From Patescibacteria group bacterium (GTDB lineage: Bacteria > Patescibacteriota > Patescibacteriia > UBA9570 > JAHJKD01): a stretch of DNA of 64,000 bases. This document shows positions 1-64,000 of the stretch, piece by piece (within the stretch, counting starts at the first letter, position 1; each line of letters starts with the position of its first letter). The translations under genes were made by a program, and so were the position numbers. Location of the stretch: NCBI GenBank assembly GCA_043798935.1, contig JAZDOC010000019.1, positions 74,322 through 138,321 on the forward strand, read 5' to 3'. Under the pieces are notes generated by a model that worked only from the letters and a program-made list of their open reading frames with translations, made no database searches and was not told where the DNA came from.

Positions 1-715
1 CGTGCTCAACATCAGTTGTTGATTCAATATTCTTAATACCAATATTAGAAATATTTATTTTTGAATGATCATTAAGCAATTCTTCTTGCGCTTTTTTAAT
101 TAATTCTAATTTAGCTGTTTCTTTGGCTGTTAAAATATCTTCCTCAGTTACTAATGATGAAGATGATGATCCGCCACTCATAGCAATATAGCTTTCAGCA
201 TAGATAAATTCTTTTTTAGTAGAGTTTAAAGCTACAATCTCGAAAATAGATGGTTCAATATCACCTTGTTTACCAACTTCATCAGCTTTTACATCTACTT
301 CAATACTACCACCCGACGGGACTACAACGTCTTCTTGAATGCGAAAGAGAATTTCATCATCAGATAATAGACGAGTTGTAGCTACGAGCGGTTGGTCGGA
401 TTCGTAATTATTATAAATCATTACTTTTCCGCGGGAATAATCATCAATTGAGTTACTATCGGCGCCAGGAATTTGATAAATATAATTATTATCGACTGAT
501 AATTCTTCAACATTACTACCTGTGGCTTCAGCAATTTCATCAAGCGACATGTTTATTTCTTTAGACATTTTTTCAATTTCGGGTGTAATTGTAATCACAG
601 TTTTGGCGAATGCAAAATAGCCCGTAAATAATATGATAATTAAAGAAATAAGAAAAAACACAATAACAATTTTATTGTATGAACTACCAACTTTTGAAGG
701 ATGCTCTGACGCCAT
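1..715 (-). CDS. hypothetical membrane-anchored protein (N-terminal 238 aa; C-terminus lies beyond the left window edge)
   Basis: Manual reverse-complement translation gives an ATG at 715-713 (MASEHPSKVGSSYNKIVIVFFLISLIIILFTGYFAFAKTV...). It has one N-terminal TM helix. The frame stays open to position 1. No competing ORF on any strand in 1-777. No recognisable family. Confidence 0.5.
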   Translation of the reverse strand, partial: MASEHPSKVGSSYNKIVIVFFLISLIIILFTGYFAFAKTVITITPEIEKMSKEINMSLDEIAEATGSNVEELSVDNNYIYQIPGADSNSIDDYSRGKVMIYNNYESDQPLVATTRLLSDDEILFRIQEDVVVPSGGSIEVDVKADEVGKQGDIEPSIFEIVALNSTKKEFIYAESYIAMSGGSSSSSLVTEEDILTAKETAKLELIKKAQEELLNDHSKINISNIGIKNIESTTDVEH

Positions 716-777
716 TATTATTTAAAAAAAACTACTGATTAAATTGAGATCATTATTTTCAGTAAATATGTTGCTTA

Positions 778-3700
778 TTATATCATAAAGATGGCATCTT
801 TGCCAAGTACTTTTCGAATTTCACTAATAAGGCCAAAACTGGATTTCATCTTCGTGTCAATTTCATGATTATCAGAAATTAAATAAACCGGCAAACTTCC
901 AGGATTATTACTAATAGTACTCTTTATTTCCTCCAAAATGCTTTTTTTTATTGTTGCCGGTAAGCGAATAATAATTTTTGAAGGTATTTTAATTTTATCG
1001 ATGTCAAAACTAGATAATTTTTCAGCAATAACCTTTAACTCATTATCTTTATTTGAAACTTTGCCGTCAATAACTATCAAGCTATCTTCAACTAATAGAT
1101 AATTATATTCTTGAAACACTTTGGGAAAAATTAAAGCTTCGACCCAATTTTTTGTGTCTTCAATTCGCGCAAAAACCATGGGCTCGCCTTTGCGAGTAAA
1201 TATTTTTTTAAAACTAGATAATACGCCAATAATCCGAACATTCTGATTGATGCATTTTTTTAATTGTGAAATTGGAATCGAAATTTGATCCAAATAATCC
1301 TGATAATCGGCCAGGGGATGGGAAGAAATATATAAACCCATAAGTTCTTTTTCCCACAGTAATTTTTGTTTATTACTAGCCGGCACACTTTCCATTAAAG
1401 ATAATTTAGGCGCGTTGTCAACCGGCATTTGGCCAAAAATATTAATTTGTCCACTATTTTTTTCTTGTTGCGTAAAATGAACAAAATTTAATAAATTCTC
1501 TATATTATTAAGCATCTGACCGCGCTCACCAAACAAATCTAGAGCGCCAGATTTAATTAAACTTTCTAATGATTTTTTATTTAAATCTTTGTCGTTAATT
1601 CGAGTTAAAAAATCTTCGAGATTAATGAATGGTCCACTATCATTTCTTTCATCAATAATGATATCAACAATATGATTACCGACATTCTTAATAGCGGTTA
1701 GCCCAAAACGAATACGCGGTTTGCTATTAAGCGAACTTTTTACCACTGTAAAGCGTGAATAGCTTTCATTTATATCCGGTGGTAAAACATCAATGTTCAT
1801 TTGGCTGGCTTCTTGGGCTTCAATGGCAATGCGATCCGAATCGCCATAATCACTAGTTAAAAGTGCAGCCATAAATTGTGCCGGCCAGTGTGTTTTTAAA
1901 TAGGCCGTTTGGTAGGCGATCATAGCGTAGCAAGCTGCGTGCGACCGATTAAAGCCATATCCGGCAAATGGTTCGATAAAATCAAAAACTTTTTCGGCAA
2001 TATTTTTAGAAACATTATTTTTAACACAACCCTCTATAAATTTGATTTTTTGTTCAGCTAACAACTGCGGTATTTTTTTGGCCACAGCTTTACGTAATAC
2101 ATCAGCTTCTCCGAGTGTAAAACCAGCTAAATCTCTGGCCGTTTGCATAATTTGCTCCTGATAAATAGCCACGCCATAAGTTTTATCTAACACATGCTTT
2201 AATTTGGGATGAATATATTGTGGCTGTTTTTTTCCGTGTTTACCGGCAATATAATCAGGAATCCACTCCATCGGGCCGGGTCGATACAAAGCGACCATAG
2301 CAATAATATCTTCAAATTCAGTGGGCTTCAATTCTTTAAGATAACGTTTCATGCCTGAACTTTCAAGTTGAAAAACGCCGGTGGTTTGCGCTTTTTGAAG
2401 AAGTTTAAATGTTTGTTTGTCATCAAGGGGAATGCTGTCCATTTTAATTTCTTCACCAATGGTTTTAGTAATAATATTAATTGTGTTTTCGATAATAGTT
2501 AAGTTTTTTAAACCTAAAAAATCCATTTTTAATAATCCTAAATCTTCGCAAGGATGAAGCGAGTATTGAGTAATTATTTCACGATCGTCTGAAGATGCGT
2601 ATTGAATGGGTGTATAATAATCTAATGGTTTATTGGTAATAATAACGCCACAAGCATGAGTACTAGAATGCCTAGCCACACCTTCCAATTTTTTTGCACT
2701 GTCCAATAAACGCGCAGCATCGGGATCACTAGTATAAACTTCTTTTAATTCTGGAACTTGTTTAGTGGCTTTTGTTAAATTAGTAAACATGGGAATCATT
2801 TTGGCAATTTTATCGCAATAACCGTAAGACAGTCCCATCACGCGTCCAACATCACGCACTGCCGCTCGCGCCGCCATGGTTCCAAACGTAATAATCTGTG
2901 ATACATGATCTTTACCATATTTATTTTCAACATAATTAATAACTTCATTGCGTCTGATATCAGCAAAATCAAGATCAATATCGGGCATGGATATTCTTTC
3001 CGGATTTAAAAATCGTTCAAATAACAAATCATATTTGATCGGATCGATGTCGGTAATTTGGGTAAGGTAGGCTACAATGCTTCCGGCTGCCGAACCACGA
3101 CCCGGACCAACCACAATTTTATTTTTTTTTGCCCAAGTAACAAAATCTTGCACAATTAAAAAGTAAGAAGCAAAACCGGTTTTATTAATTACCCCTAGTT
3201 CATAGTCTAAGCGGGCTAATATTTCCGAACTGATTTTATCGCCATAGCGAACACTTAATCCTTCATTACAAAGGCGTTTTAATTCGTGGTCAGCTGTGAT
3301 ACCACTAGGCAATTGATAATGTGGTAAATGAATTTTTCCTAATTCCAATTTCACATCACAACGACTGGCTAATTCAATAGTATTTTCAATTACTTCTGGA
3401 TGCTCTTTGAACGCAGTTTTCATTTCGCTAACAGATTTAAATGAATAATCTTCACCGCGCATCGACATTCGATTCGTATCGGTAAGTTGTTTTTTGGTTT
3501 GGATACAAACTAAAATATCCTGCTCTTCATCATCCGAAGAATTGATGTAATGAACATCGTTTGTAGCCACAACTTTCAATTGCAATTTTTTTGCCAATTT
3601 AAAAATAACATCATTAGCTACTTGTTGCTTGGATAAATTAGGATGATGTTGAACTTCTAAATAAAAATTTTCAATTCCAAAAACATTAATATATTGCTTG

Positions 3701-4179
3701 GTAATTTCTTCGGCTTTACTCAAACCAAAATTCACGGCCGCTTTGGAAATCTCGCCTTGTAAACAAGCACTGGTGGCAATAATACCTTGTTTGTATTTAT
3801 TAATGGTTTCTAAATCTAAACGCGGTTTATAATAAAATCCTTCTAAATGGGCAATGCTGGTTAATTTTAACAAATTCTGATAGCCAACATTATTTTCAGC
3901 TAATAATATTAAATGATAAGGTTTTTCATCTACTCGAGGACGTTTATTATGCAAACCATTCGGAGCAATATAACACTCGACTCCCAAAATAGGCTTAATA
4001 TCATTAGCCACACATTCCTGATAAAATTCAACTATACCATACATTACTCCATGGTCAGTTAATGCCAGGCTAGTCATTTTGTTCTTTTTCGCCGCTTTAA
4101 CAAGCTCGGGAATTTTAGGTAATCCGTCGAGCAAACTATAATGGCTGTGAACATGTAGATGAGTGAAATTTTGGCTCAT
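778..4179 (-). CDS. dnaE: DNA polymerase III alpha subunit (PHP domain plus polymerase core)
   Basis: 1142-aa ORF. PHP motif HLHVHSHYSLLDG at the N-terminus and typical DnaE core blocks. Likely start is MSQNFTHLHVHS (Met 10 of the track ORF), hence 4179 rather than 4206. Confidence 0.93.
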   Translation of the reverse strand: MSQNFTHLHVHSHYSLLDGLPKIPELVKAAKKNKMTSLALTDHGVMYGIVEFYQECVANDIKPILGVECYIAPNGLHNKRPRVDEKPYHLILLAENNVGYQNLLKLTSIAHLEGFYYKPRLDLETINKYKQGIIATSACLQGEISKAAVNFGLSKAEEITKQYINVFGIENFYLEVQHHPNLSKQQVANDVIFKLAKKLQLKVVATNDVHYINSSDDEEQDILVCIQTKKQLTDTNRMSMRGEDYSFKSVSEMKTAFKEHPEVIENTIELASRCDVKLELGKIHLPHYQLPSGITADHELKRLCNEGLSVRYGDKISSEILARLDYELGVINKTGFASYFLIVQDFVTWAKKNKIVVGPGRGSAAGSIVAYLTQITDIDPIKYDLLFERFLNPERISMPDIDLDFADIRRNEVINYVENKYGKDHVSQIITFGTMAARAAVRDVGRVMGLSYGYCDKIAKMIPMFTNLTKATKQVPELKEVYTSDPDAARLLDSAKKLEGVARHSSTHACGVIITNKPLDYYTPIQYASSDDREIITQYSLHPCEDLGLLKMDFLGLKNLTIIENTINIITKTIGEEIKMDSIPLDDKQTFKLLQKAQTTGVFQLESSGMKRYLKELKPTEFEDIIAMVALYRPGPMEWIPDYIAGKHGKKQPQYIHPKLKHVLDKTYGVAIYQEQIMQTARDLAGFTLGEADVLRKAVAKKIPQLLAEQKIKFIEGCVKNNVSKNIAEKVFDFIEPFAGYGFNRSHAACYAMIAYQTAYLKTHWPAQFMAALLTSDYGDSDRIAIEAQEASQMNIDVLPPDINESYSRFTVVKSSLNSKPRIRFGLTAIKNVGNHIVDIIIDERNDSGPFINLEDFLTRINDKDLNKKSLESLIKSGALDLFGERGQMLNNIENLLNFVHFTQQEKNSGQINIFGQMPVDNAPKLSLMESVPASNKQKLLWEKELMGLYISSHPLADYQDYLDQISIPISQLKKCINQNVRIIGVLSSFKKIFTRKGEPMVFARIEDTKNWVEALIFPKVFQEYNYLLVEDSLIVIDGKVSNKDNELKVIAEKLSSFDIDKIKIPSKIIIRLPATIKKSILEEIKSTISNNPGSLPVYLISDNHEIDTKMKSSFGLISEIRKVLGKDAIFMI

Positions 4180-4211
4180 ATTTTTTATATATAGCAACAT
4201 TAACATAAATT

Positions 4212-4220
4212 TGCTATAAT
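4212..4220 (+). promoter_or_regulatory. extended -10 promoter element TG-c-TATAAT upstream of the 4249 gene
   Basis: tttgcTATAAT at 4210-4220 with TG at 4212-4213. It lies 28 nt upstream of the ATG at 4249, in the divergent dnaE/4249 intergenic region. Confidence 0.35.
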
Positions 4221-4248
4221 TTCCATATTAATAATAATTAAATTATTT

Positions 4249-4719
4249 ATGGCAGTATTAAAGAAAAAAAACCCTGAAATAAATCAGGTTAAAACAACAA
4301 AAAAAACTAGCAAATCCAACGTTTTATTCATGATCATGTACTTAGTTATTGTATTAATAATCATTTTATCAGGTCTAAAAATATTCATTCTACATAAACA
4401 ATTTGCAAATATAATAAATAAAAATACTTATCAAATAGTAACCCTGGAAAATGGCGAGAGTTATTTTGGAAAATTACAAAACTTGGGTTATAAATATTAT
4501 GAATTGTCAGATGTTTATTATGTTAAATACAACGCTAAAACCGATTCCACCGATAATACAAATACCACAGCCGAAAATTATGAACTTCAACTTATTTCAC
4601 TCGGGCAACAAGAATTTTATAAACCGCAAAATGTCATGATTATTAATCGCGATAAAATATTGCATTTTGAAAATTTACAATCTGATTCGGAAGTGATTAA
4701 ATATATTAATCAACAATAA
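4249..4719 (+). CDS. hypothetical membrane-anchored protein
   Basis: 156-aa ORF. N-terminal basic stretch then one TM (LFMIMYLVIVLIIILSGLKIFIL). Followed by a strong terminator. Confidence 0.6.
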   Translation: MAVLKKKNPEINQVKTTKKTSKSNVLFMIMYLVIVLIIILSGLKIFILHKQFANIINKNTYQIVTLENGESYFGKLQNLGYKYYELSDVYYVKYNAKTDSTDNTNTTAENYELQLISLGQQEFYKPQNVMIINRDKILHFENLQSDSEVIKYINQQ

Positions 4720-4724
4720 TTAAA

Positions 4725-4754
4725 AAGAGGGGATTCAAACCCCTCTTTTTTTAT
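4725..4754. terminator. bidirectional rho-independent terminator between convergent genes
   Basis: aagagggg-attcaaa-cccctctt hairpin (8-bp GC-rich stem, 7-nt loop). It is flanked by A5 upstream and T7 downstream, so it works on both strands. Confidence 0.7.
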
Positions 4755-4770
4755 TCTAAAAACAATTATA

Positions 4771-5076
4771 TTATTTTTTCTTTTTTTTCGAAACTTTTTC
4801 TTCTCTGGCGTCTTTTCGTTCTTTAACAAAGGAAATAATATCACGCAGTTGTGAAGCAATAAATGTAATAGAAGTTGCGGAAGAGGTAATTTTTTCCTTC
4901 ATGCCTTCAATAGCTTCGCTAAGCTCATCTAATTTTTGTCTGACATCAGCAATTACTTCATTACTCTGACGCATAATTTGAGCTAAATAATACATTATCC
5001 ATACTAAAAAACCTGTAAACACCAATGTGCAAATTGCCACTACTAAATATAGTAAGTCTTGGGTTGTTTGTAACAT
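4771..5076 (-). CDS. small membrane protein with coiled-coil, DUF948-like (tentative)
   Basis: 101-aa ORF. N-terminal TM (LLYLVVAICTLVFTGFLVWIMYY) followed by a coiled-coil and a K-rich tail. Confidence 0.5.
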   Translation of the reverse strand: MLQTTQDLLYLVVAICTLVFTGFLVWIMYYLAQIMRQSNEVIADVRQKLDELSEAIEGMKEKITSSATSITFIASQLRDIISFVKERKDAREEKVSKKKKK

Positions 5077-5118
5077 TTTGTTTTGTTTTTAATAATAATA
5101 AATAAATTATAACATTAT

Positions 5119-5146
5119 TTGCTATTTTTAACAATTTTGCTAAAAT
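5119..5146 (+). promoter_or_regulatory. sigma70-like promoter (TTGCTA-N16-TG-c-TAAAAT) ending 6 nt before the ATG; possible leaderless transcript
   Basis: -35 TTGCTA at 5119-5124 and extended -10 tttgcTAAAAT at 5136-5146. The ATG of the downstream gene is at 5153. Confidence 0.35.
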
Positions 5147-5152
5147 ACACAT

Positions 5153-5989
5153 ATGAATAAAACAATAAAAAAAAGTTATAAACTAGGTTTTATATATTTA
5201 GAATCAAAACCATTACTTAAAAAAATTGGTATTATTATTCTATATGCTCTAGCTATTTCAGCCTGGCTGTATTTTTTTATTCAGCTTGGTACATATATCA
5301 TCAATTATAAATCTACCAAAGCAGCTTTAGCCGATATCATGATTGATTATGTCAATTACGATATAATTCCCGCTCCGATTAATTTAAAAATATCCGAAGC
5401 CTATTTATTATCCCGTAATGATGGCAAATACGATTTAATCGCCCAAATTGAAAACCCCAATACTCATTGGATAGCCAATAATTTTGAATATCAATTCAAT
5501 ATAAATGGCTTTACTACCACTACCCAAACTTCTTACTTATTACCTCAAGAAAAAAAGAATTTAACTTTTTTAAATTTAGCCCTAAATAATATTAATACTT
5601 TTGGCCAAAATGAAGCAAGTTTACAAGTAATCTCCGAACCGACTTGGAAAGGTAAAAAACAAGTATATCCGGAATTAATTATCGACTTCACAGATTCATC
5701 ACTTACTAATATCGATCTTGAAGAAAAAACTTATGCACGAGTTACAACCACAGCACAAAATAATAGTCTATATGGTTTTAAAAATATTCAAATATTAGCA
5801 GTTGTAAAAAGCCAAGGCGCACCAGTCGGAATCGCAGTTTCTAACATTACAAATTTTTTATCTAGCGATACTAAGCAATTAGAATTTTCCTGGCCGCGAA
5901 AATTTCCGTTTGATGCCGACTTGAAATTTTTCGCCACCACCGATATACGCAGTGAAAATAATTTAATTGTCAAAAACATTTCCAATTAA
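5153..5989 (+). CDS. hypothetical membrane-anchored extracytoplasmic protein
   Basis: 278-aa ORF. Single N-terminal TM (IGIIILYALAISAWLYFFIQLGTYII). Stop is 3 nt before the SEDS gene. Confidence 0.6.
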   Translation: MNKTIKKSYKLGFIYLESKPLLKKIGIIILYALAISAWLYFFIQLGTYIINYKSTKAALADIMIDYVNYDIIPAPINLKISEAYLLSRNDGKYDLIAQIENPNTHWIANNFEYQFNINGFTTTTQTSYLLPQEKKNLTFLNLALNNINTFGQNEASLQVISEPTWKGKKQVYPELIIDFTDSSLTNIDLEEKTYARVTTTAQNNSLYGFKNIQILAVVKSQGAPVGIAVSNITNFLSSDTKQLEFSWPRKFPFDADLKFFATTDIRSENNLIVKNISN

Positions 5990-5991
5990 AC

Positions 5992-7095
5992 ATGTTAAAA
6001 AAAATATCCTTTTCATTAAGAAATTATGATTGGTGGCTGTTTGCATCGGTAATAATTTTAATTACTATCGGAATACTCATCATTTATTCCGTGGGCATGA
6101 ATTCAGACACATCTGATTTAACTCGCTTTTATAAACAAGTAATCTTCGCCCTAATCGGCCTAATAGCGTTATTTACTGTTAGTTTTATTGATTATCGAAT
6201 ATTTAATAACTATGCTTACTTATTATATATTTTCGGAATTTTATTGCTAATTAGTGTTTTAATATTTGGTACGACTATTCGCGGCACAACTGGATGGTTT
6301 TCGTTTGGATTTATAAGTTTTCAGCCAGTCGAACTGGGAAAAATAATTTTAGTTATAATGCTAGCTAGATTTTTTAGTATCAAGGGTTATGAGATGGATA
6401 AAATCGTCAATATTATTTTCAGCGCATTAATCAGTGGCTCTTATGTTCTATTAGTAATGCGTCAGCCAGATTTAGGTTCTGCGCTAATTTTCATGGCTTT
6501 ATGGGTAGGTTTTTTATTTTTAAGCAACATAAAAAAATCACAATTTCTTATTTTACTTTTAATTTTAGCAGTTCTTGCAACTTGCAGCTGGTTTTTAATT
6601 CTTAAAGATTATCAAAAAGAGCGAATACTAACATTTATTAATCCCAGTCGCGATCCATTGGTGACAGGCTATAATGTTATTCAATCTGTTACAGCGGTTG
6701 GGTCGGGTGGTTTAATTGGACGAGGTTTGGGGCTGGGTCCACAAAGCCAGCTAAACTTTTTACCCGAACAGGAAAATGATTTTATTTTTGCCGTAATTGC
6801 TGAAGAACTCGGCTTTATCGGTAGTGGTTTTGTTATTATTCTATTCTTTTCCATTTTCTATAGAATATGGAAATTATCTAAAATAATCAAAAATGATTTT
6901 ACAGTTTATCTCCTATACGGAATTTTAATTATCTTATGTGTACAAACTACTATCAACATAGGCATGAATATTGGTATTATGCCAGTCACTGGATTGCCTT
7001 TGCCCTTTATTTCATCAGGAGGCAGCTCTCTTGTAGTTAACCTAATTTTAGTAGGTATTATTGAAAATGTTTATCAAAAAAATCACTTGACATAA
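5992..7095 (+). CDS. SEDS-family peptidoglycan glycosyltransferase (FtsW/RodA)
   Basis: 367 aa with about 10 TM helices. SEDS blocks present: GRGLGLGPQSQLNFLPEQENDFIFAVIAEELGFIGS and a C-terminal GMPxTGLPLPFIS. Confidence 0.85.
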   Translation: MLKKISFSLRNYDWWLFASVIILITIGILIIYSVGMNSDTSDLTRFYKQVIFALIGLIALFTVSFIDYRIFNNYAYLLYIFGILLLISVLIFGTTIRGTTGWFSFGFISFQPVELGKIILVIMLARFFSIKGYEMDKIVNIIFSALISGSYVLLVMRQPDLGSALIFMALWVGFLFLSNIKKSQFLILLLILAVLATCSWFLILKDYQKERILTFINPSRDPLVTGYNVIQSVTAVGSGGLIGRGLGLGPQSQLNFLPEQENDFIFAVIAEELGFIGSGFVIILFFSIFYRIWKLSKIIKNDFTVYLLYGILIILCVQTTINIGMNIGIMPVTGLPLPFISSGGSSLVVNLILVGIIENVYQKNHLT

Positions 7096-7146
7096 TCACC
7101 TAAAATAATTTATAATCTACTAAGTTCAATAGTAATCGATTTTTTT

Positions 7147-7521
7147 ATGTCTATACCAAAAAATTTCTCTAAATTAAGCCCTTTTTTACAACAAGAAAGT
7201 TTGCAAAAACTAATCGGTAAATGCCCATTATGTGGTTTCCAATATAAAACAATCAGAGCTAAAGTGATTGAAGAGAATGAAGATGCCCAATTAATATACA
7301 TTAAATGCCAAAAATGCAATGGTTCGATTATCATTTTTGTGGTTAGCAGTGGACCGCTTATAAGTTCGGTTGGATTAATCACAGATTTAAATGAATTCGA
7401 CATTGTATCTTTTAAAAACAAACGCGTCTTAAAAGAAGAAGATATATTAAAACTTCACCAAAATTTACAAACCGGTGAATTTATCAATAGTATTAAAAAT
7501 TATAATATTAACAATAATTAA
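7147..7521 (+). CDS. small zinc-ribbon protein (hypothetical)
   Basis: 124 aa with CPLCG...CQKCNG (CxxC-N29-CxxC). Co-directional with flanking genes. An antisense 103-aa ORF (7110..7421) was rejected. Confidence 0.4.
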   Translation: MSIPKNFSKLSPFLQQESLQKLIGKCPLCGFQYKTIRAKVIEENEDAQLIYIKCQKCNGSIIIFVVSSGPLISSVGLITDLNEFDIVSFKNKRVLKEEDILKLHQNLQTGEFINSIKNYNINNN

Positions 7522-7533
7522 CGAAAATTATTT

Positions 7534-8217
7534 ATGGAAGAAAATCTGCAATTAAAGGCTATTAGTAGGGAGGAAAAGGCCAAACAAAATAAATATGTCC
7601 GTAGCAAAGGTATGGTTCCGTCTCAAGTTTATGGTAAAAATTCTCCTAATGTCATGATTAAAATTGATGCAGTGGCATTTGAAAAAATCTACGCTCAAGC
7701 CAAAGAAAGCACATTAGTTGATTTAATCATCGACGACCAAACACCGATTAAAGTATTAATTCACGATATTTCTCGCGATAGAATATCTGATCATGTTCTT
7801 CATGTTGATTTTTATAAAGTTAACATGACTGAAAAAATAGATGCTGAAATTGATTTAAATTTTCTTGGCATCGCACCAGCCGTTAAAGAACTTGGCGGTA
7901 TTCTTACAAAGCAAATGGATAAAATCGAAATTCGATGCTTTCCAAACGAATTAATCAAAGAAATTGATGTTGATGTAACAACATTAAAAACATTTACTGA
8001 CGTCATTCGAGTAAAAGACATTAAACTTCCTTCAAATATGGAATTAATCAGTGATCCTGAACAAATTGCCATTAATGTGGCTGAACCCAGAAGCGAAGAA
8101 GAATTAAGTGATTTGAACCAAAAAGTTGAAGAAAATGTTTCTAAGGTAGAATCAACGGTTGAAAAGAAAAAGGATGTTGAAGCCGATACCGATACAACAA
8201 AAGACGCTAAAAAATAA
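7534..8217 (+). CDS. rplY: 50S ribosomal protein L25 (Ctc-type, with C-terminal extension)
   Basis: 227 aa. N-terminal L25 fold blocks (LKAISREEKAKQNKYVRSKGMVPSQVYGK ... HDISRDRISDHVLHVDFYKV) and an acidic C-terminal tail. Confidence 0.8.
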   Translation: MEENLQLKAISREEKAKQNKYVRSKGMVPSQVYGKNSPNVMIKIDAVAFEKIYAQAKESTLVDLIIDDQTPIKVLIHDISRDRISDHVLHVDFYKVNMTEKIDAEIDLNFLGIAPAVKELGGILTKQMDKIEIRCFPNELIKEIDVDVTTLKTFTDVIRVKDIKLPSNMELISDPEQIAINVAEPRSEEELSDLNQKVEENVSKVESTVEKKKDVEADTDTTKDAKK

Positions 8218-8233
8218 TTGATTTTAAATTATC

Positions 8234-9349
8234 ATGGAAAAATTAAACGAATTGTTTGTAAAATTTAAAGAAAGCCGCAAAACTCAAATTATTACTGTCG
8301 TGGTTCTATTAATCGTACTGGGTATAGTTGGAATGGTTATTTTTTCTGATGATACCCAAAATTCAAACGATAATAATAATTCAACATCGCAAAAAACAGC
8401 TAATCAATTAGACACTAGCGAAGCATATCGATTAATCGATGGTATTAAAATCACAAAAAATCGCGCAAATTTCTTACCGGTAGCAATTGTAGTTGAAAAT
8501 TATGCCGGCATCCGACCACAGAGCGGTTTAGCTGATGCTAATATTGTTTATGAGGCATTAGCCGAGGGCGGAATCACTAGATTTTTAGCTATTTATGCCA
8601 GCGGTACTGACGTGAAAACAATTGGGCCAGTACGCAGTGCACGTCATTATTTTGTTGATGTTGCCGAAGAATATGGAGGTATTTTTGCTCATATTGGCGG
8701 CAGTCCACAAGCCCTAGGAATATTGTCTTTTGAAGAATATATTACTGATTTAAACCAATTTACTTATTCTCAATATTATTGGCGTGATGATAATATTGCT
8801 GCACCTCATAATTTATTTACTTCTTCAGAATTAATGTCTTATGCAATTAGAGACTTATTATCTGAAAATCCTGAAGGCAATTATACTGCTTGGAAATTTA
8901 AAGATGAAAACGCATCAAGCGTCTCTATTGATAAATACATCAAAATTGATTACAGTCTAGATCAATACGCTGTCGAATGGAAATACAATACCGCTGATAA
9001 TATTTATATGCGTTTTAATGGTGACAAAGAGCATAAAGATGCTTTAACCGATAAACAACTTACCGCAAAAAATATTATTGTTCAATTTGCAGATACCAGC
9101 CTTTTGGAAGGTGAAGCTGAACGCTTAGATATTAAAACAATCGGTGAAGGTGAAGCTTTAATATTTTTGGACGGTGAGGTTATTTCTGGAACTTGGAAAA
9201 AATCCCAACGTGGCGACAGAACTCTTTATTATGATAAAAACAATCAAGAAATTGAATTTAATCGTGGCAACACTTGGGTAGAAATGGTAAAATTAGAAAC
9301 GTCAGTTCAATGGACAGATAATAGTGGAAGCGAACAATCAAAAAATTAA
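8234..9349 (+). CDS. DUF3048-like (YerB family) membrane-anchored protein, tandem paralog 1
   Basis: 371 aa with an N-terminal TM. Conserved core (RANFLPVAIVVENYAGIRPQSGLADANIVYEALAEGGITRFLAIY ... APHNLFTSSELM) is shared with the next gene. Confidence 0.55.
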   Translation: MEKLNELFVKFKESRKTQIITVVVLLIVLGIVGMVIFSDDTQNSNDNNNSTSQKTANQLDTSEAYRLIDGIKITKNRANFLPVAIVVENYAGIRPQSGLADANIVYEALAEGGITRFLAIYASGTDVKTIGPVRSARHYFVDVAEEYGGIFAHIGGSPQALGILSFEEYITDLNQFTYSQYYWRDDNIAAPHNLFTSSELMSYAIRDLLSENPEGNYTAWKFKDENASSVSIDKYIKIDYSLDQYAVEWKYNTADNIYMRFNGDKEHKDALTDKQLTAKNIIVQFADTSLLEGEAERLDIKTIGEGEALIFLDGEVISGTWKKSQRGDRTLYYDKNNQEIEFNRGNTWVEMVKLETSVQWTDNSGSEQSKN

Positions 9350-9373
9350 TGTTTTAATGGGGAGGAATTATTA

Positions 9374-10489
9374 GTGAATATAAAAATTTTTTTATTACGC
9401 ATTGTTAATAATCGAAATTATCAATTAGGAATAATGGCTGTGCTTTTAGTACTCGGTGCTATTTTAGTATGGCTGGGAGTTTTCTATAGTATTAACAATC
9501 AACCTCAAATTCCACAGCCAGAAATAGCCAAAATTAATACCAATACTAATAAGCATATTGTTCCCAAAAAATATTATCGTCTAACAGATGGCGTAGAAAC
9601 TGATAAAAACAAAACTAATCGTTTTCCTTTAGCTGTTATGATAGAAAATTTAGCCAGTAGCGAAGTTCGTCCACAATCTGGCTTAAATGATGCTGAAATT
9701 GTTTATGAAGTTATTGTTGAAGGTGGTATTACCAGATTTTTAGCAATTTATTCATCTGAAACCGAAATAAAAAAAATCGGGCCAGTGCGTAGTGCAAGAA
9801 ACACATTTTTAGAATTTGTTTCCGAATATGACGCTCTATATATACATGCCGGAGGCAGTCCAAACGCACTTCAAGCCATTGATGGTTTAAAAATCAATGA
9901 TTGTTCAGGCTTATCATCTGATGGACGTTTTTATTGGCGTGATCAACAATTTTTTGCACCTCATAATTTATTTACTTCTTCACAATTACTCACATACGCA
10001 TTACGCGATAAAAATTTACTTTCTTTAAACAGCAACTTCACTAGCTGGCAATTCAAAAATGATGAAGATGAAAATTCAAAAATTGAAAATTCAAAATTAA
10101 TCAACAACATTGAAATTGATTTTTCTGAACCTAATTATGCCGTAAAATGGGAATATAATCCTAAAAAAAATAATTATTTACGTTTAAATGGTGGTCAAAA
10201 ACATACTGATGCTCTAACCGGCAAACAACTAACTGCAAAAAATGTTATTATCGAAATTGTACCGCCGGCAACTTCAATTGACGATGAAGGACGCGTTGAT
10301 TTTTCTGTAACCGGCAGTGGTCCAGCTATCATTTTTCAAGATGGTAAAAAAATCAGTGGTACTTGGGAAAAATCATCACGCACTGAACGGACTCTTTATT
10401 TTAATGAATCCCACAAAGAAATTGAATTTAACCGCGGAAAAATTTGGATAGAAATATTACCAGCTGATCGTAGTTATACAACAAGTTAA
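9374..10489 (+). CDS. DUF3048-like (YerB family) membrane-anchored protein, tandem paralog 2
   Basis: 371 aa. GTG start preceded by a strong SD (GGGGAGG at 9358-9364). Same conserved blocks as paralog 1 (NRFPLAVMIENLASSEVRPQSGLNDAEIVYEVIVEGGITRFLAIY ... APHNLFTSSQLL). Confidence 0.55.
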   Translation: MNIKIFLLRIVNNRNYQLGIMAVLLVLGAILVWLGVFYSINNQPQIPQPEIAKINTNTNKHIVPKKYYRLTDGVETDKNKTNRFPLAVMIENLASSEVRPQSGLNDAEIVYEVIVEGGITRFLAIYSSETEIKKIGPVRSARNTFLEFVSEYDALYIHAGGSPNALQAIDGLKINDCSGLSSDGRFYWRDQQFFAPHNLFTSSQLLTYALRDKNLLSLNSNFTSWQFKNDEDENSKIENSKLINNIEIDFSEPNYAVKWEYNPKKNNYLRLNGGQKHTDALTGKQLTAKNVIIEIVPPATSIDDEGRVDFSVTGSGPAIIFQDGKKISGTWEKSSRTERTLYFNESHKEIEFNRGKIWIEILPADRSYTTS

Positions 10490-10501
10490 TGTTTTTTAAT
10501 T

Positions 10502-13500
10502 ATGATTAAATTGAAAATCGATAAAATTTTTCAATTTGTATTGTTTATTGGACTATTTTTCTTTCCTTTAATTATTCAAGCTGAAAATATAAACAATATT
10601 CGAGATAAACTTGTTTACACCGATGGTCAGATTTTAATAAAATTTAAAAATTCCAGAATTCCATTAACCAGTAAAAAAGGATTGGCGCGTTTTAAAACGC
10701 TAATCAAAGTCAATAAACTAAATCCAATTAAATTATTACCAAAAAAAAATATTGCTCTTATTAAATCATTAGATAAAAATACTGAACAATTAATTAATGA
10801 GCTTAAAGATAATTCCAATATTCAATCAGTTCAACCGAACTATATTTACCACATTGAATCTCAAACCTCTCCTTGGGGAATAGGCTCCGATGGCACAAAT
10901 GCCACCTTGGCTAAAAGCACTAATCATGTAAGCGGTGCTGGTATTATTGTTGCCGTAATCGATACGGGTGTGAATTATAATCACGAAGATCTGGATCAAA
11001 ATATGTGGATCCCAGCCACAGGCAAATGTTTAATTAGTAGTGCGCTTATATCGTGTCCAAATCACGGCTGGGATTTCATTGATTCAAGCGATAATGATCC
11101 ATTCGATGATAACGGACATGGCACTCATGTAGCCGGAACCATTGCCGCCGAAGATAATGACCTTGGAGTGATTGGTGTAGCTCCTGATGCCCAAATTATG
11201 GCTCTAAAGGCTTTAGATGAAAACGGCTCGGGCTCGTCATCGGATATTATTGAAAGTATAAATTTCGCAGTTGATAATGGAGCTAATATAATAAATTTAA
11301 GTATTGGTGGTTATGAATACGCTTCTCTGGAAAACCAAGCCATAAGTGATGCTTGGGAAGCCGGTATTACAGTGGTTTCAGCGGCCGGTAACGATTCGGA
11401 AAATATCCCTTCATTTCCGGCAGCTTTTGAAAAATCCATTGCTGTTGGAGCTGTTATCGAAAATCAGACGGATAATAACCCGAGTGAAAACATGGATACT
11501 AAATTAGCCTATTTTTCCAATTATGGTTTTAACGATGTAGTTGCACCCGGACTTAAAATATTAAGCACTTTAAACGACGGAACGTATGGATATTATTCTG
11601 GAACATCCATGGCAACACCGCATATTAGCGGCGTCGTCGCGCTTATTAAGGAAGCTCATCCAAGCTTTACCCCCGATCAAATCAAAACAGTTTTAAAAGC
11701 TACAGCTACAGATTTAGGACAAACAGGCAGTGACCGCTATTTCGGTTCTGGTTTAGCCGATGCTTTATCAGCTACTGCATCTACGATTAGTAACCACATT
11801 ATATTAACCGCTGACTTTTCTGAAATTAATGAAGAAACTGGAGAAACCACTTCAAACACAAGCTCCATAGTAGCTGATGGTTTATCTACAACTAAAATTC
11901 GTGCAATTATTATTGATGAAAATGGAAATTTTGTTAATAATCAAACATTATCATTATCGGTTGATAATGGTTCTCTAAGTGCTTATTCAATTATAACCGA
12001 TGAGATTGGACAAGCTGAATTTACTTATACCTCTTCAACGCAATCTGGCGTAGCTACTGTATGGGTTGATGCCGGATCATACGGAACAAGCAGATTAAAA
12101 ATTACTCTAGCCAATATATTACTCGTATCTGATAGTGTTGAATATTACTATAATAATAATTTTTCCTGGTACTATGAAACCATGCTTAAAAATGCACAAG
12201 TTAAGTACTCACGCTGGGATACGGCTAATGGCGATAATGAAGATTTTCCAACACTCGATTATTTAGAGAAGTTTGATCTGGTAATTTGGTACACCGGCGA
12301 TCATTATATAGAAGAATACCCGCAAAATATTTTAATTTCATATTTAGAAAATAATGGGAAATTACTATTAACCGGTCCGGATCAGCTTTATCAAGGAAAA
12401 GACATAACAACATTGTATACTTTATTAAAGGCTCAATATGCCGGCGATTTTGCTAGCGACTTTTCTGAAATTAATGGAGTAAATCTTTTAGTAAATGAAA
12501 ATTATTTTCTGGGCTTAATTGATGATTATAATTTTTTTCCTGATTATATAAACATTCTTGACAGTGGAGAAGAAATTGCAACTTATAAAAGCGGAGAGAG
12601 TGCCGGTGTAATTTATGATGGCAACTACAAAACAATGTTCTTACCATTTGGAATCGAGTCTATTTATTATAGTGTTGATCGAGATTCTTTATGGTCTAAA
12701 ATATCTGCGTTTTTTATGCCAATTACCGGTTTAGTGTTAAATTCTAATAATCAAAATTCAGTTGAAATAAGCTGGGACCAATATAGTGATCAAGAAGTAT
12801 CAACATATTTAGTCAGCTACGGTACAGATTCTCTGGCCGAAAATCTAGGTGAATTAGAAAGTAATGAAACTTCGATAACTCTAAACAATCTTGAGGCTGA
12901 TACTGCTTATTATGTAAAAGTATCGGCAAATTTAGAAAGCGGAACTAACACTGGATATTCAAGCATTCTAAATTTTACCACTCGGCCGAATGCTCCCACT
13001 AATTTAAAAGTTGATTCCCGCCAAGTTAAAAATATAACTTTAAAATGGACTGCGCCGTCTGATAATATTTCATCGTATATAATCAGTTATGGTACGAATG
13101 TCGGTGCTGATAATATTAAAACCGTTACCTCAACAACCACCAGCAAAAAAATTTCGTCTTTAAAAAGTAATTTGGCATATTATTTTAAAATATCGTCTCT
13201 GCAAGACGAATTTACGACTGATTACAGTATTGTTAAAAAAATTCGAACTCTGCCGGCCAAAGTTAATAGTAAAAAAATTAAAATTAAAAAGAGAGAAACT
13301 AATCAAATAAAAATAAAATGGGAACCAGTAAGAGGCAAAAATTTACAATATGTGATAAGATTAATGACAGCTAAAGGAAAAAAGATTAAAATAATTAGAA
13401 CCACAAAACACACAAAATTAATCACCGGTCTTAAATCCAATAAATCATATAAAATTAAAATTCGAGCCAAGCATAAAACTAGCGGCTTACTAGGTAAATA

Positions 13501-13531
13501 TTCTAAAATAAAAAAAATTAAAACAATATAA
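10502..13531 (+). CDS. secreted S8 subtilisin-like serine protease with three C-terminal fibronectin type III domains
   Basis: 1009 aa with a signal peptide. Catalytic triad blocks in D-H-S order (VAVIDTGV; HGTHVAGTIAA; GTSMATPHISG). Three ~90-aa Fn3-like repeats follow; the last is extremely Lys-rich. Confidence 0.85.
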   Translation: MIKLKIDKIFQFVLFIGLFFFPLIIQAENINNIRDKLVYTDGQILIKFKNSRIPLTSKKGLARFKTLIKVNKLNPIKLLPKKNIALIKSLDKNTEQLINELKDNSNIQSVQPNYIYHIESQTSPWGIGSDGTNATLAKSTNHVSGAGIIVAVIDTGVNYNHEDLDQNMWIPATGKCLISSALISCPNHGWDFIDSSDNDPFDDNGHGTHVAGTIAAEDNDLGVIGVAPDAQIMALKALDENGSGSSSDIIESINFAVDNGANIINLSIGGYEYASLENQAISDAWEAGITVVSAAGNDSENIPSFPAAFEKSIAVGAVIENQTDNNPSENMDTKLAYFSNYGFNDVVAPGLKILSTLNDGTYGYYSGTSMATPHISGVVALIKEAHPSFTPDQIKTVLKATATDLGQTGSDRYFGSGLADALSATASTISNHIILTADFSEINEETGETTSNTSSIVADGLSTTKIRAIIIDENGNFVNNQTLSLSVDNGSLSAYSIITDEIGQAEFTYTSSTQSGVATVWVDAGSYGTSRLKITLANILLVSDSVEYYYNNNFSWYYETMLKNAQVKYSRWDTANGDNEDFPTLDYLEKFDLVIWYTGDHYIEEYPQNILISYLENNGKLLLTGPDQLYQGKDITTLYTLLKAQYAGDFASDFSEINGVNLLVNENYFLGLIDDYNFFPDYINILDSGEEIATYKSGESAGVIYDGNYKTMFLPFGIESIYYSVDRDSLWSKISAFFMPITGLVLNSNNQNSVEISWDQYSDQEVSTYLVSYGTDSLAENLGELESNETSITLNNLEADTAYYVKVSANLESGTNTGYSSILNFTTRPNAPTNLKVDSRQVKNITLKWTAPSDNISSYIISYGTNVGADNIKTVTSTTTSKKISSLKSNLAYYFKISSLQDEFTTDYSIVKKIRTLPAKVNSKKIKIKKRETNQIKIKWEPVRGKNLQYVIRLMTAKGKKIKIIRTTKHTKLITGLKSNKSYKIKIRAKHKTSGLLGKYSKIKKIKTI

Positions 13532-13533
13532 GT

Positions 13534-14454
13534 ATGGCCATAAAAATTATTAAATTCAACAATTTAAGATGGATTAATATCGATAATTTTGATGATGTGG
13601 CGGCAAAATTTTTGAAAAATAATTTTAAATTTCATCATCTGGATATCCAAGATTGTGCCCAAGATAACCCTCATCCTAAAGTTGATATGTATAAAAAATA
13701 TTTATTTGCCGTGTTTAATTTTCCAGAACTCGGCGCCGATAATATACGTATTGATTCTAATGAACTCGATGTTTTCATCGGTGAAAATTTTTTAGTCACG
13801 ATTCAAAAGAAAAAATTCAAATTTTTAAAAACTATATTTTACCGATGTGTCCGGAGCTCTAATATTAAAGAAGAATTTTTCAATTCATCTTCAGGTTTTT
13901 TATTGTATAAAATATTACATAATCTATATGGATCAACCACGGCCATAAATAATTATTTTAGTACGCAAATATCTGAACTGGAAAAAACTATTTATGATAA
14001 ATATCCCGAGAATACCACGGTTACTAAATTAGCCGGCGTGAGGCGAGATATATTAAAAGCCATCAGTATTTTAGAACCGCAACGTTATACCATAAATACT
14101 TTAGTCCATGCTCGCCAAAATTTTCTTCCCGAAGAGTTAAATATATATTTTGATGATGTTCATGATTTAATAGAAAGCGTGTGGATCATTCTAAAAAATT
14201 ATGATGACATTATTTCCGGTTTGCAGACCACGACTGAATCATTAATATCAAATAAAACTAATGAAGTGGTTAAAATTCTAACCACAATTTCTGTAGCTTT
14301 AATGCCTCTTACGCTATTATCAGGAATATACGGTATGAATATCGATTTATTGCCCGGAGCCCATAAACCATTGTTTGTTTGGCTAATTTTTATCGTTTTA
14401 TCAACTATTACTCTTTCTACTTTATTATATTTAAGAAAAAAGAATTGGCTTTGA
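13534..14454 (+). CDS. corA: CorA-family Mg2+/Co2+ transporter
   Basis: 306 aa. Two C-terminal TM helices with the signature YGMN motif (LSGIYGMNIDLLPG). Start is 3 nt after the protease stop. Confidence 0.85.
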   Translation: MAIKIIKFNNLRWINIDNFDDVAAKFLKNNFKFHHLDIQDCAQDNPHPKVDMYKKYLFAVFNFPELGADNIRIDSNELDVFIGENFLVTIQKKKFKFLKTIFYRCVRSSNIKEEFFNSSSGFLLYKILHNLYGSTTAINNYFSTQISELEKTIYDKYPENTTVTKLAGVRRDILKAISILEPQRYTINTLVHARQNFLPEELNIYFDDVHDLIESVWIILKNYDDIISGLQTTTESLISNKTNEVVKILTTISVALMPLTLLSGIYGMNIDLLPGAHKPLFVWLIFIVLSTITLSTLLYLRKKNWL

Positions 14455-14469
14455 TTTTTTTAAATTTTC

Positions 14470-14478
14470 TGCTAAAAT
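14470..14478 (+). promoter_or_regulatory. extended -10 element TG-c-TAAAAT upstream of the lipoprotein gene
   Basis: tTGcTAAAAT at 14469-14478, 34 nt upstream of the ATG at 14512. It is the same TGCTAWAAT word as at 4212, 5138 and 27288. Confidence 0.3.
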
Positions 14479-14511
14479 ATAACAAGTCTAATAAATAATA
14501 TTAATACAATT

Positions 14512-15057
14512 ATGTTCAAAAAAGCTCTATTTTTAACACTAATCATGGTTTTCGTGTTTGTATTGTCGGGTTGTGATTTCAACTCATCTAATGCCAACAA
14601 TAATGAAAACTCCAATAAAACCGCTGTATCTTCTCAGGATGAAGATATAATTGATGATACTGACATCGAAACCGAGGAGCTAACAGCTATGCCCACTGAA
14701 GATGTTTATGGTGAAGATATGACTAGCATTGATCGTTATCCTGAATCAAAAAGAACATATTATGTAAAAGATGATTATGAAACAGATATAACATATATAA
14801 CTTCAGATTCAGAAACAAAAGTGCGAGATTATTTCTTAGATTTACTTAAAAAAGATAGTTGGGAAAATACCGGAGTAGCCACAGATTATTTAGATTTTGA
14901 AAAAGGTGATACTGATAATCCGGAAATGCTAACCATTTATTTTACCCCTTATGAAAACAGCGATTTATTAGAATATGAAATGGTTTATTCACCACCTTTA
15001 ACCGAAGAAGAATTAGCTGATCTTAATGATGAAGATATTGTAGATACTGAAGAATAA
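14512..15057 (+). CDS. acidic lipoprotein (hypothetical)
   Basis: 181 aa. Signal peptide with lipobox (VFVLSGC). The mature part is very D/E-rich. Confidence 0.6.
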   Translation: MFKKALFLTLIMVFVFVLSGCDFNSSNANNNENSNKTAVSSQDEDIIDDTDIETEELTAMPTEDVYGEDMTSIDRYPESKRTYYVKDDYETDITYITSDSETKVRDYFLDLLKKDSWENTGVATDYLDFEKGDTDNPEMLTIYFTPYENSDLLEYEMVYSPPLTEEELADLNDEDIVDTEE

Positions 15058-15065
15058 TATTTAAA

Positions 15066-16217
15066 ATGCGAGAAAAAAGTAATATTCTAGGCGCAGTAGC
15101 AATATTAGTAGGCACTTGTATCGGTGCGGGTATTTTTGGCTTGCCATATGTTATTAGCAAAGTCGGTATCGGTATCGGTGCTGTTTACATGTTTATTATG
15201 GGTATAATTGTAATGTTTACAACTTTAGCTTATGGCGAAGTTGTACTACGTACTAAAGGCACTCATCAATTTCCGCAATATGTAAATATTTATCTTGGTC
15301 CACGTTGGAAGCAAGTAGCTGTAATTTCAATTTTTACGGGTTTTTATGGAGCGTTAATCGCATATTTAACCGAATGCGGTATTTTTCTGCACTCGATATT
15401 TAACCCTTACTTTGGCGGTAATCTGTTAATCTATCAAATGATTTATTTTTTGATTGTTACAATTGCAGTTTGGTTCGGTTTAGGTATCATTGAAAAAATG
15501 GAAAAAGTAATGTTCTTTGCAATAATCATTATTATTTTGTTATTAGTATTTTTTGGAGCACATTACATAGAAATTGATAATTTGCAAACCGTGAATTTCT
15601 CCCAAATATTGATTCCATACGGAGTAATATTATTCGCTTTTACTGCTGCGTCAGCCGTTCCTAACATGAAAGACGTTTTATTAAAAAACAAAAAAGATCT
15701 AAAAAAAAGTATCATTATTGGTTCGTTAATTCCTCTTGTTATATATTTAATTTTCACCATTTTCGTTGTTGGCATTTCCGGATCCAATACGTCGGAAAGT
15801 GCTATTTCTGGTTTAGAGCCATATTTAGGATCATCCATTACATTAGTTGGTGCCATCTTTGGAATTCTTACCATGACAACATCCTTTTTAGCGCTAGGTT
15901 TAGTTTTAAAAGATGTCTATGTTTATGATTTTAAATTAAATAAAACTTTAGCATGTATTTTAGTACTATTGCCGGTACTAATAATTGTAATGGGGAAATT
16001 TTTAACTTTTATTGAAATTATCGGTATATCCGGAGCACTAATTGGCGGGATAAATGGTATTATTATGGTCCACATGTTTAATCGAGCCAAAACCATGAGT
16101 CAAAAAAAACCAGAATATACTATAAATATTCCAGGTTTTTTTATTTATATTATGTATTTAGTGTTTATTGGCGGTATGATTTATGAAATCTATACGGTTC
16201 TAAATAAGTATTTATAG
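15066..16217 (+). CDS. amino-acid permease (APC superfamily, Trp/Tyr-permease-like)
   Basis: 383 aa with about 11 TM helices. N-terminal GxGIFGLPY block typical of aromatic/hydroxy amino acid permeases. Confidence 0.55.
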   Translation: MREKSNILGAVAILVGTCIGAGIFGLPYVISKVGIGIGAVYMFIMGIIVMFTTLAYGEVVLRTKGTHQFPQYVNIYLGPRWKQVAVISIFTGFYGALIAYLTECGIFLHSIFNPYFGGNLLIYQMIYFLIVTIAVWFGLGIIEKMEKVMFFAIIIIILLLVFFGAHYIEIDNLQTVNFSQILIPYGVILFAFTAASAVPNMKDVLLKNKKDLKKSIIIGSLIPLVIYLIFTIFVVGISGSNTSESAISGLEPYLGSSITLVGAIFGILTMTTSFLALGLVLKDVYVYDFKLNKTLACILVLLPVLIIVMGKFLTFIEIIGISGALIGGINGIIMVHMFNRAKTMSQKKPEYTINIPGFFIYIMYLVFIGGMIYEIYTVLNKYL

Positions 16218-16220
16218 TTT

Positions 16221-17705
16221 ATGCATTTATCTGATTACCAAAAGTATCGCATTTTAGAAATTTTACCGGGTTTTACAGTGTGGTTTACGCTGATTGCAGT
16301 TTTTGTTTTGTCATTTATTGAACCATTACTCATGATTTATTTTATTATTGCTTTTGATCTGTATTGGTTGATGCGAGTTTTTTATTTTATTTCTTATTTG
16401 GGTTATTCATGGTATCGCTATCGCAAGGAAGATAAAATAAATTGGTTAAATAAAGTTAAGACTATAAATAACTGGGAAAACATTTATCATTTAATTTTTT
16501 TACCAACATATGGTGATGATGTAAGTATTTTGGAAACAACCTTTGCAGCCTTAGTTAAAAGTGATTATCCATTACAGAAATTTATTATTATTTTAGCCGG
16601 TGAAGAACGCGAAGGCCAAGCTTTCAATAATCGCGCTAAAAAAATTCAGGAAAAATACAGTTCATATTTTTATAAGTTCATAATTACAATCCACCCTAAA
16701 AATCAATTTGGCGAAGTTGCTGGCAAAGGATCAAATATTAATTATGCCGGTCATTTAGCACAAAATTATATTGATAGTTTAAAAATAAAATATGAAAATG
16801 TTATAGTATCCGCATTTGATATCGACACTTGTGTCAGCCGACAATATTTTAGTTATTTAACTTACAAATATTTAACTCACCCAAACCCCACTCATGCCAG
16901 TTATCAACCGCTGGCTTTATACAACAATAATGTTTGGGAATCACCTTCATTTACAAGAGTAGTTGCAAACTCAACAACTTTTTGGTTAATGACCGATCTT
17001 GCTCGACCCGAACGTTTATTTACTTTTTCTTCCCATAGCATGAGCTTTAAAACATTAGTTGATGTTGGTTTTTGGCAGAACGATATCGTAACCGAAGATT
17101 CCAGAATATTTTTACAATGTTTTATCCATTATGACGGTGATTATCAAACCGTGCCCATGTTTGTAACCGTTTCAATGGATACAGCCTATAGCGGTGATTT
17201 ATGGGGTACAATAAAAAATCAATACAAACAAATTCGACGCTGGGCGTGGGGAGTGGAGCATTTTCCGTTTATGTTCTGGCATTTTATTAAAGCCAAAAAA
17301 ATACCGTGGTCTAAAAAAATGAAATACATGTTTAATTTAACTGAAGGAATGTATTCGTGGGCGACTGCACCACTTTTAATTTTAATTCTAGGTCGATTGC
17401 CTTTATGGGTTTCAGCTCAGCAAGAAAAATCCGGCATCATTACGCAAACAGCGCCTCACATATTACAATGGTTAATGACAGCTGCTATGCTAGGAATTTT
17501 AGCATCGGCTATTATGAATGTTTACTTTCTTCCTAAACCGCCAAAAAAATATAAAAGCTATAAAATTTTAATCATGCTTTTACAATGGATATTACTACCA
17601 ATCACTATAATTATTTTTGGTTCCATACCAGCGATTGATGCTCAAACACGCCTTATGTTAGGCAAATATTTAGGCTTTTATACTACTAAAAAACTTAGGA
17701 AGTGA
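16221..17705 (+). CDS. processive family-2 glycosyltransferase (cellulose/chitin-synthase-like beta-glycan synthase)
   Basis: 494 aa. N- and C-terminal TM bundles flank a GT2 domain carrying DxD (FDIDT), TED (VTEDSRIF) and Q(I)RRW (QIRRWAWG) motifs. Confidence 0.7.
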   Translation: MHLSDYQKYRILEILPGFTVWFTLIAVFVLSFIEPLLMIYFIIAFDLYWLMRVFYFISYLGYSWYRYRKEDKINWLNKVKTINNWENIYHLIFLPTYGDDVSILETTFAALVKSDYPLQKFIIILAGEEREGQAFNNRAKKIQEKYSSYFYKFIITIHPKNQFGEVAGKGSNINYAGHLAQNYIDSLKIKYENVIVSAFDIDTCVSRQYFSYLTYKYLTHPNPTHASYQPLALYNNNVWESPSFTRVVANSTTFWLMTDLARPERLFTFSSHSMSFKTLVDVGFWQNDIVTEDSRIFLQCFIHYDGDYQTVPMFVTVSMDTAYSGDLWGTIKNQYKQIRRWAWGVEHFPFMFWHFIKAKKIPWSKKMKYMFNLTEGMYSWATAPLLILILGRLPLWVSAQQEKSGIITQTAPHILQWLMTAAMLGILASAIMNVYFLPKPPKKYKSYKILIMLLQWILLPITIIIFGSIPAIDAQTRLMLGKYLGFYTTKKLRK

Positions 17706-18539
17706 TTTCTCATACCCACATTTAAAATCATCCCAAGACATTTCCTTTTTACCCTCAGGTTGAATAATGTCTATTTTTAAAATATTATTTTGAATATGCG
17801 CTTTTTTTATTTTGAAACGTTTGTCATTGTATATAAAATATATACCAGGCCATTCTTTGTAAGCTCTTAATTTATTTATAATTGAAACTGACTTATCGTT
17901 GAATAAATCAATGCGGCCATCTTGTTTCTTTATTATTTTACATATAGAAGCATCTTTTTGGTTTTGTGGTTTTGGCAAAATTTTGCGTTCACAATATAGC
18001 TCAATATTATCTAATAATATTTTTACTCCCATTTCAGCTAATTGCTGATGCAAAGAAGTGTAGTTGTCATCAGCCGATATATTGATCTTTTTTTGTGAAA
18101 TAATCGGACCGGCGTCCATTTTTTTATCGAGAAGCATTAAAGATACACCAGTTTCAAAATCATCATTCGCTAAAGCGCTCTGAATAGGGGACGGACCGCG
18201 GTATTTGGGTAATAATGATGGGTGAATATTTAATATACCAAATGGAAATAAATTTAAAATATCTGATTTTAAAATTTGTCCATAAGAAACCAAGATACCT
18301 AAATCTGCCTGATAATCTCTAAAATCACTAATTTTAAGTTTAGATGGTTGAATTAATGACAGATTATTATTTATTGCTATATTCTTTATAGGTGAGGCAA
18401 CTAATTCTTGTTTCCGTCCCTGTGGTTTATCGGGCTGAGTTACAACTAAACAAATATCGGCATTATTATTTATTAATGCTTCTAAAAAGGGAACTGCAAA
18501 TTCAGACGTTCCAAAAAAAATAATTTTTTTATTTATCAT
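17670..18539 (-). CDS. fmt: methionyl-tRNA formyltransferase
   Basis: Formyl-transferase N- and C-domains (IIFFGTSEFAVPFLEAL...; ILNIHPSLLPKYRGPSPIQSAL). Start moved to MINKKIIFFG (Met 18 of the track ORF). Its 3' end overlaps the convergent GT2 gene by 36 nt. Confidence 0.9.
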   Translation of the reverse strand: MINKKIIFFGTSEFAVPFLEALINNNADICLVVTQPDKPQGRKQELVASPIKNIAINNNLSLIQPSKLKISDFRDYQADLGILVSYGQILKSDILNLFPFGILNIHPSLLPKYRGPSPIQSALANDDFETGVSLMLLDKKMDAGPIISQKKINISADDNYTSLHQQLAEMGVKILLDNIELYCERKILPKPQNQKDASICKIIKKQDGRIDLFNDKSVSIINKLRAYKEWPGIYFIYNDKRFKIKKAHIQNNILKIDIIQPEGKKEMSWDDFKCGYEKSLPKFFSSIKA

Positions 18540-18993
18540 TATCTTGAGCTTTATCAATAAAAAGAATTCCGTGTAAATGATCGATCTCATGTTGTAAAAC
18601 CCGTGCTAAAAAACCTTTGGCTTTAATATGAATTTTTTCGCCATTTTTATCTAGTGCTTTAATTCGAATTTTTTCTGCACGTTCTACATTTTTAAAAATA
18701 CCCGGTAAAGATAAGCAGCCTTCCTCCATAACCACAGTTTTTAAACTTAAATCAGTAATACGAGGATTAAATAAAACTAAATGGTCAGATAATTTATCGG
18801 CTTCTTTGCTAATAACGATTAATTGAATATTAGAGCCAACTTGAGGAGCGGCTAAACCAACGCCATCTTTTATAAGCATGGTTTCTGTCATATCCAAAAC
18901 CATTTGCTGATATTTCACAACATCATTTTTATTAACTTTATCTGATATTTTTCGTAAAATCGGATTTGGATTTTTAATTATATCTAATATCAT
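18529..18993 (-). CDS. def: peptide deformylase
   Basis: 154 aa with the three PDF motifs GVGLAAPQVG, EGCLSLPG and HEIDHLHG. Classic def-fmt arrangement. Confidence 0.92.
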   Translation of the reverse strand: MILDIIKNPNPILRKISDKVNKNDVVKYQQMVLDMTETMLIKDGVGLAAPQVGSNIQLIVISKEADKLSDHLVLFNPRITDLSLKTVVMEEGCLSLPGIFKNVERAEKIRIKALDKNGEKIHIKAKGFLARVLQHEIDHLHGILFIDKAQDNDK

Positions 18994-19027
18994 ATTTAAG
19001 TAATTCTATTAAAAATAATTATAAAAG

Positions 19028-20515
19028 TCAATTATTTGTTTCTTTGAAAAATTGTTTAACTCTAATTTCTTGTTTAAAAAAATTTTCATAATTATTAGCA
19101 ACAGCCCATTGAATAATTTGATTATCAGGTGAATTGGTTTGAATAATTAATTTTATATTTGTGTTGACCAGTTTTCTAATTAACTGAAAAACACGTTCCG
19201 ACGCTAATTCATCAGCTGCAGCTAACTGATGATCTACTGATAAAATGCTGATTAAGTCAAATTTAATCTGATGTAAAAATTTTAAAACAAATTCGGTTCC
19301 CAAGCAAATATCGCAATCATTAATTTCTTGAATATTAAATTCGGTTTCTTTAGTTAATTCAATTATCTTTTTGTATGGAAATAATTTAATTAAATCTTGC
19401 TTTAATTTAGTTGTTCCAAAAACAATTTTTTTTAAATTTAAACTTTGACAACGCGGACAATGCAAAATAGTTGTTGAGGAAATAATCTCGCGGCAGTTTT
19501 GACATACAAGTAATTTTGCATACCCTTTGCGATTAAAAATCAACAACGATTTTTTACTAACATTTAAACTTTCAATTAAAGTATTAGAAAAAAATGAATA
19601 ATTCCCACCGATCTTTTCATTCTGCATATCCACAACTAGGCTCTGACTAGGTCTATTTCTGAACAATTTAATATTACGAAATTTATCATAAGAAGAAATT
19701 AGTGGCGCCTGGGATGTTAAGAGTATTTTATTTTTTAACTGCTCAGCAATTTCCAGCACATGATATTTAGGATTTTGATCGAAATTTTTATGAGACATAT
19801 CTTCTTCGTCATCGATAACTATCAATTTTAAATTCGAATATGGCAAAAAAATTGCATTTTTAGTGCCAATAATTAATTTAGTTTCCCCAGTCTTAATTTT
19901 TTGCCAAACTTGCCAATTTTCACTTTTCGATAGACCACTGCGATAAACAATTGGTGAAAACTTGTAAAAAACCGAAGCTAAATTATACGCTTGTTGAGTT
20001 TGTGGAACCACAATTAAAACTTGATTTTTGTTGTCGATCAGTCCTCTTAAAACAGCATTTTTTTCCGATTCATTATTATAATGCAACAAAATTGGTAATT
20101 TGCTACACTTTATTTTTTGAATTGCCATTTTAACATCACTAATTCTATTTTTACTAATTGTCTCAATTTTGGGATTAAATCTATTTGGCGTAAATGTACT
20201 TTTTTTGACTGGAATTTCCGGTAATAAAATTTTTACAGCCAAAGAAAGTGAAATATTATATTTTACAGCTAACCAATCGATTAAAATCATCTGCTCTTTA
20301 TTCAAACGCAAACGATCTTCCACTGCAATTATTTCTTTAACTTTTTTATAAGGACAAGTTTTTTTTATTTTGTAGACAACGCCAATTTTTTTGGAATTTC
20401 TAAAATTAATATATACCACATCGCCAATATTTAAATGCATGCTATCTGGAATTTTATAATCAAAACAACCAAATTTAGGAATGGTTCTGATTTTTGGAAT
20501 TATTTCAGCGTACAT
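19028..20515 (-). CDS. priA: primosomal protein N' (PriA)-like with degenerate ATPase motifs
   Basis: 495 aa. PriA 3'-DNA-binding N-domain (MYAEIIP...VVYINFRNSKKIGVVYKI), helicase-lobe blocks (VLIVVPQTQQA; GTKNAIFLPYSNLKLIVIDDEEDMSHKNFDQNPKYH) and zinc ribbon CQNC...CPRC. Walker A GxGKT is absent and DEEHD is replaced by DDEED. Confidence 0.6.
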   Translation of the reverse strand: MYAEIIPKIRTIPKFGCFDYKIPDSMHLNIGDVVYINFRNSKKIGVVYKIKKTCPYKKVKEIIAVEDRLRLNKEQMILIDWLAVKYNISLSLAVKILLPEIPVKKSTFTPNRFNPKIETISKNRISDVKMAIQKIKCSKLPILLHYNNESEKNAVLRGLIDNKNQVLIVVPQTQQAYNLASVFYKFSPIVYRSGLSKSENWQVWQKIKTGETKLIIGTKNAIFLPYSNLKLIVIDDEEDMSHKNFDQNPKYHVLEIAEQLKNKILLTSQAPLISSYDKFRNIKLFRNRPSQSLVVDMQNEKIGGNYSFFSNTLIESLNVSKKSLLIFNRKGYAKLLVCQNCREIISSTTILHCPRCQSLNLKKIVFGTTKLKQDLIKLFPYKKIIELTKETEFNIQEINDCDICLGTEFVLKFLHQIKFDLISILSVDHQLAAADELASERVFQLIRKLVNTNIKLIIQTNSPDNQIIQWAVANNYENFFKQEIRVKQFFKETNN

Positions 20516-20520
20516 AAATA

Positions 20521-21057
20521 TTATTCAGTATATCTCTTTACTAAAAATCGATATAAAGCTATTTGTTCTTTTTGCAGATTAATATATCCTTTTTGGGCAG
20601 TAATTTCTAATTGTTGGTCAACGGTATCAACTCCATCAAGCAAGGGGAGTAACAATGCAGATTTACGATTGTCTGGTGTTTGCATAAATATTCCATATTT
20701 CTTAGGATTTAATTTCTTAATATCCATAACTTGTTCTAATTCTCCTAAAACATCTACCGAAATATTTATATTACTTAATTCTGTTTGTTTTAAAGGTAAA
20801 AAACGCGGATCATAAAAAGCAGCCGAAACTGCATTATGAATTATTTCCAAAGCAACGCAAGACATTACCGGTTTGAATGTTCCGATACATCCCTGTAAAT
20901 CATGGTTAATATTATTATGCAAAGAAACAAAAACGCCAGCTTGTTTAGTCTTTAATTTACTTGGTACATCTTGCAAAGAAGACAAGGTCTTTTTATTCAC
21001 CAAATAATATTCAATGCTTTGACGCGCCAATTTGCAATAATCTAATTTTTTTTTCAT
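20521..21057 (-). CDS. AMMECR1-domain protein (AmmeMemoRadiSam system protein A)
   Basis: 178 aa with the AMMECR1 signature LQGCIGTF. Stop/start abut the Memo-like gene. Confidence 0.75.
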   Translation of the reverse strand: MKKKLDYCKLARQSIEYYLVNKKTLSSLQDVPSKLKTKQAGVFVSLHNNINHDLQGCIGTFKPVMSCVALEIIHNAVSAAFYDPRFLPLKQTELSNINISVDVLGELEQVMDIKKLNPKKYGIFMQTPDNRKSALLLPLLDGVDTVDQQLEITAQKGYINLQKEQIALYRFLVKRYTE

Positions 21058-21059
21058 GG

Positions 21060-21854
21060 TTAGCTTAAAACAAATTCTCCAACTAAATAACCAACGCCGA
21101 ATGGACCTTCATAAGATAATTTTTTAAATTTAAAATCCACTTTTTTTAATGCGCCGAGTAATATCAATAACGAACGATAGCCACATTCACCAGCCGACTC
21201 AATTAATTCTGGGCTGATTTTAACAATTTCATCAATTTTATTTTGTTCTAACAATTGAATAAGTAAATGATCAAAAGTTTGACCATTTGAATTAAATCCA
21301 CCTGGGGCGCTTTCAGACAAGCAGTGCGATAAATCTCCGGACGCAATAATAGCAATACGTTTATTGCTTTCACCGGCTACTTTTTGTAAAAGCATACCGA
21401 ATTTAATATGAGCGTTTTTATCGAGTAAGCTAAAACTAATAGGTATAATCTTAACATTGGGTAAATGTTGAGTAAGAAAATATAAAGGTACGCAAACGCC
21501 GTGATCAAGAATTGGTTGGCTGATAGTGTTGACGGCTACATTTTCCAGATCAGCTCGTTCTTTTATTTTGCTCATAAGCTCTAAATCACATTTCCAGGTC
21601 AATTCTTTTTCGTTTGAACCAAATTTAGAAAAATCACTTTTAAATTCAATAGCCAAATTTAAAGAAAAAGCTTCCGGAGTTATTAAGCTATGCGGGGAAA
21701 TTATAAAAATTATTTCCGGTTGCAAAACATATAAATCTCCTTCCATTTCATGAAATGCCGAGATTGTATCGCTTACCTTATTGGTTTCTTCTTTGCCAAT
21801 ATCAGGTATTAGAATTGGTGGATGCGGTGCTAGCCCGCTAAAAATAAAAGACAT
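21060..21854 (-). CDS. Memo1-like protein (AmmeMemoRadiSam system protein B)
   Basis: 264 aa with the Memo-family His/Asp blocks IISPHSL, LDHGVCVPLYFL and ASGDLSHCL. Confidence 0.75.
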   Translation of the reverse strand: MSFIFSGLAPHPPILIPDIGKEETNKVSDTISAFHEMEGDLYVLQPEIIFIISPHSLITPEAFSLNLAIEFKSDFSKFGSNEKELTWKCDLELMSKIKERADLENVAVNTISQPILDHGVCVPLYFLTQHLPNVKIIPISFSLLDKNAHIKFGMLLQKVAGESNKRIAIIASGDLSHCLSESAPGGFNSNGQTFDHLLIQLLEQNKIDEIVKISPELIESAGECGYRSLLILLGALKKVDFKFKKLSYEGPFGVGYLVGEFVLS

Positions 21855-21863
21855 ATGGATATA

Positions 21864-23289
21864 TTATTTTTTAGTTTTTTTCTTCTTGGTAGAAGGCAGT
21901 TTAACTGGTTTTCCTTTGTCGTGCAATTTTAATACTTGATCAGTAGTATGAATAACATTTTCCCATTTATACCCCAATTTATTAAATGCCTTGGCTGAAA
22001 CAAATGGTCTTTTTTTGCCTTTGTCGATTAGATAGACTGCATTACTACCAGGTGAAGTAACGATCTCACCATTAGCGAATTTAACTGGCTGTCCGTTAGA
22101 ATAAGAATTAATTTCCGATGCATCTTTAGGAAAAATAGTAACTCCTTTAAATTTACTGTCTAAAATTTCTTTAGACCAAATTTCTTGTTTTTTATTGTTT
22201 TTATTTATAAAAACAACTGCACCGGTTTGTTTATACTGAGCTAAAAATCCCACTGTTGTAACATCTTGTTCCATTATTAATTGACCATCAGGAATATTGG
22301 ATAAATCAGTCCACGAAGCTGGTAAAGCTTCTTCGGGATTATAGCCTAAATTTCTAAAAATTTCACGCGAAGTGATACCTCTTTTTTTTTCCGTCAATAT
22401 AAAGAAACATGGCGCCACTCGGAGCTTGAAGCAAAGTATAATTAGGGAATAAAATCGAAGCGCCCACATCGTATTGATCAAGTACGTTTTCATTGACGGC
22501 AATGGTTTTATTAATATCATAATTAGCCATTAAAGCGCCTAAAGAATTAAAGGCCATTTTCTTGTTATTCTTAATCAGATAAGTTATGCCACTATCCTGA
22601 CTTTTAAGTATTGAACCACTGGGATATTTATTAATTTCACTGTTAAAACCAAACCACTTTTTCCAAATATCCCAGAATAAAGAATTTCCGCCCACACTAG
22701 AATTTCCACCATGATATCCAATCCAGGGGGTATAAGTATAAAGCACGGCTGTAGCCTGATTGGCTGGTGTCACAGTCCCGTCACCGGTATTTTTAGTTAT
22801 GCCGATACCCCAACCAGATATAGTTGAATTTTTTGCGCTTAAATCAGTTAAATAGCTATTTCTAATTTTATTAGCGGCCGCATCAATTTGATTGGCAAAA
22901 CCAGCATATTCTCGGGAACAGCCGCCGCCATCAGGACAACCAAATCCTAAGGCCTGATCCAATAAACTATTAGTAACTGTTTTTCTAGTAACTAAACTGG
23001 CTTCTTTTTGTAATGTGGCTAAAATAAATTTCGGATTCAATACGTAACGTTGGCAGGAATTATATATAATTTGTGCAGCCGATTTAGTTTTGCCGTCAAT
23101 GTCTTTAGTTGAATAATTGGCTAAAACACCATTTTGTGTTTTTAAAAAATCTGATATTCGACTAAGCGTCATATCGTTTTTATCAGTGAGTTCAGCCGTG
23201 GTTAATATATTATTTTTATTAAAACTACTAGCCAGAGAAACTACTGGAAAAATGAAAATCAAAATTAATAATAAATATTTTTTCATCAT
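21864..23289 (-). pseudogene. secreted hypothetical protein gene split by a frameshift in an A9 homopolymer (two overlapping ORFs, 22363..23325 and 21864..22520)
   Basis: The N-terminal ORF has a signal peptide (MMKKYLLLILIFIFPVVSLASS). It ends ...FLYIDGKKKRYHFA* just after the A9 run, while the -1 frame continues ...TEKKRGITSREIF... for 175 more aa. One fewer A would give a single ~475-aa ORF. Confidence 0.5.
22382..22390. repeat. T9/A9 homopolymer tract at the frameshift site
   Basis: cTTTTTTTTTcc on the + strand, which is GGAAAAAAAAAGAGG on the coding strand. It coincides with the frame switch between the two overlapping ORFs. Confidence 0.9.
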
Positions 23290-24302
23290 AAAATAATGTC
23301 TAATGTTTGCCCACATTTTGGACACGATCCATTGATAAAAAAACAGGCTGTTTCATAGTTCTTACGATTAATAACTACTGTGCCACATTTAGGACAATGC
23401 GTATTTTCTAAATCTTCATCCCAAACATTACCGGCATAAATATTTTTCAAGCCGATTTTTTTTCCGCATGCAATTGCATCTTTAATAGTATTAATTGGGG
23501 TAGGGAATAGATTTTGCAGTTTATAAGATATTTCAGGTGAAAACCTGGAAACATGCCATGGAGTTTCAGCACCAAGTTCATTAAATATAAATTCGACTAT
23601 TTTACAAAAACCACCGCTTCTTTCGGTAATATCAGGAATTACTAACGTTGTTACTTCAACCCAAACACCTTGTTGTTTTAAATATTTTAAATTATCAAGT
23701 ACGGGCTGTAATTTGGCTCCACAAAATTTAGAATATAATTTATCATCAAAAAATTTTAAATCAATATTAATAGCGTCCAGATATGGAATTATTAAATCAA
23801 GCGTTTTTTTACTCATAAATCCATTAGAGACCCAAATGTTTTTTAAATTTTCCTGTTTAGCTAGCCTCATTACGTCAAGAGCAAATTCTAAAAAAACAGT
23901 AGGTTCAGTATATGTTGCTGCAACGCTATCGCAATTATTTTTTTTAGCTTCATGGACAATTTGTTCAGGAGTTCTATCTTGACCAATAATGCCGCCTTTT
24001 TGTAATTTTGGATACTGAGAAATTTGCCAATTTTGACAATTGTCACAACGTAAATTACACCCCACAGTCGCGTAAGAATACGTTTGCGAACCGGGTAAAA
24101 AATGAAAAAAAGGTTTCTTTTCGATTGGATCAACGGCTTCGGAAACAACTTTACCATATACCAAACTAAATAATTTTTGGTTAATATTTTGCCGAACACC
24201 ACAAAACCCAGCTTTATTTTCACTAATAAAGCATTCGTGTGCACATGTATGACACTGAACTTTATTTTGATTAAGTTTTGTATATAACAATGATTCCTTC
24301 AT
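23286..24302 (-). CDS. AmmeMemoRadiSam system radical SAM enzyme
   Basis: 338 aa. N-terminal Cys cluster (CHTCAHEC...C), canonical radical SAM CxxxCxxC (GCNLRCDNCQNW) and C-terminal CxxC pairs. Confidence 0.8.
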   Translation of the reverse strand: MKESLLYTKLNQNKVQCHTCAHECFISENKAGFCGVRQNINQKLFSLVYGKVVSEAVDPIEKKPFFHFLPGSQTYSYATVGCNLRCDNCQNWQISQYPKLQKGGIIGQDRTPEQIVHEAKKNNCDSVAATYTEPTVFLEFALDVMRLAKQENLKNIWVSNGFMSKKTLDLIIPYLDAINIDLKFFDDKLYSKFCGAKLQPVLDNLKYLKQQGVWVEVTTLVIPDITERSGGFCKIVEFIFNELGAETPWHVSRFSPEISYKLQNLFPTPINTIKDAIACGKKIGLKNIYAGNVWDEDLENTHCPKCGTVVINRKNYETACFFINGSCPKCGQTLDIIL

Positions 24303-24343
24303 CAGCTACATTATAGCCCAATTTTCGAGTATTTACAATAAAT

Positions 24344-25072
24344 TTACACTGCTATATCATAAGGCTCCTGTTCTTCTACTCCTCGTTCAATTTCATCACT
24401 TTTTTCAGCTTGATATTTATTGTTTTTTTCAAGTGTAACTGGTTGTTTTTTAACTTCACATTCCATAAAATGTAATTCAACTCCTTGCTTTTTTGCTGTA
24501 AAACCAAGCGTTGTTTCACGACCTTCAATCACTTGTTTGATTTCAACGATTTCATAGCCATTTACTTTCTCTTGTCCTGTAAAAGCATCTTTTAGTTCAT
24601 GTAAACAATTCTCTGAAACCATAAAATAATACCCATTACCACTATTTTTCTCAACTGGAGTCTCGTCATTAATGGTTTCACTCATAACCATAAATACTTC
24701 ATCTGGGTATTCATGCAATAAATCAGCAACCAAGTCCATTTCTGCATCGGTGAATGCATCGTCACCATGTAAATTCTCTTCAGCAGTGTCTACTCGATCA
24801 ATTGCACCGGCTTCAAAGAGACCAGTCTTCATTTCACGATCATGTTCAGCTTTCATTAAAGCCTTTATATGTTGAATATCGTTAGGAGTGAAATCGCGCA
24901 AGCTAACCTCATCACCATTATTTAAACGGCCTCTCTCCACGCCATTCTCACGCCATGTTTGAATTTTTGTTGCAAATTGTTCTGTATTATTTCCCTTGCG
25001 ATGTTCCACTGCTGCTTTTTCGAAAGCCATGGATTTTAAATTTGGATTGCTCATAAATTTTATTTTAATCAA
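24344..25072 (-). CDS. acidic hypothetical protein, compositionally atypical (GC-elevated)
   Basis: 242 aa, D/E/A/G-rich and K/N/I-poor, unlike neighbouring proteins. Sampled 60-mers at 24720-24960 are 42-48% GC against ~30% in the flanks. True start may be MSNPNL (25054). Confidence 0.5.
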   Translation of the reverse strand: MIKIKFMSNPNLKSMAFEKAAVEHRKGNNTEQFATKIQTWRENGVERGRLNNGDEVSLRDFTPNDIQHIKALMKAEHDREMKTGLFEAGAIDRVDTAEENLHGDDAFTDAEMDLVADLLHEYPDEVFMVMSETINDETPVEKNSGNGYYFMVSENCLHELKDAFTGQEKVNGYEIVEIKQVIEGRETTLGFTAKKQGVELHFMECEVKKQPVTLEKNNKYQAEKSDEIERGVEEQEPYDIAV

Positions 25073-25116
25073 TAATAATGTTATTATTATATCATAATAT
25101 AACCAATTTATGGAAT

Positions 25117-25806
25117 ATGATCGAATTAGTTAAAATTCTAGATATCAAAGTTCACAATCTCAATAAAGCTCAGATAACAGGCATTATTGAGGATTATTTA
25201 AAATCAAAAAAAACTCATTTTATTGCCACTCCTAACCCGGAAATAATTTTAAAATGCCAGCATAATTTCAAACTAAAAAATATTATAAATAATGCGGATT
25301 TAGCTATTCCTGACGGTTTTGGTCTATTAATCGCTTCAAAATTTAAAATCAAAACTAGAGTTTCCGGTGTTGATGTAATGACAGATATTATTAAGATTGC
25401 TGAACAAAAAAAGAATTCAATATTATTTATTATCAACCATAATGGCTTAACTCAAAAAGGGGATTTAGATAAAACTATTCAAAATAAATATCCAAATTTA
25501 TTGTATAAAATTGCTTTTTCTGATGAAAAATTGCTTTTTCAGCCATCTATTATTTTTGTCGGATTAGGCTGCCCGGATCAAGAATTTTGGATAAATGATC
25601 ATGCAAAACAATTTACTGAAGCTCGCATTCTAATGGGAGTAGGCGGGGGAATTGATTTTCTTTCTGGTAATCAAAAACGAGCTCCGAAACTTTGGCAAAA
25701 AATAGGGTTAGAATGGTTATGGCGCTTAATTCATCAACCCAATCGCATTTTAAGAATCATCAATGCGGTGATTATTTTTCCTATTAAAGCTTTAATAAAG
25801 AACTAA
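25117..25806 (+). CDS. WecB/TagA/CpsF-family glycosyltransferase (GT26)
   Basis: Blocks HFIATPNPEII, DGFGLL, VGLGCPDQEFWI and MGVGGGIDFLSGNQKRAPKLWQKIGLEWLWRL. Start moved to MIELVKIL (Met 14 of the track ORF). Confidence 0.8.
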   Translation: MIELVKILDIKVHNLNKAQITGIIEDYLKSKKTHFIATPNPEIILKCQHNFKLKNIINNADLAIPDGFGLLIASKFKIKTRVSGVDVMTDIIKIAEQKKNSILFIINHNGLTQKGDLDKTIQNKYPNLLYKIAFSDEKLLFQPSIIFVGLGCPDQEFWINDHAKQFTEARILMGVGGGIDFLSGNQKRAPKLWQKIGLEWLWRLIHQPNRILRIINAVIIFPIKALIKN

Positions 25807-25870
25807 TCTGCATTGCCAAATTTAACTAAATTTGATAATATTAGCCAATAATAAATTTTAATTTAAAATT

Positions 25871-27295
25871 ATGTCGGAAACAGTAGTTACTAGATTTGCT
25901 CCTTCACCAACCGGAAATTTACATATTGGTGGTGCCCGAACAGCGCTTTTTAACTATTTATGGGCCAAAAAAAATAACGGTAAGTTTATACTGCGCATTG
26001 AAGATACTGACCGAACCCGATATGATGCTCAAAGTGAACAATCTATTATGGAAGGTTTAAAATGGTTGGGTTTATCCTGGGATGAAGGACCGATTAAACA
26101 ATCCGACAGATTTGAAATTTATAAAAAATATGCCAGTCAGTTAGTTGAACAGGGGAAGGCTTATTATTGTTTTTGTACTCCCGAACACCTAGACATGATG
26201 CGTCAAATTCAGATGCAAAAAAATAGAGCACCCAGATATGACGGCTCATGCCGTAAACTGACTACGTCTGAAATTCAAGAAAAATTAAATAATAATAAGA
26301 AATTTGTTATTCGTTTAAAAGTACCGGAGCAGGGTATGATTATTATTAACGATTTAGTTCGCGGTGAAATCAATTTTCAATGCGCTGATGTTGATGATCA
26401 GGTGTTAATTAAATCTGATGGCTTTCCAACATACCATTTGGCTAATGTTGTTGATGATCACGAAATGGGTATAACACATGTAATTCGTGGAGAAGAGTGG
26501 ATACCGTCTACTCCTAAACATATTCTTTTATATCAAGCTTTCGGCTGGCAACCGCCACAGTTTGCACATCTTTCATTGTTTATTAATAAAGGTGGCGGTA
26601 AAATGTCTAAACGAGAAGGCGCAGTGTCATTACTTAATTATCGCGATCAAGGTTATCTGCCCGAAGCCGTAAACAATTTTATGGCGTTTTTAGGGTGGAA
26701 CCCCAAAAATGAAAAAGAATTTTTTAATTTAACTGAATTAATTAGTGAGTTTGATTTGCACAAAATTCATAAAGCCAACCCTATTTTTGATATTCAAAAA
26801 CTTGATTTTTATAATGGTTATTATTTACGTAAAAAAAATATTGATGAATTCTATGATTTAGCCAAGCCATATTTAAATTCGGAATATACAAGAGATGAAA
26901 AATATATTAAACAAATATTGTCTTTAGAGCAGGAAAGGGTTAAAAAACTTACTGATCTAAACGACATGATTGGTTATTTTTTTACCGACTCTCTACAATA
27001 CGATAAAACAATGTTAATTTGGAAAAAAGAAGCACCTGAAAAAATTAAAGATAATTTAATAAAACTAGCCACGGCTTTACAAAAAATTAATGAATCAGAT
27101 TGGTATAAAGAAAAAATTGAAAGTACAATTTTAAACTGGATTCAACAAAATAATTATTCTAATGGCGAAATTCTTTGGCCCATGCGCGTAAGTTTAACTG
27201 GTTTAAAGGCTTCACCTTCACCGTTTGAAGTTTCTAGTGTTTTAAAAAAAGAAAAATCTATTGCTCGTATACAAACGGCTATAAATTTGCTATAA
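25871..27295 (+). CDS. gltX: glutamyl-tRNA synthetase
   Basis: 474 aa. HIGH motif (PTGNLHIGGARTALFNY) and KMSKS (KMSKREG). Confidence 0.95.
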   Translation: MSETVVTRFAPSPTGNLHIGGARTALFNYLWAKKNNGKFILRIEDTDRTRYDAQSEQSIMEGLKWLGLSWDEGPIKQSDRFEIYKKYASQLVEQGKAYYCFCTPEHLDMMRQIQMQKNRAPRYDGSCRKLTTSEIQEKLNNNKKFVIRLKVPEQGMIIINDLVRGEINFQCADVDDQVLIKSDGFPTYHLANVVDDHEMGITHVIRGEEWIPSTPKHILLYQAFGWQPPQFAHLSLFINKGGGKMSKREGAVSLLNYRDQGYLPEAVNNFMAFLGWNPKNEKEFFNLTELISEFDLHKIHKANPIFDIQKLDFYNGYYLRKKNIDEFYDLAKPYLNSEYTRDEKYIKQILSLEQERVKKLTDLNDMIGYFFTDSLQYDKTMLIWKKEAPEKIKDNLIKLATALQKINESDWYKEKIESTILNWIQQNNYSNGEILWPMRVSLTGLKASPSPFEVSSVLKKEKSIARIQTAINLL

Positions 27296-27296
27296 T
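27286..27296 (+). promoter_or_regulatory. extended -10 element tttgcTATAAT overlapping the gltX stop codon, 9 nt before the M23 peptidase ATG (possible leaderless start)
   Basis: TTTGCTATAAT at 27286-27296. The gltX stop TAA is at 27293-27295 and the next ATG is at 27306. Confidence 0.3.
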
Positions 27297-27305
27297 ACTA
27301 TTTAT

Positions 27306-28568
27306 ATGAAAAAAATAACTAAAATTAGCTTATTATTAGTATTCATTAGTATTTTTTTGGGACTGACAACCAATATTTGTTTTGCTAGTTCGCAAAAAGA
27401 AATTGACAGCTTGCAAAACAAAATTAATAGCAAACAAAGCGTAATTGATGAGCTTGACGCTAAAATCAAAGTTTATAAAAATAATATTGCCAAAAAAAAT
27501 GAAGAGGAGTTAGCTTTAAATAATCAAATCAGTATTATTAACGATTCAATCAACCAAACAGAAACTGAAATCGATAAAACTACTGCCGAGATATCTAAGC
27601 TTGATGATCAAATAAAATTAGTTAAAAACCAAATTGAAAAAACTGAAAGTGGCATCAATGTAAAACAAGATCAAATTTCCGAATACATATTAAATATATA
27701 TCAACTTGAAAATAAAACTAATTTAGAAATATTCTTATCTGATAGTTCATTATCAGATTATTTTTCACGACTCGAATATACTTCCCAACTCCAAGAAAAA
27801 TTTCAAGAAATAATGAGTCAATTAAAACAATTGAAAGATCAATTGAAAGATCAAAATGATGACTTAAATGACAATAAGGATGAGCAAGAAACAAAAAAAA
27901 TTATTCTAAAATCAAAACAAGATTCAGCTAAAGAGGAAAAATCTTATAAAAATGAACTTCTAGAAGAAACTCAGGCTGACGAAGAAAAATTTCAAGAATT
28001 AGTGGCCCAAATTCAAAAAGAAGAACAGCAAAGTAACTCGGAAATCGCTGCATTAGAAAAAACCATGCGCACTAAAATCGATGAAGCAAACAGAAAAAAA
28101 AATAATAATTCTAATACCAACACTTCAAACACAGATAATAGTATAATTAATGCCGATGGTTTTGATCCACAATGGCCCGTCACCGGACGAGTTATTACGG
28201 TTTATTTTAGAGATCCTTCATATCCCTTTAGAGCTTACTTTGAACATTTGGCTATTGATATCGACGGAGAGCAAGGAGATCCCATTTATGCTTGTGATGA
28301 CGGCGTTGTAGCCATAGCAAAATTTGATGGAACGCCAGCTTATAGCTATATCATGCTGATTCATGCCGATGGTTTTGCCACTGTTTACGGTCATACAAGT
28401 GCTGTCTATGTAACGCCTGATCAAATAGTTAAGAAAGGGGATTTAATAGGTTTAATGGGTGGCATGCGAGGAGGTATTGGATCTGGAGCGTTTACAACCG
28501 GCTCGCATATTCATTTTGCCATTAAACAAAATGGAATCTATGTTGATCCGTTAAACTATTTACCGTAA
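27306..28568 (+). CDS. M23-family (LytM) peptidase with long N-terminal coiled-coil (EnvC-like)
   Basis: 420 aa. Signal peptide, ~250-aa coiled-coil, and a C-terminal M23 domain with HLAIDI and GHTSAVYV...GSHIHFAI metal-ligand blocks. Confidence 0.85.
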   Translation: MKKITKISLLLVFISIFLGLTTNICFASSQKEIDSLQNKINSKQSVIDELDAKIKVYKNNIAKKNEEELALNNQISIINDSINQTETEIDKTTAEISKLDDQIKLVKNQIEKTESGINVKQDQISEYILNIYQLENKTNLEIFLSDSSLSDYFSRLEYTSQLQEKFQEIMSQLKQLKDQLKDQNDDLNDNKDEQETKKIILKSKQDSAKEEKSYKNELLEETQADEEKFQELVAQIQKEEQQSNSEIAALEKTMRTKIDEANRKKNNNSNTNTSNTDNSIINADGFDPQWPVTGRVITVYFRDPSYPFRAYFEHLAIDIDGEQGDPIYACDDGVVAIAKFDGTPAYSYIMLIHADGFATVYGHTSAVYVTPDQIVKKGDLIGLMGGMRGGIGSGAFTTGSHIHFAIKQNGIYVDPLNYLP

Positions 28569-28602
28569 ACAATTAAATTACTTGCAAGCAATTTTGAATT
28601 AA

Positions 28603-28638
28603 CTGATAAAGACTGTTCACATGAACAGTCTTTATCAG
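28603..28638. terminator. 17-bp perfect inverted repeat between convergent genes (terminator or protein-binding palindrome)
   Basis: ctgataaagactgttca-ca-tgaacagtctttatcag. It lies 35 nt after the M23 gene stop and ~75 nt from the convergent IscU stop. Confidence 0.5.
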
Positions 28639-28714
28639 TAACAACAGGGAATATAGCTTATTTTGTTGATTATTTATAATATATAGTGTCGCACAATATA
28701 TCTTATACGACACA

Positions 28715-29179
28715 TTATATCTTTGACTTGGCCTTCTTATCCTTTAAAGATCTTCGGCAATTACTGCAACACGTTCTAGTTTTTTGTTTAAAACATTTAT
28801 CTTCTTTTTTTCCTTTTAATTTATTTCGATAATTTTTAATCGCTTGCACTAAAGCGTCAGCGGCTAAATTTGAACAATGCATTTTAATAGCTGGCAAACC
28901 GCCTAATGATTTTGCCACATCTTGATTAGTAATTTTTATTGCCTGATCAAGAGTTTTACCTTTAGCCAGATCCGTCACCATGGATGAAGTTCCAATTGCG
29001 GCCGGACAACCCAGTGTTTCAAATTTAATATCGGTTATTTTATCGCTTTTCACTTTGATATATATTCTCATAATATCGCCACACACCGGATTGCCTACTT
29101 CCCCTACGCCGTCAGCGTTTTTTATCTTGCCCATGTTGTGAGGTTTTCGAAAATGATTCATTAATTTTTTACTATACAT
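28715..29179 (-). CDS. iscU: IscU/NifU-type Fe-S cluster scaffold with Cys/Lys-rich C-terminal extension
   Basis: 154 aa with the three scaffold Cys blocks (NPVCGD, LGCPAAIG, MHCSNLA). A 35-aa basic tail follows with four extra Cys (CFKQKTRTCCSNC). Confidence 0.8.
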   Translation of the reverse strand: MYSKKLMNHFRKPHNMGKIKNADGVGEVGNPVCGDIMRIYIKVKSDKITDIKFETLGCPAAIGTSSMVTDLAKGKTLDQAIKITNQDVAKSLGGLPAIKMHCSNLAADALVQAIKNYRNKLKGKKEDKCFKQKTRTCCSNCRRSLKDKKAKSKI

Positions 29180-29224
29180 ATTTTATATGGATCCATACTT
29201 TAAAAGTAAGGCGTTAATTATTAA

Positions 29225-30403
29225 TTATTTATAATAGATTCTGTCTTTAAATCTTAAATCAATATATTGTAAATTATCACGATTGTCAATTTTTTGAGTT
29301 AATAATGAATTCAATGCTAAAGTTTGGCGGTCCAGATCTATCGTGCTGTCAAAATAAATTTCAAATTGAGAATCGATTAAAACGTTAATGGTTTTATTAA
29401 CTGTTTTATAATCACATTCTTTTGGTATTAATATAGACTCCCATTGTATGAATTCGGTCGCGTTATCGGTAATTGAATTTATATTACTATCCCCGTCTTC
29501 TTCTTTTTTTACATCTTCTAAAGCTAGTAAACTTTCTTCAATGGTCAAATCTCCGTTATTATATTTTTCTAAAATATCTTTTTTCTTATTTTTTATTTCT
29601 TCATTAACAGTCTCGGCAATTTCATCATTAATAATTCTTTCGGCTTTATATTGTTGTTCATTACAAGTTATAATTGGTATGCTATAAGAAACGACGTTTA
29701 AACCGATTTTAGGTAATTCAATTTGCAAACGCATTATATATTGAATTAAATCTTCAGAAATGATTTGCTGATTAAGATCAGTATTAGCGTTATTTTTATC
29801 AATCACTAGTGGCAATTTTGGATCTATCTCACTTTCGCTGTTTATTTTTTGTGACACTTTGCCTAATAAATCCACATAATAATATTGATTATTAGTATTC
29901 CACGTTAAACCGGGTATTTTTTCTTGAATTGTGATCGTTATTTGGTTTGGCCATTTTTTATTGACTGCTAAACTGTCGAGTGCAAATTTGTTGTTTATAT
30001 TTTGCTGTAATTTGGATGAAATCTCTTTAATATTAAAAACAAAATAATTATTTTTTGGTATTATGAATAATTTTTTACTATTTAAATATTCTTGAGCATA
30101 ATTATTAATTTCCTCGGTGCTGATTTTATCATTTCCGGATATCTCAATATTATTGATAATAAAATATTTAGTACCAAACCCAATATAAATTAGACTTCCA
30201 AATGTTAATATCAGAATACCAAAAAAAGCCCAGCCATCTTTAATGAACCAATTTTTGAAACTGAACTCTTTTTGGACTACCTTTCTTTCATTAGGAAAAT
30301 ATGGATTATTAAAACGAATTTTCGGTTTATTATCATGTTTCATCCGCATGGCCCTAATTCGTTTACTCTTCCCTGCTCCGAATATCTTTAGTATATTTTT
30401 CAT
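29225..30403 (-). CDS. ftsQ: FtsQ/DivIB-like cell-division protein (POTRA domain)
   Basis: 392 aa. Basic cytoplasmic N-terminus, one TM, then a POTRA-like block (INNIEISGNDKISTEEINNYAQEYL...VNKKWPNQITITIQEKIPGLTW). It is divergent from ddl. Confidence 0.55.
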   Translation of the reverse strand: MKNILKIFGAGKSKRIRAMRMKHDNKPKIRFNNPYFPNERKVVQKEFSFKNWFIKDGWAFFGILILTFGSLIYIGFGTKYFIINNIEISGNDKISTEEINNYAQEYLNSKKLFIIPKNNYFVFNIKEISSKLQQNINNKFALDSLAVNKKWPNQITITIQEKIPGLTWNTNNQYYYVDLLGKVSQKINSESEIDPKLPLVIDKNNANTDLNQQIISEDLIQYIMRLQIELPKIGLNVVSYSIPIITCNEQQYKAERIINDEIAETVNEEIKNKKKDILEKYNNGDLTIEESLLALEDVKKEEDGDSNINSITDNATEFIQWESILIPKECDYKTVNKTINVLIDSQFEIYFDSTIDLDRQTLALNSLLTQKIDNRDNLQYIDLRFKDRIYYK

Positions 30404-30506
30404 AATATATAATTATAACATATTTTAATCGAAACAGCAAATTAATATTATAGACATGTTTACAATAAATCTATATAATAAATAAGATTAAACTAATAAT
30501 TTTATT

Positions 30507-31433
30507 ATGAATTCAAAAATCAATGTAGCGGTTTTATTAGGTGGCGTTTCATCTGAACGTAATATATCTTTAATATCAGGCGCTAAAGTTGTCGAAAATA
30601 TTCCAGTTAATAAATACGATGTAACAAAATACGATTTAAAAGACCAATTAACCGAATTTATAAATGATGTTACAAATAAGAAAATTGACGTTGTTTTTCC
30701 AGTTTTACACGGAAAATTTGGTGAAGACGGCACTGTTCAAGGACTTTTAGAGCTACTGCAAATACCTTATGTTGGTTGCAATGTCTTAACATCTAGCTTA
30801 TGTATGGACAAAGCCATAACAAAAAAAATGGTTGCTTATCACAATATTTTAACTCCGGAATTTAACGTATTTTCTAATTTCGAAGAAATAAACATCAATC
30901 AAATAACGCTACCTTGCGTTGTAAAACCTACTGATGCTGGATCTAGTGTGGGAACATCTATCCCGGAAACAAAACAAGAATTAATTAGTGGCATTAAAAA
31001 TGCATTTTCTGAATCTCAACAAATTATTATTGAAGAATATATTAAAGGTCGTGAATTTACTGTTGGTATTATTGGCAATCGTAATCAAACCGTTTTTCCA
31101 ATTACTGAAATTAAAGCTAATATTTCAAAATTCTATGATTATAAAGCAAAATATGAAAACGGCGGATCCACTCATATTTGTCCGGCACAAATTGATTCTA
31201 AACTTGCCGAACAATTAAAATCTCTGTCAAAAAAGATCTTTAATATTGTGGGTGCACGTGGTGTTAGCAGAATAGATTTTATGGTTTCTGAAGATAATAC
31301 CCCTTATTTTATTGAAGTAAATACTATGCCCGGAATGACCGGTACTAGCCTGCTACCTGAAATGGCCAGCAAAATAAATATTTCTTTCGCTCAACTATTA
31401 GATAAATTAATTCAATTAGCTTTCGAAAAATAA
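30507..31433 (+). CDS. ddl: D-alanine--D-alanine ligase
   Basis: 308 aa. N-terminal VAVLLGGVSSERNISLISG and ATP-grasp blocks. Stop overlaps the alr start (TAAATG). Confidence 0.95.
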   Translation: MNSKINVAVLLGGVSSERNISLISGAKVVENIPVNKYDVTKYDLKDQLTEFINDVTNKKIDVVFPVLHGKFGEDGTVQGLLELLQIPYVGCNVLTSSLCMDKAITKKMVAYHNILTPEFNVFSNFEEININQITLPCVVKPTDAGSSVGTSIPETKQELISGIKNAFSESQQIIIEEYIKGREFTVGIIGNRNQTVFPITEIKANISKFYDYKAKYENGGSTHICPAQIDSKLAEQLKSLSKKIFNIVGARGVSRIDFMVSEDNTPYFIEVNTMPGMTGTSLLPEMASKINISFAQLLDKLIQLAFEK

Positions 31434-32534
31434 ATGACCACCTGGCTTGAAATAAATAAAAAAAATATTATCCATAATTTAAAAGCGTTTCGTAAAATTA
31501 TTGGTGAAAAAAAATTGTTAATGCCGGTAATTAAAAGTAATGCATATGGACACGGCTTAATTGAAATAGCCAGATTAATTGATGGCAGTAAATTAATTGA
31601 TAAAATTGCCGTTGTTAATAGTGATGAAGCTTTATGTCTAGTTAACAACAAAATTAAAACGCCGATCATTATATTAAGTTATTGGTCGAATGAACACGTA
31701 GCAAAGCTGATTAAACATAATTGCGAATTTACTGTATATGATATTAAACAAGCTAGATATCTTAATCAGCTGAGAAAAAAAATTAAAATACATCTAAAAG
31801 TTGACACTGGAACAACTAGATTGGGCCAATTAGAAAAAAATTTTATTAGTTTCGTAAAAAAAATTCAATCATTTCCCTATCTACAGATAGAAAGCGTATT
31901 TACTCATTATGCAAATTCTGAGGAAGATAATGAATTTACAAAACAACAAAATTTTAAATTACGTTCTATTAAAAAAAATCTTGAATTATTAAACATTCAT
32001 ACGAAATATCATGCAGCCTGTTCGGCTGCAGTATTAAGCAATACTGATAATCATTTAGACGGCATGCGTTTAGGGCTTAGCTTTTACGGTTATTGGCCGT
32101 CTCCTCAAACTAAAATTTATGCTGCTAAAAAATATCCTTGGTTAAAATTAAAACCGGCTCTAATTTGGAAAGCTCAAATTATCCAAATTAAAGAGATTCC
32201 AAAAAATAATTTTATCGGATATGGATGTACGTATAAAACTACTAGAACAACAAAAATTGCTGTCTTGCCAGTGGGCTATTATGAAGGTTACAATCGTCTT
32301 CTTTCCAATCAAAGTCTGGTTTTAGTAAAAAATAAACTTTGCAAAGTAGTGGGGCGTGTATGCATGAATTTAACCATGGTTGACGTTACCGACATTAAAA
32401 ACGTTAAATCAGGTGATGAAGTGATATTAATGAACCGAAAAATTACACCAGATTACTTGGCTGAAAAATGCAATTCTATTAATTATGAATTTATTGCACG
32501 AATAAACCCTCTTTTACCACGAATATATAAATAA
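31434..32534 (+). CDS. alr: alanine racemase
   Basis: 366 aa with the PLP-lysine block PVIKSNAYGHGL. Translationally coupled to ddl. Confidence 0.9.
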   Translation: MTTWLEINKKNIIHNLKAFRKIIGEKKLLMPVIKSNAYGHGLIEIARLIDGSKLIDKIAVVNSDEALCLVNNKIKTPIIILSYWSNEHVAKLIKHNCEFTVYDIKQARYLNQLRKKIKIHLKVDTGTTRLGQLEKNFISFVKKIQSFPYLQIESVFTHYANSEEDNEFTKQQNFKLRSIKKNLELLNIHTKYHAACSAAVLSNTDNHLDGMRLGLSFYGYWPSPQTKIYAAKKYPWLKLKPALIWKAQIIQIKEIPKNNFIGYGCTYKTTRTTKIAVLPVGYYEGYNRLLSNQSLVLVKNKLCKVVGRVCMNLTMVDVTDIKNVKSGDEVILMNRKITPDYLAEKCNSINYEFIARINPLLPRIYK

Positions 32535-32535
32535 A

Positions 32536-33801
32536 CTATCGTTTTATTAAAATTAAATTACCCATATAAGGCCGTAAAACTTCAGGAATCACTATTGACC
32601 CGTCTGCTTGCTGATAGTTCTCTAAAATAGCGATTATAGCTCTAGAAATGGCTATAGCCGTACCATTTAAGGTATGAGCGAACTCTTTTTGGCCGTCGGC
32701 ACTTTTATGCTTAATTTTTAGTCTTCTGGCTTGATAATCAGTGCAATTTGATGTACTAGTAATTTCGCCATAGCCATTTTTCATTGGCATCCAAGCTTCA
32801 AGATCATACTTACGATAGGCTGGTACACCCATGTCGCCGGTACAAATTTCAACTATTCTAAATGGAATGCCTAATTTGGTAAAAATTTCTTTTTCAATTT
32901 CTAAAAGCTCAAGATGTCGGATTTCAGAATCTTCGGGTAAACAAATAATGTACATTTCAATTTTAGTAAATTGATGTACTCGATAAAGACCTTTTGATTC
33001 TTGGCCATACGTTCCGGCTTCTTTACGAAAACAATGGCTATAGCCAACATATTTTTTGGGTAAATCAGTATCTTTAAATGTTTCATTCATGTGATACGCT
33101 CCAATTGTTATTTCCGAAGTCGCGATTAAAGAAAGATCAGTATTACTTATATTATAAATTTGATCTGAATCATCACGTGGATTAAAACCTGAAGCTTTAA
33201 TCATATCGCGCTTTGCCAGATCGGGTGTAGTTATTAAGGTAAAACCGTGTCCTTTTAATAAATTAAGAGCAAAGCTTACTAGTGCCAATTCTAATTGCAC
33301 CAGTTCGTTTTTACAATAATAAAATTTACTACCAACAACATTTGCTCCTTTTTCAAAATCTAATAAATCTAAAGACATTCCCAAAGTTACGTGATCTTTA
33401 GGTGTAAAATTAAAATTTCTGACTTCGCCGACTTTTTCAATCTCAACATTATTAGCATCGCTTTTTCCGACCGGTGTTTTCGGATGACTAATATTTGGCA
33501 CCTGTTCCATTAGTTCATTAAATTTACTATGTGTAGCGTCTGATTCAACTTTTATTTCTTTAGCTTGATCAGCTATAACTTGCATGGACTGAATAATCTT
33601 TTGTTTTTCAGCGCCTTCGGATTTAGCAATTTGCTGGCTGGCTAAATTTTGTTGTGAGCGCAAATCGTCTAGCTTGGCTTGTAATTTTTTTCTATGGTCG
33701 TCTGTTTTTAAAAGCTCATCAAGATCAAGATTAATGTTCCGATTTATAATATTATTCTTTATTTGCTGAATATTAGCGCGGATAAATTTAATGTCTAACA
33801 T
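32536..33801 (-). CDS. serS: seryl-tRNA synthetase
   Basis: 421 aa. N-terminal coiled-coil arm plus class II motifs. Its stop lies 1 nt from the convergent alr stop. Confidence 0.95.
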   Translation of the reverse strand: MLDIKFIRANIQQIKNNIINRNINLDLDELLKTDDHRKKLQAKLDDLRSQQNLASQQIAKSEGAEKQKIIQSMQVIADQAKEIKVESDATHSKFNELMEQVPNISHPKTPVGKSDANNVEIEKVGEVRNFNFTPKDHVTLGMSLDLLDFEKGANVVGSKFYYCKNELVQLELALVSFALNLLKGHGFTLITTPDLAKRDMIKASGFNPRDDSDQIYNISNTDLSLIATSEITIGAYHMNETFKDTDLPKKYVGYSHCFRKEAGTYGQESKGLYRVHQFTKIEMYIICLPEDSEIRHLELLEIEKEIFTKLGIPFRIVEICTGDMGVPAYRKYDLEAWMPMKNGYGEITSTSNCTDYQARRLKIKHKSADGQKEFAHTLNGTAIAISRAIIAILENYQQADGSIVIPEVLRPYMGNLILIKR

Positions 33802-33828
33802 ATAAATATTATTTAATAATTGTTTATT

Positions 33829-34356
33829 TTAATTACGTTTAGGCGGGAATAAAATTGCCAAAATTTGTTTACCGGCAATTTTTATTCCTTGTGAATTTAT
33901 TTTTGATAATTGATTTAAATAAATTTCTTCACTTATAAAATAACCATCCGCAAATTCTTTCATACCGACTATTAAATCTATCACTTCATTATTAACCGTT
34001 AAGATATATTGGTGTTGACTAATTAATACTAATTTTGTTTGTTTTATTTCACAATTTATTTGAAAATACTTTTCTAAAATAATCTTAACTAACACGGCAT
34101 AATCAATACAATTAGGGCCTGCGATTATCGTGTTGTGCAATAAATATTTCCCTCCCAAAAGAGAGCGCCAGAAGTATCCCCCACTACCGGCTTTTTGATT
34201 AATTACTTTGGCTACTGCGACAACAATACTAATATTATTTAGTTTTGAAATTTCTGTAGATTGCTTTACAATTTCATAACAAAATTCTTCCGTGATCGAA
34301 TTTTCGGTAAGAATATAATTTCTAAATAGTGCTTTTTGTGAATATAGCTGTTTCAT
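33829..34356 (-). CDS. hypothetical protein
   Basis: 175-aa ORF tightly packed between lysS and serS on the same strand. No recognisable motif. Confidence 0.45.
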   Translation of the reverse strand: MKQLYSQKALFRNYILTENSITEEFCYEIVKQSTEISKLNNISIVVAVAKVINQKAGSGGYFWRSLLGGKYLLHNTIIAGPNCIDYAVLVKIILEKYFQINCEIKQTKLVLISQHQYILTVNNEVIDLIVGMKEFADGYFISEEIYLNQLSKINSQGIKIAGKQILAILFPPKRN

Positions 34357-34358
34357 AT

Positions 34359-36413
34359 TTAGAAGCCAATCTGATCGGCAATTTGCTTCATAGCATTTAG
34401 GGCTATTTCTAAAAATTCATCCGTGCTTAAACCTAGTTTTTTACACTCTTTAATGGTCTCGCGATTAACTTTAGCCGCGAAAGCTTTTTCTTTTAGCTTT
34501 TTCTTTAATGATTTAAGTTCAATATTTTGAATTTGTTTATCTGGTCGCACCAAGGCTGAGGCATAAATTAAACCAGTCACAGCTTCACCGCACCGTAATG
34601 CAAAATCCAATAATACTTCCGGTTCTAAGGCTTTATTATCTTGATAATTATGCGCTAAAATAGCATTAATCAATTCTTGAGGATAATTAGCTTCTTTTAA
34701 ATACTGCGAGCCAATAACAGCATGCTTTTCTATTTTATTTTCGATTTCTTCCCAGTCAATATCGTGAAGTAAGCCAGTTGCACTCCATAAAGCCTCATTT
34801 TGATTAAGTGCTTTAGCTAATGCCCCTAGCACTGCCTCGGCTTCTAAACTATGAAAAATGTTTGGCTGTTTATGAACGTGAGAAGTAAGCAATTTAAAAG
34901 ATTGTTCGCGACTAATTGAAAAGTTATTACCGGGAGATAATTTTTTTACGTGTAAGTTGATATTATTTTTTGGACGCAGAAGTGGAAACAGAACACATTC
35001 GCGAACAGGTTTATTCATTAAAAAAGCAAATACTCTTTCGGACAAACCAAACCCACAAGTTGGTGGCATGCCATATTCTAATGCTTCTACAAACTCGCTA
35101 TCGTGCATTTGGGCTTCACTGTCGCCAGCCTCGCGAAGCTTGGCTTGTTCATTAAAACGGGCGGCTTGATCAATAGGATCATTAAGCTCGCTATATCCAT
35201 TTCCTAATTCACTGCCAGCAATAATAACTTGGAATCTTTCTACTAAACGCTGGTCATCGCTCTTTCTTTTAGCAAGTGGCGAAACTTCAACTGGATGATT
35301 AATTAAAAAAACCGGACCAGCTATTTCTTTGCGCACTTGTTTCCATAAGGAATCAATTAAACGCCCTTTACCAACTTTATTATTTACATCAATTTTAAGT
35401 TCTTTACATTTGGTTTGTAATTCCTCAATACTGGCTGTTAGTACATCGATTGAAAATTTTTCTTTAATACTAGTTACATAATCTATTCTCCCCCACTCTT
35501 TACTTAAATCAATATGAAAATTTTTAATATCAAATTTTAAAGTTTGAAAAGTTTTAAAAATAACTTTCTTAAACATATCTTCCACCAATTTCATACCATC
35601 ATCATAGTTTGCATAAGCCATATAAAATTCCATTTGAGTATAATCCTGTAAATGCTCAGCATCGATGCCTTCATTTCGGAATTGACGTCCAATTTCGAAT
35701 GTTCTTTCTAGACCACTAACCATTAACCTTTTTTGCCATAACTCACCCATGGAAATACGTAAGTACAAATCGATGTCTAGCGCGTTATGATGCGTAATGA
35801 AAGGTTCAGCATCGGCGCCACCAGGCGTAGCTTCTAAAACTGGCGTTTCCACTTCTAAAAAATTGTGTCCAATCAAAAAATCTCTGATACTTTGCCAAAA
35901 GACTGCTTTTTTCCGAAAAATATTTTGTAATTCAGAATCTAATAAAATATCTAAATATCTTTTTCGATATCTTGTTTCTTCGTCTTTAATTCCATGCCAT
36001 TTATCTGGAAGCGGCTGTAAAGCTTTACTAAGAATTGAATAACTAGCAACAAGTAATGATTTTTCGCCTTTATGTGTAATAAAAGCCATACCGGAAACTT
36101 CTAGAATATCGCCAATATCGATATTTTTTAAATTTTTATATTTTTCGCTTCCGAGTTTATCTTGCTGAAAAGCTATTTGTAATTCATGACTCTCATCTTT
36201 TAAATTCATGAATGTTAGTTTTCCATGAGTTCGCTGACTCATGATGCGACCACTGACTGTTGCCAAGTTACTTTCAAATTCGTTAAACCTATCTAAAAAA
36301 TAACCAATACTAATGTGTGGTAAACATTTACTGGGATACGAATTAATATTTTGTTTTTTTAGATTATCTAGTTTTATTAGACGATCTTGTTTTTCGGATT
36401 GTATTATTGTCAT
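34359..36413 (-). CDS. lysS: lysyl-tRNA synthetase (class II) fused to a C-terminal HD-domain phosphohydrolase
   Basis: 684 aa. Residues ~1-490 are LysRS (OB anticodon-binding domain; class II blocks FLEVETPVLE, FEIGRQFRNEG, GFGLSERV). Residues ~500-684 carry an HD pattern (H...LLHDID...H...H...D). Confidence 0.9.
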   Translation of the reverse strand: MTIIQSEKQDRLIKLDNLKKQNINSYPSKCLPHISIGYFLDRFNEFESNLATVSGRIMSQRTHGKLTFMNLKDESHELQIAFQQDKLGSEKYKNLKNIDIGDILEVSGMAFITHKGEKSLLVASYSILSKALQPLPDKWHGIKDEETRYRKRYLDILLDSELQNIFRKKAVFWQSIRDFLIGHNFLEVETPVLEATPGGADAEPFITHHNALDIDLYLRISMGELWQKRLMVSGLERTFEIGRQFRNEGIDAEHLQDYTQMEFYMAYANYDDGMKLVEDMFKKVIFKTFQTLKFDIKNFHIDLSKEWGRIDYVTSIKEKFSIDVLTASIEELQTKCKELKIDVNNKVGKGRLIDSLWKQVRKEIAGPVFLINHPVEVSPLAKRKSDDQRLVERFQVIIAGSELGNGYSELNDPIDQAARFNEQAKLREAGDSEAQMHDSEFVEALEYGMPPTCGFGLSERVFAFLMNKPVRECVLFPLLRPKNNINLHVKKLSPGNNFSISREQSFKLLTSHVHKQPNIFHSLEAEAVLGALAKALNQNEALWSATGLLHDIDWEEIENKIEKHAVIGSQYLKEANYPQELINAILAHNYQDNKALEPEVLLDFALRCGEAVTGLIYASALVRPDKQIQNIELKSLKKKLKEKAFAAKVNRETIKECKKLGLSTDEFLEIALNAMKQIADQIGF

Positions 36414-36474
36414 AAATAAAAATAAGCTTAAATTATAAGCTTATTTTATCATTAATTCTATATTTTACAAGTCG

Positions 36475-36948
36475 CTATGAGATTTTTGCAATTTTGAATT
36501 TCATATTACCTTTCGGAACTTGAACTTCAGCTATTTCGCCCACTTTATGACCTAAAAATGCCTTTCCTAGTGGCGATTCATTAGAAATTTTGCCATTTAT
36601 AGGATCTACTTCATTTGAACCGACTATTGAATATTTCTTTATATTTCCGGCCTCATCTTCAATCTCAATGGTTGATCCTACTTGAACACTTGAATTTCGG
36701 CCATTCGCTTTTTTAATTATTTGTACATTACGAACAATATCCTCAAGTTCAGCAATTCTGGTTTCAATGAAAGCTTGTTCATCTTTAGCATCTGAATATT
36801 CAGCGTTTTCGCTTAAATCTCCTAATTCTTTAGCCGATGCAATTCTGCCAGCAACTTCGCGTCTTTTGTTTATAATTAAATTTTGTAATTCTTCTTTTAA
36901 ACGTTCCAAGCCTTCAGCTGTAATATATGTTTGTTTATCGCTAGCCAT
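36475..36948 (-). CDS. greA: transcription elongation factor GreA
   Basis: 157 aa. N-terminal coiled-coil and C-terminal FKBP-like domain of GreA. Confidence 0.9.
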   Translation of the reverse strand: MASDKQTYITAEGLERLKEELQNLIINKRREVAGRIASAKELGDLSENAEYSDAKDEQAFIETRIAELEDIVRNVQIIKKANGRNSSVQVGSTIEIEDEAGNIKKYSIVGSNEVDPINGKISNESPLGKAFLGHKVGEIAEVQVPKGNMKFKIAKIS

Positions 36949-37012
36949 AATATTAGATGCTAATTTTTAATAGGTATATCATACAGGAAAAAATTAAAAT
37001 GTCAAAATAAAA

Positions 37013-38953
37013 TTACCGCGAAAAATACCAATCCAAAACTTCATATACTGCTGGTAAAGCCGCTTCGGTTCCATCGCCACCTTCATCAATAATTGCAGTA
37101 ATTACTATCTCTGGATTATCATACGGAGCAAAGGCTGTAAACCAGGAATGATTTTTCCCATCACCGCCATGTTGGGCTGTACCGGTTTTTGCACCTGAAC
37201 TCACTGACAAATTAGTAAGCGCTTTAGCACTTCCCCATACTGCTGCAGCTTTCATGCCTTGTTTTACAATATTTAAATTTTGTTGATTAACAAAATTACT
37301 ATTTATCACTTGCTCGCCTATCATCTCTTGTACCTCACCAGTTTCATTCACAATTTCTTTTACTAAATGTGGTCGATACAATGTTCCACCATTAGCGATA
37401 ACAGCTGTGTAATCAGCAACTTGTAAAGGCGTTACTAAAATATCACCCTGCCCGATAGATGCATTATAAGTATCGCCAATATACCAATTTTCTGCTTTAA
37501 CGGTTTTCTTCCAGTCTTTAGTCGGCAAAAAACCAGTTTTCTCGCCGGCAATGTCGATACCGGAAATTATATTTAGTCCAAACAATTCGGCATAATGATC
37601 GATTCGCTCAATTCCTAGCCCCCCCGATACTAAATTAGTTGCCGCATCGTAATATCCTCCACCAGCCAAATAGAAAAAAGTATTTACCGATTCTGCAATA
37701 GCTTTAATGACATCTGTTTCTCCGTGTCCGCCAGCCTTCCAATCCGGAAAAAACCACTGATTAACCGGAATCCCTCCCGTACTATTTACGGTAGTATTCT
37801 TAGTAATTACATTTTCTTGTAATGCGGCCGAAGCAACAATCAATTTAAATGTCGAGCCCGACGGATATTCACCTGAAACCGCTTTATTATACAATGGTTT
37901 ATTTGGATCGTTTAATAATTTTTGATATGCATCATAATCAATACCATTAATAAAATCATTACTGTTAAAACCGGGCCAACTAACTAGTGCTAAAACTTCT
38001 CCATTTCTGGGATCAAGTGCTATAAGCGCTCCTCCTTTTGCATCCTGCTCATGGCTATATTTTTCAATCGCCTCGTAAGCCTTCTTTTGTAATTCCAAAT
38101 CAATTGATAGAATTAAATCATCTCCTGGTTCCGGATCTTTTTGAGCAATCACTTTTATCTCATTTCCGGAAGAATCCACTTCAACCTGCTTCTTACCATA
38201 TACTCCTTTTAGTGTAGATTCGTAATACGATTCAATACCAGATTTGCCAATATTATCGCTGTTTAAATATTCACCTTTTTCATATTCTTTAATTTCATCA
38301 ACATTGATTCGTCCGATATAACCCATAGCATGAGACATGGCCAACGGTTCAATGTACTCTCGTTTAGCAACCGGCAAACAATGCACACCTGATAAACTTG
38401 GTTCCAATATCATTAATTTTATAGCTTGATCATACTTTAAATTTGAAGCAATCTCTGTTTCACCCCACAGTGACCCAGCTGCAAGTTTTGATTTAATTTC
38501 ATTAATTTTAATATTTGTAATTGAATTCAATGCTTGAAAAATCTTCTTTTTTTGTTGAGCATCGCTGGGTAAATCGCCTTTTATTATTGTTAATGTAAAA
38601 TCAGGAATATTATTAACCAAAAGATTTCGATTGCGATCATAAATTAAACCACGTGGCGCGGCTATGGTTTCAATTCTAATGCGATTACCTTCAGCAACGC
38701 TCAAGTAATATTCTCCTTTATAAATTTGTAAATAACACAACCGACATAAAACCAAAATTACAACGCCAATAATAATAAATATTGCAATATTTGTTTTCCA
38801 TCGTGAAATAGATAAATTTAAAAATTCATCCTGTTCAATTTTTTTATATCCAATATCTCCAATTACGCTTTTTTTATAATAGATATTTAAATTAGTATCT
38901 TTGACATCGTCACTAAAAAAGAAATTTTTATTTGTGGGAATTTTATTTTTCAT
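37013..38953 (-). CDS. mrdA: penicillin-binding protein 2 (class B PBP, elongasome transpeptidase)
   Basis: 646 aa. N-terminal TM; SxxK (SGSTFK), SxN (ESVN) and KTG (AKTGTA) motifs. Immediately downstream of mreD. Confidence 0.9.
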   Translation of the reverse strand: MKNKIPTNKNFFFSDDVKDTNLNIYYKKSVIGDIGYKKIEQDEFLNLSISRWKTNIAIFIIIGVVILVLCRLCYLQIYKGEYYLSVAEGNRIRIETIAAPRGLIYDRNRNLLVNNIPDFTLTIIKGDLPSDAQQKKKIFQALNSITNIKINEIKSKLAAGSLWGETEIASNLKYDQAIKLMILEPSLSGVHCLPVAKREYIEPLAMSHAMGYIGRINVDEIKEYEKGEYLNSDNIGKSGIESYYESTLKGVYGKKQVEVDSSGNEIKVIAQKDPEPGDDLILSIDLELQKKAYEAIEKYSHEQDAKGGALIALDPRNGEVLALVSWPGFNSNDFINGIDYDAYQKLLNDPNKPLYNKAVSGEYPSGSTFKLIVASAALQENVITKNTTVNSTGGIPVNQWFFPDWKAGGHGETDVIKAIAESVNTFFYLAGGGYYDAATNLVSGGLGIERIDHYAELFGLNIISGIDIAGEKTGFLPTKDWKKTVKAENWYIGDTYNASIGQGDILVTPLQVADYTAVIANGGTLYRPHLVKEIVNETGEVQEMIGEQVINSNFVNQQNLNIVKQGMKAAAVWGSAKALTNLSVSSGAKTGTAQHGGDGKNHSWFTAFAPYDNPEIVITAIIDEGGDGTEAALPAVYEVLDWYFSR

Positions 38954-39452
38954 AAAAAATCATGTGCCGCTTTAAATAATTTCGAATCGAGTAAACAAAA
39001 ACTGTAGCCATTACATTTAACCCGCATTGCCAAAAAATATCAATGAAATAAATATGAAAAATATCGATCCCAAATCGAAATTGTTTTACAATATAGCTTA
39101 AAATTAGTAAATCAAAATTATAAAAAACAATCACTAGAATAATCAGTAATAATATCGACCAGATAGAATTATATGATATTGTGTGCTTAGCTAATAAATA
39201 AACCGTTATAACAGCTAAAAACAAAGATGTTGTAATTAAACCAAAATTCAAACCAGAATATATATCTAAATATATTCCTGATATCAGTGTTAATACTAAA
39301 CCATATGTAAATGAATTATAGAGCATGCAAGCGATGACAAAGGCACTTACCAAGTTCATTTTATTTGCCCATAATCCAACACTACCAAAACTAGTTTGAA
39401 TAATTAATAAACTTATAAAAATTAATAAATATAAAATATTTCGTCGCCACAT
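38943..39452 (-). CDS. mreD: rod shape-determining protein MreD
   Basis: 169-aa polytopic membrane protein between mreC and pbp2. Confidence 0.6.
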   Translation of the reverse strand: MWRRNILYLLIFISLLIIQTSFGSVGLWANKMNLVSAFVIACMLYNSFTYGLVLTLISGIYLDIYSGLNFGLITTSLFLAVITVYLLAKHTISYNSIWSILLLIILVIVFYNFDLLILSYIVKQFRFGIDIFHIYFIDIFWQCGLNVMATVFVYSIRNYLKRHMIFYEK

Positions 39453-39458
39453 ATAAAA

Positions 39459-40256
39459 TTATTTTACAATCGACACTACTGATAAACGACTAAAATCGAT
39501 AAGTGGGATAATATCGGCTTCCTTGAACAAATCGCCAGGTTTTTCTGTAATATTTTCAATTTGACCAATAATTAATCCTTTGGGAATATTATTCTCTATG
39601 CCCGAAGTAATAACAATTGATTTATCAGTAATTTCATCTTGTTTTGGAATTAATTCCATGGCCATACTCAACCCATGCTTCCCTTTTATAATCCCAGGCG
39701 TATTTAACTCGTTTTCAATTTGTGCAGCAATTTCACTAACATTACTAGTAATCAATAAAACTTTAGCAGTATTAGCTGATACTTCGTCTATTTTACCGAT
39801 CAAAACTCCATTTCCAGCGATGACCGGAAAGCCAACTTTAATGCCTACGTTTTCGCCTTGGTTAATGACCACAATTTGCTTGTTCGACCCACTATATTTA
39901 CTAATAATTTTTGCAGTTTGGTATGATAATTGATTATCTTCTAAAAAAGTAATCTGCTGTTTTAAAATTTCATTTTCGTCTATATATGTTTCTAGTTCAG
40001 AATTCTTTTTAACTAAATCATTAACATCTTGTTTAAGCTGATTGTTTTCAGAAATTAATTCATTTTTATCATAGAGCGTTTCACTATCAGATAAATATAT
40101 ACTAAATCGATACAAAGGAACTTGTAAAGGTTTTAATGCGGAAGTCAATAGGCCTTCAACAGGTTTTAAAATATTTATGTAATGTAAAACAATAAACAGT
40201 ATAATGACAACTGAAAAAATGACAATTTTTGCCCAGACTGATCGTTCATTATACAT
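39459..40256 (-). CDS. mreC: rod shape-determining protein MreC
   Basis: 265 aa. N-terminal TM, coiled-coil, C-terminal beta domain. Directly downstream of mreB. Confidence 0.75.
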   Translation of the reverse strand: MYNERSVWAKIVIFSVVIILFIVLHYINILKPVEGLLTSALKPLQVPLYRFSIYLSDSETLYDKNELISENNQLKQDVNDLVKKNSELETYIDENEILKQQITFLEDNQLSYQTAKIISKYSGSNKQIVVINQGENVGIKVGFPVIAGNGVLIGKIDEVSANTAKVLLITSNVSEIAAQIENELNTPGIIKGKHGLSMAMELIPKQDEITDKSIVITSGIENNIPKGLIIGQIENITEKPGDLFKEADIIPLIDFSRLSVVSIVK

Positions 40257-40258
40257 AA

Positions 40259-41311
40259 TTAATCTAAAATATTACCTTCGCTGGTTAAGGACAATGCATT
40301 TTTAAACAATTCCATGTCTTCTAAAACAATTCCGGTTCCTCGAACAACAGCCGTTAATGGATCGTCAACTATTTTTACAGGTACTTGAGTGGCGCGTTCG
40401 ATCCTAATGTCTAACCCGGTTAGCAAGGCTCCGCCACCAGATAAAACCAGTCCTCTTTCAAAAATGTCGGCTACTAATTCGGGAGGTGTAGATTCAATAG
40501 TAGATTTAACATTATCAATAATAGTATTAATTGTTTTATTCATGGCTTCGTGAACATGTTCATTATTGATTGTAATTTCCTTCGGTAAACCAGTTAATAA
40601 GTCTCGACCTTTTGCCGTAGTTTCAATTATTTCAGTTTGTTCAATAACATTTCCAATTTTAATTTTAATATCTTCAGCAGTTCGCTCTCCTATTAATAAA
40701 TTGAATTTATCGCGGCAATAATTAATAATATCCTGATTTAATTCATCTCCGGCTAATCGTAAAGACCGCCAATTAACTACACCACCTAATGAAATTACAG
40801 CAATTTCTGTTGTACCTCCGCCAATATCAATTATCATGTTACCAATCGATTCCTGTACTGGCAGCCTGGCGCCAATCGCTGCGGCCATGGGTTCTTCGAT
40901 TAAAAAAACTTGTCGGGCACCGGCGTTTAAAGCTGCGTCTTCAGCGGCTTTTCTTTCGACTTCGGTAACGCCAAGCGGAATTGCCATAACTACTCGCGGA
41001 CGCGGTAAAAAATTTGCTGATTCGCGATGTACCTTTTCGATAAAATGTTTCATCATTTTTTCAGCAGCTTCAAAATCTGAAACCACGCCGTCGGCTAAAG
41101 GTTTAATAGCCACAATATATGGGGGTGTTTTACCAATCATTTTTCTAGCTTCTTCCCCCACTGCTAAAATTTGATCAGTTCGCTGATTAATTGCCACAAT
41201 AGACGGTTCATTAATAACAATACCACGATCTTTTGTGTAAACCAAAGTATTGGCCGTTCCTAAATCAATACCCAAATCTTTTGAAAATCTGCCTAAGAAA
41301 CCTTTAAACAT
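40259..41311 (-). CDS. mreB: rod shape-determining protein MreB (actin homolog)
   Basis: 350 aa with the actin-fold phosphate-1 block GIDLGTANTLVY. Its 5' end overlaps the proS stop by 19 nt. Confidence 0.95.
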   Translation of the reverse strand: MFKGFLGRFSKDLGIDLGTANTLVYTKDRGIVINEPSIVAINQRTDQILAVGEEARKMIGKTPPYIVAIKPLADGVVSDFEAAEKMMKHFIEKVHRESANFLPRPRVVMAIPLGVTEVERKAAEDAALNAGARQVFLIEEPMAAAIGARLPVQESIGNMIIDIGGGTTEIAVISLGGVVNWRSLRLAGDELNQDIINYCRDKFNLLIGERTAEDIKIKIGNVIEQTEIIETTAKGRDLLTGLPKEITINNEHVHEAMNKTINTIIDNVKSTIESTPPELVADIFERGLVLSGGGALLTGLDIRIERATQVPVKIVDDPLTAVVRGTGIVLEDMELFKNALSLTSEGNILD

Positions 41312-42972
41312 TTTGTAATAATTTCATTTAATGATAATAATTCGCATTTCTCGCTATCTCTTCTTTTAAATTCTATTTGTTCGCCATTTTTAGGAGAAAC
41401 AACTAATCTAACTGGAATTCCGATTAAATCTGCATCTTTAAATTTCGCTCCGGCTGATTCATTTCGGTCATCATATAATACTTCTAAACCAGCATTTTGT
41501 AAAGCCTCATATATCTCATCAGACTGAATACAATCTTTATTCAAATTAACTAAATGAACTTGAAAAGGGGCAATTTCAAAAGGCCAAAGCATGCCTTTAT
41601 CATTAGCAAACTTTTCCACAATGGTAGCTAAAGTGCGCCCTACTCCGATTCCATAACAACCCATATAATAAAATTTTTCACGTCCTTCTTTATCCATAAA
41701 AGTAGCATTCATTTTTTTACTATAATGATAACCTAATTGAAAAATATTGCCTACTTCTATACCTTTGGCTTCATTTAAAACTTCTCCGTTTTCGCTAACG
41801 CAACCGTTAAATGCCATAGCAATATCACCTTCAAAATTTACAGTAAAATCTCGATCAATATTAATATTAATTAAATCGACATTCTTCTTATTAGCGCCAC
41901 CATAAGCATTTTTGATAGTTCGCAAAGAATCATCAGCCACCACAATTACATCTTTATTTATTTTTACCGGTGAAATAAATCCTGGCACACTGCCAATTTC
42001 TCTAATTTCATAATCAGTCGCATGACGTAAAGAATGAGCTTGAACAATATGCTTTAATTTAGTTTCGTTAACATCATAGTCGCCTCGAATAACAGCTAGA
42101 ATCATTCTGTTTTTATCATCGACAAACATAACATCTTTGATTTGTTGCCACAAAGGCAAATTATGAAATTTTACACCATCATCCATGCTATTGCCTCTTT
42201 CGGCTATTATCTCTTTCATGGGTAAAATATTTTCTTCCAAATTCTTATTATCTTTAACAAATTTTGCCACGTCTTCATGTGCTGCATACGACATACTACT
42301 AGTCATCAAAAATCGACTTTCGCCAATATCGCTAATTACTATGAATTCATGGCAATAATCGCCGCCAATATAGCCATTGTCGGATTCAACCACAATAGTT
42401 TCTAAGCCTAAACGCTTAAAAACTTTAGTATATGTTTGGCGCATTTTTTCATATTCAATAGCAAAATCTTTTTCATCAGCATGAAAAGAATAAGCATCTT
42501 TCATTAAAAATTCGCGCACTCTCAGTAATCCGGCTCGGGCACGCAACTCATCTCTGAATTTCTGCGAAAATTGATAAATATTAAATGGTAAATCTTTATA
42601 GCTAATTGTAAATTTTCTGACTAAATCAACCATCATTTCTTCAGCTGTACCACCTAAAACAAATTCAGCTCGAGATCGATCTTTTACCTTCATTAATTCA
42701 AACCCAACTGAATCGGTTCGATTTGTTTCTTTCCATAACTCAATTGGATGTAATACGGGTGTAATCATTTTTAAAGCACCGGTCGAATCCATTTCTTGTT
42801 CAATTACTTTTACTATTTTATCTTGAACACGCATACCAAGTGGTAAAAAATAATATCGTCCGGCGGTAGATTCACGTATAAAGCCGGCTTGGTATAATAA
42901 TTTATAACTCAAAACTTTGATATCCTTTGGAATCGACTTTGTTGTTTTAGTAAACAGCCTTGATTGACGCAT
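41293..42972 (-). CDS. proS: prolyl-tRNA synthetase (bacterial type)
   Basis: 559 aa. Class II motifs plus the bacterial insertion/editing domain. Confidence 0.95.
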   Translation of the reverse strand: MRQSRLFTKTTKSIPKDIKVLSYKLLYQAGFIRESTAGRYYFLPLGMRVQDKIVKVIEQEMDSTGALKMITPVLHPIELWKETNRTDSVGFELMKVKDRSRAEFVLGGTAEEMMVDLVRKFTISYKDLPFNIYQFSQKFRDELRARAGLLRVREFLMKDAYSFHADEKDFAIEYEKMRQTYTKVFKRLGLETIVVESDNGYIGGDYCHEFIVISDIGESRFLMTSSMSYAAHEDVAKFVKDNKNLEENILPMKEIIAERGNSMDDGVKFHNLPLWQQIKDVMFVDDKNRMILAVIRGDYDVNETKLKHIVQAHSLRHATDYEIREIGSVPGFISPVKINKDVIVVADDSLRTIKNAYGGANKKNVDLININIDRDFTVNFEGDIAMAFNGCVSENGEVLNEAKGIEVGNIFQLGYHYSKKMNATFMDKEGREKFYYMGCYGIGVGRTLATIVEKFANDKGMLWPFEIAPFQVHLVNLNKDCIQSDEIYEALQNAGLEVLYDDRNESAGAKFKDADLIGIPVRLVVSPKNGEQIEFKRRDSEKCELLSLNEIITKCLKVS

Positions 42973-42975
42973 AAT

Positions 42976-44103
42976 TTAAATAAATATATTTTTAATAAAG
43001 GTTAAAAAGTGAAATTGCGCCACATCTTTAAAAGTGACAATTACAATTAATAATAACAACAAATAAAATCCAAGATTATGAATAATCATTTCTATTTTTT
43101 GATTTACTGGGCTACCTTTTATTTTTTCAATTATTAAAAAAAATAAACGACCACCATCTAAAGCTGGAATTGGTAAAAGGTTAAAAATAGCAAGATTGAT
43201 AGATAATAAAGCTGTAAATTGAAGTAAATAAATAAAACCCATTTTTGCCATTTCGCTGGTCATTACAGCAATTCCAATAGGTCCGGAAAAAGCTGTTTCA
43301 GACTTCACATCTGAAACTAAACTGACTAATAATTGATACAGAGCCTGAAAAATTAACCCGGTTAATTTCACCGTGTAGGCAAAGCCCTGATAAATTGCTT
43401 GATACCATGGATAAGAAACCATTCCCGTTTCCACTAAAGCAACTCCTATACCCGGCTCATTGGTAGCTGAAATAACTTCAATGTTTATATCTTTAGTAAT
43501 AACTTCCGATTCTCTCTCGATGTCTATTGAAATAGTCTGCTTTTCTTTAACAGCATTTTTAAAATCATTTATAGAAACAATCTTTTCACCATCAACACCG
43601 ACTATTTTATCATTAGGTTGTAAATCAGCGATTTGCGCCGGTGACGCATCTAATACGCTACTAATTGCTATCCCTGGATTATTTATAATGGCATTTTCAG
43701 GAGCATTATCTATTGCAGCCGGCAAACCAATCATAAATCCGATTGAAAATAAAACAGCCGCCAGTAAAAAATTCATTATTACACCTGCAATTAAAATACT
43801 AAAACGCACTCCGACGCTTTTATTCATGAAACTATCGTCATCATTTTCATAATTTTCATTCGATGATCCCTCTTCCGCACCAACTACACCTTTAATTCTT
43901 ACAAAACCGCCAACCGGAATCCAGTTCAGTGAATACATAGTTTTACCTTTTTGAATACCTAAAATTTTTGGCGGATAACCAAAACCAAATTCTTCTACCC
44001 CAACTTTGAATAATTTTGCAATTCCAAAATGACCCAGTTCATGAACAAAAACTAATATTCCTAAAATAACAACGAAAATAATAATTGTAAAAATAATATT
44101 CAT
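42976..44103 (-). CDS. rseP: RIP zinc metalloprotease RseP (site-2 protease)
   Basis: 375 aa. HELGHF in TM1, a PDZ domain and a C-terminal LDGG block. Confidence 0.9.
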   Translation of the reverse strand: MNIIFTIIIFVVILGILVFVHELGHFGIAKLFKVGVEEFGFGYPPKILGIQKGKTMYSLNWIPVGGFVRIKGVVGAEEGSSNENYENDDDSFMNKSVGVRFSILIAGVIMNFLLAAVLFSIGFMIGLPAAIDNAPENAIINNPGIAISSVLDASPAQIADLQPNDKIVGVDGEKIVSINDFKNAVKEKQTISIDIERESEVITKDINIEVISATNEPGIGVALVETGMVSYPWYQAIYQGFAYTVKLTGLIFQALYQLLVSLVSDVKSETAFSGPIGIAVMTSEMAKMGFIYLLQFTALLSINLAIFNLLPIPALDGGRLFFLIIEKIKGSPVNQKIEMIIHNLGFYLLLLLIVIVTFKDVAQFHFLTFIKNIFI

Positions 44104-44110
44104 GTATTAA

Positions 44111-44647
44111 TTAAACCTTTAATAAATCGCATTCTTTTTTCTCGGCGATTTGTTTAATTTTATCATGATACTCATCGACTGTGGTTTGGAGTTCTTTTTC
44201 CATTCTAAATCTCTCGTCTTCAGAAATATCTTTATCTTTTTCCTGTTGTTTATATCCCCGAATTATTTCTTCACGCGATGTTTTTATTTTAATTTTTGCT
44301 TCTTCAACTTTATGGTACATAATTTTCACTAACTCTTTACGTTTTTCTTCGGTTAAAGGCGGAAAATTAATTCTTATAATTTTTCCTTCAACTACTGGAT
44401 TCAAATCTAGATTTGCTTCATAGATCGCTTTTTCAATGGCTTTTATAACACTTTGATCCCATGGTGAAATGGTAAGGGTTTGCGGTTCTGGAGCGTTTAT
44501 TGAAGCTAACTGATTAAGCGGCGTAAAAGCTCCATAGGCTTCAACTTTAATGTTTTCAACCAAATTGGGCATGGCTCTACCAGTACGCAAATTAGACAAC
44601 TCTTTTTCCAGAAAAATAATTATTTTTTCAAATTCTTCTCGTTCCAT
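44111..44647 (-). CDS. frr: ribosome recycling factor
   Basis: 178 aa with full-length RRF similarity. Confidence 0.95.
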   Translation of the reverse strand: MEREEFEKIIIFLEKELSNLRTGRAMPNLVENIKVEAYGAFTPLNQLASINAPEPQTLTISPWDQSVIKAIEKAIYEANLDLNPVVEGKIIRINFPPLTEEKRKELVKIMYHKVEEAKIKIKTSREEIIRGYKQQEKDKDISEDERFRMEKELQTTVDEYHDKIKQIAEKKECDLLKV

Positions 44648-44666
44648 ATGTTTTATATTTTAAAAA

Positions 44667-45821
44667 TTACGTTTTAATTAAACCACCTTTTTCTTCCGGA
44701 ATCTCGATACCCGTGTAGAGCGTTGATGGCTCATAGGGATTAATCACTAATGTTTTAATTAACTTTGTAGAAGGAAAATTCTCGATTACCTTCCAATTGC
44801 CACCGCTATTGGTACTTTTATGGATTTTATCCGTGCCACTGATTGTAAAATACATAATTCGAGAATCCAAAGCATCCATGTTTAAATTAATTATTTTATC
44901 GTTTTCTTTATCATCGAGTGGAATTAATGTTTTCATTTCAACCCAACTAGCACCTTCATTGGTTGATTTTAATAAACCATGGCGCGTGACCATATAAATA
45001 CTATTTGGTTCCTGCGGAAAAATAAACATATTTTTCGCAGTTTTTCCGGTCGGCCATTTATCTTTGTGTTCTTTAGTAATTATATTAGTCCAAGCGTTGT
45101 TAACGATTAACTCTGACTCATCTTGATTATCGACATTTTCATCGCTCACAATTAATTCACCGCCGGTTGTGGTTTTATAAATATCCCCGTCCTGTGTTAA
45201 GGCATATAAAATTCTAGTATCTCGGTCGCGCATGTACAAATTCTTTATTTCACTATCTAATTGCAACTTAATTTCCCAATTTACACCTTGATCAACTGAT
45301 TTGTAAACGATGCCACTATCGGATACGGCATATATTTTATGCGGATCATAAGTATCAATAATTACCTGGTTAAACTTATTTTTTTTAGTATCCGTATGAA
45401 CAGTTTCCCAATTAGCACCTCCATCAACAGTTCTAATGATGTAATAATCTTTGGCCGCATATAAAATATTTCTATCTATTGGATCAATATCGATACTATA
45501 AATGTTTCCAGTAGTTAATCCGGTGGCTTCCCAGTTTTCGCCACCATTTTTAGTAACTACAATCCCCGCTCCCATAGTACCAGCATAAACAACATTACTG
45601 TCGTTTTTATCGAATTCAAAACAAGTAATATTTAATTCACTGATAGTGTAAACTTTTCGTTTAACTTTACTAATAAAAGTTTTTTGTTCCCATGTTTCAC
45701 CCTGGTCAGTCGATTTATAAACACCACCATCTTTAGGTTTGCTGCTACAACCGCTACAACTGGCGCCTAGCGTAATTAACATCATAAAAATTGCAAATAG
45801 ATACAATATTTTTTTATTCAT
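44667..45821 (-). CDS. BNR/Asp-box repeat lipoprotein (Ycf48/sortilin-like beta-propeller)
   Basis: 384 aa. Lipobox LGASCSGC. At least six S/T-x-D/N-x-G-x-x-W repeats (STDQGETWE, TKNGGENWE, TVDGGANWE, SVDQGVNWE, STNEGASWV, STNSGGNWK). Confidence 0.7.
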   Translation of the reverse strand: MNKKILYLFAIFMMLITLGASCSGCSSKPKDGGVYKSTDQGETWEQKTFISKVKRKVYTISELNITCFEFDKNDSNVVYAGTMGAGIVVTKNGGENWEATGLTTGNIYSIDIDPIDRNILYAAKDYYIIRTVDGGANWETVHTDTKKNKFNQVIIDTYDPHKIYAVSDSGIVYKSVDQGVNWEIKLQLDSEIKNLYMRDRDTRILYALTQDGDIYKTTTGGELIVSDENVDNQDESELIVNNAWTNIITKEHKDKWPTGKTAKNMFIFPQEPNSIYMVTRHGLLKSTNEGASWVEMKTLIPLDDKENDKIINLNMDALDSRIMYFTISGTDKIHKSTNSGGNWKVIENFPSTKLIKTLVINPYEPSTLYTGIEIPEEKGGLIKT

Positions 45822-45825
45822 AAAT

Positions 45826-46818
45826 TTATAAATTATTTATTATTAAATTTTCAAACCACAATTTATAATTTTTATTTACACTCTGTGATCGGGTTTTTTC
45901 TAACAAAGAAATCATATTATTAATTTTAGAGTTAGAGTATTTTTCCGATACGGCTTGAATTTTCTGATTAGCGAAATAATTTATTATTAAATCTGCTTGA
46001 TTATTTTTTTGAAGTAATAAGTCGCGCCACAAACTGATCCAAGTATTAATTAAATTTACAGCTTGAGTGGCTTCAATTTTTTTATATTTAATTTCAAACA
46101 TTTTTAATTTTGCCGTACAATTATTTTTCTCTAATAAACTTAATGTCCATTGTATAAGTTCTTCATAATCAACTAATTTATTTTTTTTGGTGAAAAAATC
46201 TTGCATCACGAGTGGTAAACCATTTGCCAAACGACATAAAGTTTCTAATTGACTTTCATCATAAATATCTTTTTTCAATGCAACGAATATATCCTTTTTA
46301 GCTACTGGTAAAAATTTTATTATCTGACAGCGAGAAATTATAGTTAGCGGTAAAGAATTGAAATTTTCAGCGAGCAATATAATAATTTGCTTTTTCCCAG
46401 GTTCTTCCAAAGTTTTTAAAATTGCATTAGCGGCTTGAATATTAATATTGTGTGCTTGTCTGATAATTACTATTTGCCATGAATTTCCAAATGATTTTCG
46501 GCTTAACTCTTTAATAATGCTTCGAACTTGTTCAATGCCGATATTTTGAGTTTTACGGTTTTTTAAAGGTTCAATAATATGAAAATGGGGATGAATATTT
46601 TTTTTAAACTGTCGGCAATTAATGCATTTACCACATGGTTTCTTCTCATCTTTACCATTGCATAATATAATATTGGCAAATTGCTTGGCCAGCTTAAACT
46701 TCCCTAAATTTTTCAAACCCACAAAAACATAAGCATGGCTTATTTTACCAGATTCTATCTGTTTTTGCAAGTATGTTCGTTGTTTAAAATGACCAATTAA
46801 ATCCCATTTATATTTCAT
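45826..46818 (-). CDS. holB: DNA polymerase III delta' subunit
   Basis: 330 aa. AAA+ clamp-loader fold with a degenerate P-loop (HAYVFVGLKNLGKFKLA) and a Zn module CGKCINC. Overlaps the GT4 stop by 4 nt. Confidence 0.75.
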   Translation of the reverse strand: MKYKWDLIGHFKQRTYLQKQIESGKISHAYVFVGLKNLGKFKLAKQFANIILCNGKDEKKPCGKCINCRQFKKNIHPHFHIIEPLKNRKTQNIGIEQVRSIIKELSRKSFGNSWQIVIIRQAHNINIQAANAILKTLEEPGKKQIIILLAENFNSLPLTIISRCQIIKFLPVAKKDIFVALKKDIYDESQLETLCRLANGLPLVMQDFFTKKNKLVDYEELIQWTLSLLEKNNCTAKLKMFEIKYKKIEATQAVNLINTWISLWRDLLLQKNNQADLIINYFANQKIQAVSEKYSNSKINNMISLLEKTRSQSVNKNYKLWFENLIINNL

Positions 46819-48029
46819 AAAAATTTTTCAATGCACTGCCAAGTTTCTTGGGCACATTTTTGATAAGAATATTTTTTTACTATTTGCTGTCCATTTTTAA
46901 CATTTATTTGTTTATTAAAGTTATCATTAATGGTTTCATTAATAACTTGGGCTATTTCATTCGGATTATTTGGATCAAAATAATTTACAGAATTACCAGC
47001 AATTTCAATTAATGGCTCTATATTAGAGCACACTACTGGCGTACCCGCGGCCAATGCTTCAAGCACTGGAATGCCAAACCCCTCATAAAATGACGGCAAA
47101 ACAAATAAATCCGCCAAATTCATAATTGTGTTCATGTCTTTTTGATCCACGTATCCTGGTTCAATAATCTGATCTTTTAACTTTAATTCAAATATTTTTG
47201 CTTCAATGTCTTCATATCCGTACCCGATTGACCCCAGAAGCACCAAATAATGCGGTTGCTTATATTTTTCAACAAACAATTTATATGCCGAAACAAGATT
47301 GACCAAATTTTTCTTTTGCTCCAGGCGCCCCGTAAATAAAATATAAGGAGTTTTTATTTTATATTTTTCTAAAATAGAACAATATTTTTCTGATGTTTTG
47401 TTTTGGAATCGGAAAAATGAATGCTTATCGAAACCATTATATACAACAGTAATGTTTTGTTTTGGACATCTGTAAAATTCGTGTATTTCTTTTTTGGAAA
47501 AATTTGAAACTGTAATAATCTGAGTAGCGTGCTTAACGGCATAGCGCATAGCCCAACGATGGTAATCAAGTTCGGAAATATTATATTGTCCTAGCGTTGC
47601 AATGCGCACTAATAATTTTAAAATATTTTTCAAAAAAGAATTATTTTTTATAACATCTTTTTGTTCATACAAATTTTTCATTCGCTCAAATCCAATATCA
47701 TGAGCCACTAAAATTGTTCGGCGAGGATGAATCAGTGGAATGGTATGAGCCGGCACAAAAAGCAATTTTGGCCTTGACCAAAATTTTAGCATTTCAATCG
47801 ATAAGCGAATTTGCGTCCATAAAAATTTAGGTGGCCATGTTAAAACTGCGCTACTCCAATTAACTGGTAATTCTTCCAAACCATTACGCAATGGTTCTTT
47901 GGAGTATAAAACTACTTTATAATTTGAAGGTATTGTTTTTTTTAACTCTTGAATCAAAAAAAATGAGTACCACTCGGTACCGGTTTTCTTTTCTAAATTT
48001 GCTCTGGAGGCATCAATGCCTATTAACAT
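46815..48029 (-). CDS. family-4 glycosyltransferase (GT-B)
   Basis: 404 aa with the GT4 C-terminal block EGFGIPVLEALAAGTPVVCS. Confidence 0.8.
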   Translation of the reverse strand: MLIGIDASRANLEKKTGTEWYSFFLIQELKKTIPSNYKVVLYSKEPLRNGLEELPVNWSSAVLTWPPKFLWTQIRLSIEMLKFWSRPKLLFVPAHTIPLIHPRRTILVAHDIGFERMKNLYEQKDVIKNNSFLKNILKLLVRIATLGQYNISELDYHRWAMRYAVKHATQIITVSNFSKKEIHEFYRCPKQNITVVYNGFDKHSFFRFQNKTSEKYCSILEKYKIKTPYILFTGRLEQKKNLVNLVSAYKLFVEKYKQPHYLVLLGSIGYGYEDIEAKIFELKLKDQIIEPGYVDQKDMNTIMNLADLFVLPSFYEGFGIPVLEALAAGTPVVCSNIEPLIEIAGNSVNYFDPNNPNEIAQVINETINDNFNKQINVKNGQQIVKKYSYQKCAQETWQCIEKFL

Positions 48030-48030
48030 G

Positions 48031-49038
48031 TTATTTTGTAGATAATAAAGATCTTTTATAGGATTCCAAATTTTCTAAAGCCACGCCCGTACCTTTAACA
48101 ACGTTTTGTAGGGGTTCATCGGCTAAATAAGCTGGAACATCTATTTCGCGAGATAATAACTCGTCTAGATTTCGAAGTTGGCCTGAACCACCGGAAATAA
48201 CCATGCCTTTATCGATAACATCAGCTGATAATTCAGGCGGTGTCTCTTGCAGGACTGATTTTACAGCTTGAATAATGCCATTTAAATCATCTTGGATGGC
48301 CTCAGTGATATCGTCTGACGTTACAGTTACTGTTCGTGGTAATCCGGAAATAATGTCACGCCCACGGACTTCCATAGATAACGGATCACTTAGTGGAAGT
48401 GCTGAACCAATTTTAATTTTTAATTCTTCAGCGGATCGCTCACCGATCGCTAAATTATATTTTTTTCTCACAAATTCAGAAATAGCATAATCAAATTTTG
48501 TTCCTCCAATTCTAACCGAAGTATTAGCCACGATTCCACCTAATGAAATTACCGCAATTTCTGATGTGCCACCACCAATTTCAATTATCATATGTCCTGA
48601 AGCACTGCCAATTGGAATATTTGCCCCGATGGCTGAAGCAATAGGTTGTTTTATAATAAACGCAGCTTTAGCGCCAGCTTGGATTGTCGCATCGATAACA
48701 GCTCTTCTTTCGGTGGATGTGATCCCCGCTGGTACAGCAATCATTACTTCGGGTTTTAAAATTCTAATTCCACCCAATGCTTTATTAATAAAATAACGCA
48801 ACATACTTTCAGTAGTACGATAATCAGCTATCACGCCGTCTTTTAAAGGACGCGATGCAATAATAGTATCTGGTGTGCGACCAAGCATATCACGAGCCTC
48901 GTTACCCACAGCCAATACCTTACGGTCCTGAATTGAAACCGCCACTACTGATGGCTCGTTAATGGCAATGCCACGCTTAGGTACATAAACTAATGTATTA
49001 ACCGTACCTAAATCTATACCAATTTTCTTAACAAACAT
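48031..49038 (-). CDS. second MreB/Mbl-family actin homolog embedded in the glycan operon
   Basis: 335 aa. GIDLGTVNTLVYV plus all actin-fold blocks. About 55% identical to MreB at 40259..41311 by eye. Confidence 0.85.
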   Translation of the reverse strand: MFVKKIGIDLGTVNTLVYVPKRGIAINEPSVVAVSIQDRKVLAVGNEARDMLGRTPDTIIASRPLKDGVIADYRTTESMLRYFINKALGGIRILKPEVMIAVPAGITSTERRAVIDATIQAGAKAAFIIKQPIASAIGANIPIGSASGHMIIEIGGGTSEIAVISLGGIVANTSVRIGGTKFDYAISEFVRKKYNLAIGERSAEELKIKIGSALPLSDPLSMEVRGRDIISGLPRTVTVTSDDITEAIQDDLNGIIQAVKSVLQETPPELSADVIDKGMVISGGSGQLRNLDELLSREIDVPAYLADEPLQNVVKGTGVALENLESYKRSLLSTK

Positions 49039-49039
49039 G

Positions 49040-50995
49040 CTATTTTAATTGAATTTTTATGCTTTTATCTGTGCGTAAATCTCCACTCAGTTGCACTTTA
49101 TTATTATCCATTTCAGCATTTAAGTCAAGAGCACTAATTTCTTTAATAGATTGCCCAATGTCAAAATTTATTGTTAATCCATGATTTAAAGTACCCGCTT
49201 GTTTCTGGATATATAATTGATATTCATTATTTGAAATTAAATTTTTAATTTCTAACGGCAATTTATAAGTTAAAACAATCTGCTCCTGTGCTTTTGGCTC
49301 AATTGCAATAAAACCTTCAAACACAGTTTTGTTTAATTCCTCATCTTGTTTGACCAAAGCCGCGGTAGGAGTGCCTCCTTTTAATTTATCGTTCGTCATG
49401 AAACCGGTGGATGATATTAATTCACTCCCCAGCGGCACATAAATTCTGGCATAGCTTCGATAACGCGTTGTGGTATTAGAAAAAGTTCCATTATTCTGAT
49501 ACGTTGCTGTTAATGTTGCAATCAAATCCTCGCCATTCTTACTTAATTTATAATCTATTGATCGATCCATTACTTTATCTGTTTTTAATGCTGCCATATT
49601 ACTATCGACGAGCATTATAAAATCTTCGCCTGTATATTCTTGATCACGAACACTGCCGTCCCACTTTAAAGTCGTAATATATTTCTGCACTTCTTCATTC
49701 TTAAAAGATAATAAAATATGTTTCTCATTAGCATCTTGATTAATCATGTTCCAAACATCTCCCCACTTCTCTTTGGGTAAATTTAATATTCGATCCATGA
49801 GTATAGTTGCCAATTCGCTGATAATGTCTTTTCTTTCAGCATCTGACTCGCCCGCAGCTTGATATCTAAATTCTACCCGTTGCTGTAATTTGTCGATAAA
49901 ATTCTCCTCATTATATTCCTCTCCTTCGATTTCTATAGCACCGGTTAATTTAACCAGAGACAAAATAAATTCCGGATCGACAGCAATCACCGCGTCTATA
50001 TTCTGTTCAGCACCATTTTCTAAGTGATATAATTCTTCAGTTTTATTGGCTGAAGTCGGAAAATCTGGCGACCAATTAGCATCACGCATGTACATGGCTT
50101 TAGCATCAACATATTTCGCAAATTCATCTTGTGGTGGTAAAAATAAAAACTGCTCAGCTGGCCCATCCAGATTATAAATATTATCAGTATCAAAATAACT
50201 TATTTCAGCCGAATCAAATTTTAAAATTCCGTAAGTTCCAACAAATCCGCCAGTTGCGCGTAGCTCAGTATTATTTTGCAATAAAAATAAATAAGTAGTT
50301 TCATCTGGATAACCTAATGCACTTGGCAAAACTTCAACTAATGGTAAGGCTTTAGAAGTTAATTCTTTAATTAAAGGTAAATTATCGTTAATTGGTGCCA
50401 AAGCATCTCGCAAAGGCTTTACAAGTCCTTTTTCCGGAATTTGTTCCAAATCGAATAGGGCTAAATTTAATTTATCCGTTGATTGCTTAATAGTATCGGG
50501 TGAATTGTAAAGTTTTTCAAGAATCTGTCTTTTCTTGGCTTTACTAATCGAATTAAATGTTGTTTCTGCCCCATCAAGCTTCAAAATATTAGCAATATCT
50601 TCACCAAGCAAAGATAAGTCTTCAAGTCCATCTGCAATACTAATACCTGCCAATAATAAATGATTAACAGCCATAAATTGCTTACCTGCAAAGGGTGCGC
50701 TTTCTACCCAGCTGTATTTTTCCATAATCTGGCTAGCGGTTGAAAAATGCTCTGCAGCCTGATTCAGTTCGGTAGCCATCATCGCAAAATTTTGCTCTTT
50801 AATGGCTTGTTGAGCATTAGTAAAATTATTCTTGCCATCTATTGCTTCTTGATATAAAGAATTAAAATTTTTGTAATTCAATAAACCAAAAATTAATATT
50901 ATTAAAACTATTACGCCAACAATAATACTTATAACTTTTAAGCTCTTCTTTAATTTATAATGTTTATTTGCTTTTTTATCAATTGTTAATTTCAT
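49040..50995 (-). CDS. large membrane-anchored extracytoplasmic protein, DUF4012-like (tentative)
   Basis: 651 aa. Single N-terminal TM, long alpha-helical N-region, beta-rich C-region. Sits in the GT operon. Confidence 0.4.
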   Translation of the reverse strand: MKLTIDKKANKHYKLKKSLKVISIIVGVIVLIILIFGLLNYKNFNSLYQEAIDGKNNFTNAQQAIKEQNFAMMATELNQAAEHFSTASQIMEKYSWVESAPFAGKQFMAVNHLLLAGISIADGLEDLSLLGEDIANILKLDGAETTFNSISKAKKRQILEKLYNSPDTIKQSTDKLNLALFDLEQIPEKGLVKPLRDALAPINDNLPLIKELTSKALPLVEVLPSALGYPDETTYLFLLQNNTELRATGGFVGTYGILKFDSAEISYFDTDNIYNLDGPAEQFLFLPPQDEFAKYVDAKAMYMRDANWSPDFPTSANKTEELYHLENGAEQNIDAVIAVDPEFILSLVKLTGAIEIEGEEYNEENFIDKLQQRVEFRYQAAGESDAERKDIISELATILMDRILNLPKEKWGDVWNMINQDANEKHILLSFKNEEVQKYITTLKWDGSVRDQEYTGEDFIMLVDSNMAALKTDKVMDRSIDYKLSKNGEDLIATLTATYQNNGTFSNTTTRYRSYARIYVPLGSELISSTGFMTNDKLKGGTPTAALVKQDEELNKTVFEGFIAIEPKAQEQIVLTYKLPLEIKNLISNNEYQLYIQKQAGTLNHGLTINFDIGQSIKEISALDLNAEMDNNKVQLSGDLRTDKSIKIQLK

Positions 50996-51804
50996 TTTTT
51001 TTTATTTAGTTGTCTTTTTTTAGATAAATATTTAAGCCAATCTTTGATGTGAATTCGAGTAATGTAATTAAACAAACTTCCAAAACCTCCCCAAATACTT
51101 TTTTGCGCCGATTCGCGTTTATGATAATGAATGATCTTTGTATCATGATAATAATAAACTTTATAACCATTAGCACTGGCCCGATCGCATAATTCATAAT
51201 CAGCAAAGTACAGAAAAAAAATTTCATCAAACGCGCCGTATTTTTCAATAAACTTTTTTCTCAGTAACATGCATGCTCCTAAAATCCATTCCACGACAAT
51301 CGTTTCATTATGATTAAAATCGTTCATGAGATGATTATTTAAATCTCGCTTGGCAAATTTTAGCTTTCCCAACGGAGTACGTCGCCAAATTGGCGTAAAC
51401 AATGAATAGGAACGATAGCAAGATCTCTGGACACTACCATCACCATTTAAAAGCCTTGGGCCAACAATAGCAACTTTTGATTGCTGATCCATAAACTTCA
51501 GCAAATTTGATAAATCTTCACTGTTTTTAAAAATTATATCAGTATTAAGAATTAAAATATATTCCCCCTGCGCTTGTTTAATACCTAAATTATTACCTCG
51601 TGCATGCCCGCAGTTTATTTTGGATACAATTAATTTTATTTGCGGAAATTTTTCTTTCATCATATCCACTGAATCATCAACTGACGCATTGTCAACAACA
51701 ATTATTTCATAGGGAAAATCTAATTTTAAGGCAATTAAATTCTGCAAACATAAACGTAGCAAATTTTGAGTATTATAGTTTAAAATAATTATTGATAACT
51801 TCAT
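50992..51804 (-). CDS. family-2 glycosyltransferase
   Basis: 270 aa. N-terminal GT2 block LSIIILNYNTQNLL...IIVVDNASVDDS. Confidence 0.8.
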   Translation of the reverse strand: MKLSIIILNYNTQNLLRLCLQNLIALKLDFPYEIIVVDNASVDDSVDMMKEKFPQIKLIVSKINCGHARGNNLGIKQAQGEYILILNTDIIFKNSEDLSNLLKFMDQQSKVAIVGPRLLNGDGSVQRSCYRSYSLFTPIWRRTPLGKLKFAKRDLNNHLMNDFNHNETIVVEWILGACMLLRKKFIEKYGAFDEIFFLYFADYELCDRASANGYKVYYYHDTKIIHYHKRESAQKSIWGGFGSLFNYITRIHIKDWLKYLSKKRQLNKKK

Positions 51805-52742
51805 ATCTTTTTACTATCGTGAATAAATTTTCTTTTTAATAAAATACGTTTTATATTATTAGGTTCAGATTTCAGACAATACATAAAAGTATTTAATTCG
51901 AATATCAAAACATAAATTAATTTAATAGATTCATAACCCAGAATAAAGGGCCAATCTAAAATTGTTTTTAAGGTAAATTCATTTTTCATTAGCACCCACC
52001 AGTGGTTACGATAACTCATGGCCTTAATTACTCTATTTTGCAAAGAACGATTTTTAAATGAACTCTTTTGAACAGATCTTTTGTGCCAAGCCATAGCCAT
52101 GGGTTCGTACCATATCTTCCATCCCGAAGTGTTTAAACGATAAGAAAGATCTATGTCTTCCTTATAGGCTACAAATTGTTCATCAAAATATTCATTTTCA
52201 AATTTAATACTTTCTAAAGCGTCGCGTTTCACTAAAAAAAGCGCTCCGGAAACGCCAAATATTTGCTGGTCTTTATTGTATTGGCTCAAATCTTTTTTAT
52301 TTTCGCCAATGTTTATATACTTTCGAAAAATATTTTTTTCTAAACCAACTCCGTCAAATATATCAGTTTTCTTAGTGTCAGTCAATCTATATACTTTTCC
52401 GGTCACAGCACCTATTTGAGGACTAACGCTTATTCGCTCGACTAATTTTGCAACACACTCTTTATGTAAGACAACATCGTCGTTTAGAATAAATATATAT
52501 TTACCGCTGGCCAAATTAATACCGATATTATTGCCTTTAGCAAACCAATAATTTTCTGAATTTTCTTTAATAATTGCCGTGGGACAAATTTGTTTGGCTA
52601 TCATAACGGTAGCATCTTGGGAAGCATTATCAACAATAATAATTTCTAGATTTTGATATGACTGAACTTTAATGGATTCAAGCACACCAGAAATATTTTC
52701 AGCGCTATTATAAGTTAAAATAACAATTGATACTTTTTCCAT
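51801..52742 (-). CDS. family-2 glycosyltransferase
   Basis: 313 aa. VSIVILTYNSAENI...IIIVDNASQDAT. Confidence 0.8.
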   Translation of the reverse strand: MEKVSIVILTYNSAENISGVLESIKVQSYQNLEIIIVDNASQDATVMIAKQICPTAIIKENSENYWFAKGNNIGINLASGKYIFILNDDVVLHKECVAKLVERISVSPQIGAVTGKVYRLTDTKKTDIFDGVGLEKNIFRKYINIGENKKDLSQYNKDQQIFGVSGALFLVKRDALESIKFENEYFDEQFVAYKEDIDLSYRLNTSGWKIWYEPMAMAWHKRSVQKSSFKNRSLQNRVIKAMSYRNHWWVLMKNEFTLKTILDWPFILGYESIKLIYVLIFELNTFMYCLKSEPNNIKRILLKRKFIHDSKKI

Positions 52743-52744
52743 TT

Positions 52745-54232
52745 TTATTTATCTAGTGAATAAAACTGACCAACTAATAATATCCAACCGATACCGAGCG
52801 GATGATTTAAATAAGGCGTTAAAAAATGAATTGCAATTAATGCGACAAGACCTAAAAGCGAACCAAAATAAATAAACTTCCAATCGATGTTATTTTCATT
52901 CATAGTATGTTTTAAACCACTAGAAAAGATTTTCCAGAGCAACAAAACATAAACAATAAATCCAATCAAGCCTAATTTCAACCATAAATCTAAATAGCCC
53001 CATTCAAAAGCATAAGTAGTATAATTCCCATCAAAATTAGATTTCATAGCCCGTGGATCTTGAGATTTATAAGTTACTGTGGTGCCAAAACCACCACCCA
53101 TAAACCAATTCTCAAAATTTTTAGTTAGAAGCGGCTTTAATAGCTCTATTCGAGAGGACCCAGCCGCTTCTTGAGTTGGATCTTTTGTGCGCTCACTAAT
53201 TAAACTCATGGCATTTACTTTGCTATTTCCAGGGAGAGGAAAATTTACAATTCCCAAGGCTAACCCATAATCAATAATAAATATTAAACCCACAACTAAT
53301 AATATTGTGGCAATTTTTTTATATTTAATTTTTAATAAAAACAACGCACTAAAACCATATACAACTAAAGATCCTAGCACTGCTACCCAAAAACTACGTG
53401 AATAACTCGTAAATATAATTAATATCGATAAACAAAAACCCAGATAAAAAAGCTTATTTTGTTTAATGTTTAATTCTTGTTTTTTATATAAAGTAATGGC
53501 TGACAATCCTAAAAAAAATATAAAAATAGAATATAAATGACTTTGAAAAAAGATCCGATAAAAATCGTTGTCCATTCTAACAATTTCACCAACTCCGCTT
53601 CGCCGCACCCATTGGTAAACACCGGCAACATAATAATAAAAAATATTTTGTTGCGAAAAAATAAATAGTAACAAAATAGTTTTAATAAAGCTGGTCAAAG
53701 TTGCCGCTAGCATTACCTGTAAGGAATTTAAAAATTTATTTTTATCATTTATAATCTGCGTGATTGGCAGAATTAACCCAAAAAATAAATATCCATTGGC
53801 ATCAAAAAAAATATTTTTTAATTCATTGTTTTTCGCGTAACCAATTATTACAGCCGTAATTAAAAAAAAGAATAATGCTAGATAATAATTTTTAAATTTA
53901 TTTTGAAAAAATAAAATCTTTCTTTGGCGAATAATCCAAATGAAATAAGCAACAAAAACTGCCAAAAACAAACCTAAACGCAGAGAAACGGAAAAATTAT
54001 TGATATTAAAAAACAATAAATAGCCTTTAGAGCCGATTACTAATTCAGCCAGTATTATATATATCCCCCACTCTAAATTTTTTAAAGACAATAAAAAACA
54101 AATGATTATTACAATCCCGAAAAATAATTGATTTAGAGTAATATTATCTAGCACTATCCAAGATAATAATTCAATAATTATAATTGCTAGAAATGTAATT
54201 TTAAATAAACGGCTAAAAAAAAGATTTTTCAT
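52745..54232 (-). CDS. O-antigen ligase/Wzy-like polysaccharide polymerase (polytopic membrane protein)
   Basis: 495 aa with about 12 TM helices and a large periplasmic loop. Positioned among GT genes and the flippase. Confidence 0.6.
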   Translation of the reverse strand: MKNLFFSRLFKITFLAIIIIELLSWIVLDNITLNQLFFGIVIIICFLLSLKNLEWGIYIILAELVIGSKGYLLFFNINNFSVSLRLGLFLAVFVAYFIWIIRQRKILFFQNKFKNYYLALFFFLITAVIIGYAKNNELKNIFFDANGYLFFGLILPITQIINDKNKFLNSLQVMLAATLTSFIKTILLLFIFSQQNIFYYYVAGVYQWVRRSGVGEIVRMDNDFYRIFFQSHLYSIFIFFLGLSAITLYKKQELNIKQNKLFYLGFCLSILIIFTSYSRSFWVAVLGSLVVYGFSALFLLKIKYKKIATILLVVGLIFIIDYGLALGIVNFPLPGNSKVNAMSLISERTKDPTQEAAGSSRIELLKPLLTKNFENWFMGGGFGTTVTYKSQDPRAMKSNFDGNYTTYAFEWGYLDLWLKLGLIGFIVYVLLLWKIFSSGLKHTMNENNIDWKFIYFGSLLGLVALIAIHFLTPYLNHPLGIGWILLVGQFYSLDK

Positions 54233-55092
54233 TTATGTTTATAATTTTTCAAAACACGCGCAAAAATTAAACTAATCGCTTGTGCGCTACTGATAATCAG
54301 ATAGCTGAATAAATTATGTTGCTTCTTAAAAAAGTATCGCATACTACGCATAAACATCATCTGTTTTTCGAAAGTAAGAATTTGTGAAAAACTAACCGCT
54401 TTTACATGGTGGCAACTAACAAGCGGTGTATAATAAATTTTGTATCCAGCTTGGCGCATTCTAATTTGTAAATCTACTTCTTCAAACCAAATAAAAAAAT
54501 TTTCATCAAAATTACCAACATGTTCTAAAACAGATCGCGTCGTAAGCATAAATGCACCCATTACCTGCTCTACCATTTGCTCTTTAGAATAATTAAAACT
54601 ATGCTGTTCATAATTTTTAAGCAAACTCGGCCACAAATGATGTAATTTGGATATTATAATAAGTTGGTTGATTAAATTAGGATCACGCCTGACGCTTAAT
54701 TGCAAACTACCATCGGAGTTTAATAATTTACACGCTAAAATGCCTATTTTATTATCGTGCCGATTAAGCATTTTGAATTCGTTTAATAGTATAAAAAAAA
54801 TATTTCCAAATATTTCTGTATCATCATTTAAAAATAAAATATATTTTCCCTGGACTTTTTTCAGTGCCTGGTTGTTTGCTTTGGCAAAACCCAAATTTTT
54901 TTTATTGTTAATAACTTTTACTTGGGGAAAATCTTTTTCAATCATGTTCAAACTGCCATCATTAGAGGCATTATCAACCACTAAAACTTCGAATTTGAAG
55001 TTTTTTAAATTTGTGAATACAAAAATTGATTTTAAACACTTAAATAAGTACTTTTTAGCATTCCAAGAAACGATGACAATTGATAAATCCAT
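54229..55092 (-). CDS. family-2 glycosyltransferase
   Basis: 287 aa. LSIVIVSWNAKKYL...VLVVDNASNDGS. Confidence 0.8.
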   Translation of the reverse strand: MDLSIVIVSWNAKKYLFKCLKSIFVFTNLKNFKFEVLVVDNASNDGSLNMIEKDFPQVKVINNKKNLGFAKANNQALKKVQGKYILFLNDDTEIFGNIFFILLNEFKMLNRHDNKIGILACKLLNSDGSLQLSVRRDPNLINQLIIISKLHHLWPSLLKNYEQHSFNYSKEQMVEQVMGAFMLTTRSVLEHVGNFDENFFIWFEEVDLQIRMRQAGYKIYYTPLVSCHHVKAVSFSQILTFEKQMMFMRSMRYFFKKQHNLFSYLIISSAQAISLIFARVLKNYKHK

Positions 55093-55167
55093 ATGTATAA
55101 AATACCAAAAAAATCAAAAAAAATCAATCCTTTTTGGATTAACACTTTTAACTTCGCAAAACAACAA

Positions 55168-56241
55168 TTATAATAAAATATTTTGTAATTGCTGGGCTTT
55201 AGCTTTCAAATTAAATTCCTGATCAACTCTAATTTTACCTTGATAGCCCATTTTATGCGCCATGTCTTTATTAGTGATCAAGCGCACAACAGCCTGGCAG
55301 ATCATAGAGGTGTTTTCCGGCTCGACTAGAAAACCAGTATATCCATCGACGACGGCATCGGTTACTCCGCCGCTCTGACCACCGATTACCGGCTTTTCAA
55401 ACGAATTGGCTTCTAAATAAACAATGCCAAAGCCTTCTACATCACGATTAGGCATTTCGCGTGGCACCATAATAAAAACATCAGCTATAGCATAATAACT
55501 AGCGGTTTTTTGATCTGATAATTCTCCGGTAAAAATAACTTGTTTATCCAAATTAAGTTTTGAAACAAGTTTTTTTAATTGATTTTTGTAATTACCGTCA
55601 CCAACGATAATATATTGTAAATTTGGAATTTCTTTTAATATTTCGGGCAAAGCTTTAATAACCATATCATGGCCTTTTCGCTGAACTAACCGCCCCACAG
55701 TAAGTAGTACGGGCTTATGCTTTTTACAACACTCTTTAATTGCTTCCGGATATTTGCTGGGTACAATATTTGGGACCGGAAAAATAATCTCAATTTTCCT
55801 TTGATATCGACTACTAATTAATTTTAAAATTTCAAATTTAGTGTATGTTGAAATGGTAATTATTTTTTTAGCTTCAACTAGTATTTTCTTCATTAGCCAT
55901 TGTTTACGACGGTACTGCTTAACATAAGTTACTTCCATGGCCATAATGAAAACCACATAAGGAATTTTTAACCATTTTGATAAAAGCCAAACCACTGTTC
56001 CAAGCGGTAGAATTTGGCCGACCATAATTATTTCGATATCATTTTCTTTAACAAATTTTTTGATAGTAAAAAAACTTTTAATCCATCCTAAAAAAGGTAT
56101 CCGCCAAAGTAATTTATTTTTTTCATTGGTTAAAACTAAAATTTTTTCTGCCGGCAAATTATTAACTAAATTACTATAATAATGAGCCACACCCCCTATT
56201 TGCGGTGGATATTCTAGTGTCACTAATAAACTTTTTTTCAT
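55168..56241 (-). CDS. family-4 glycosyltransferase (GT-B)
   Basis: 357 aa. EGFGIVYLEANSFEKPVIGG...GFLVEP. Confidence 0.8.
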   Translation of the reverse strand: MKKSLLVTLEYPPQIGGVAHYYSNLVNNLPAEKILVLTNEKNKLLWRIPFLGWIKSFFTIKKFVKENDIEIIMVGQILPLGTVVWLLSKWLKIPYVVFIMAMEVTYVKQYRRKQWLMKKILVEAKKIITISTYTKFEILKLISSRYQRKIEIIFPVPNIVPSKYPEAIKECCKKHKPVLLTVGRLVQRKGHDMVIKALPEILKEIPNLQYIIVGDGNYKNQLKKLVSKLNLDKQVIFTGELSDQKTASYYAIADVFIMVPREMPNRDVEGFGIVYLEANSFEKPVIGGQSGGVTDAVVDGYTGFLVEPENTSMICQAVVRLITNKDMAHKMGYQGKIRVDQEFNLKAKAQQLQNILL

Positions 56242-57732
56242 TTATTTATTTTTTACGGCCTGAATAAAAGATTTAAACTCGCTTTTAGTTAATCCGCGTG
56301 TAATAAAAAGAAAAGTGCCATAAACTAAAATACCAGTAATAATTAATAAAATCAATTGTAAGCTTGAACTTAGGATATTGTATTTTTCTAAATATATTCT
56401 TAACCCATAGACCGATACACCCATTATTAAACTAGCCGTAAAAATACTTAAAAAACGTTTAATTAAATAACGATAATCAAATTTGATCATTTTGTAAACC
56501 CACGGCAAACCTAAACATACTAGTACAGTAGAGCTAGATAAAGCACTGATACAAGCGCCGACGATATTGTAATAGCGGATTAAAAAATAATTTAATGTAA
56601 TATTAATAATCAAAGCTATGCCGGTGTTAATAGTATTTAAAACTTGCTTATTGGCCGCGTTTAAAAAATTACCTACTGGATAATTTAAAAAAATAAATAA
56701 TAATGCCACAATATAAATTCTTAAAGGTGTAATAGATTCAGTAAAAGATTCGCTCCAAACAGTTAGAATAATTTTATCGGCCAAAACTAATACTCCGGCC
56801 ATTATCGGTAAACTAAGAAGCATCATATACGATATTCCGTTTTCAAAAATGGTTTTAACTTTTGAAATATCGCGTTTAATATAATAACTAATTGATGGGA
56901 AATAACTGCTTGCAAAAGCACCCGATAACACAGTTAACGCTAATGTTAATTTAAACGCCAAGGCATACAAACCAGCATAATGATTTCCATCCTTTAAAAT
57001 ATATTTTAACATCAACATATCAACAGTACCGTTTAAACGTACAAAAATTCCAGCTACGGCAAATGGCGCAGCAATAATAAAAATCTTTTTAAAATCAATA
57101 TAATTATATGCCCCCTTAATAATGATGTTTGTTTTCTTTTTAATTAAAATTAAAAAATACACAAAGCTAAAAGAACTGCCCAAAAAAAGTACTACTAATA
57201 AAAAGAAAACTGATTGTGTGTATATCAAACCATACAAGCCCACACAAAAAATAATACCTTGATAAATTAATACATTAATTGCTTCGTATTGTAAATTTTT
57301 TAAGGCTCGAAACACGCAAAAAAAAGTAAATATCAGTGTGTCTAATAGAATTACAAATGTTCCAATATAAATTAAAAACAAGTCTTCGTTGGTATAATTC
57401 TCAGGTTTAAAATAATGCAAAAGATTTGCTACTGTTACTAAGCCTACTATGGTTGAAATAATTAACACTATTTTTAAGCCTAAAATTTTACTAAATAAAT
57501 TTGGGAGATTCTCTTCTTCTTTAGCCGCTTCGCGGGTAAGCACTGGCCCTAAACCAAAATCCATGAAAACAATAAAAATGCCGGTGAAACTTAACACGGC
57601 CTGATATTGCCCTAAAGCATCGGTACCTAAAATTTTAGCTAAAAATGCAAAGTAGATGAATGACAATGCTTTTTGAAAAATAGACGCAATTGTTAGATAT
57701 GTTGTATTCTGCGTTATTTTTGAAGATTCCAT
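56242..57732 (-). CDS. Wzx-type oligosaccharide flippase (MOP superfamily)
   Basis: 496 aa with about 14 TM helices. First gene of the glycan operon, directly after a terminator. Confidence 0.75.
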   Translation of the reverse strand: MESSKITQNTTYLTIASIFQKALSFIYFAFLAKILGTDALGQYQAVLSFTGIFIVFMDFGLGPVLTREAAKEEENLPNLFSKILGLKIVLIISTIVGLVTVANLLHYFKPENYTNEDLFLIYIGTFVILLDTLIFTFFCVFRALKNLQYEAINVLIYQGIIFCVGLYGLIYTQSVFFLLVVLFLGSSFSFVYFLILIKKKTNIIIKGAYNYIDFKKIFIIAAPFAVAGIFVRLNGTVDMLMLKYILKDGNHYAGLYALAFKLTLALTVLSGAFASSYFPSISYYIKRDISKVKTIFENGISYMMLLSLPIMAGVLVLADKIILTVWSESFTESITPLRIYIVALLFIFLNYPVGNFLNAANKQVLNTINTGIALIINITLNYFLIRYYNIVGACISALSSSTVLVCLGLPWVYKMIKFDYRYLIKRFLSIFTASLIMGVSVYGLRIYLEKYNILSSSLQLILLIITGILVYGTFLFITRGLTKSEFKSFIQAVKNK

Positions 57733-57777
57733 AAAAAAATAAATCCCTCTTTATAAAAATATAAAAGGGGATGTTTT
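57733..57777 (-). terminator. putative rho-independent terminator after rpsI
   Basis: On the - strand, ATCCCCTTTTAT-ATTTTT-ATAAAGAGGGAT is an imperfect hairpin followed by a T-run just before the wzx ATG. Confidence 0.35.
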
Positions 57778-58185
57778 TTAACGTTTAGACCACTGTGGAG
57801 CGCGACGAGCACGTCTTAAGCCCGGTTTCTTTCTTTCTTTTTTACGCGAATCTCTTTTAAGTAATCCTTGTTTTTTTAAATCAATTTTTAATTCTTCATT
57901 AAATATAACAAGGGCTCTGGCTAAAGCCAAAGAGACACTATCGGCCTGAGCACTTTTACCACCACCGGAGGTTTTTATTGTAGCTGAAACCTGAATTGCT
58001 AAATTAGTAAGTTTTAAAGGTTTAACAGCGCGATTAGATAGTTCGGTTGTTGAAAAATATGTTTTAATATCTTTATCATTAACCAAGATTTTTCCATCGC
58101 CTTGAGTAAATAATCGTACGCGACTAATAGCTGTTTTTCTTCTACCGACAGTAGCAATATAAGATTTTTTTATAATTTTAGCCAT
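57778..58185 (-). CDS. rpsI: 30S ribosomal protein S9
   Basis: 135 aa with the C-terminal ...KPGLRRARRAPQWSKR signature. Confidence 0.95.
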   Translation of the reverse strand: MAKIIKKSYIATVGRRKTAISRVRLFTQGDGKILVNDKDIKTYFSTTELSNRAVKPLKLTNLAIQVSATIKTSGGGKSAQADSVSLALARALVIFNEELKIDLKKQGLLKRDSRKKERKKPGLRRARRAPQWSKR

Positions 58186-58186
58186 A

Positions 58187-58519
58187 TTATTGGATAGTTA
58201 ATCTTTTCAAATATTCTTTTCTTAATTTATTCTTTGGCAACATATTATATAAAGCTTTTTTTAATAACTCTTTTCGAGGCATGTCTATTACTTTCTTTGT
58301 TTTTATACCACCTGGATATCCAGAATATCGATAATAAACTTTGTCGGCCTCTTTCTTTCCAGTAAGTTTTAATTTATCAATATTGATTACTTTGACTTTA
58401 TCGCCGGTAATTTTATTAGGTTGATAATCGGCTTTATTTTTACCCATTAAAACAACCGCTACTTGAGATGCGATTCTTCCTAATGCGATATCGGTTGCGT
58501 CGATGATTATTTCTTTCAT
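58187..58519 (-). CDS. rplM: 50S ribosomal protein L13 (short form)
   Basis: 110 aa. N-terminal IIDATDIALGRIASQVAVVLMGK block. Conserved rplM-rpsI pair. Confidence 0.85.
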   Translation of the reverse strand: MKEIIIDATDIALGRIASQVAVVLMGKNKADYQPNKITGDKVKVINIDKLKLTGKKEADKVYYRYSGYPGGIKTKKVIDMPRKELLKKALYNMLPKNKLRKEYLKRLTIQ

Positions 58520-58521
58520 AA

Positions 58522-58872
58522 TTATAATATTTCAATTTGAGTTAATGATGCACCGTCACCTTTGCGCACACCAAGTTTAGTTAAGCGAGTATAACCGCCC
58601 TGTCGATCTTTAAATTGGGGTGCAATTTTAGAAACTAACTCACGCACGGCTTTTTCATAGCCCAAATCTTTCATTAGTTCACGTTCGCTTGCTAGGGTGC
58701 CTTTTTTAGCTTTAGTAATCATTTTTTCAACTACTTGGCGTAATACTTTTGCTTTAGCCTCGGTAGTTTTGATTTTTTTGGATAATATTAAGCTAATAGC
58801 CTGAGTTTTAATAAGTGCTCGACGTGGGCCTTGCTTTCTGTCTAAAATGACTGTTTTTTTTCTGTGTCTCAT
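58522..58872 (-). CDS. rplQ: 50S ribosomal protein L17
   Basis: 116 aa with MRHRKK...LDRKQGPRRALIK... typical of L17. Follows rpoA. Confidence 0.9.
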   Translation of the reverse strand: MRHRKKTVILDRKQGPRRALIKTQAISLILSKKIKTTEAKAKVLRQVVEKMITKAKKGTLASERELMKDLGYEKAVRELVSKIAPQFKDRQGGYTRLTKLGVRKGDGASLTQIEIL

Positions 58873-58875
58873 ATT

Positions 58876-59595
58876 TTATTTTTTACCTTTACTTTCTTTT
58901 TCTTCACTGACAGTGAATGCATCCCCTACTAAAGAAAAATGATCGACTAAAATTTTAGCTGCTTCACTTACGGCTGCTTGCGGGGTAATTGTACCGTCGG
59001 TTTTTATATCTAAAATTAATTTATCATAGTTTGTCATTTGTTCAACACGGACATGTTCAATATGATAATTAACATTTTTTATCGGAGTATATATAGCATC
59101 AATAGCAATATATCCAACTTCCATTTTTTCTTTTTCACGAGCTTCAACTGGTACATAGCCACGACCTTTTTGAACTGTTATTTTCATTTCTAAGGTAGCA
59201 TCTTTGGCAGTTATGGTTGCTATTTTCTGATCAGTGTTTACAATTTCCACTTGTGAATTTTTAGTGAAATCACCAGCAGTAATTATTTTTGCGCCTTTAA
59301 CTTTTAATTCAATTTCTACTGGTTCATCGCTATAAACTTTGAATCGTAACTGTTTAATATTTAAGATAATCTCGATAACATCTTCTTTTACGCCATTAAT
59401 AGTTGAAAATTCATGATCAACTCCTTTTATTTTAACAGCCGTGGCCGCAGCACCAGGTAAAGATGATAATAAAACTCTTCTTAGTGCATTGCCTAAAGTG
59501 GTACCATAACCAGGGTAACAAGATGAAATGGTAACCTCGCTGTGATTAGTTTCCAGCTCTTTGGACTTAATTTGCGCGGGTAATTTAATTTCCAT
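58876..59595 (-). CDS. rpoA: DNA-directed RNA polymerase alpha subunit, N-terminal domain only (no alpha-CTD)
   Basis: 239 aa that aligns to the alpha-NTD dimerisation/assembly domain (GYGTTLGNALRRVLLSSLPGAA...). It stops 3 nt before rplQ with no linker or CTD. Confidence 0.85.
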   Translation of the reverse strand: MEIKLPAQIKSKELETNHSEVTISSCYPGYGTTLGNALRRVLLSSLPGAAATAVKIKGVDHEFSTINGVKEDVIEIILNIKQLRFKVYSDEPVEIELKVKGAKIITAGDFTKNSQVEIVNTDQKIATITAKDATLEMKITVQKGRGYVPVEAREKEKMEVGYIAIDAIYTPIKNVNYHIEHVRVEQMTNYDKLILDIKTDGTITPQAAVSEAAKILVDHFSLVGDAFTVSEEKESKGKK

Positions 59596-59625
59596 ATTTT
59601 TATAAATTTATCAATATTTATTTTA

Positions 59626-60255
59626 TTATCGAGAATAATACTCAATGATAAGACTCATTGAAATAGTTTTGTGAAGTTCAGCAATATTAGGTTCACCTTT
59701 GATAACAATTTGCAAATTAGTTTTATCGACTTGGATCCATTCCGGAATTTCAACTTTTTCGATCGTTTTTAAAATTTCCTGCCAATGACTCTTTTTAATG
59801 AAGCTTTCTTTAACAGCTACTTTATCACTTTTTTTAATCTGACATGATGGAATATTGCATCGTCGACCATTAACTAAAATATGGCCGTGATTTACTAATT
59901 GACGAGCTAAACGCCTAGAGCTAGCCAGACCGGCGCGATAGACAATAGTATCTAAACGATGTTCCAATAAATTAAAAAAGTTGTCAGCTGTGTTACCGGC
60001 TTTTTTTGTAGCGGTTACATAGTAATTACTAAATTGTTTTTCTAATAATCCGTATAATTTTTTAGCTTTTTGTTTTTCACGCAATTGGATACCGTAACCA
60101 GATAATCTTGGTTTACCTTTACTACCATGCATGCCAGGAACAAAATTTCTTTTAATCATGGCACATTTGGAAGTATTACATCGTTCACCTTTAAGAAATA
60201 ATTTTTCTCCTTCGCGACGACATTGTTTACATTGTGGTGATAAGTTTCTACCCAT
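59626..60255 (-). CDS. rpsD: 30S ribosomal protein S4
   Basis: 209 aa. N-terminal Zn-ribbon-like CKQCRREGEKLFLKGERC and an S4 domain. Confidence 0.95.
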   Translation of the reverse strand: MGRNLSPQCKQCRREGEKLFLKGERCNTSKCAMIKRNFVPGMHGSKGKPRLSGYGIQLREKQKAKKLYGLLEKQFSNYYVTATKKAGNTADNFFNLLEHRLDTIVYRAGLASSRRLARQLVNHGHILVNGRRCNIPSCQIKKSDKVAVKESFIKKSHWQEILKTIEKVEIPEWIQVDKTNLQIVIKGEPNIAELHKTISMSLIIEYYSR

Positions 60256-60284
60256 ATTTGAAAGTTAATAATTGATAATAAAAA

Positions 60285-60692
60285 TTAAACGCGTCGTGGT
60301 TTTTTTGCTCGACAACCGTTATGCGGGATTGGCGTAATATCGTTAATACCGGTAATTGCTAAACCAGAAGCTGTTAATCCGCGCAAAGCACCATCACGAC
60401 CGCTACCAATTCCTTTGACATAAACTTCAACATCTTTTAAACCCATTTCTTTTACTTCTTCGACTAATTTTTTAATAATTGTACCAGCGGCATAAGGCGT
60501 GGCTTTTTTAGGACCTTTAAAACCCATCCGACCGGCACTGTTCTGAGCAATAACTCCGCCATTTTGATCGGTAAAACTAATGATTGTGTTGTTATATGTA
60601 GCTAATACATAAACTCGCCCTTGAGTGACAACCTTTCGTTTTTTCTTTTTCTTTTTAACGATTTTTTTACTTGACTTTGCAACTTCTGCCAT
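60285..60692 (-). CDS. rpsK: 30S ribosomal protein S11
   Basis: 135 aa with full-length S11 similarity. Confidence 0.95.
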   Translation of the reverse strand: MAEVAKSSKKIVKKKKKKRKVVTQGRVYVLATYNNTIISFTDQNGGVIAQNSAGRMGFKGPKKATPYAAGTIIKKLVEEVKEMGLKDVEVYVKGIGSGRDGALRGLTASGLAITGINDITPIPHNGCRAKKPRRV

Positions 60693-60734
60693 ATTTTTTT
60701 AAATTCTAAATTAATATTTGATAAATAAATTCTA

Positions 60735-61127
60735 TTATGTTTTTTGCGCTGAAACTTTTCGACCTGAACCCATAGTAACTCTTTTATTACCACGGACAGT
60801 TCGATTATTTGTTTTTGTGCGTTGGCCACGAACTGGTAAACTTTTACTATGGCGCGAACCACGGTAGCAACCAATCTCTTTTAAACGTTTAATATTGGCT
60901 AGAACTTCTCTTTTTAATTCACCTTCAATTTTCATGTTTTTCTCGATTGATTGACGAAGTAAATTAACTTCTTCAGCTGAAAGATCTTTGGTTCGAGTAT
61001 CGGATTTGATTTTAGTTTGCTTTAATATTTTTTTTGCGGTTGTGGCGCCAATACCATAAATGTAGGTTAAGGCCACTTCTATTCTTTTTTCATTCGGTAA
61101 AGTTACACCGGCTATTCTTGCTGCCAT
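60735..61127 (-). CDS. rpsM: 30S ribosomal protein S13
   Basis: 130 aa starting [11 protein letters not shown]. Confidence 0.95.
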
Positions 61128-61213
61128 ATTTATTTAATTTTCAATTTTTAATTTTAGTTGAATTATAATTTAAAACTATGTTAAACAATATATTTAACAT
61201 TTATTTAATTGGG

Positions 61214-61327
61214 TTATCCCTGTCTTTGCTTGTGACGAGGATTTTTACAAATTACTACCACTCGACCTTTGCGACGAGTAGTATGGCAATCTTTACAAAT
61301 TTTTTTGGCTGATGCTTTTACTTTCAT
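61214..61327 (-). CDS. rpmJ: 50S ribosomal protein L36
   Basis: Not in the ORF track. Manual translation gives [37 protein letters not shown] (37 aa, C-x2-C...C...H zinc ribbon) between rpsM and infA. Confidence 0.85.
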
Positions 61328-61330
61328 AAG

Positions 61331-61561
61331 TTATTTTCGATAAATAATTCTTCCTTTGGTTAAATCGTAAGGGCTCATTTCTATAATTACTTTATCTCCG
61401 GCTAATATACGGATTCTGTGCATTCGCATGCGCCCGGATAAATGCGCTAAAATTTCTTGTTTATTTTCTAAGGTTACCTTAAAACAAGCATTAGGTAATA
61501 GTTCATCAACTACTCCTTCAATTTCAATAAACCCTTTTTTATTAGTTTTGATTTCAGACAT
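61331..61561 (-). CDS. infA: translation initiation factor IF-1
   Basis: 76 aa with an S1-like OB fold ([43 protein letters not shown]). Confidence 0.95.
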
Positions 61562-61661
61562 TAAAAAATGGATTCTATGCTTAATTAACGCTAGAATCTT
61601 AATTTTCTTTATATTATTTTCAAATTCCAGCCAAATTCGTGTATTTCTAGCAACGCAAATT

Positions 61662-61689
61662 ATTATAACAGATTTTTATATACAGTCAA
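61662..61689 (-). promoter_or_regulatory. near-consensus sigma70 promoter of the alpha ribosomal operon (TTGACT-N16-TATAAT)
   Basis: On the - strand, TTGACT (61689-61684), a 16-nt spacer, then TATAAT (61667-61662). Predicted leader of ~95 nt to the infA ATG. Confidence 0.5.
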
Positions 61690-61723
61690 ATATAATTTGT
61701 GTTTGCTTGTGGATAAATAATGA

Positions 61724-63484
61724 TTATTCTAATACAGCTTTTATTCTTCGCACTCCAGATGATGAAGATTCTTCTTTTTTAATAACAAAATGTCCTAATT
61801 CACTTGTGTTTAATACATGTGGCCCACCACAAATTTCTTTAGAAAAATTACCAACTTCATAAACTTTAACCCGATTTCCATATTTGCTAGTAAATAAACC
61901 AATTGCACCATGTGATTTAGCGTTATCGACGCTCATTTCCTTACAATTAATGGATAAATTTCTATTAATTGTTTCATTTACTAAATCTTCGACTTGTTTA
62001 ATTTGTTCGGGCGTTAATTTACTCGGATGAGTAAAATCGAACCTCAAGCGCTGATCATTAATATTGCTACCTTTTTGCTGAACATGATCTCCGAGTATGC
62101 GTCGTAATGATGAATGTAGAATATGAGTGGTGGTATGATATTTTTTACTCATTTCGCTGGCATCGGCTAAACCACCGGCAAATTTGCCCTTACTGGCTTC
62201 TTGTGATTTTTTTTGATGATCATTTAATCTTTCGCAGAATCCGCTTTCATCGACTTTTAAATCTTGTTTTAAGGCTTCTTCTTTAGTCATTTCAATGGGA
62301 AAACCGTATGATTGATATAAATCAAAAGCCGCTTTACACGAAAAAATTCCATTTCTAACCTCTGTTTGCAAATATTCATTAAATTTTCTTAAACCATTAT
62401 TTAAGGTTTTTCTGAACTTTTCTTCTTCTTGGGTTAATTCCATAACAATTTCCGATCTCTTTAAATCTAATTCTTCATAAACATCTTTATATTCATCAAT
62501 AATTACTTTTGCAACGTCACCACAAAAATCATTTTCAATGCCAAGTTTTTTACCTTCTCTTATGGCCCGGCGAATTAAGCGCCTTAATATATAGCCCTGA
62601 TCCATGTTTGAGGGCGATATACCATCCATCATTATAAATGTGGCGGCTCGTAGATGATCGGCGATGATTTCCATGGAAGTATCATTTTGAGCTTGCGCCA
62701 GCTCTTTAATTTTATTCATGATGGGTAAAAACAAATCTGTTTCATAAGCTTCTTGCTTGCCGTTCATGACTGCCGTAATTCGCTCTAACCCCATACCGGT
62801 ATCAACATTTTTTTGATCTAATTTAGTAAAAGCACCATCTACCTGTTTATTAAATTCCATAAACACATTATTCCAAATTTCAACATATTTACCACATCCA
62901 CAAGACGGATTACACTCGGGGCCGCAAGCTAATAAACCAGTATCATAAAAAATTTCCGTATCTGGTCCGCAGGGTCCGGTTTTTCCAGCTGGTCCCCACC
63001 AATTTTCTTTTTTTCCAAAATAATAAATCCTCTCTTCAGGGATTCCCATGATATCGCGCCAAATATGATATGTCTCTTCGTCTTTTAAAACAGTCTCATC
63101 GCCGACAAAAACTGTGACGCTAATTTTATCTTTTTCCAGTGCTAACCATTTACTATCGGTTAAAAATTCCCAACTCCAAGTAATGGATTCTTTTTTAAAA
63201 TAATCGCCCAATGACCAATTTCCCAGCATTTCAAAAAAAGTTAAATGCCACCTATCGCCAACATCATCAATATCGCCAGTACGAATGCATTTTTGACAAC
63301 TTGTTAAACGTTTTCCGTCTGGGTGTGACTCGCCCATTAAAAATGGAACTAATGGGTGCATGCCAGCCGTGGTAAATAAAACCGTGGGATCATTTTCCGG
63401 AATCAATGAAGCTGAAGGGATAATGGCGTGCCCCTTAGATTTAAAAAATTCTAAATATTTTTTTCTGATTTCTTTTGATGTCAT
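61724..63484 (-). CDS. alaS: alanyl-tRNA synthetase, compact form lacking the C-Ala domain
   Basis: N-terminal class II core (IRKKYLEFFKSKGHAIIPSASLIPENDPTVLFTTAGM...). Editing-domain HxxxH (HTTTHILH) and CxxxH (CGGPHV) are present. Ends ...GVRRIKAVLE. Start moved to MTSKEIRKKY. Confidence 0.85.
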   Translation of the reverse strand: MTSKEIRKKYLEFFKSKGHAIIPSASLIPENDPTVLFTTAGMHPLVPFLMGESHPDGKRLTSCQKCIRTGDIDDVGDRWHLTFFEMLGNWSLGDYFKKESITWSWEFLTDSKWLALEKDKISVTVFVGDETVLKDEETYHIWRDIMGIPEERIYYFGKKENWWGPAGKTGPCGPDTEIFYDTGLLACGPECNPSCGCGKYVEIWNNVFMEFNKQVDGAFTKLDQKNVDTGMGLERITAVMNGKQEAYETDLFLPIMNKIKELAQAQNDTSMEIIADHLRAATFIMMDGISPSNMDQGYILRRLIRRAIREGKKLGIENDFCGDVAKVIIDEYKDVYEELDLKRSEIVMELTQEEEKFRKTLNNGLRKFNEYLQTEVRNGIFSCKAAFDLYQSYGFPIEMTKEEALKQDLKVDESGFCERLNDHQKKSQEASKGKFAGGLADASEMSKKYHTTTHILHSSLRRILGDHVQQKGSNINDQRLRFDFTHPSKLTPEQIKQVEDLVNETINRNLSINCKEMSVDNAKSHGAIGLFTSKYGNRVKVYEVGNFSKEICGGPHVLNTSELGHFVIKKEESSSSGVRRIKAVLE

Positions 63485-63535
63485 AAATATTTTTATTTCC
63501 CCCAATTCATTGGGGGTCAAAAAATTAATTATATT

Positions 63536-64000
63536 TTAGACTTTGATTCTATTCAACATTTGAAATTTCTTGCTTATTATCCCCCCGCCTAATAATTCTC
63601 GTCTTTTATAAAATACAATTGACTGTCCTGGAGTAACTGCTCGTTGTGGTTTAGAGAATTTAACTTTGTTATTTTCAATAATTACGTTTTGATCTTTTTG
63701 ACCGTACCTGCATTTTGCTTTACATTTTAATGGAAAATTAGATTCGTGTCCAGATATCCAATTAATCTTTTTAATCACTATTTCCTGAGAATGTAATACT
63801 TTGTCGTCTTTAATGTTTGTGACAAATAAAATATTTTTATTATGGTCTTTTTTGCAAACATAATATGGACCCTTTCCACCAACGCCGATTCCACTTCTTT
63901 GGCCATATGTATAAACTGCTAATCCCTGATGCTTGCCTAATATTTTCTGGTTATTAATGTCAATAATATTTCCTGGTTTGAAAGTATTATGCGTAATATA
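63536..64000 (-). CDS. mnmA: tRNA-specific 2-thiouridylase MnmA (C-terminal 155 aa; N-terminus beyond window)
   Basis: The frame is open from the window edge. C-terminal MnmA blocks (YTYGQRSGIGVGG...; TPGQSIVFYKRRELLGGGII). Confidence 0.8.
   Translation of the reverse strand, partial: YITHNTFKPGNIIDINNQKILGKHQGLAVYTYGQRSGIGVGGKGPYYVCKKDHNKNILFVTNIKDDKVLHSQEIVIKKINWISGHESNFPLKCKAKCRYGQKDQNVIIENNKVKFSKPQRAVTPGQSIVFYKRRELLGGGIISKKFQMLNRIKV

Follow-up and report, generated by a model that had tools for sequence, protein, structure and literature searches.

A single unbroken open reading frame is located at positions 34359..36413 on the minus strand of the analyzed stretch of Patescibacteria (CPR) DNA (64,000 nucleotides, referred to here as the window); it starts with ATG and encodes 684 amino acids followed by a stop codon. 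The product consists of a lysyl-tRNA synthetase (LysRS), a linker and an HD-superfamily domain, and all of the features described below lie on the same strand. In the window, the gene is part of an mreCD-PBP2-greA-lysS-serS gene order. A promoter and terminator scan gave counts equal to chance, the sole near-consensus site being upstream of greA, and Rfam and tRNA scans across the whole window returned no match.

The LysRS part contains an anticodon-binding OB fold (residues 52-128, 36030..36260; PF01336, tRNA_anti-codon, E 2.4e-11) and a class II catalytic core (residues 144-478, 34980..35984; PF00152, tRNA-synt_2, E 9.6e-74). In the NCBIfam scan, both full-length curated lysS models were matched above their cutoffs: PRK00484 with 540.7 bits (cutoff 468) over residues 7-482, and TIGR00499 with 488.4 bits (cutoff 427.6) over residues 6-482. 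Based on these matches, the OB domain and the class II core, this part was assigned to class II lysS. Residues 1-482 make up a full LysRS, predicted from its sequence to be a working enzyme. No second LysRS was found within the 64-kb window. The initial annotation had described the gene as a complete LysRS fused to an HD-superfamily domain; the Pfam and NCBIfam matches above cutoffs bear this out, and both parts are complete. Both domains are confident in the AF2 model of the full-length fusion (pLDDT 91.2, pTM 0.72).

The linker and the origin of the junction

The two parts are connected by an 18-aa linker, PKNNINLHVKKLSPGNNF (residues 481-498, 34920..34973), whose pLDDT falls below 50 at residues 482-489 of the full-length model. 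The linkers of 24 other LysRS-HD fusions are 18-70 aa long, polar and non-conserved, and the segment is taken to be a flexible and, as modeled, disordered tether. The AF2 model gives no support for a fixed docking of the HD domain onto the LysRS active site; such docking cannot be claimed, because the pTM is only 0.72 and the linker is disordered.

Neighboring lysS and HD genes can be joined spuriously if the stop codon between them is lost or a frameshift is introduced. The two genes are in fact separate, abutting or overlapping, in several relatives (L024 and L025), and A-runs occur close to the junction. Against such an assembly or sequencing artifact, an independent Patescibacteria metagenome-assembled genome (L001) carries an in-frame ortholog of 695 aa, counted from its ATG, with the identical junction 'LLRPKNN'. 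In an exhaustive search of representatives, 50 of the 149 best-matching clusters contained both LysRS and HD segments, and the fusion recurs in related as well as unrelated lineages; one of these clusters contains RefSeq LysRS proteins of the cultured Parafannyhessea umbonata with the LysRS-HD architecture. No ATG, GTG or TTG is found in the fusion where the free-standing HD proteins begin, their Met1 being aligned with S499/I500, the ancestral Met position. The composition is also even across the junction (GC 0.337 vs 0.352; GC3 0.233 vs 0.263). The missed stop or frameshift, which the initial annotation had named as a possible flaw, is ruled out by the ortholog in L001, the 50 clusters, Parafannyhessea umbonata and the even composition, and an artifact is thus extremely improbable. 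When homologs were sought by word index with a junction-spanning profile, the hits were mostly incomplete pieces of fusions, and none was a full-length fusion.

The HD domain and its family

The C-terminal part is a complete HDIG-type HD domain (residues 499-684, 186 aa, 34362..34919). It is matched by the Pfam model PF01966 (HD) with 35.8 bits in the full protein (residues 521-595) and 37.8 bits for the tail alone (cutoff 22), and by the NCBIfam model TIGR00277 (HDIG) with 40.7 and 43.3 bits, respectively (cutoff 27.6). Over all scans the TIGR00277 score of the domain was 40.7-43.7 bits, and all 52 homologs are matched by this model as well. The family is named HDIG, and the 'IG(K)' of the name reads 'ID(W)' in its present members. 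The AF2 model of the domain is all-helical with a pLDDT of 94.5. End to end, the tail is ~50% identical to free-standing 184-aa HDIG proteins, and the domain belongs to this widespread, uncharacterized family of ~184 aa.

The five motifs quoted in the initial annotation are all in place (HSLEAE at 521, LLHDID at 548, EKHAV at 562, LAHNY at 586 and LLDFAL at 601), and conservation was counted over 34 fused HD domains, whose mutual identity is only 29-50%. The first metal ligand, H521 (34851..34853), is His in 33 of 34 fused domains and invariant in free-standing homologs. The HD dyad, H550-D551 (34761..34766), is kept in 33 of 34 domains at each position, as are the second-metal ligands H564 (34722..34724) and H588 (34650..34652). 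The claim that the His/Asp ligands would be conserved in homologs was thus confirmed, with one correction: the Asp of LLDFAL, D603, had been counted in the pattern and is variable, and the conserved acidic position is residue 610 (34584..34586; D or E in 34/34), where E610 is the probable last acidic ligand. With H521, H550-D551 and E610 conserved and the Pfam gathering threshold exceeded, the domain was placed in the HD superfamily.

The six-residue motif H..HD..H..H..D is therefore present as H521, H550, D551, H564, H588 and D/E610. Dinuclear sites such as those of YqeK, PgpH and HD-GYP proteins are recognized by this extended motif (PMC8177086). We infer that the domain is a metal-dependent phosphohydrolase with a predicted two-metal site that is probably catalytically competent. 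Downstream of the ligands lies a family-specific basic motif, KSLKKKLKEKAFAAKVNR (residues 634-651, 34461..34514), in which K638, K639 (K/R), K643, F645, A646 and R651 are nearly invariant among the fused domains; it putatively binds polyphosphate or RNA. In one fusion (P0256), all metal ligands are lost while the domain and the basic motif are retained.

The coupling of this family to LysRS takes several forms. A fusion in the reverse order, HD-LysRS, was found (P0181). Separate HD genes lie directly downstream of lysS (L019, L024, L025), one ORF further downstream (L021, L023), or directly upstream of it (L033/34, L037/38), in the last case within the same mreCD-PBP2-greA-lysS-serS synteny as in the window. 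No aminoacyl-tRNA synthetase (aaRS) partner other than LysRS was found among the 149 best hits. The LysRS-HD linkage is thus recurrent and LysRS-specific and has arisen more than once.

Other partners were also observed, including LysRS-NUDIX-HD, LysRS-HAD-HD and PAS-GGDEF-HD fusions, a GGDEF gene adjoining an HD gene, and an operon of the order lysS-100 aa-HD-CYTH. Identity between the GGDEF-linked and the ordinary HDIG-family members is 60-68%, and no substrate-specific subfamily was assignable for the NUDIX and HAD inserts of the relatives. One HD gene adjoins a tRNA-independent, EpmA-like LysRS paralog. In some relatives, LysRS and HD occur together with tRNA-directed modules (tRNA_bind, B3_4 and the PTH2-like DUF2000). 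These modules may be independent add-ons, because tRNA_bind (P0310 and others), B3_4 (P0348) and DUF2000 (L004) are present on LysRS without HD as well. In a Firmicute homolog (Caldanaerobius), the HD gene lies between secG and rnr.

Comparison with YqeK and other HD systems

YqeK, the symmetrical Ap4A hydrolase of Gram-positives, including the mycoplasma NadD-YqeK fusion, is one of the nearest known counterparts. Both are small (~190 aa), all-helical HD proteins with a six-ligand dinuclear motif, the HD dyad follows the first His at a distance of 29 residues in both, and both are fused to or clustered with an adenylyl-transferring enzyme, LysRS here and NadD there. It was reported that YqeK, fused to or clustered with the adenylyltransferase NadD, hydrolyzes the dinucleotide products of NadD (PMC9426524). 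The two also differ: HDIDW here stands against HDxxK in YqeK, with an extra Asp, D553 (HDxD, two residues past the dyad, kept in 31/34 fused domains); the distance from the dyad to the next His is 14 residues here and ~33 in YqeK; and the C-terminal basic motif is specific to the present HDIG family. K62 of Sp-YqeK, the Lys at HD+3, is required for Ap4A cleavage (PMC11857287), whereas position 554 (HD+3) is W in the present protein, is W, Y or F in 30 of the 34 fused domains, and is never K.

Of the families that the initial annotation had proposed to look for in the C-terminal region, HD and HDIG were found and YqeK was not: TIGR00488 gave no match to the fusion protein at E<=1 in NCBIfam, and weak matches in only 9 of 52 family members (best E 6e-6). 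Membership of YqeK (TIGR00488/COG1713) was rejected on the lack of this match, the lack of Lys at HD+3 and the linkage to lysS rather than nadD; the neighborhoods of 8 free-standing homologs were inspected, and none of these genes had nadD beside it. The label 'YqeK-type' was consequently abandoned, the more so as PgpH and the HD domain of the GlyRS beta subunit (GlyRS-beta) are at least as close structurally. The structure is roughly equidistant from PgpH, YqeK and GlyRS-beta HD, with YqeK among the top fold matches. In the Foldseek comparison with PgpH and HD-GYP, no E-value reaches 1e-3 and the identity is only 13-17%. In a search with a sequence profile of the present HD family, YqeK was the only solved family at E<0.1, in a weak match limited to the N-terminal motif. 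A single-sequence search of PDB sequences with the tail gave no HD-family match; its hits were weak, chance matches to a designed helical repeat and unrelated proteins (all E>=0.013).

Assignment to other known families failed as well. The domain differs from PgpH and HD-GYP proteins in having no 7TM receptor module, GYP motif or HH doublet, and it was not classed as PgpH, for which the 7TM receptor module and an HDIGK motif are required; in contrast to the PDE-type motif, H588 is followed by N, A or G. The HD domain of E. coli GlyRS-beta binds the tRNA acceptor arm, and no nucleotide binding was detected (PMC8464048). That domain has Ser-Lys in place of the HD dyad and is an integral part of the aaRS, whereas the LysRS-linked domain keeps all ligands and is recent, tethered, separable and also found as a free protein. 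A GlyRS-beta-type HD was therefore not assigned, given the retained dyad and ligands, the disordered tether and the free-standing forms. The best specific HMMs after HDIG were the RNase Y HD region (49/52 members) and the HD part of aTrm56-HD (42/52). RNase Y also has an N-terminal membrane anchor and a KH domain; the present protein scores 36.8 bits with its model (cutoff 454), with the alignment confined to the HD region, and was not placed in that family. Rel/SpoT couples a synthetase to an HD hydrolase, and GlnD a nucleotidyltransferase to an HD domain; in both, the enzyme that makes a nucleotide product is covalently joined to the HD hydrolase that reverses it (Aravind and Koonin 1998, as cited in PMC9426524), and the likeness to the present fusion is one of architectural logic.

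Possible functions of the tethered HD domain

LysRS is a major source of Ap4A (reviewed in PMC10148737). By analogy with NadD-YqeK, the HD domain may be a tethered diphosphatase/phosphodiesterase acting on the adenylylated compounds (Ap4A/ApnN) that LysRS forms as by-products, thereby removing them, a reading to which we give a probability of about 0.45. From lysyl-AMP, LysRS would make adenylylated side products, namely Ap4A, other dinucleoside polyphosphates of this kind and, possibly, p4A or Ap3A. The tethered domain would hydrolyze them close to the site of synthesis. This would keep the alarmone or by-product in check, and ADP/ATP would be given back to a cell whose own nucleotide synthesis is scant. 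This proposal draws on the LysRS specificity, seen in both fusion orders and both neighbor orders, on the NadD-YqeK precedent (PMC9426524) and on the enzymes of nucleotide chemistry with which the family is associated (NUDIX, HAD, CYTH and GGDEF). The HD gene beside the EpmA-like LysRS paralog is also in line with it, as is the six-ligand motif, intact in 33-34 of the 34 fused domains despite their divergence. Several observations argue against it: the domain falls outside YqeK and has W554 instead of Lys at HD+3, the top HMMs after HDIG are those of RNase Y and aTrm56-HD, the fold is as close to PgpH and the non-catalytic, tRNA-binding GlyRS-beta HD as to YqeK, tRNA-directed modules occur in LysRS-HD relatives, and the P0256 fusion keeps the domain without any ligand. 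The Firmicute homolog between secG and rnr also counts against it, as does the YqeK that Firmicutes generally already possess. The coupling of producer and hydrolase, advanced for Ap4A in the initial annotation, remains the most economical reading, with Ap4A as the leading guess for the substrate.

Some of the same observations would be explained by an activity on RNA or tRNA ends, the chief alternative. The HD domain of bacterial CCA-adding enzymes removes 2',3'-cyclic or 3'-phosphate ends, and the tethered domain might likewise trim such ends of tRNA(Lys) or act as an RNase Y-like nuclease coupled to aminoacylation. The RNase Y and aTrm56-linked HMM matches, the co-fusion with tRNA_bind, B3_4 and DUF2000, the secG-HD-rnr order, the invariant and strongly basic motif at residues 634-651 and the fold likeness to GlyRS-beta HD, which contacts the acceptor arm (PMC8464048), all point in this direction. 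However, general tRNA-end repair is not expected to pair with LysRS alone, the three tRNA-directed modules also occur where HD is absent, the RNase Y score of ~37 bits reflects generic HDIG similarity, and the GGDEF, NUDIX, CYTH and HAD partners and the EpmA-like neighbor point to small nucleotides. We consider an RNA- or tRNA-directed phosphodiesterase unlikely, and its narrower form, a catalytic RNA-end phosphodiesterase acting on tRNA(Lys) in cis, for example to heal nuclease-cut ends before charging, somewhat more so.

Two further explanations appear less probable still, to about the same degree. The domain could be a phosphodiesterase of cyclic or linear dinucleotides (c-di-AMP, c-di-GMP, pApA, pGpG) like PgpH or HD-GYP, chemically unrelated to the products of LysRS, in which case the fusion would do no more than place two housekeeping functions under common regulation. 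The GGDEF cyclases fused to or adjoining family members, and the high identity of those members to ordinary ones, fit this idea, but it does not account for a coupling to lysS that is exclusive, has arisen independently several times and is seen in both gene orders, and it is at odds with the missing GYP motif and HH doublet. Alternatively, the domain could be mainly non-catalytic and modulate LysRS by binding the tRNA acceptor arm or by sensing nucleotides allosterically, the kind of role proposed for GlyRS-beta HD; P0256, which keeps the domain and the basic motif with its ligands all gone, is in line with such a role. Yet the five His/Asp ligands are present in the other 33 fused domains and in all free-standing homologs examined, and free-standing proteins cannot be aaRS appendages. 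Selection on catalysis is indicated, because the ligands are kept at only 29-50% overall identity.

The literature searched contained no description of a LysRS-HD fusion or of the ~184-aa HDIG family. If the domain degrades Ap4A/ApnN, this LysRS would be a self-limiting alarmone maker, the dinucleoside-polyphosphate counterpart of Rel/SpoT, and the HDIG family would join ApaH, YqeK and Nudix as one more family of bacterial Ap4A hydrolases, concentrated in CPR bacteria, which have to economize on nucleotides. With tRNA as its substrate, the domain would represent an appended aaRS activity of a new kind; an RNA-end activity in particular would make this the first aaRS with built-in tRNA healing and give a large HDIG family a role in RNA repair. 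Whichever the substrate, the repeated independent coupling to LysRS is a strong guilt-by-association handle on the HDIG family, and the fusion is directly testable because it is present in the cultured Parafannyhessea umbonata (ortholog WP_078687421.1). Apart from this, the LysRS of CPR bacteria appears as a hotspot for appended modules (HD, NUDIX, HAD, B3_4, tRNA_bind and DUF2000).

Architecture and distribution of the LysRS-HD protein

The LysRS-HD gene (34359-36413, minus strand) is a single uninterrupted ORF with an ATG start that encodes 684 amino acids. Residues 7-482 matched the curated bacterial lysS models PRK00484 (540.7 bits, cutoff 468) and TIGR00499 (488.4 bits, cutoff 427.6), and this part contains both the OB anticodon-binding domain and the class II core. 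Pfam HD was matched by residues 521-595 (35.8 bits, cutoff 22), and the HDIG model TIGR00277 scored 40.7 bits (cutoff 27.6). The initial annotation, a LysRS joined to an HD domain, was confirmed by these matches, and the HD motifs that it quoted were all in place. The tail is about 50% identical, end to end, to free-standing 182-197-aa "HDIG domain-containing metalloproteins" of many phyla, whose Met1 aligns to S499/I500; it is an entire protein rather than a fragment. AlphaFold predicts only helices for residues 499-684 (pLDDT 94.5), and in the full-length model (pLDDT 91.2, pTM 0.72) the LysRS and HD parts are both confident, with pLDDT below 50 only at residues 482-489. Domain matches, end-to-end alignment and models therefore show a LysRS that is connected through a disordered linker of 18 aa to a complete HD enzyme.

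A missed stop codon or frameshift had been named as a possible source of the fusion. GC and GC3 are even across the LysRS/HD junction, and ATG, GTG and TTG are absent at the start position of the free-standing HD proteins. The nearest relative in a scan of GTDB species genomes, a Patescibacteria MAG (L001; 70% identity in LysRS, 46% in HD), carries the identical in-frame arrangement and shares the junction "LLRPKNN". When residues 400-684 were searched exhaustively with HMMER against 1.84 billion cluster representatives, the 149 best hits included 50 polypeptides that join a LysRS segment to the HD domain; some 30 of the 50 are full length (650-750 aa). The fusion thus recurs in related lineages as well. 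Named sources include Parcubacteria, Peregrinibacteria, Pacebacteria and "Patescibacteria group" MAGs, and one 752-aa cluster consists of RefSeq proteins of the cultured actinobacterium Parafannyhessea umbonata (WP_078687421.1, WP_091008991.1). Because of the even composition, the missing start codon, the L001 ortholog, the 50 representatives and the P. umbonata proteins, an artefact is ruled out.

No near-identical copy of the protein was found in a word-index search of 5.8 billion proteins or in the exhaustive representative search; identity reached at most 51% for the tail and 49-51% for the junction region. Public data therefore represent its lineage poorly. Two representatives (P0230, P0249) carry Trp where Gly is otherwise invariant, e.g., "WLLHDID" and "SWWGMGIDR", which would fit UGA-recoded genes (UGA=Gly, code 25) translated with a UGA=Trp table.

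Metal ligands and family placement of the HD domain

Across 34 fused HD domains (29-50% identity), H521, H550, D551, H564 and H588 were each retained in 33, D553 in 31, and position 610 was D or E in all 34. The expected conservation of His/Asp ligands was thus borne out, except that D603, also proposed as a ligand, is a variable position. The set corresponds to the extended H..HD..H..H..D motif, which is diagnostic of a dinuclear site (PMC8177086). A basic motif, K-S-x-K-K-K-x-K-x-K-x-F-A-x-x-x-x-R (residues 634-651), is specific to the family. The sole exception among the 34, P0256, has lost every ligand and still has the basic motif. This LysRS-HD relative is a high-GC 671-aa protein in which the motif reads KSVRKRL..FA..R.

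The HDIG model was matched by all 52 HD-family homologs scanned, the RNase Y HD region by 49, the HD part of aTrm56-HD proteins by 42, NadD-YqeK by 25 and YqeK itself by 9, the scores to the last four models being far under the family cutoffs. Searched against PDB, the family profile hit YqeK structures alone at E<0.1; these hits were weak (E 6e-4) and confined to the N-terminal motif. The YqeK-type label given initially did not hold, as the window protein had no YqeK match and carries HDIDW where YqeK has HDxxK. The domain is thus a distinct, structurally unsolved HDIG subfamily outside YqeK, which may be COG2316-like. The Lys after the H550-D551 dyad position, needed for Ap4A cleavage in Sp-YqeK (PMC11857287), is consequently absent.

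Coupling of the HD family to lysS

The opposite order, HD-LysRS, occurs in one cluster (P0181, 8 members). In three loci (L019, L024, L025) lysS has its own stop codon, with the HD gene directly downstream, 76 nt away in L019 and abutting or overlapping in the others; in L021 and L023 a single small ORF intervenes. Two further lineages (L033/34, L037/38) have the HD gene directly upstream of lysS, in the order mreC-mreD-PBP2-greA-HD-lysS-serS-alr. The window shares this neighbourhood: mreBCD, PBP2, greA and lysS::HD are followed by an orphan ORF, then serS, and alr and ddl further on. Fused and separately encoded HD domains are interspersed by pairwise identity, and the linkers (18-70 aa) are not conserved; this is one HD protein family, repeatedly fused to and separated from LysRS. 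The association is patchy, since numerous close LysRS relatives have no HD gene within 6 kb.

The orphan, a 175-aa ORF (33829-34356, minus strand), starts 2 nt past the fusion stop and separates the fusion gene from serS in the otherwise conserved greA-lysS-serS block; it matched no Pfam family and, by tblastn, no related locus fetched. The 64-kb window is housekeeping DNA of about 32% GC, in which neither a tRNA or tmRNA gene (ARAGORN) nor an Rfam family at gathering score was found.

Possible functions and partners

Conservation of the metal ligands argues for catalysis by the fused HD domain. The tethered enzyme would hydrolyse the adenylylated by-products of LysRS, Ap4A and related ApnN. 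This reading is plausible, at a probability of roughly 45%, and is favoured because the domain pairs exclusively with LysRS, no other aminoacyl-tRNA synthetase partner occurring among the 149 best hits. Rel/SpoT and GlnD are HD hydrolases joined to enzymes whose nucleotide products they remove. NadD-YqeK is a further precedent (PMC9426524), and among producers of Ap4A the classic one is LysRS (PMC10148737). Several partners follow a nucleotide theme, including LysRS-NUDIX-HD and LysRS-HAD-HD fusions, a PAS-PAS-GGDEF-HD fusion with C-terminal HD and, in a Coriobacteriia MAG (L035/L036, 2255-4555), a 7TM-GGDEF gene directly upstream of HD. To the same theme belongs the tightly packed, translationally coupled operon of L021 (3057-6007), where lysS is followed by a family-less 100-aa ORF, HD and a gene for a CYTH protein (triphosphate tunnel metalloenzyme), the last of these overlapping the HD stop with its start. 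So does a Woesebacteria locus (L039, 283-3304, a MAG), in which an HD gene with 67% identity to LysRS-fused domains converges on the gene of a 305-aa class II core-only EpmA/GenX-like LysRS paralog, which would not use tRNA; a radical SAM gene comes next.

That the domain is a phosphodiesterase of RNA or of tRNA ends is unlikely. LysRS-tRNA_bind-B3_4-HD, LysRS-B3_4-HD and LysRS-DUF2000-HD fusions carry a tRNA/RNA theme, as does Caldanaerobius (a Firmicute; L027, 4690-7676), where a free-standing HD gene is flanked by secG and, 13 nt downstream, by rnr (RNase R); the tRNA-type modules, however, also occur on HD-less LysRS (LysRS-DUF2000 in L004, tRNA_bind and B3_4 fusions) and may have been added independently. 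A generic phosphodiesterase of cyclic or linear dinucleotides is improbable. Equally improbable is that the domain serves chiefly as a non-catalytic module for binding or sensing. The ligand-less P0256 suggests a second, non-catalytic role, and the GlyRS-beta HD domain aids acceptor-arm binding (PMC8464048), but its dyad is Ser-Lys, whereas the ligands of the LysRS-fused domain are conserved.

LysRS and the HD domain are each of a known kind. A search of openly accessible literature yielded no paper on the LysRS-HD fusion or this HDIG subfamily, and the only HD domain that it showed as part of an aminoacyl-tRNA synthetase was the ancient, catalytically dead one of GlyRS-beta; public databases annotate the proteins simply as "lysine--tRNA ligase". 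LysRS-HD is thus an apparently undescribed, recurrent architecture with a plausible producer-hydrolase logic, open to test in cultured P. umbonata.

The same HD family is also found at the N terminus of the SRP receptor FtsY, besides the C terminus of PAS-PAS-GGDEF noted above (P0172, P0161). The C-terminal modules of CPR-relative LysRSs are varied (L004, 4792-6693; P0252, P0147, P0149, P0212, P0125, P0310-P0348): DUF2000 alone (L004) or with HD (P0252), tRNA_bind+B3_4+HD, B3_4+HD, NUDIX+HD, HAD+HD, and tRNA_bind or B3_4 alone. A LysRS bearing the PheRS-type B3_4 editing domain seems to merit separate study.

Follow-up and report, generated by a model that had tools for sequence, protein, structure and literature searches.

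A second MreB paralogue with conserved linkage to DUF4012 and glycan genes in Patescibacteria

A second actin-like MreB paralogue, MreB2, is encoded in Patescibacteria between a DUF4012 protein gene and a glycosyltransferase (GT) gene, and this linkage is conserved among relatives. The conserved linkage of MreB2 to the DUF4012/GT cluster and a sequence signature of its own are among the new elements of the present analysis, which covers a stretch of 64,000 nucleotides (the window). Sequence comparisons point to an ancient, slowly evolving Patescibacteria paralogue with relatives in Chloroflexota. The gene neighbourhood suggests MreB2 as an organiser of wall-glycan assembly. Our tentative proposal, with a probability of about 0.45, is a specialised paralogue that organises how a conserved, lipid-linked glycopolymer of the cell wall is made, by analogy with Bacillus subtilis Mbl and teichoic acids.

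The gene array and its glycan genes

The window derives from an uncultivated, ultra-small bacterium of the Patescibacteria (CPR). Ten minus-strand genes are considered here, 46815-57732 plus holB; their ORF coordinates are exactly as first listed and the gaps from wzx to holB are, in order, 0, 75, -4, 2, -4, -4, 1, 1 and -4 nt. The gene order and spacing given in the earlier note are thus reproduced, and each of its ten family assignments is backed by Pfam. The run had also been described as an 11-kb translationally coupled operon. The idea of a discrete unit does not hold: 28 consecutive minus-strand genes within the window, from rpsK to serS, all have gaps of at most 75 nt, so that tight spacing is not special to the ten. 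This co-directional array also holds unrelated housekeeping genes, and the end at holB is arbitrary. The holB gene itself (45826-46818, minus strand; Pfam DNA_pol3_delta2, 164.9 bits), encoding DNA polymerase III delta', is a syntenic, functionally unrelated neighbour and provides a baseline for synteny inertia.

Two hairpins lie in gaps at or within the array. A hairpin and a U-run occupy the 45-nt intergenic gap after rpsI (57733..57777, minus strand), with an RNA fold dG of -11.4 kcal/mol and a z of -3.1, followed by UUUAUUUUUUU; the glycan gene array likely has its 5′ limit at this element between rpsI and wzx. The 75-nt gap between GT4b and GT2c (55093..55167, minus strand) contains a hairpin (fold dG -14.6, z -2.1) and U8. 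It is possibly a weak terminator or attenuator as well as a junction between modules, and additional genes are often inserted there in relatives. By sequence folding, this terminator-like hairpin also speaks against one discrete operon.

The first gene, wzx (56242-57732, minus strand), encodes a 496-aa MOP-family, Wzx-like flippase (Pfam Polysacc_synt, PF01943, 94.9 bits; PF13440, 50.5 bits), and its NCBIfam matches to MOP, MurJ and TuaB are all below the cut-offs. Because of its weak resemblance to MurJ (37 bits, Pfam), the flippase may act on lipid II. Five glycosyltransferases are encoded on the same strand: GT4b (357 aa, 55168-56241) and GT4a (404 aa, 46815-48029) match Glycos_transf_1 with 144.8 and 113.1 bits, while GT2c (287 aa, 54229-55092), GT2b (313 aa, 51801-52742) and GT2a (270 aa, 50992-51804) match Glycos_transf_2 with 78.7, 96.3 and 83.8 bits. 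Between GT2c and GT2b lies the gene of a 495-aa polytopic membrane protein of the O-antigen polymerase/ligase family (52745-54232, minus strand). Its Pfam Wzy_C (PF04932) match clears the cut-off only narrowly (35.1 versus 31.7 bits) and concerns a domain which also occurs in WaaL ligases and PglL O-oligosaccharyltransferases; no NCBIfam match was found for this protein.

Enzymes of the WecG/TagA/CpsF type build the linkage unit of wall-attached polymers. One such glycosyltransferase is encoded outside the cluster (25078..25806, plus strand; Pfam Glyco_tran_WecG, 132.8 bits), the only second-step TagA/WecG enzyme found in the window. The window Pfam scan, which covered nearly all ORFs of at least 110 aa, returned neither a Bac_transf nor a Glycos_transf_4 (MraY/WecA) match indicative of an initiating phosphoglycosyl transferase, and neither a Wzz-type co-polymerase (Wzz) nor an LCP ligase (LytR_cpsA_psr) in the cluster or the window. 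The priming transferase could be encoded in another part of the genome. The label ‘Wzx/Wzy-type’ given to the cluster in the earlier note is supported by the MOP flippase, but is demonstrated only in part because the cluster has no initiating transferase or Wzz-type co-polymerase. Conservation of the proteins of the cluster is roughly at the level of core envelope genes, without the hypervariability of O-antigen or capsule islands.

MreB2, its partners and their conservation

MreB2 (335 aa, 48031-49038, minus strand) is a canonical member of the MreB/Mbl family. It matches Pfam MreB_Mbl (PF06723) with 431.4 bits against a cut-off of 27, and the NCBIfam models NF010539 and TIGR00904 with 445.2 and 434 bits (cut-offs 293 and 365.75). 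For the MreBH model NF010540 the scores are 379.9 bits for MreB2, below the cut-off of 515, and 409.5 bits for MreB1, to which MreB2 is 46% identical. Against the Geobacillus MreB structure 7ZPT, MreB2 (residues 3-329) and MreB1 score equally at 378 bits; since both are equally close to canonical MreB structures, the sequence marks no role of MreB2 outside the elongasome.

The canonical elongasome locus, mreB1-mreC-mreD-pbp2 (37013..41311, minus strand), was delineated from translations, Pfam and NCBIfam. It comprises MreB1 (40259-41311; NCBIfam, 485 bits), MreC (39459-40256; Pfam, 123 bits), MreD (38943-39452; a weak Pfam match of 20.1 bits, the cut-off being 24) and, recognised from its translation, a class B PBP (pbp2, 37013-38953). 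A separate mreBCD-pbp2 locus had been proposed and is found, with MreD as its weakest match. It lies on the same strand as MreB2, 6.7 kb downstream. The genes mreC, mreD and pbp2 follow MreB1 only; MreB2 is flanked by the DUF4012 gene and GT4a and so has no mreBCD-pbp2 arrangement.

In neighbour-joining (NJ) trees, which carry no bootstrap support values, MreB2 and MreB1 form two distinct, old, monophyletic clades. These separate clades, together with the conserved linkage described below, rule out a recent duplicate found at random locations. Across the same 31 genomes the mean pairwise identity is 78.5% for MreB2 versus 68.1% for MreB1, and MreB2 is the slower-evolving of the two, under tighter constraint. 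Twenty positions discriminate the two clades. All 70 MreB2 sequences contain the phosphate-1 D-L-G-T, Glu-before-Pro, phosphate-2 D-x-G-G-G-T and adenosine G-G motifs, and the catalytic residues are kept in most of them (E143 in 61/70, D165 in 60/70, E. coli numbering); the window MreB2 and eight close relatives show the conservative changes E143Q and D165E. Position 297 is S/T instead of G in 68 of the 70. The N-terminal amphipathic extension of MreB1 and E. coli MreB is absent from MreB2, so that MreB2 would have to bind the membrane in the hydrophobic-loop mode. The conserved signature and the lack of this membrane-binding extension imply functional divergence of MreB2.

The sampled genomes are compact and highly syntenic. 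Of 80 DUF4012 genes taken from different GTDB species, 69 are directly followed by MreB2, and across these loci the identity to the window copies is 67-88% for MreB2 and only 32-44% for DUF4012. Conversely, on metagenome contigs anchored on MreB2, DUF4012 is the upstream neighbour in 50/74, and the downstream neighbour is a GT4 or Wzy_C gene by Pfam in 53/71 (GT4 in 49, Wzy_C in 4). The linkage of MreB2, DUF4012 and GT genes proposed in the earlier note thus proves strongly conserved. Downstream of MreB2, the partner retained most often is GT4a (52/67 and 53/72 loci). Other pairs of the cluster are retained as well: GT2a is followed by DUF4012 in 60/62 loci, GT2c by Wzy in 28/32 and wzx by GT4b in all 18 related loci. 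For comparison, the bona fide functional pair MreB1-MreC is found in 29/29 and 10/12 loci, and the unrelated pair GT4a-holB in 36/55 and 19/44 (43-65%). At 86-91% and 74-78%, respectively, DUF4012-MreB2 and MreB2-GT4 exceed the holB baseline and approach MreB1-MreC. The conserved holB adjacency means that synteny inertia accounts for part of the linkage signal; adjacency to the unrelated genes holB, frr and rseP is also old.

Most relatives sampled also encode a second MreB inside the wall-glycan cluster. Departures from the common order occur: in about one third of MreB2 genes the upstream gene is not DUF4012, and some DUF4012 clusters have no MreB2. Altered flanks still consist of glycan genes, such as MreB2-Wzy_C with a PIG-L deacetylase upstream, or GT2a-MreB2. 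Another order is pbp2-greA-MreB2 followed by four GT4 genes and DUF4012.

In the NJ tree, deeper MreB2-like proteins (50-58% identity) branch off one after another as sister lineages to the MreB2 clade. WecG/TagA adjoins such genes in three clusters at the 50% identity level, and murA does so in another low-GC lineage. High-GC contigs (64-67% GC) carry the order murA-MreB-GT4-GT4-deacetylase-TagA-GT2-GT2, complete in two of them (66-67% GC), and this group includes an NCBI member named ‘Chloroflexi bacterium’. The atp-murA-mreB order of the Chloroflexota locus resembles the Firmicute atp-murAA...mbl region. As a separate observation, divergently transcribed PEGA-domain surface protein genes flank MreB2-like genes in three lineages.

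The DUF4012 protein (651 aa, 49040-50995, minus strand) matches PF13196 over residues 232-373 with 109.5 bits (cut-off 28). Its AF2 model (pLDDT 90.4, pTM 0.86) predicts that a basic N-terminal tail and a single TM helix precede a helical stalk (41-226); beyond the stalk come an α/β DUF4012 domain (233-440) and, at the C-terminus, β-sandwiches (458-650). The protein is thus membrane-anchored and mostly extracytoplasmic, in line with the large anchored extracytoplasmic protein of the earlier note. Among the candidates scored, 738 homologues were obtained at E<=1e-3, and every match listed with a specific taxon label belongs to Patescibacteria/CPR. Over 80 homologues 49 residues, mostly polar or charged, are invariant, which suggests that the protein acts as an enzyme or binds a substrate during assembly or attachment. 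A search for PDB relatives gave no convincing candidate. Although this single-TM protein occupies the place of Wzz/LCP proteins in the cluster, no similarity to them was detectable. Its cytoplasmic tail is merely basic, varies in length and sequence and has no conserved motif for binding MreB2.

A proposed role for MreB2 and competing readings

In the proposed scheme MreB1, with its N-terminal amphipathic helix and its co-encoded mreC, mreD and pbp2, would run peptidoglycan elongation. MreB2 would polymerise at the cytoplasmic face of the membrane and would scaffold the peripheral GT-B/GT-A enzymes (GT4a, the GT2s and TagA-type) building an undecaprenyl-linked repeat unit. The MOP flippase would turn this unit to the outer face, the Wzy_C protein would polymerise or ligate it and the bitopic DUF4012 protein would take charge of it outside the membrane, and glycopolymer insertion would thereby stay in register with new peptidoglycan. 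The data establish the gene content, the paralogy, the conserved linkage, the sequence features and the architecture of DUF4012; we infer all physical interactions, what the glycan is and where it ends up, and how MreB1 and MreB2 share the work.

Alternatively, MreB2 could be a second general MreB isoform which joins MreB1 in one and the same peptidoglycan elongasome, as a redundant or tuning component, and its position in the cluster could be historical synteny in compact CPR genomes that are rarely rearranged. We regard this as doubtful, albeit a serious possibility. Both paralogues are equally canonical, at 378 bits each to Geobacillus MreB and above the NCBIfam MreB cut-offs; their genes lie 6.7 kb apart on one strand with no intergenic terminator detected in the interval; MreB2 directly follows pbp2-greA in some lineages; the synteny with the unrelated holB, frr and rseP is ancient as well; and the DUF4012 tail offers no conserved motif. 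Against it, the adjacencies to DUF4012 (86-91%) and GT4 (74-78%) are higher than that of GT4a to holB (43-65%), changed neighbours remain glycan genes (Wzy_C, TagA/WecG, GT4) even in the distant high-GC Chloroflexota lineage, and MreB2 has its own conserved signature and no membrane-binding N-terminal extension.

The marginal Wzy_C match (35.1 versus 31.7 bits), to a domain shared by polymerases, O-antigen ligases and O-oligosaccharyltransferases, also leaves room for a cluster that makes a lipid-linked oligosaccharide, transferred by a PglL/WaaL-type Wzy_C protein onto a lipid or onto S-layer or pilin proteins. In that case MreB2 would either place a machinery for glycosylating proteins or lipids or have nothing to do with the cluster. 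The lack of Wzz-type co-polymerase, LCP ligase and priming transferase matches in the window Pfam scan fits this picture, as do the divergent PEGA-domain surface protein genes beside MreB2-like genes in three lineages. It is nonetheless unlikely: TagA/WecG and murA neighbours in related lineages indicate peptidoglycan-linked polymer chemistry, and the partial NCBIfam likeness, all below cut-off, is to the teichuronic-acid and EPS proteins TuaB, TuaC, TuaG and EpsD/E. Some MreB/actin paralogues of Chlamydia, Spiroplasma and Myxococcus act outside envelope synthesis. That MreB2 has similarly left it for division, chromosome/plasmid positioning or motility seems very improbable given its very high conservation to canonical MreB, its overwhelmingly envelope-glycan neighbours and the catalytic residues retained in most copies, even though CPR genomes are reduced, MreB paralogues have been repurposed elsewhere, the replication gene holB is often a neighbour and the E143Q and D165E changes of the window subclade may alter ATPase kinetics.

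Comparison with known systems

CPR MreBs were reported to split into two clades, with some species carrying both, which suggested different roles (Takahashi et al. 2020, bioRxiv 10.1101/2020.05.13.095042). Our NJ trees reproduce the two monophyletic clades; genomic context, a sequence signature or a functional proposal were not given in that study. Neither that study nor any other paper returned by full-text searches on DUF4012, or on MreB in CPR-group or envelope contexts, mentions a link between MreB2 and the DUF4012/GT cluster. The DUF4012 family is enriched in CPR, Firmicutes, Actinobacteria and Chloroflexi, and the EPS/CPS cluster of Bifidobacterium longum 105-A encodes a DUF4012 protein beside a priming GT and Wzz (PMC5412050, PMC6744442). 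There, as here, the protein belongs to a surface-polysaccharide cluster, but it is termed an ‘auxiliary protein’ and no MreB is mentioned.

The MreB-MreC pair of the elongasome likewise combines the gene of a cytoplasmic actin homologue with that of a bitopic N-in protein, which carries a coiled-coil/helical stalk and, outside the cytoplasm, β-rich domains. However, the gene order is reversed, DUF4012 being upstream of MreB2, and neither sequence nor fold similarity between DUF4012 and MreC was detected. The B. subtilis tuaABCDEFGH operon for teichuronic acid, which is Wzx/Wzy-dependent, shares the part types MOP flippase, GT4, GT2 and Wzy-family polymerase; the NCBIfam matches of the first three types in the cluster to TuaB, TuaC and TuaG, respectively, are weak and far below the equivalog cut-offs. 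Instead of a TuaA-type priming transferase, TuaD dehydrogenase and TuaF/Wzz, the present cluster contains MreB2 and DUF4012.

MurG, MraY and TagO associate with MreB. Kawai et al. 2011 discovered the LCP glycopolymer transferases TagT/U/V as partners of MreB (cited in PMC7831098). In these systems, as proposed for MreB2, the filament is a cytoplasmic organiser of membrane-bound glycopolymer or precursor enzymes; here, no LCP gene is present in the window and the extracytoplasmic partner encoded beside MreB2 is the uncharacterised DUF4012 protein. Genetic interactions with genes for the synthesis and attachment of WTA/LTA are seen for mbl of B. subtilis and not for its mreB (Koo et al. 2025, PMC12716459). 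This monoderm also has two canonical MreB paralogues, one encoded with mreCD and the other tied to a wall glycopolymer. The links differ in kind: that of Mbl is genetic and mbl lies outside the tag and tua operons, whereas the genes next to MreB2, at the level of the operon and in a conserved manner, are DUF4012, GT4, Wzy_C and TagA.

The glycan genes and their transcriptional setting

The glycan cluster consists of ten minus-strand genes, and both the coordinates and the families that the earlier note had claimed for them are borne out: the former match the ORF map exactly and the latter are each backed by Pfam. From 5′ to 3′, these genes encode a MOP flippase (Wzx, 56242-57732), a GT4 glycosyltransferase (GT4b, 55168-56241), a GT2 enzyme (GT2c, 54229-55092), a Wzy_C-family membrane protein (52745-54232; a marginal match of 35.1 bits against a Pfam cut-off of 31.7), two further GT2 enzymes (GT2b, 51801-52742; GT2a, 50992-51804), a DUF4012 protein of 651 aa (49040-50995), the second MreB paralogue MreB2 (335 aa, 48031-49038), a second GT4 enzyme (GT4a, 46815-48029) and HolB (45826-46818). 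The successive gaps are 0, 75, -4, 2, -4, -4, 1, 1 and -4 nt. A separate canonical mreB-mreC-mreD-pbp2 locus is indeed present on the same strand (37013-41311). The GC content of the window is about 31%, and its DUF4012 protein has a 100% identical counterpart at NCBI, from a MAG labelled 'Patescibacteria group bacterium'; the stretch therefore belongs to a CPR genome.

The tight spacing from which a ten-gene operon had been proposed is real, but it is not peculiar to these genes. Twenty-eight consecutive minus-strand genes (32536-60692), with gaps of at most 75 nt, begin with rpsK, take in the glycan genes, holB, frr, rseP, proS, mreBCD-pbp2, greA and lysS, and end with serS. Overlaps of 19 nt (proS/mreB1) and 11 nt (mreD/pbp2) occur within this array, and Shine-Dalgarno-like sequences are not evident 5′ of most starts. 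The lysyl-tRNA synthetase ORF (34359-36413, minus strand, 684 aa) carries a C-terminal extension of ~190 aa which, judged by eye, looks like an HD-type phosphohydrolase domain.

RNA folding reveals a hairpin followed by a U-run in the 45-nt gap after rpsI (57733-57777; dG -11.4, z -3.1), plausibly a terminator and the 5′ boundary of the glycan genes. A weaker hairpin with U8 lies in the 75-nt gap between GT4b and GT2c (55093-55167; dG -14.6, z -2.1), a junction at which relatives often have extra genes inserted. Together, the boundary hairpins and these insertions delimit a conserved core, GT2c-Wzy-GT2b-GT2a-DUF4012-MreB2-GT4a, which may be co-transcribed onward through housekeeping genes up to mreBCD-pbp2. 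The terminator scan detected no intergenic terminator-like site between GT4a and pbp2, and the sigma-70 scan found a strong promoter-like site (11/12 matches) upstream of greA. In both scans the counts were not clearly above shuffled expectation (13 and 17 terminator-like sites per region against ~9 ± 3, all listed sites being intracoding), and among the terminator evidence only the manually folded intergenic hairpins are informative. Given these counts, a terminator-like hairpin with a T-run at 47966-47981 (minus strand), 50 nt past the MreB2 stop and inside the 5′ coding end of GT4a, may well be due to chance.

This gene set, with five soluble-type glycosyltransferases (three GT2, two GT4), the MOP flippase and the Wzy_C protein, is consistent with a Wzx/Wzy-type scheme. 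NCBIfam similarities point to the teichuronic-acid and EPS enzymes TuaB, TuaC, TuaG and EpsD/E, all far below the cut-offs. The cluster and the other window ORFs scanned yielded no initiating phosphoglycosyl transferase, Wzz co-polymerase or LCP ligase. A WecG/TagA/CpsF-family glycosyltransferase gene is located 22 kb from the cluster (25078-25806, plus strand); in other lineages this family directly adjoins MreB2-like genes (loci L162, L165, L167, L169 and L171).

Elsewhere in the window, AMMECR1 (20521-21057), LigB/Memo-like (21060-21854) and radical-SAM (23286-24302) genes, with two interposed ORFs lacking a Pfam match, resemble the conserved AMMECR1-Memo-radical SAM trio (20521-24302, minus strand). 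Tandem DUF3048 paralogues (two, each 371 aa) on the plus strand precede an S8 subtilase of 1009 aa that has Big_1 and fibronectin type III domains (8234-13531); the arrangement resembles a secreted or surface protease module.

Conservation of the MreB2 linkage

The DUF4012 profile search yielded 80 loci, one per GTDB species, among them Kerfeld-, Falkow-, Uhr- and Buchananbacteria and one Microgenomatus. Many keep the full order Wzx-GT4b-...-GT2c-Wzy-GT2b-GT2a-DUF4012-MreB2-GT4a-holB, followed after ~5 kb by MreB1-MreC-...-PBP2. Across the loci MreB2 is 67-88% identical to the window copy and DUF4012 only 32-44%. A hypervariable O-antigen or capsule island can be discarded, as genera and candidate phyla share a conserved gene order and conserved sequences. 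Between species, the cluster proteins reach about the conservation of MreC, PBP2 and HolB; their product is therefore a conserved and probably core envelope glycan, not a variable antigen, and the acceptor of this glycan could be peptidoglycan, protein or lipid.

The linkage of MreB2, DUF4012 and glycosyltransferase genes is conserved in both anchoring directions. MreB2 directly follows DUF4012 in 69/80 GTDB species loci and 50/55 metagenome loci, and is followed by GT4a in 52/67 and 53/72, respectively. For comparison, the functional pair MreB1-MreC is adjacent in 29/29 and 10/12 loci, and the unrelated pair GT4a-holB, our synteny baseline, in 36/55 and 19/44. The MreB2 linkages are thus nearer the functional-pair level than the baseline. 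In the reciprocal test, based on 80 metagenome contigs retrieved by MreB2 alone, DUF4012 lies upstream of MreB2 in 50 of the 74 informative contigs by the full-length HMM and in 41/72 by Pfam, the latter count being lower because some DUF4012 ORFs are truncated at contig ends. Downstream, a GT4 gene was found in 49 of 71 contigs and a Wzy_C gene in four.

Where MreB2 occurs without DUF4012, glycan genes still adjoin it. Such arrangements include GT2a-MreB2 and MreB2-Wzy_C-holB, the latter with an upstream gene for a PIG-L deacetylase or DUF3326 protein. A further arrangement reads mreB1CD-pbp2-greA-MreB2-GT4-...-GT4-GT4-GT4-DUF4012. On one metagenome contig (L097, 7205-7992) two short ORFs of 141 and 121 aa between GT2a and MreB2 both match the DUF4012 profile; the cluster is otherwise intact, and its DUF4012 gene has apparently decayed or been split.

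Deeper relatives came from an exhaustive HMMER search, which covered 1.84 billion cluster representatives. The nearest non-orthologous ones (50-58% identity) are successive sisters of the MreB2 clade in a neighbour-joining tree, branching before the MreB1 clade joins. One low-GC genome shows the order murA-MreB2like-holB-frr-rseP-MreB1like. In three separate clusters at 50% identity, a divergently transcribed PEGA-domain gene is followed by MreB2like-WecG/TagA; the PEGA proteins, of ~400 aa, are encoded at L165 512-1717, L169 4673-5878 and L171 249-1397, and PEGA surface protein, MreB and TagA may constitute a conserved module. Contigs of 66-67% GC carry atpGDC-murA-MreB-GT4-GT4-polysaccharide deacetylase-WecG/TagA-GT2-GT2; one NCBI protein in their cluster is named 'Chloroflexi bacterium'. 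MreB2-type genes keep adjoining enzymes of lipid-linked wall precursors and glycopolymers across lineages with otherwise differing neighbours, which is the strongest argument for a functional association. The top match of the representative library, P0121 (1010 aa), is not a DUF4012-MreB fusion; it has the unusual and unrelated architecture of an N-terminal Ser/Thr protein kinase and two tandem MreB domains.

The two MreB clades and the DUF4012 protein

Both MreB proteins of the window score above the NCBIfam MreB cut-offs, and Geobacillus MreB (7ZPT) matches each with ~378 bits; they share 46% identity. For 70 MreB2 and 31 MreB1 sequences from related loci, a neighbour-joining tree with E. 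coli MreB as outgroup renders each paralogue monophyletic. Within the same 31 genomes, mean pairwise identity is 78.5% among MreB2 and 68.1% among MreB1 sequences; it is 47.8% between the paralogues, and E. coli MreB shares 48.9% with MreB2 and 51.1% with MreB1. The duplication is consequently ancient, with MreB2 under the tighter constraint. A recent duplication or horizontal transfer is rejected, since the paralogues (46-48% identical) are as distant from each other as either is from E. coli MreB. Two CPR MreB clades had already been noted, without context analysis (Takahashi et al. 2020, bioRxiv 10.1101/2020.05.13.095042). A study of horizontal transfer lists MreB among genes 'exclusively transferred among Patescibacteria' (PMC12455944); the high conservation of MreB2 (mean 76-78% identity in the sampled species) could mimic such a signal.

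The clades are told apart by 20 positions; one is E. coli position 142, where 67/70 MreB2 sequences have K instead of E. The N-terminal extension of MreB1 resembles the E. coli amphipathic helix (MFKGFLGRFSKD vs MLKKFRGMFSND), and MreB2 lacks such an extension and begins at the first β-strand (MFVKKIGIDLG). In the window MreB2, Q131 and E153 correspond to E143Q (catalytic Glu) and D165E (phosphate-2 Asp) in E. coli numbering, a combination shared by eight close MreB2 relatives. All of the remaining 61 MreB2 sequences have Glu at the catalytic position; the phosphate-2 Asp is likewise kept in 60, and one has D165E alone. Gln at position 143 is also found in 7/31 MreB1 sequences, and actin has Gln at the equivalent position. 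The double substitution may slow ATP hydrolysis.

Structure prediction of the 651-aa protein (AlphaFold2, 80-sequence alignment) produced a confident membrane-anchored model (pLDDT 90.4, pTM 0.86). A short basic N-terminal tail precedes a single TM helix (residues ~20-40), a long helical stalk (41-226), an α/β domain containing the Pfam DUF4012 region (233-440) and C-terminal β-sandwiches (458-650). Among the 80 homologues 49 columns are invariant, many of them polar or charged, including E244, R246, D277, R304, N307, W308, R388, K389 and D458 as well as D464, N466, K471, D473, R511, R517, E566, K598 and Q599. We read these polar residues as a putative catalytic or ligand-binding site and not a passive scaffold. 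No MreB-binding motif is shared by the cytoplasmic tails preceding the predicted TM helix in the homologues. Their length is 0-86 residues (median 28; ~17-68 in clean gene calls) and their mean net charge +5.7; being variable and merely basic, they speak against MreB2 contacting them directly in a specific, conserved way. The family is enriched in CPR and Gram-positives, and a DUF4012 gene sits in a Bifidobacterium EPS cluster (PMC5412050, PMC6744442).

A proposed division of labour between MreB paralogues

Our preferred reading, to which we assign a probability of about 0.45, is that MreB2 may be specialised to organise wall-glycopolymer assembly while MreB1 would run the peptidoglycan elongasome. 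The main rival, which we regard as possible but doubtful, holds that MreB2 is a generic second MreB isoform whose position is kept by synteny. The high baseline of the unrelated GT4a-holB pair speaks for it, and inertia accounts for part of the linkage signal; however, the MreB2 linkages exceed what that baseline displays and approach the level of functional pairs. Of lesser weight are the explanations that the cluster serves protein or lipid glycosylation, or that MreB2 has a non-envelope role. If MreB2 is specialised as we prefer, one may go further and propose, as an extension that we consider unlikely, a second dedicated 'glycopolymer elongasome' parallel to MreB1-MreCD-PBP2 in Patescibacteria and, ancestrally, in the whole CPR-Chloroflexota branch of Terrabacteria. 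Here, MreB2 filaments, DUF4012 and GT4/TagA-type enzymes would direct how an essential wall polymer is made and inserted, and the bitopic DUF4012 protein, with its putative new fold, would be an extracytoplasmic partner of an MreC-like or enzymatic kind.

MreB2 is a bona fide MreB-family member, and CPR were already known to have two MreB clades. What appears to be new, from gene order and homology, is the conserved reciprocal coupling of MreB2 to a DUF4012/GT4/Wzy_C/TagA wall-glycan module, reaching Chloroflexota; full-text literature searches found no paper that connects an MreB paralogue to DUF4012 or to a CPR glycan cluster. The linkage spans a very large uncultivated radiation and names concrete candidate partners of MreB2 (DUF4012, a GT4, TagA/WecG), giving the widespread, uncharacterised DUF4012 family a testable context. 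A conserved and probably essential wall polymer in these ultra-small bacteria is a further suggestion from it.

MreB paralogues are commonly regarded as redundant guides of peptidoglycan synthesis. One MreB clade hard-wired to a wall-glycan cluster, with the other left beside mreCD-pbp2, argues independently, from evolution, that actin paralogues divide the labour. A related case is that of the LCP glycopolymer transferases, which were first found as MreB partners (PMC7831098). The closest known analogue of MreB2 is B. subtilis Mbl, which recent genetics hint is the one paralogue tied to teichoic acids: its essentiality is suppressed by losing WTA/LTA synthesis and attachment genes, which is not so for mreB (PMC12716459). 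If the second elongasome existed, this teichoic-acid-specific role of Bacillus Mbl would survive as a relic of that same, ancient split in labour.

Follow-up and report, generated by a model that had tools for sequence, protein, structure and literature searches.

A Patescibacteria RNA polymerase alpha subunit without a C-terminal domain, and the variable tails of its CTD-less relatives

The dimer of the N-terminal domain of the bacterial RNA polymerase alpha subunit (alpha-NTD) nucleates the assembly of beta and beta'. [quoted passage not shown] The alpha-CTD is generally regarded as a universal bacterial feature, and a 2025 study calls it "ubiquitously present across all Bacteria" (PMC12531629). 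Several polymerases without it have been described. In Escherichia coli, as summarized in PMC8321222 from Igarashi and Ishihama 1991 and Hayward et al. 1991, the truncated alpha(1-235) assembles into RNA polymerase and supports basal transcription but no UP-dependent or CTD-dependent activation. In Bacillus subtilis, RpoA-del replaces the full-length alpha in the RNA polymerase, which binds DNA, and growth goes on for hours at about half the rate (doubling time 1.9 h instead of 1.0 h), and ribosomal and secondary-carbon genes are less strongly expressed (PMC4495994). Natural CTD-less rpoA genes were described in Candidatus Hodgkinia and Candidatus Tremblaya (Rangel-Chavez et al., PLoS One 2021, PMC8321222), and the Euglena chloroplast rpoA is cited there as a CTD-less alpha of the bacterial type (Sheveleva et al. 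2002, in PMC8321222). The same paper states in a single sentence, given without CPR data, that the loss "is also present in Parcubacteria" (PMC8321222); in its preprint the loss "has also been reported" (10.1101/2020.09.07.285775), and the main text of the source cited for it, Nelson and Stegen 2015 (PMC4508563), never mentions the polymerase. With Hodgkinia, Tremblaya, the Euglena plastids and the Parcubacteria mention, a natural alpha without CTD is a known kind.

The gene studied here encodes such an alpha. It lies in a 64-kb stretch of Patescibacteria DNA, called the window in the following, and its open reading frame occupies 58876..59595 on the minus strand, from an ATG start to the TAA stop codon at 58876-58878 that is included in this span. 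The encoded protein has 239 aa, and an identical protein is present in NCBI on a 175,932-bp contig (P0001) as [quoted passage not shown]. Residues 1-224 (58924..59595, minus strand) form a complete alpha-NTD, in which the PF01193 dimerisation domain is split around the PF01000 insert domain. Residues 225-239 (58879..58923, minus strand) form a short, little conserved tail, DAFTVSEEKESKGKK, which stands at the position of the inter-domain linker, is modeled with low confidence and ends in a lysine-rich tip. In Pfam, the insert domain PF01000 (Rpb3/RpoA insert) is matched over its full profile (1-119 of 119) by residues 54-170 with an E-value of 1.8e-34, and PF01193 by residues 28-220 flanking the insert with an E-value of 6.7e-25; PF03118, the alpha-CTD, has no Pfam match in the protein. 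The rpoA equivalog model TIGR02027 is matched with 280 bits (cutoff 227.8) over positions 3-218 of 298, and NF003519 with 291.5 bits (cutoff 277) over positions 11-237 of 320. Alignments with solved alpha chains end at about residue 229 of the query (residue 237 in E. coli), where the NTD ends and the linker starts, and the reading frame closes 10 residues past this position. The AlphaFold2 model has a mean pLDDT of 91.1, with a drop to about 61 in the last block that is confined to the last ~15 residues. In a Foldseek search of the PDB, its best matches are the alpha-NTD chains of solved RNA polymerases, with TM-scores of 0.82-0.93, an rmsd of 1.5-3 A and E-values down to 1.5e-30; the identity to solved bacterial alphas among the fold-search matches listed is 41-47%. 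The protein is a complete alpha-NTD and holds nothing else that folds, which bears out the earlier note that had read it as an NTD-only RpoA. Among 61 homologues, the GNALRRVLLSSLPG motif shows no or almost no variation, and the NTD alignment has 41 invariant columns, including those of GNALRRVLLSS.

The combination of PF01193 and PF01000 as an assembly platform, with no tethered alpha-CTD-like domain, is also seen in archaeal Rpo3 (subunit D) and in eukaryotic Rpb3/AC40. Models for the archaeal subunits D and L match the protein weakly, and the score above the TIGR02027 cutoff, the identity to solved alphas and the position in an rpsD-rpoA-rplQ operon place it unambiguously with bacterial RpoA; the resemblance is one of convergent reduction and not of ancestry. 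Compared with the engineered truncations of E. coli and B. subtilis, the reading frame ends at the same position (query 229, E. coli 237), but those were laboratory constructs in CTD-dependent hosts, whereas the form described here is the sole alpha gene seen and the wild type of its lineage. As in Hodgkinia and Tremblaya, extremely reduced insect endosymbionts that are likewise bacteria with small genomes and few transcription factors, the NTD is kept and the CTD is gone. Unlike in some Hodgkinia, in which the NTD is eroded, it is fully intact and strongly conserved. The Euglena chloroplast gene, as it is described in the citing paper, differs from the present one in being organellar and highly divergent.

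The gene lies in the canonical alpha-operon position. Directly upstream, separated by a 30-nt gap, is rpsD (S4; 59626..60255, minus strand), and downstream follows rplQ (L17; 58522..58872, minus strand), which encodes 116 aa and is complete (Pfam 1-96 of 97). As had been noted before, only 3 nt separate the two genes: the TAA at 58876-58878 is followed by AAT and then by the rplQ ATG at 58872. Since the L17 frame is complete, it leaves a CTD neither room nor a reading frame. The whole operon, infA-rpmJ-rpsM-rpsK-rpsD-rpoA-rplQ-rplM-rpsI, covers 57778..61561 on the minus strand, and this order is also found in a relative (L081/L082). It includes an rpmJ (L36) that was missing from the list of open reading frames, which encodes 37 aa at 61214-61327 (minus strand) and starts 3 nt after infA. 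Between alaS and infA, a strong promoter-like site (TTGACT-16 nt-(TGn)TATAAT; 61662..61689, minus strand) agrees with the consensus in 11 of 12 positions and has an extended -10, making it a candidate promoter of the operon; the DNA upstream of it contains no clear UP element, in what is a single example identified by consensus match only. Scans with Rfam (at the gathering threshold) and for tRNAs found no tRNA genes and no Rfam family in the 64-kb window; in particular, the alpha-operon genes are not preceded by a ribosomal-protein leader. The usual tail of the spc operon (secY-adk-map) is absent upstream of infA, where alaS is found instead, likewise in the relative L081. Ribosomal protein L13 (58187-58519, minus strand) has only 110 aa (Pfam 2-112 of 119) and 116 aa in L081; the E. 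coli protein has about 142 aa. The alanyl-tRNA synthetase (61724-63520, minus strand) has only 598 aa, comprising the catalytic core and tRNA_SAD and ending where the C-Ala region would begin, and its short form is conserved, with 585 aa in the syntenic L081. Canonical AlaRS has about 870 aa and a C-terminal C-Ala region.

A run of six A precedes the rpoA stop codon, and homopolymers are error-prone, so that the short frame might be attributed to a sequencing or assembly error, or else to a pseudogene in decay. Against an error stand the complete rplQ 3 nt downstream, the fact that no downstream frame encodes a CTD, and the orthologues, which stop at the same place in independent, syntenic assemblies and in dozens of species. 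The closest case is a syntenic orthologue (P0005) with 236 aa and 74% identity, which was recovered in two independent assemblies, one of a JGI metagenome and one of an SRA run. In both samples the gene order is alaS-infA-rpsM-rpsK-rpsD-rpoA-rplQ-rplM-rpsI-polysaccharide genes, and in both assemblies rplQ starts a few bases past rpoA. As the truncation is conserved across independent assemblies, a sequencing error is excluded. The stop codon, whose reality the earlier note had wanted checked, is real, given this orthologue in two independent samples and the dozens of other CTD-less ones. Decay is at odds with the strong conservation of the NTD, with its 41 invariant columns in 61 sequences. 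We give an error or a pseudogene a negligible chance; judged by these comparisons, a frameshift or pseudogene is effectively excluded and rpoA appears to be a functional, conserved gene.

A second possibility is that the CTD has moved elsewhere and is now a gene of its own, fused to some other RNA polymerase-associated protein, or part of a second, full-length rpoA paralogue. The window represents only 64 kb of the genome, on a contig of at least 176 kb, which leaves room for such a gene, and for the paralogue there is a precedent in Francisella with its two alpha genes, whose alpha1 and alpha2 chains are among the solved structures (6wmp_A, 6wmp_B). A CTD HMM was built from the alpha-CTDs of seven CPR RpoAs and run against the six-frame translation of the 64-kb window, where its best E-value was about 1, i.e. 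at chance level. The statement that no CTD reading frame lies nearby thus holds for every frame of the window. In 1.28 Mb, consisting of the window and 80 related loci, the same HMM matched the C-terminus of rpoA in 30 loci and never a separate reading frame, and in 50 CTD-less relatives no CTD-like reading frame was found within up to 10 kb on either side of rpoA. The search for a stand-alone CTD gene, which the earlier note had proposed for the whole genome, thereby came out empty for the window and for the flanks of up to 10 kb in these 50 relatives, and the finding applies to this range. A second rpoA is disfavored as well, because each of the best 80 loci from GTDB genomes came from a different assembly, so that no genome gave two of them. 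To our knowledge, the alpha-CTD has no stable interface with the core enzyme and is held by the linker alone, and a free CTD would thus not be recruited to the polymerase, lacking any known means of docking on it. We therefore regard a relocated CTD as very unlikely.

The earlier note had treated the loss as a peculiarity of one organism, and this has to be corrected, since the loss is a widespread and repeatedly evolved trait of Patescibacteria. A homologue search covered 5.8 billion proteins, and of its best 120 matches the first 102 measure 214-305 aa and have no PF03118; homologues with a CTD (307-316 aa, among them those of Doudnabacteria) start only at about 63% identity. The comparison of rpoA lengths across relatives, which had been suggested together with the original observation, shows the short form in many of them. 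When GTDB species-representative genomes were scanned and the rpoA frame was re-called in the best 80 loci, all of which are of the Patescibacteria type, a CTD was present in 30 (rpoA of 307-340 aa) and absent in 50, of which 47 are complete, two are cut at contig ends and one contains Ns. Among the complete rpoA genes of these best 80 loci, 47 of 77 thus lack the CTD. CTD-less loci carry labels such as Kerfeldbacteria, Uhrbacteria, Yanofskybacteria, Minisyncoccia and Microgenomatus, and CTD-bearing loci are labeled as Doudnabacteria, a Saccharimonadales, and some Paceibacterota and Parcubacteria. The distribution of the truncated form within Patescibacteria is thus patchy, and sister lineages, Doudnabacteria among them, retain the domain. 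Several Patescibacteria-type loci (L001, L005, L006, L008, L010, L013, L022, L038, L052 and others) stand under titles of other taxa, such as "uncultured Gammaproteobacteria", "Bdellovibrionales", "Acidobacteriaceae" or "Methylomirabilis", which are probably mislabels by submitters or of bins, or else come from contigs that contaminate a bin.

An exhaustive HMMER search of 1.84 billion representatives at 50% identity gave a similar picture: among the nearest 150 clusters, 86 are CTD-bearing and 64 CTD-less. Some 20 of the CTD-less representatives exceed ~295 aa, and on inspection most of these show frameshift-like or chimeric C-termini and not real domains, for which reason only 44 (of up to 294 aa) were counted as clean. 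Some unusual architectures were also met with. A protein of 569 aa (P0121) is an exact tandem self-repeat and probably an assembly artefact, and an apparent RpoA-L17 fusion of 349 aa (L025) was rejected, as its junction consists of masked or N bases translated as "XX". Two further proteins, P0122 (526 aa, NTD-NTD-CTD) and P0158 (664 aa, NTD-CTD-NTD-CTD), appear to join two diverged copies of alpha in tandem within one polypeptide, and it is possible that they are single-chain alpha dimers.

In a rough neighbor-joining tree of the NTD (227 columns), Fitch parsimony places the CTD at the root and requires at least four changes of its state. The tree thereby suggests about four changes of CTD state, with several independent losses. 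The RpoA of the window falls into a large CTD-less clade of this rough tree, next to Kerfeldbacteria-like groups and to groups with AT-hooks. To judge from the sequences compared, the truncation is a trait of the lineage and not an error of a single assembly. The trait is widespread and already appears in one sentence on Parcubacteria (PMC8321222), and for this reason the finding is less novel than the earlier note implied.

What stands in the place of the CTD differs between relatives. The residues past the last NTD helix were surveyed in 164 CTD-less sequences, a set that was not de-duplicated. Very short tails of up to 20 aa are found in 69 of them and acidic, E/D-rich tails of up to 80 aa in 73; the others are lysine-rich (10), mixed (7) or contain a strict RGRP AT-hook core (5). 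The CTD-less proteins P0026, P0045, P0019, P0095 (L017) and P0081, for example, have low-complexity tails of 50-80 aa that are strongly acidic or alternate between E and K, and these long tails bring to mind the delta subunit of Gram-positive bacteria with its acidic tail. A lysine-rich clade with Yanofskybacteria and Minisyncoccia labels possesses tails of ~22-24 aa with a conserved V/I-P-K-E start and a lysine-rich run at the end; it consists of L065 (rpoA at 9998-10738), L067 (8123-8863), L044, L060, L064, L074 and L077. When the five strict AT-hook tails are joined by P0086, which has KGRP and was classed as basic by the script, and by P0186 from the nearest-cluster set, at least seven CTD-less RpoAs end in an AT-hook: P0086, P0107, P0112, P0186, L030 (rpoA at 9992-10828), L031 (9992-10837) and L056 (8584-9468). 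Their terminal KK[KR]GRPKK is invariant, the spacers before it have 31-69 aa and are unalignable, and among six of the seven the identity of the NTDs is only 55-72%. The invariance of the motif despite diverged NTDs and unalignable spacers argues for selection on it.

The window tail DAFTVSEEKESKGKK belongs to the short class. Its 15 residues include four lysines and four acidic residues, giving a net charge of about zero, and it contains no GRP core and no K/R-G-R-P-K-K AT-hook motif. Most probably it is what remains of the linker between the two domains. The lysine-rich tip, which recurs in the ten closest relatives, might have some function, or it may reflect the A-rich DNA just upstream of the rplQ start in a genome of 32% GC.

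These tails raise the possibility that the CTD has been replaced functionally, in that the lysine-tipped tail of the window protein and the lysine-rich and AT-hook tails of relatives contact upstream promoter DNA, non-specifically or via the minor groove of AT-rich DNA, and so make a minimal UP-like contribution. The minor groove of AT-rich DNA, to which AT-hooks bind, is a target of the kind that the alpha-CTD recognizes on UP elements, and the AT-hook of WhiB7 acts just upstream of the -35 element; AT-hooks and UP elements are treated in PMC6954389. In WhiB7-like RNA polymerase factors as in the AT-hook relatives, an RGRP core is carried on a flexible tail close to the upstream promoter edge, but the AT-hook of these CPR relatives belongs to alpha itself, at the place of the CTD, and the RpoA of the window has none. 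In favor of a replacement, all ten closest homologues have short tails with 2-7 Lys/Arg each, and the seven more distant proteins keep their invariant terminal motif in spite of the divergence of their NTDs. On the other hand, a tail of 15 residues with a net charge near zero and no GRP core is a poor candidate, the AAA codons before the rplQ start may at 32% GC be neutral or serve the ribosome-binding region of rplQ, and the two largest tail classes, acidic (73) and very short (69), are incapable of DNA binding. A replacement is plausible for the AT-hook and lysine-rich relatives and weak for the 15-residue tail of the window, and as an account that includes the window protein we consider it unlikely.

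A broader reading would join loss and substitution: the CTD would have been dropped several times independently in Patescibacteria, with lineage-specific acidic, lysine-rich or AT-hook tails as substitutes and with tail-less forms that work with sigma only. AT-hook and basic tails would then be minimal tethered minor-groove readers that replace UP-element binding, acidic tails would have a role like that of their counterpart on the delta subunit, and the tail-less forms, including the RpoA of the window, would be natural alpha-CTD-null polymerases operating on sigma alone. As a whole this is a tentative proposal that we hold to be rather unlikely. If it is true, bacterial promoter recognition would vary along a further axis that has not been described. 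No paper devoted to alpha-CTD loss in the CPR, its multiple origins, replacement tails or AT-hook RpoAs was found in the searchable literature, in which the extent of the loss (~30-60% of the sampled CPR alpha clusters or species), the independent losses and the tails are not described.

For the gene of the window itself, the best explanation, to which we assign a probability of roughly 85%, is that of a genuine, evolutionarily fixed rpoA that has lost its alpha-CTD, whose product serves as the NTD scaffold only, with promoter recognition via sigma. The retained NTD would still dimerise and scaffold beta and beta', and the core RNA polymerase would assemble normally; from the intact NTD and its GNALRR..SS motif, assembly into an alpha2-beta-beta' core should be expected. 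Such an enzyme would make no alpha contacts to UP elements and would not respond to activators working through the alpha-CTD. With no tethered alpha-CTDs, promoter recognition would have to rest on sigma and its contacts to the -35, the -10 and the extended -10. The consequences for promoter architecture and regulation, which the earlier note had also drawn, we infer from the established biology of the alpha-CTD. The polymerase of this organism is most likely a natural alpha-CTD-null enzyme that recognizes promoters through sigma, in keeping with the small regulatory repertoires of the CPR.

The promoters predicted in these loci were also compared. The best -35/-10 matches were taken from intergenic regions of at least 110 bp in the 80 loci and the window, and the AT content from -36 to -59 was set against that of the respective intergenic region. 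The difference is -0.001 +/- 0.016 for CTD-bearing (n=47) and -0.018 +/- 0.014 for CTD-less loci (n=40), and there is no upstream AT signal in either group for these predicted promoters, which lack mapped transcription start sites. In the 64-kb sample, GreA is the sole other transcription protein encoded by reading frames of at least 110 aa, among which there is no HTH regulator.

Apart from the alpha operon, the window contains several genes that deserve mention. A class II aminoacyl-tRNA synthetase of the Asp/Lys/Asn type (34359-36413, minus strand; 684 aa) combines PF00152 and an OB anticodon domain with a C-terminal HD phosphohydrolase, which is an unusual fusion. A rod-shape set is distributed over 37013-41311 and 48031-49038 (minus strand) and 5992-7095 (plus strand) and comprises MreC, a weak MreD, PBP2, a RodA/FtsW-family protein and two MreB paralogues (40259-41311 and 48031-49038), a full set that is notable for an ultra-small CPR cell. 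Two tandem DUF3048 paralogues of 371 aa each (8234-10489, plus strand) are directly followed by an S8 subtilase of 1009 aa with Big_1 and fn3 domains (10502-13531, plus strand), and together they may form a surface or secreted protease module.

For annotation, it follows that a short RpoA in CPR genomes should not be marked as truncated or partial. The gene of the window adds little beyond another example, and it is the AT-hook and charged tails of its relatives that provide a new, testable lead. For specialists in transcription, the breadth and the repetition of the loss may come as a mild surprise. The CTD-less Patescibacteria offer natural CTD-null polymerases with which promoter architecture, interactions with NusA and activators, and the strength of rRNA promoters can be compared. 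A large, free-standing bacterial group in which the only visible alpha has no CTD would mean that bacteria with small regulatory repertoires can do without this domain in nature.
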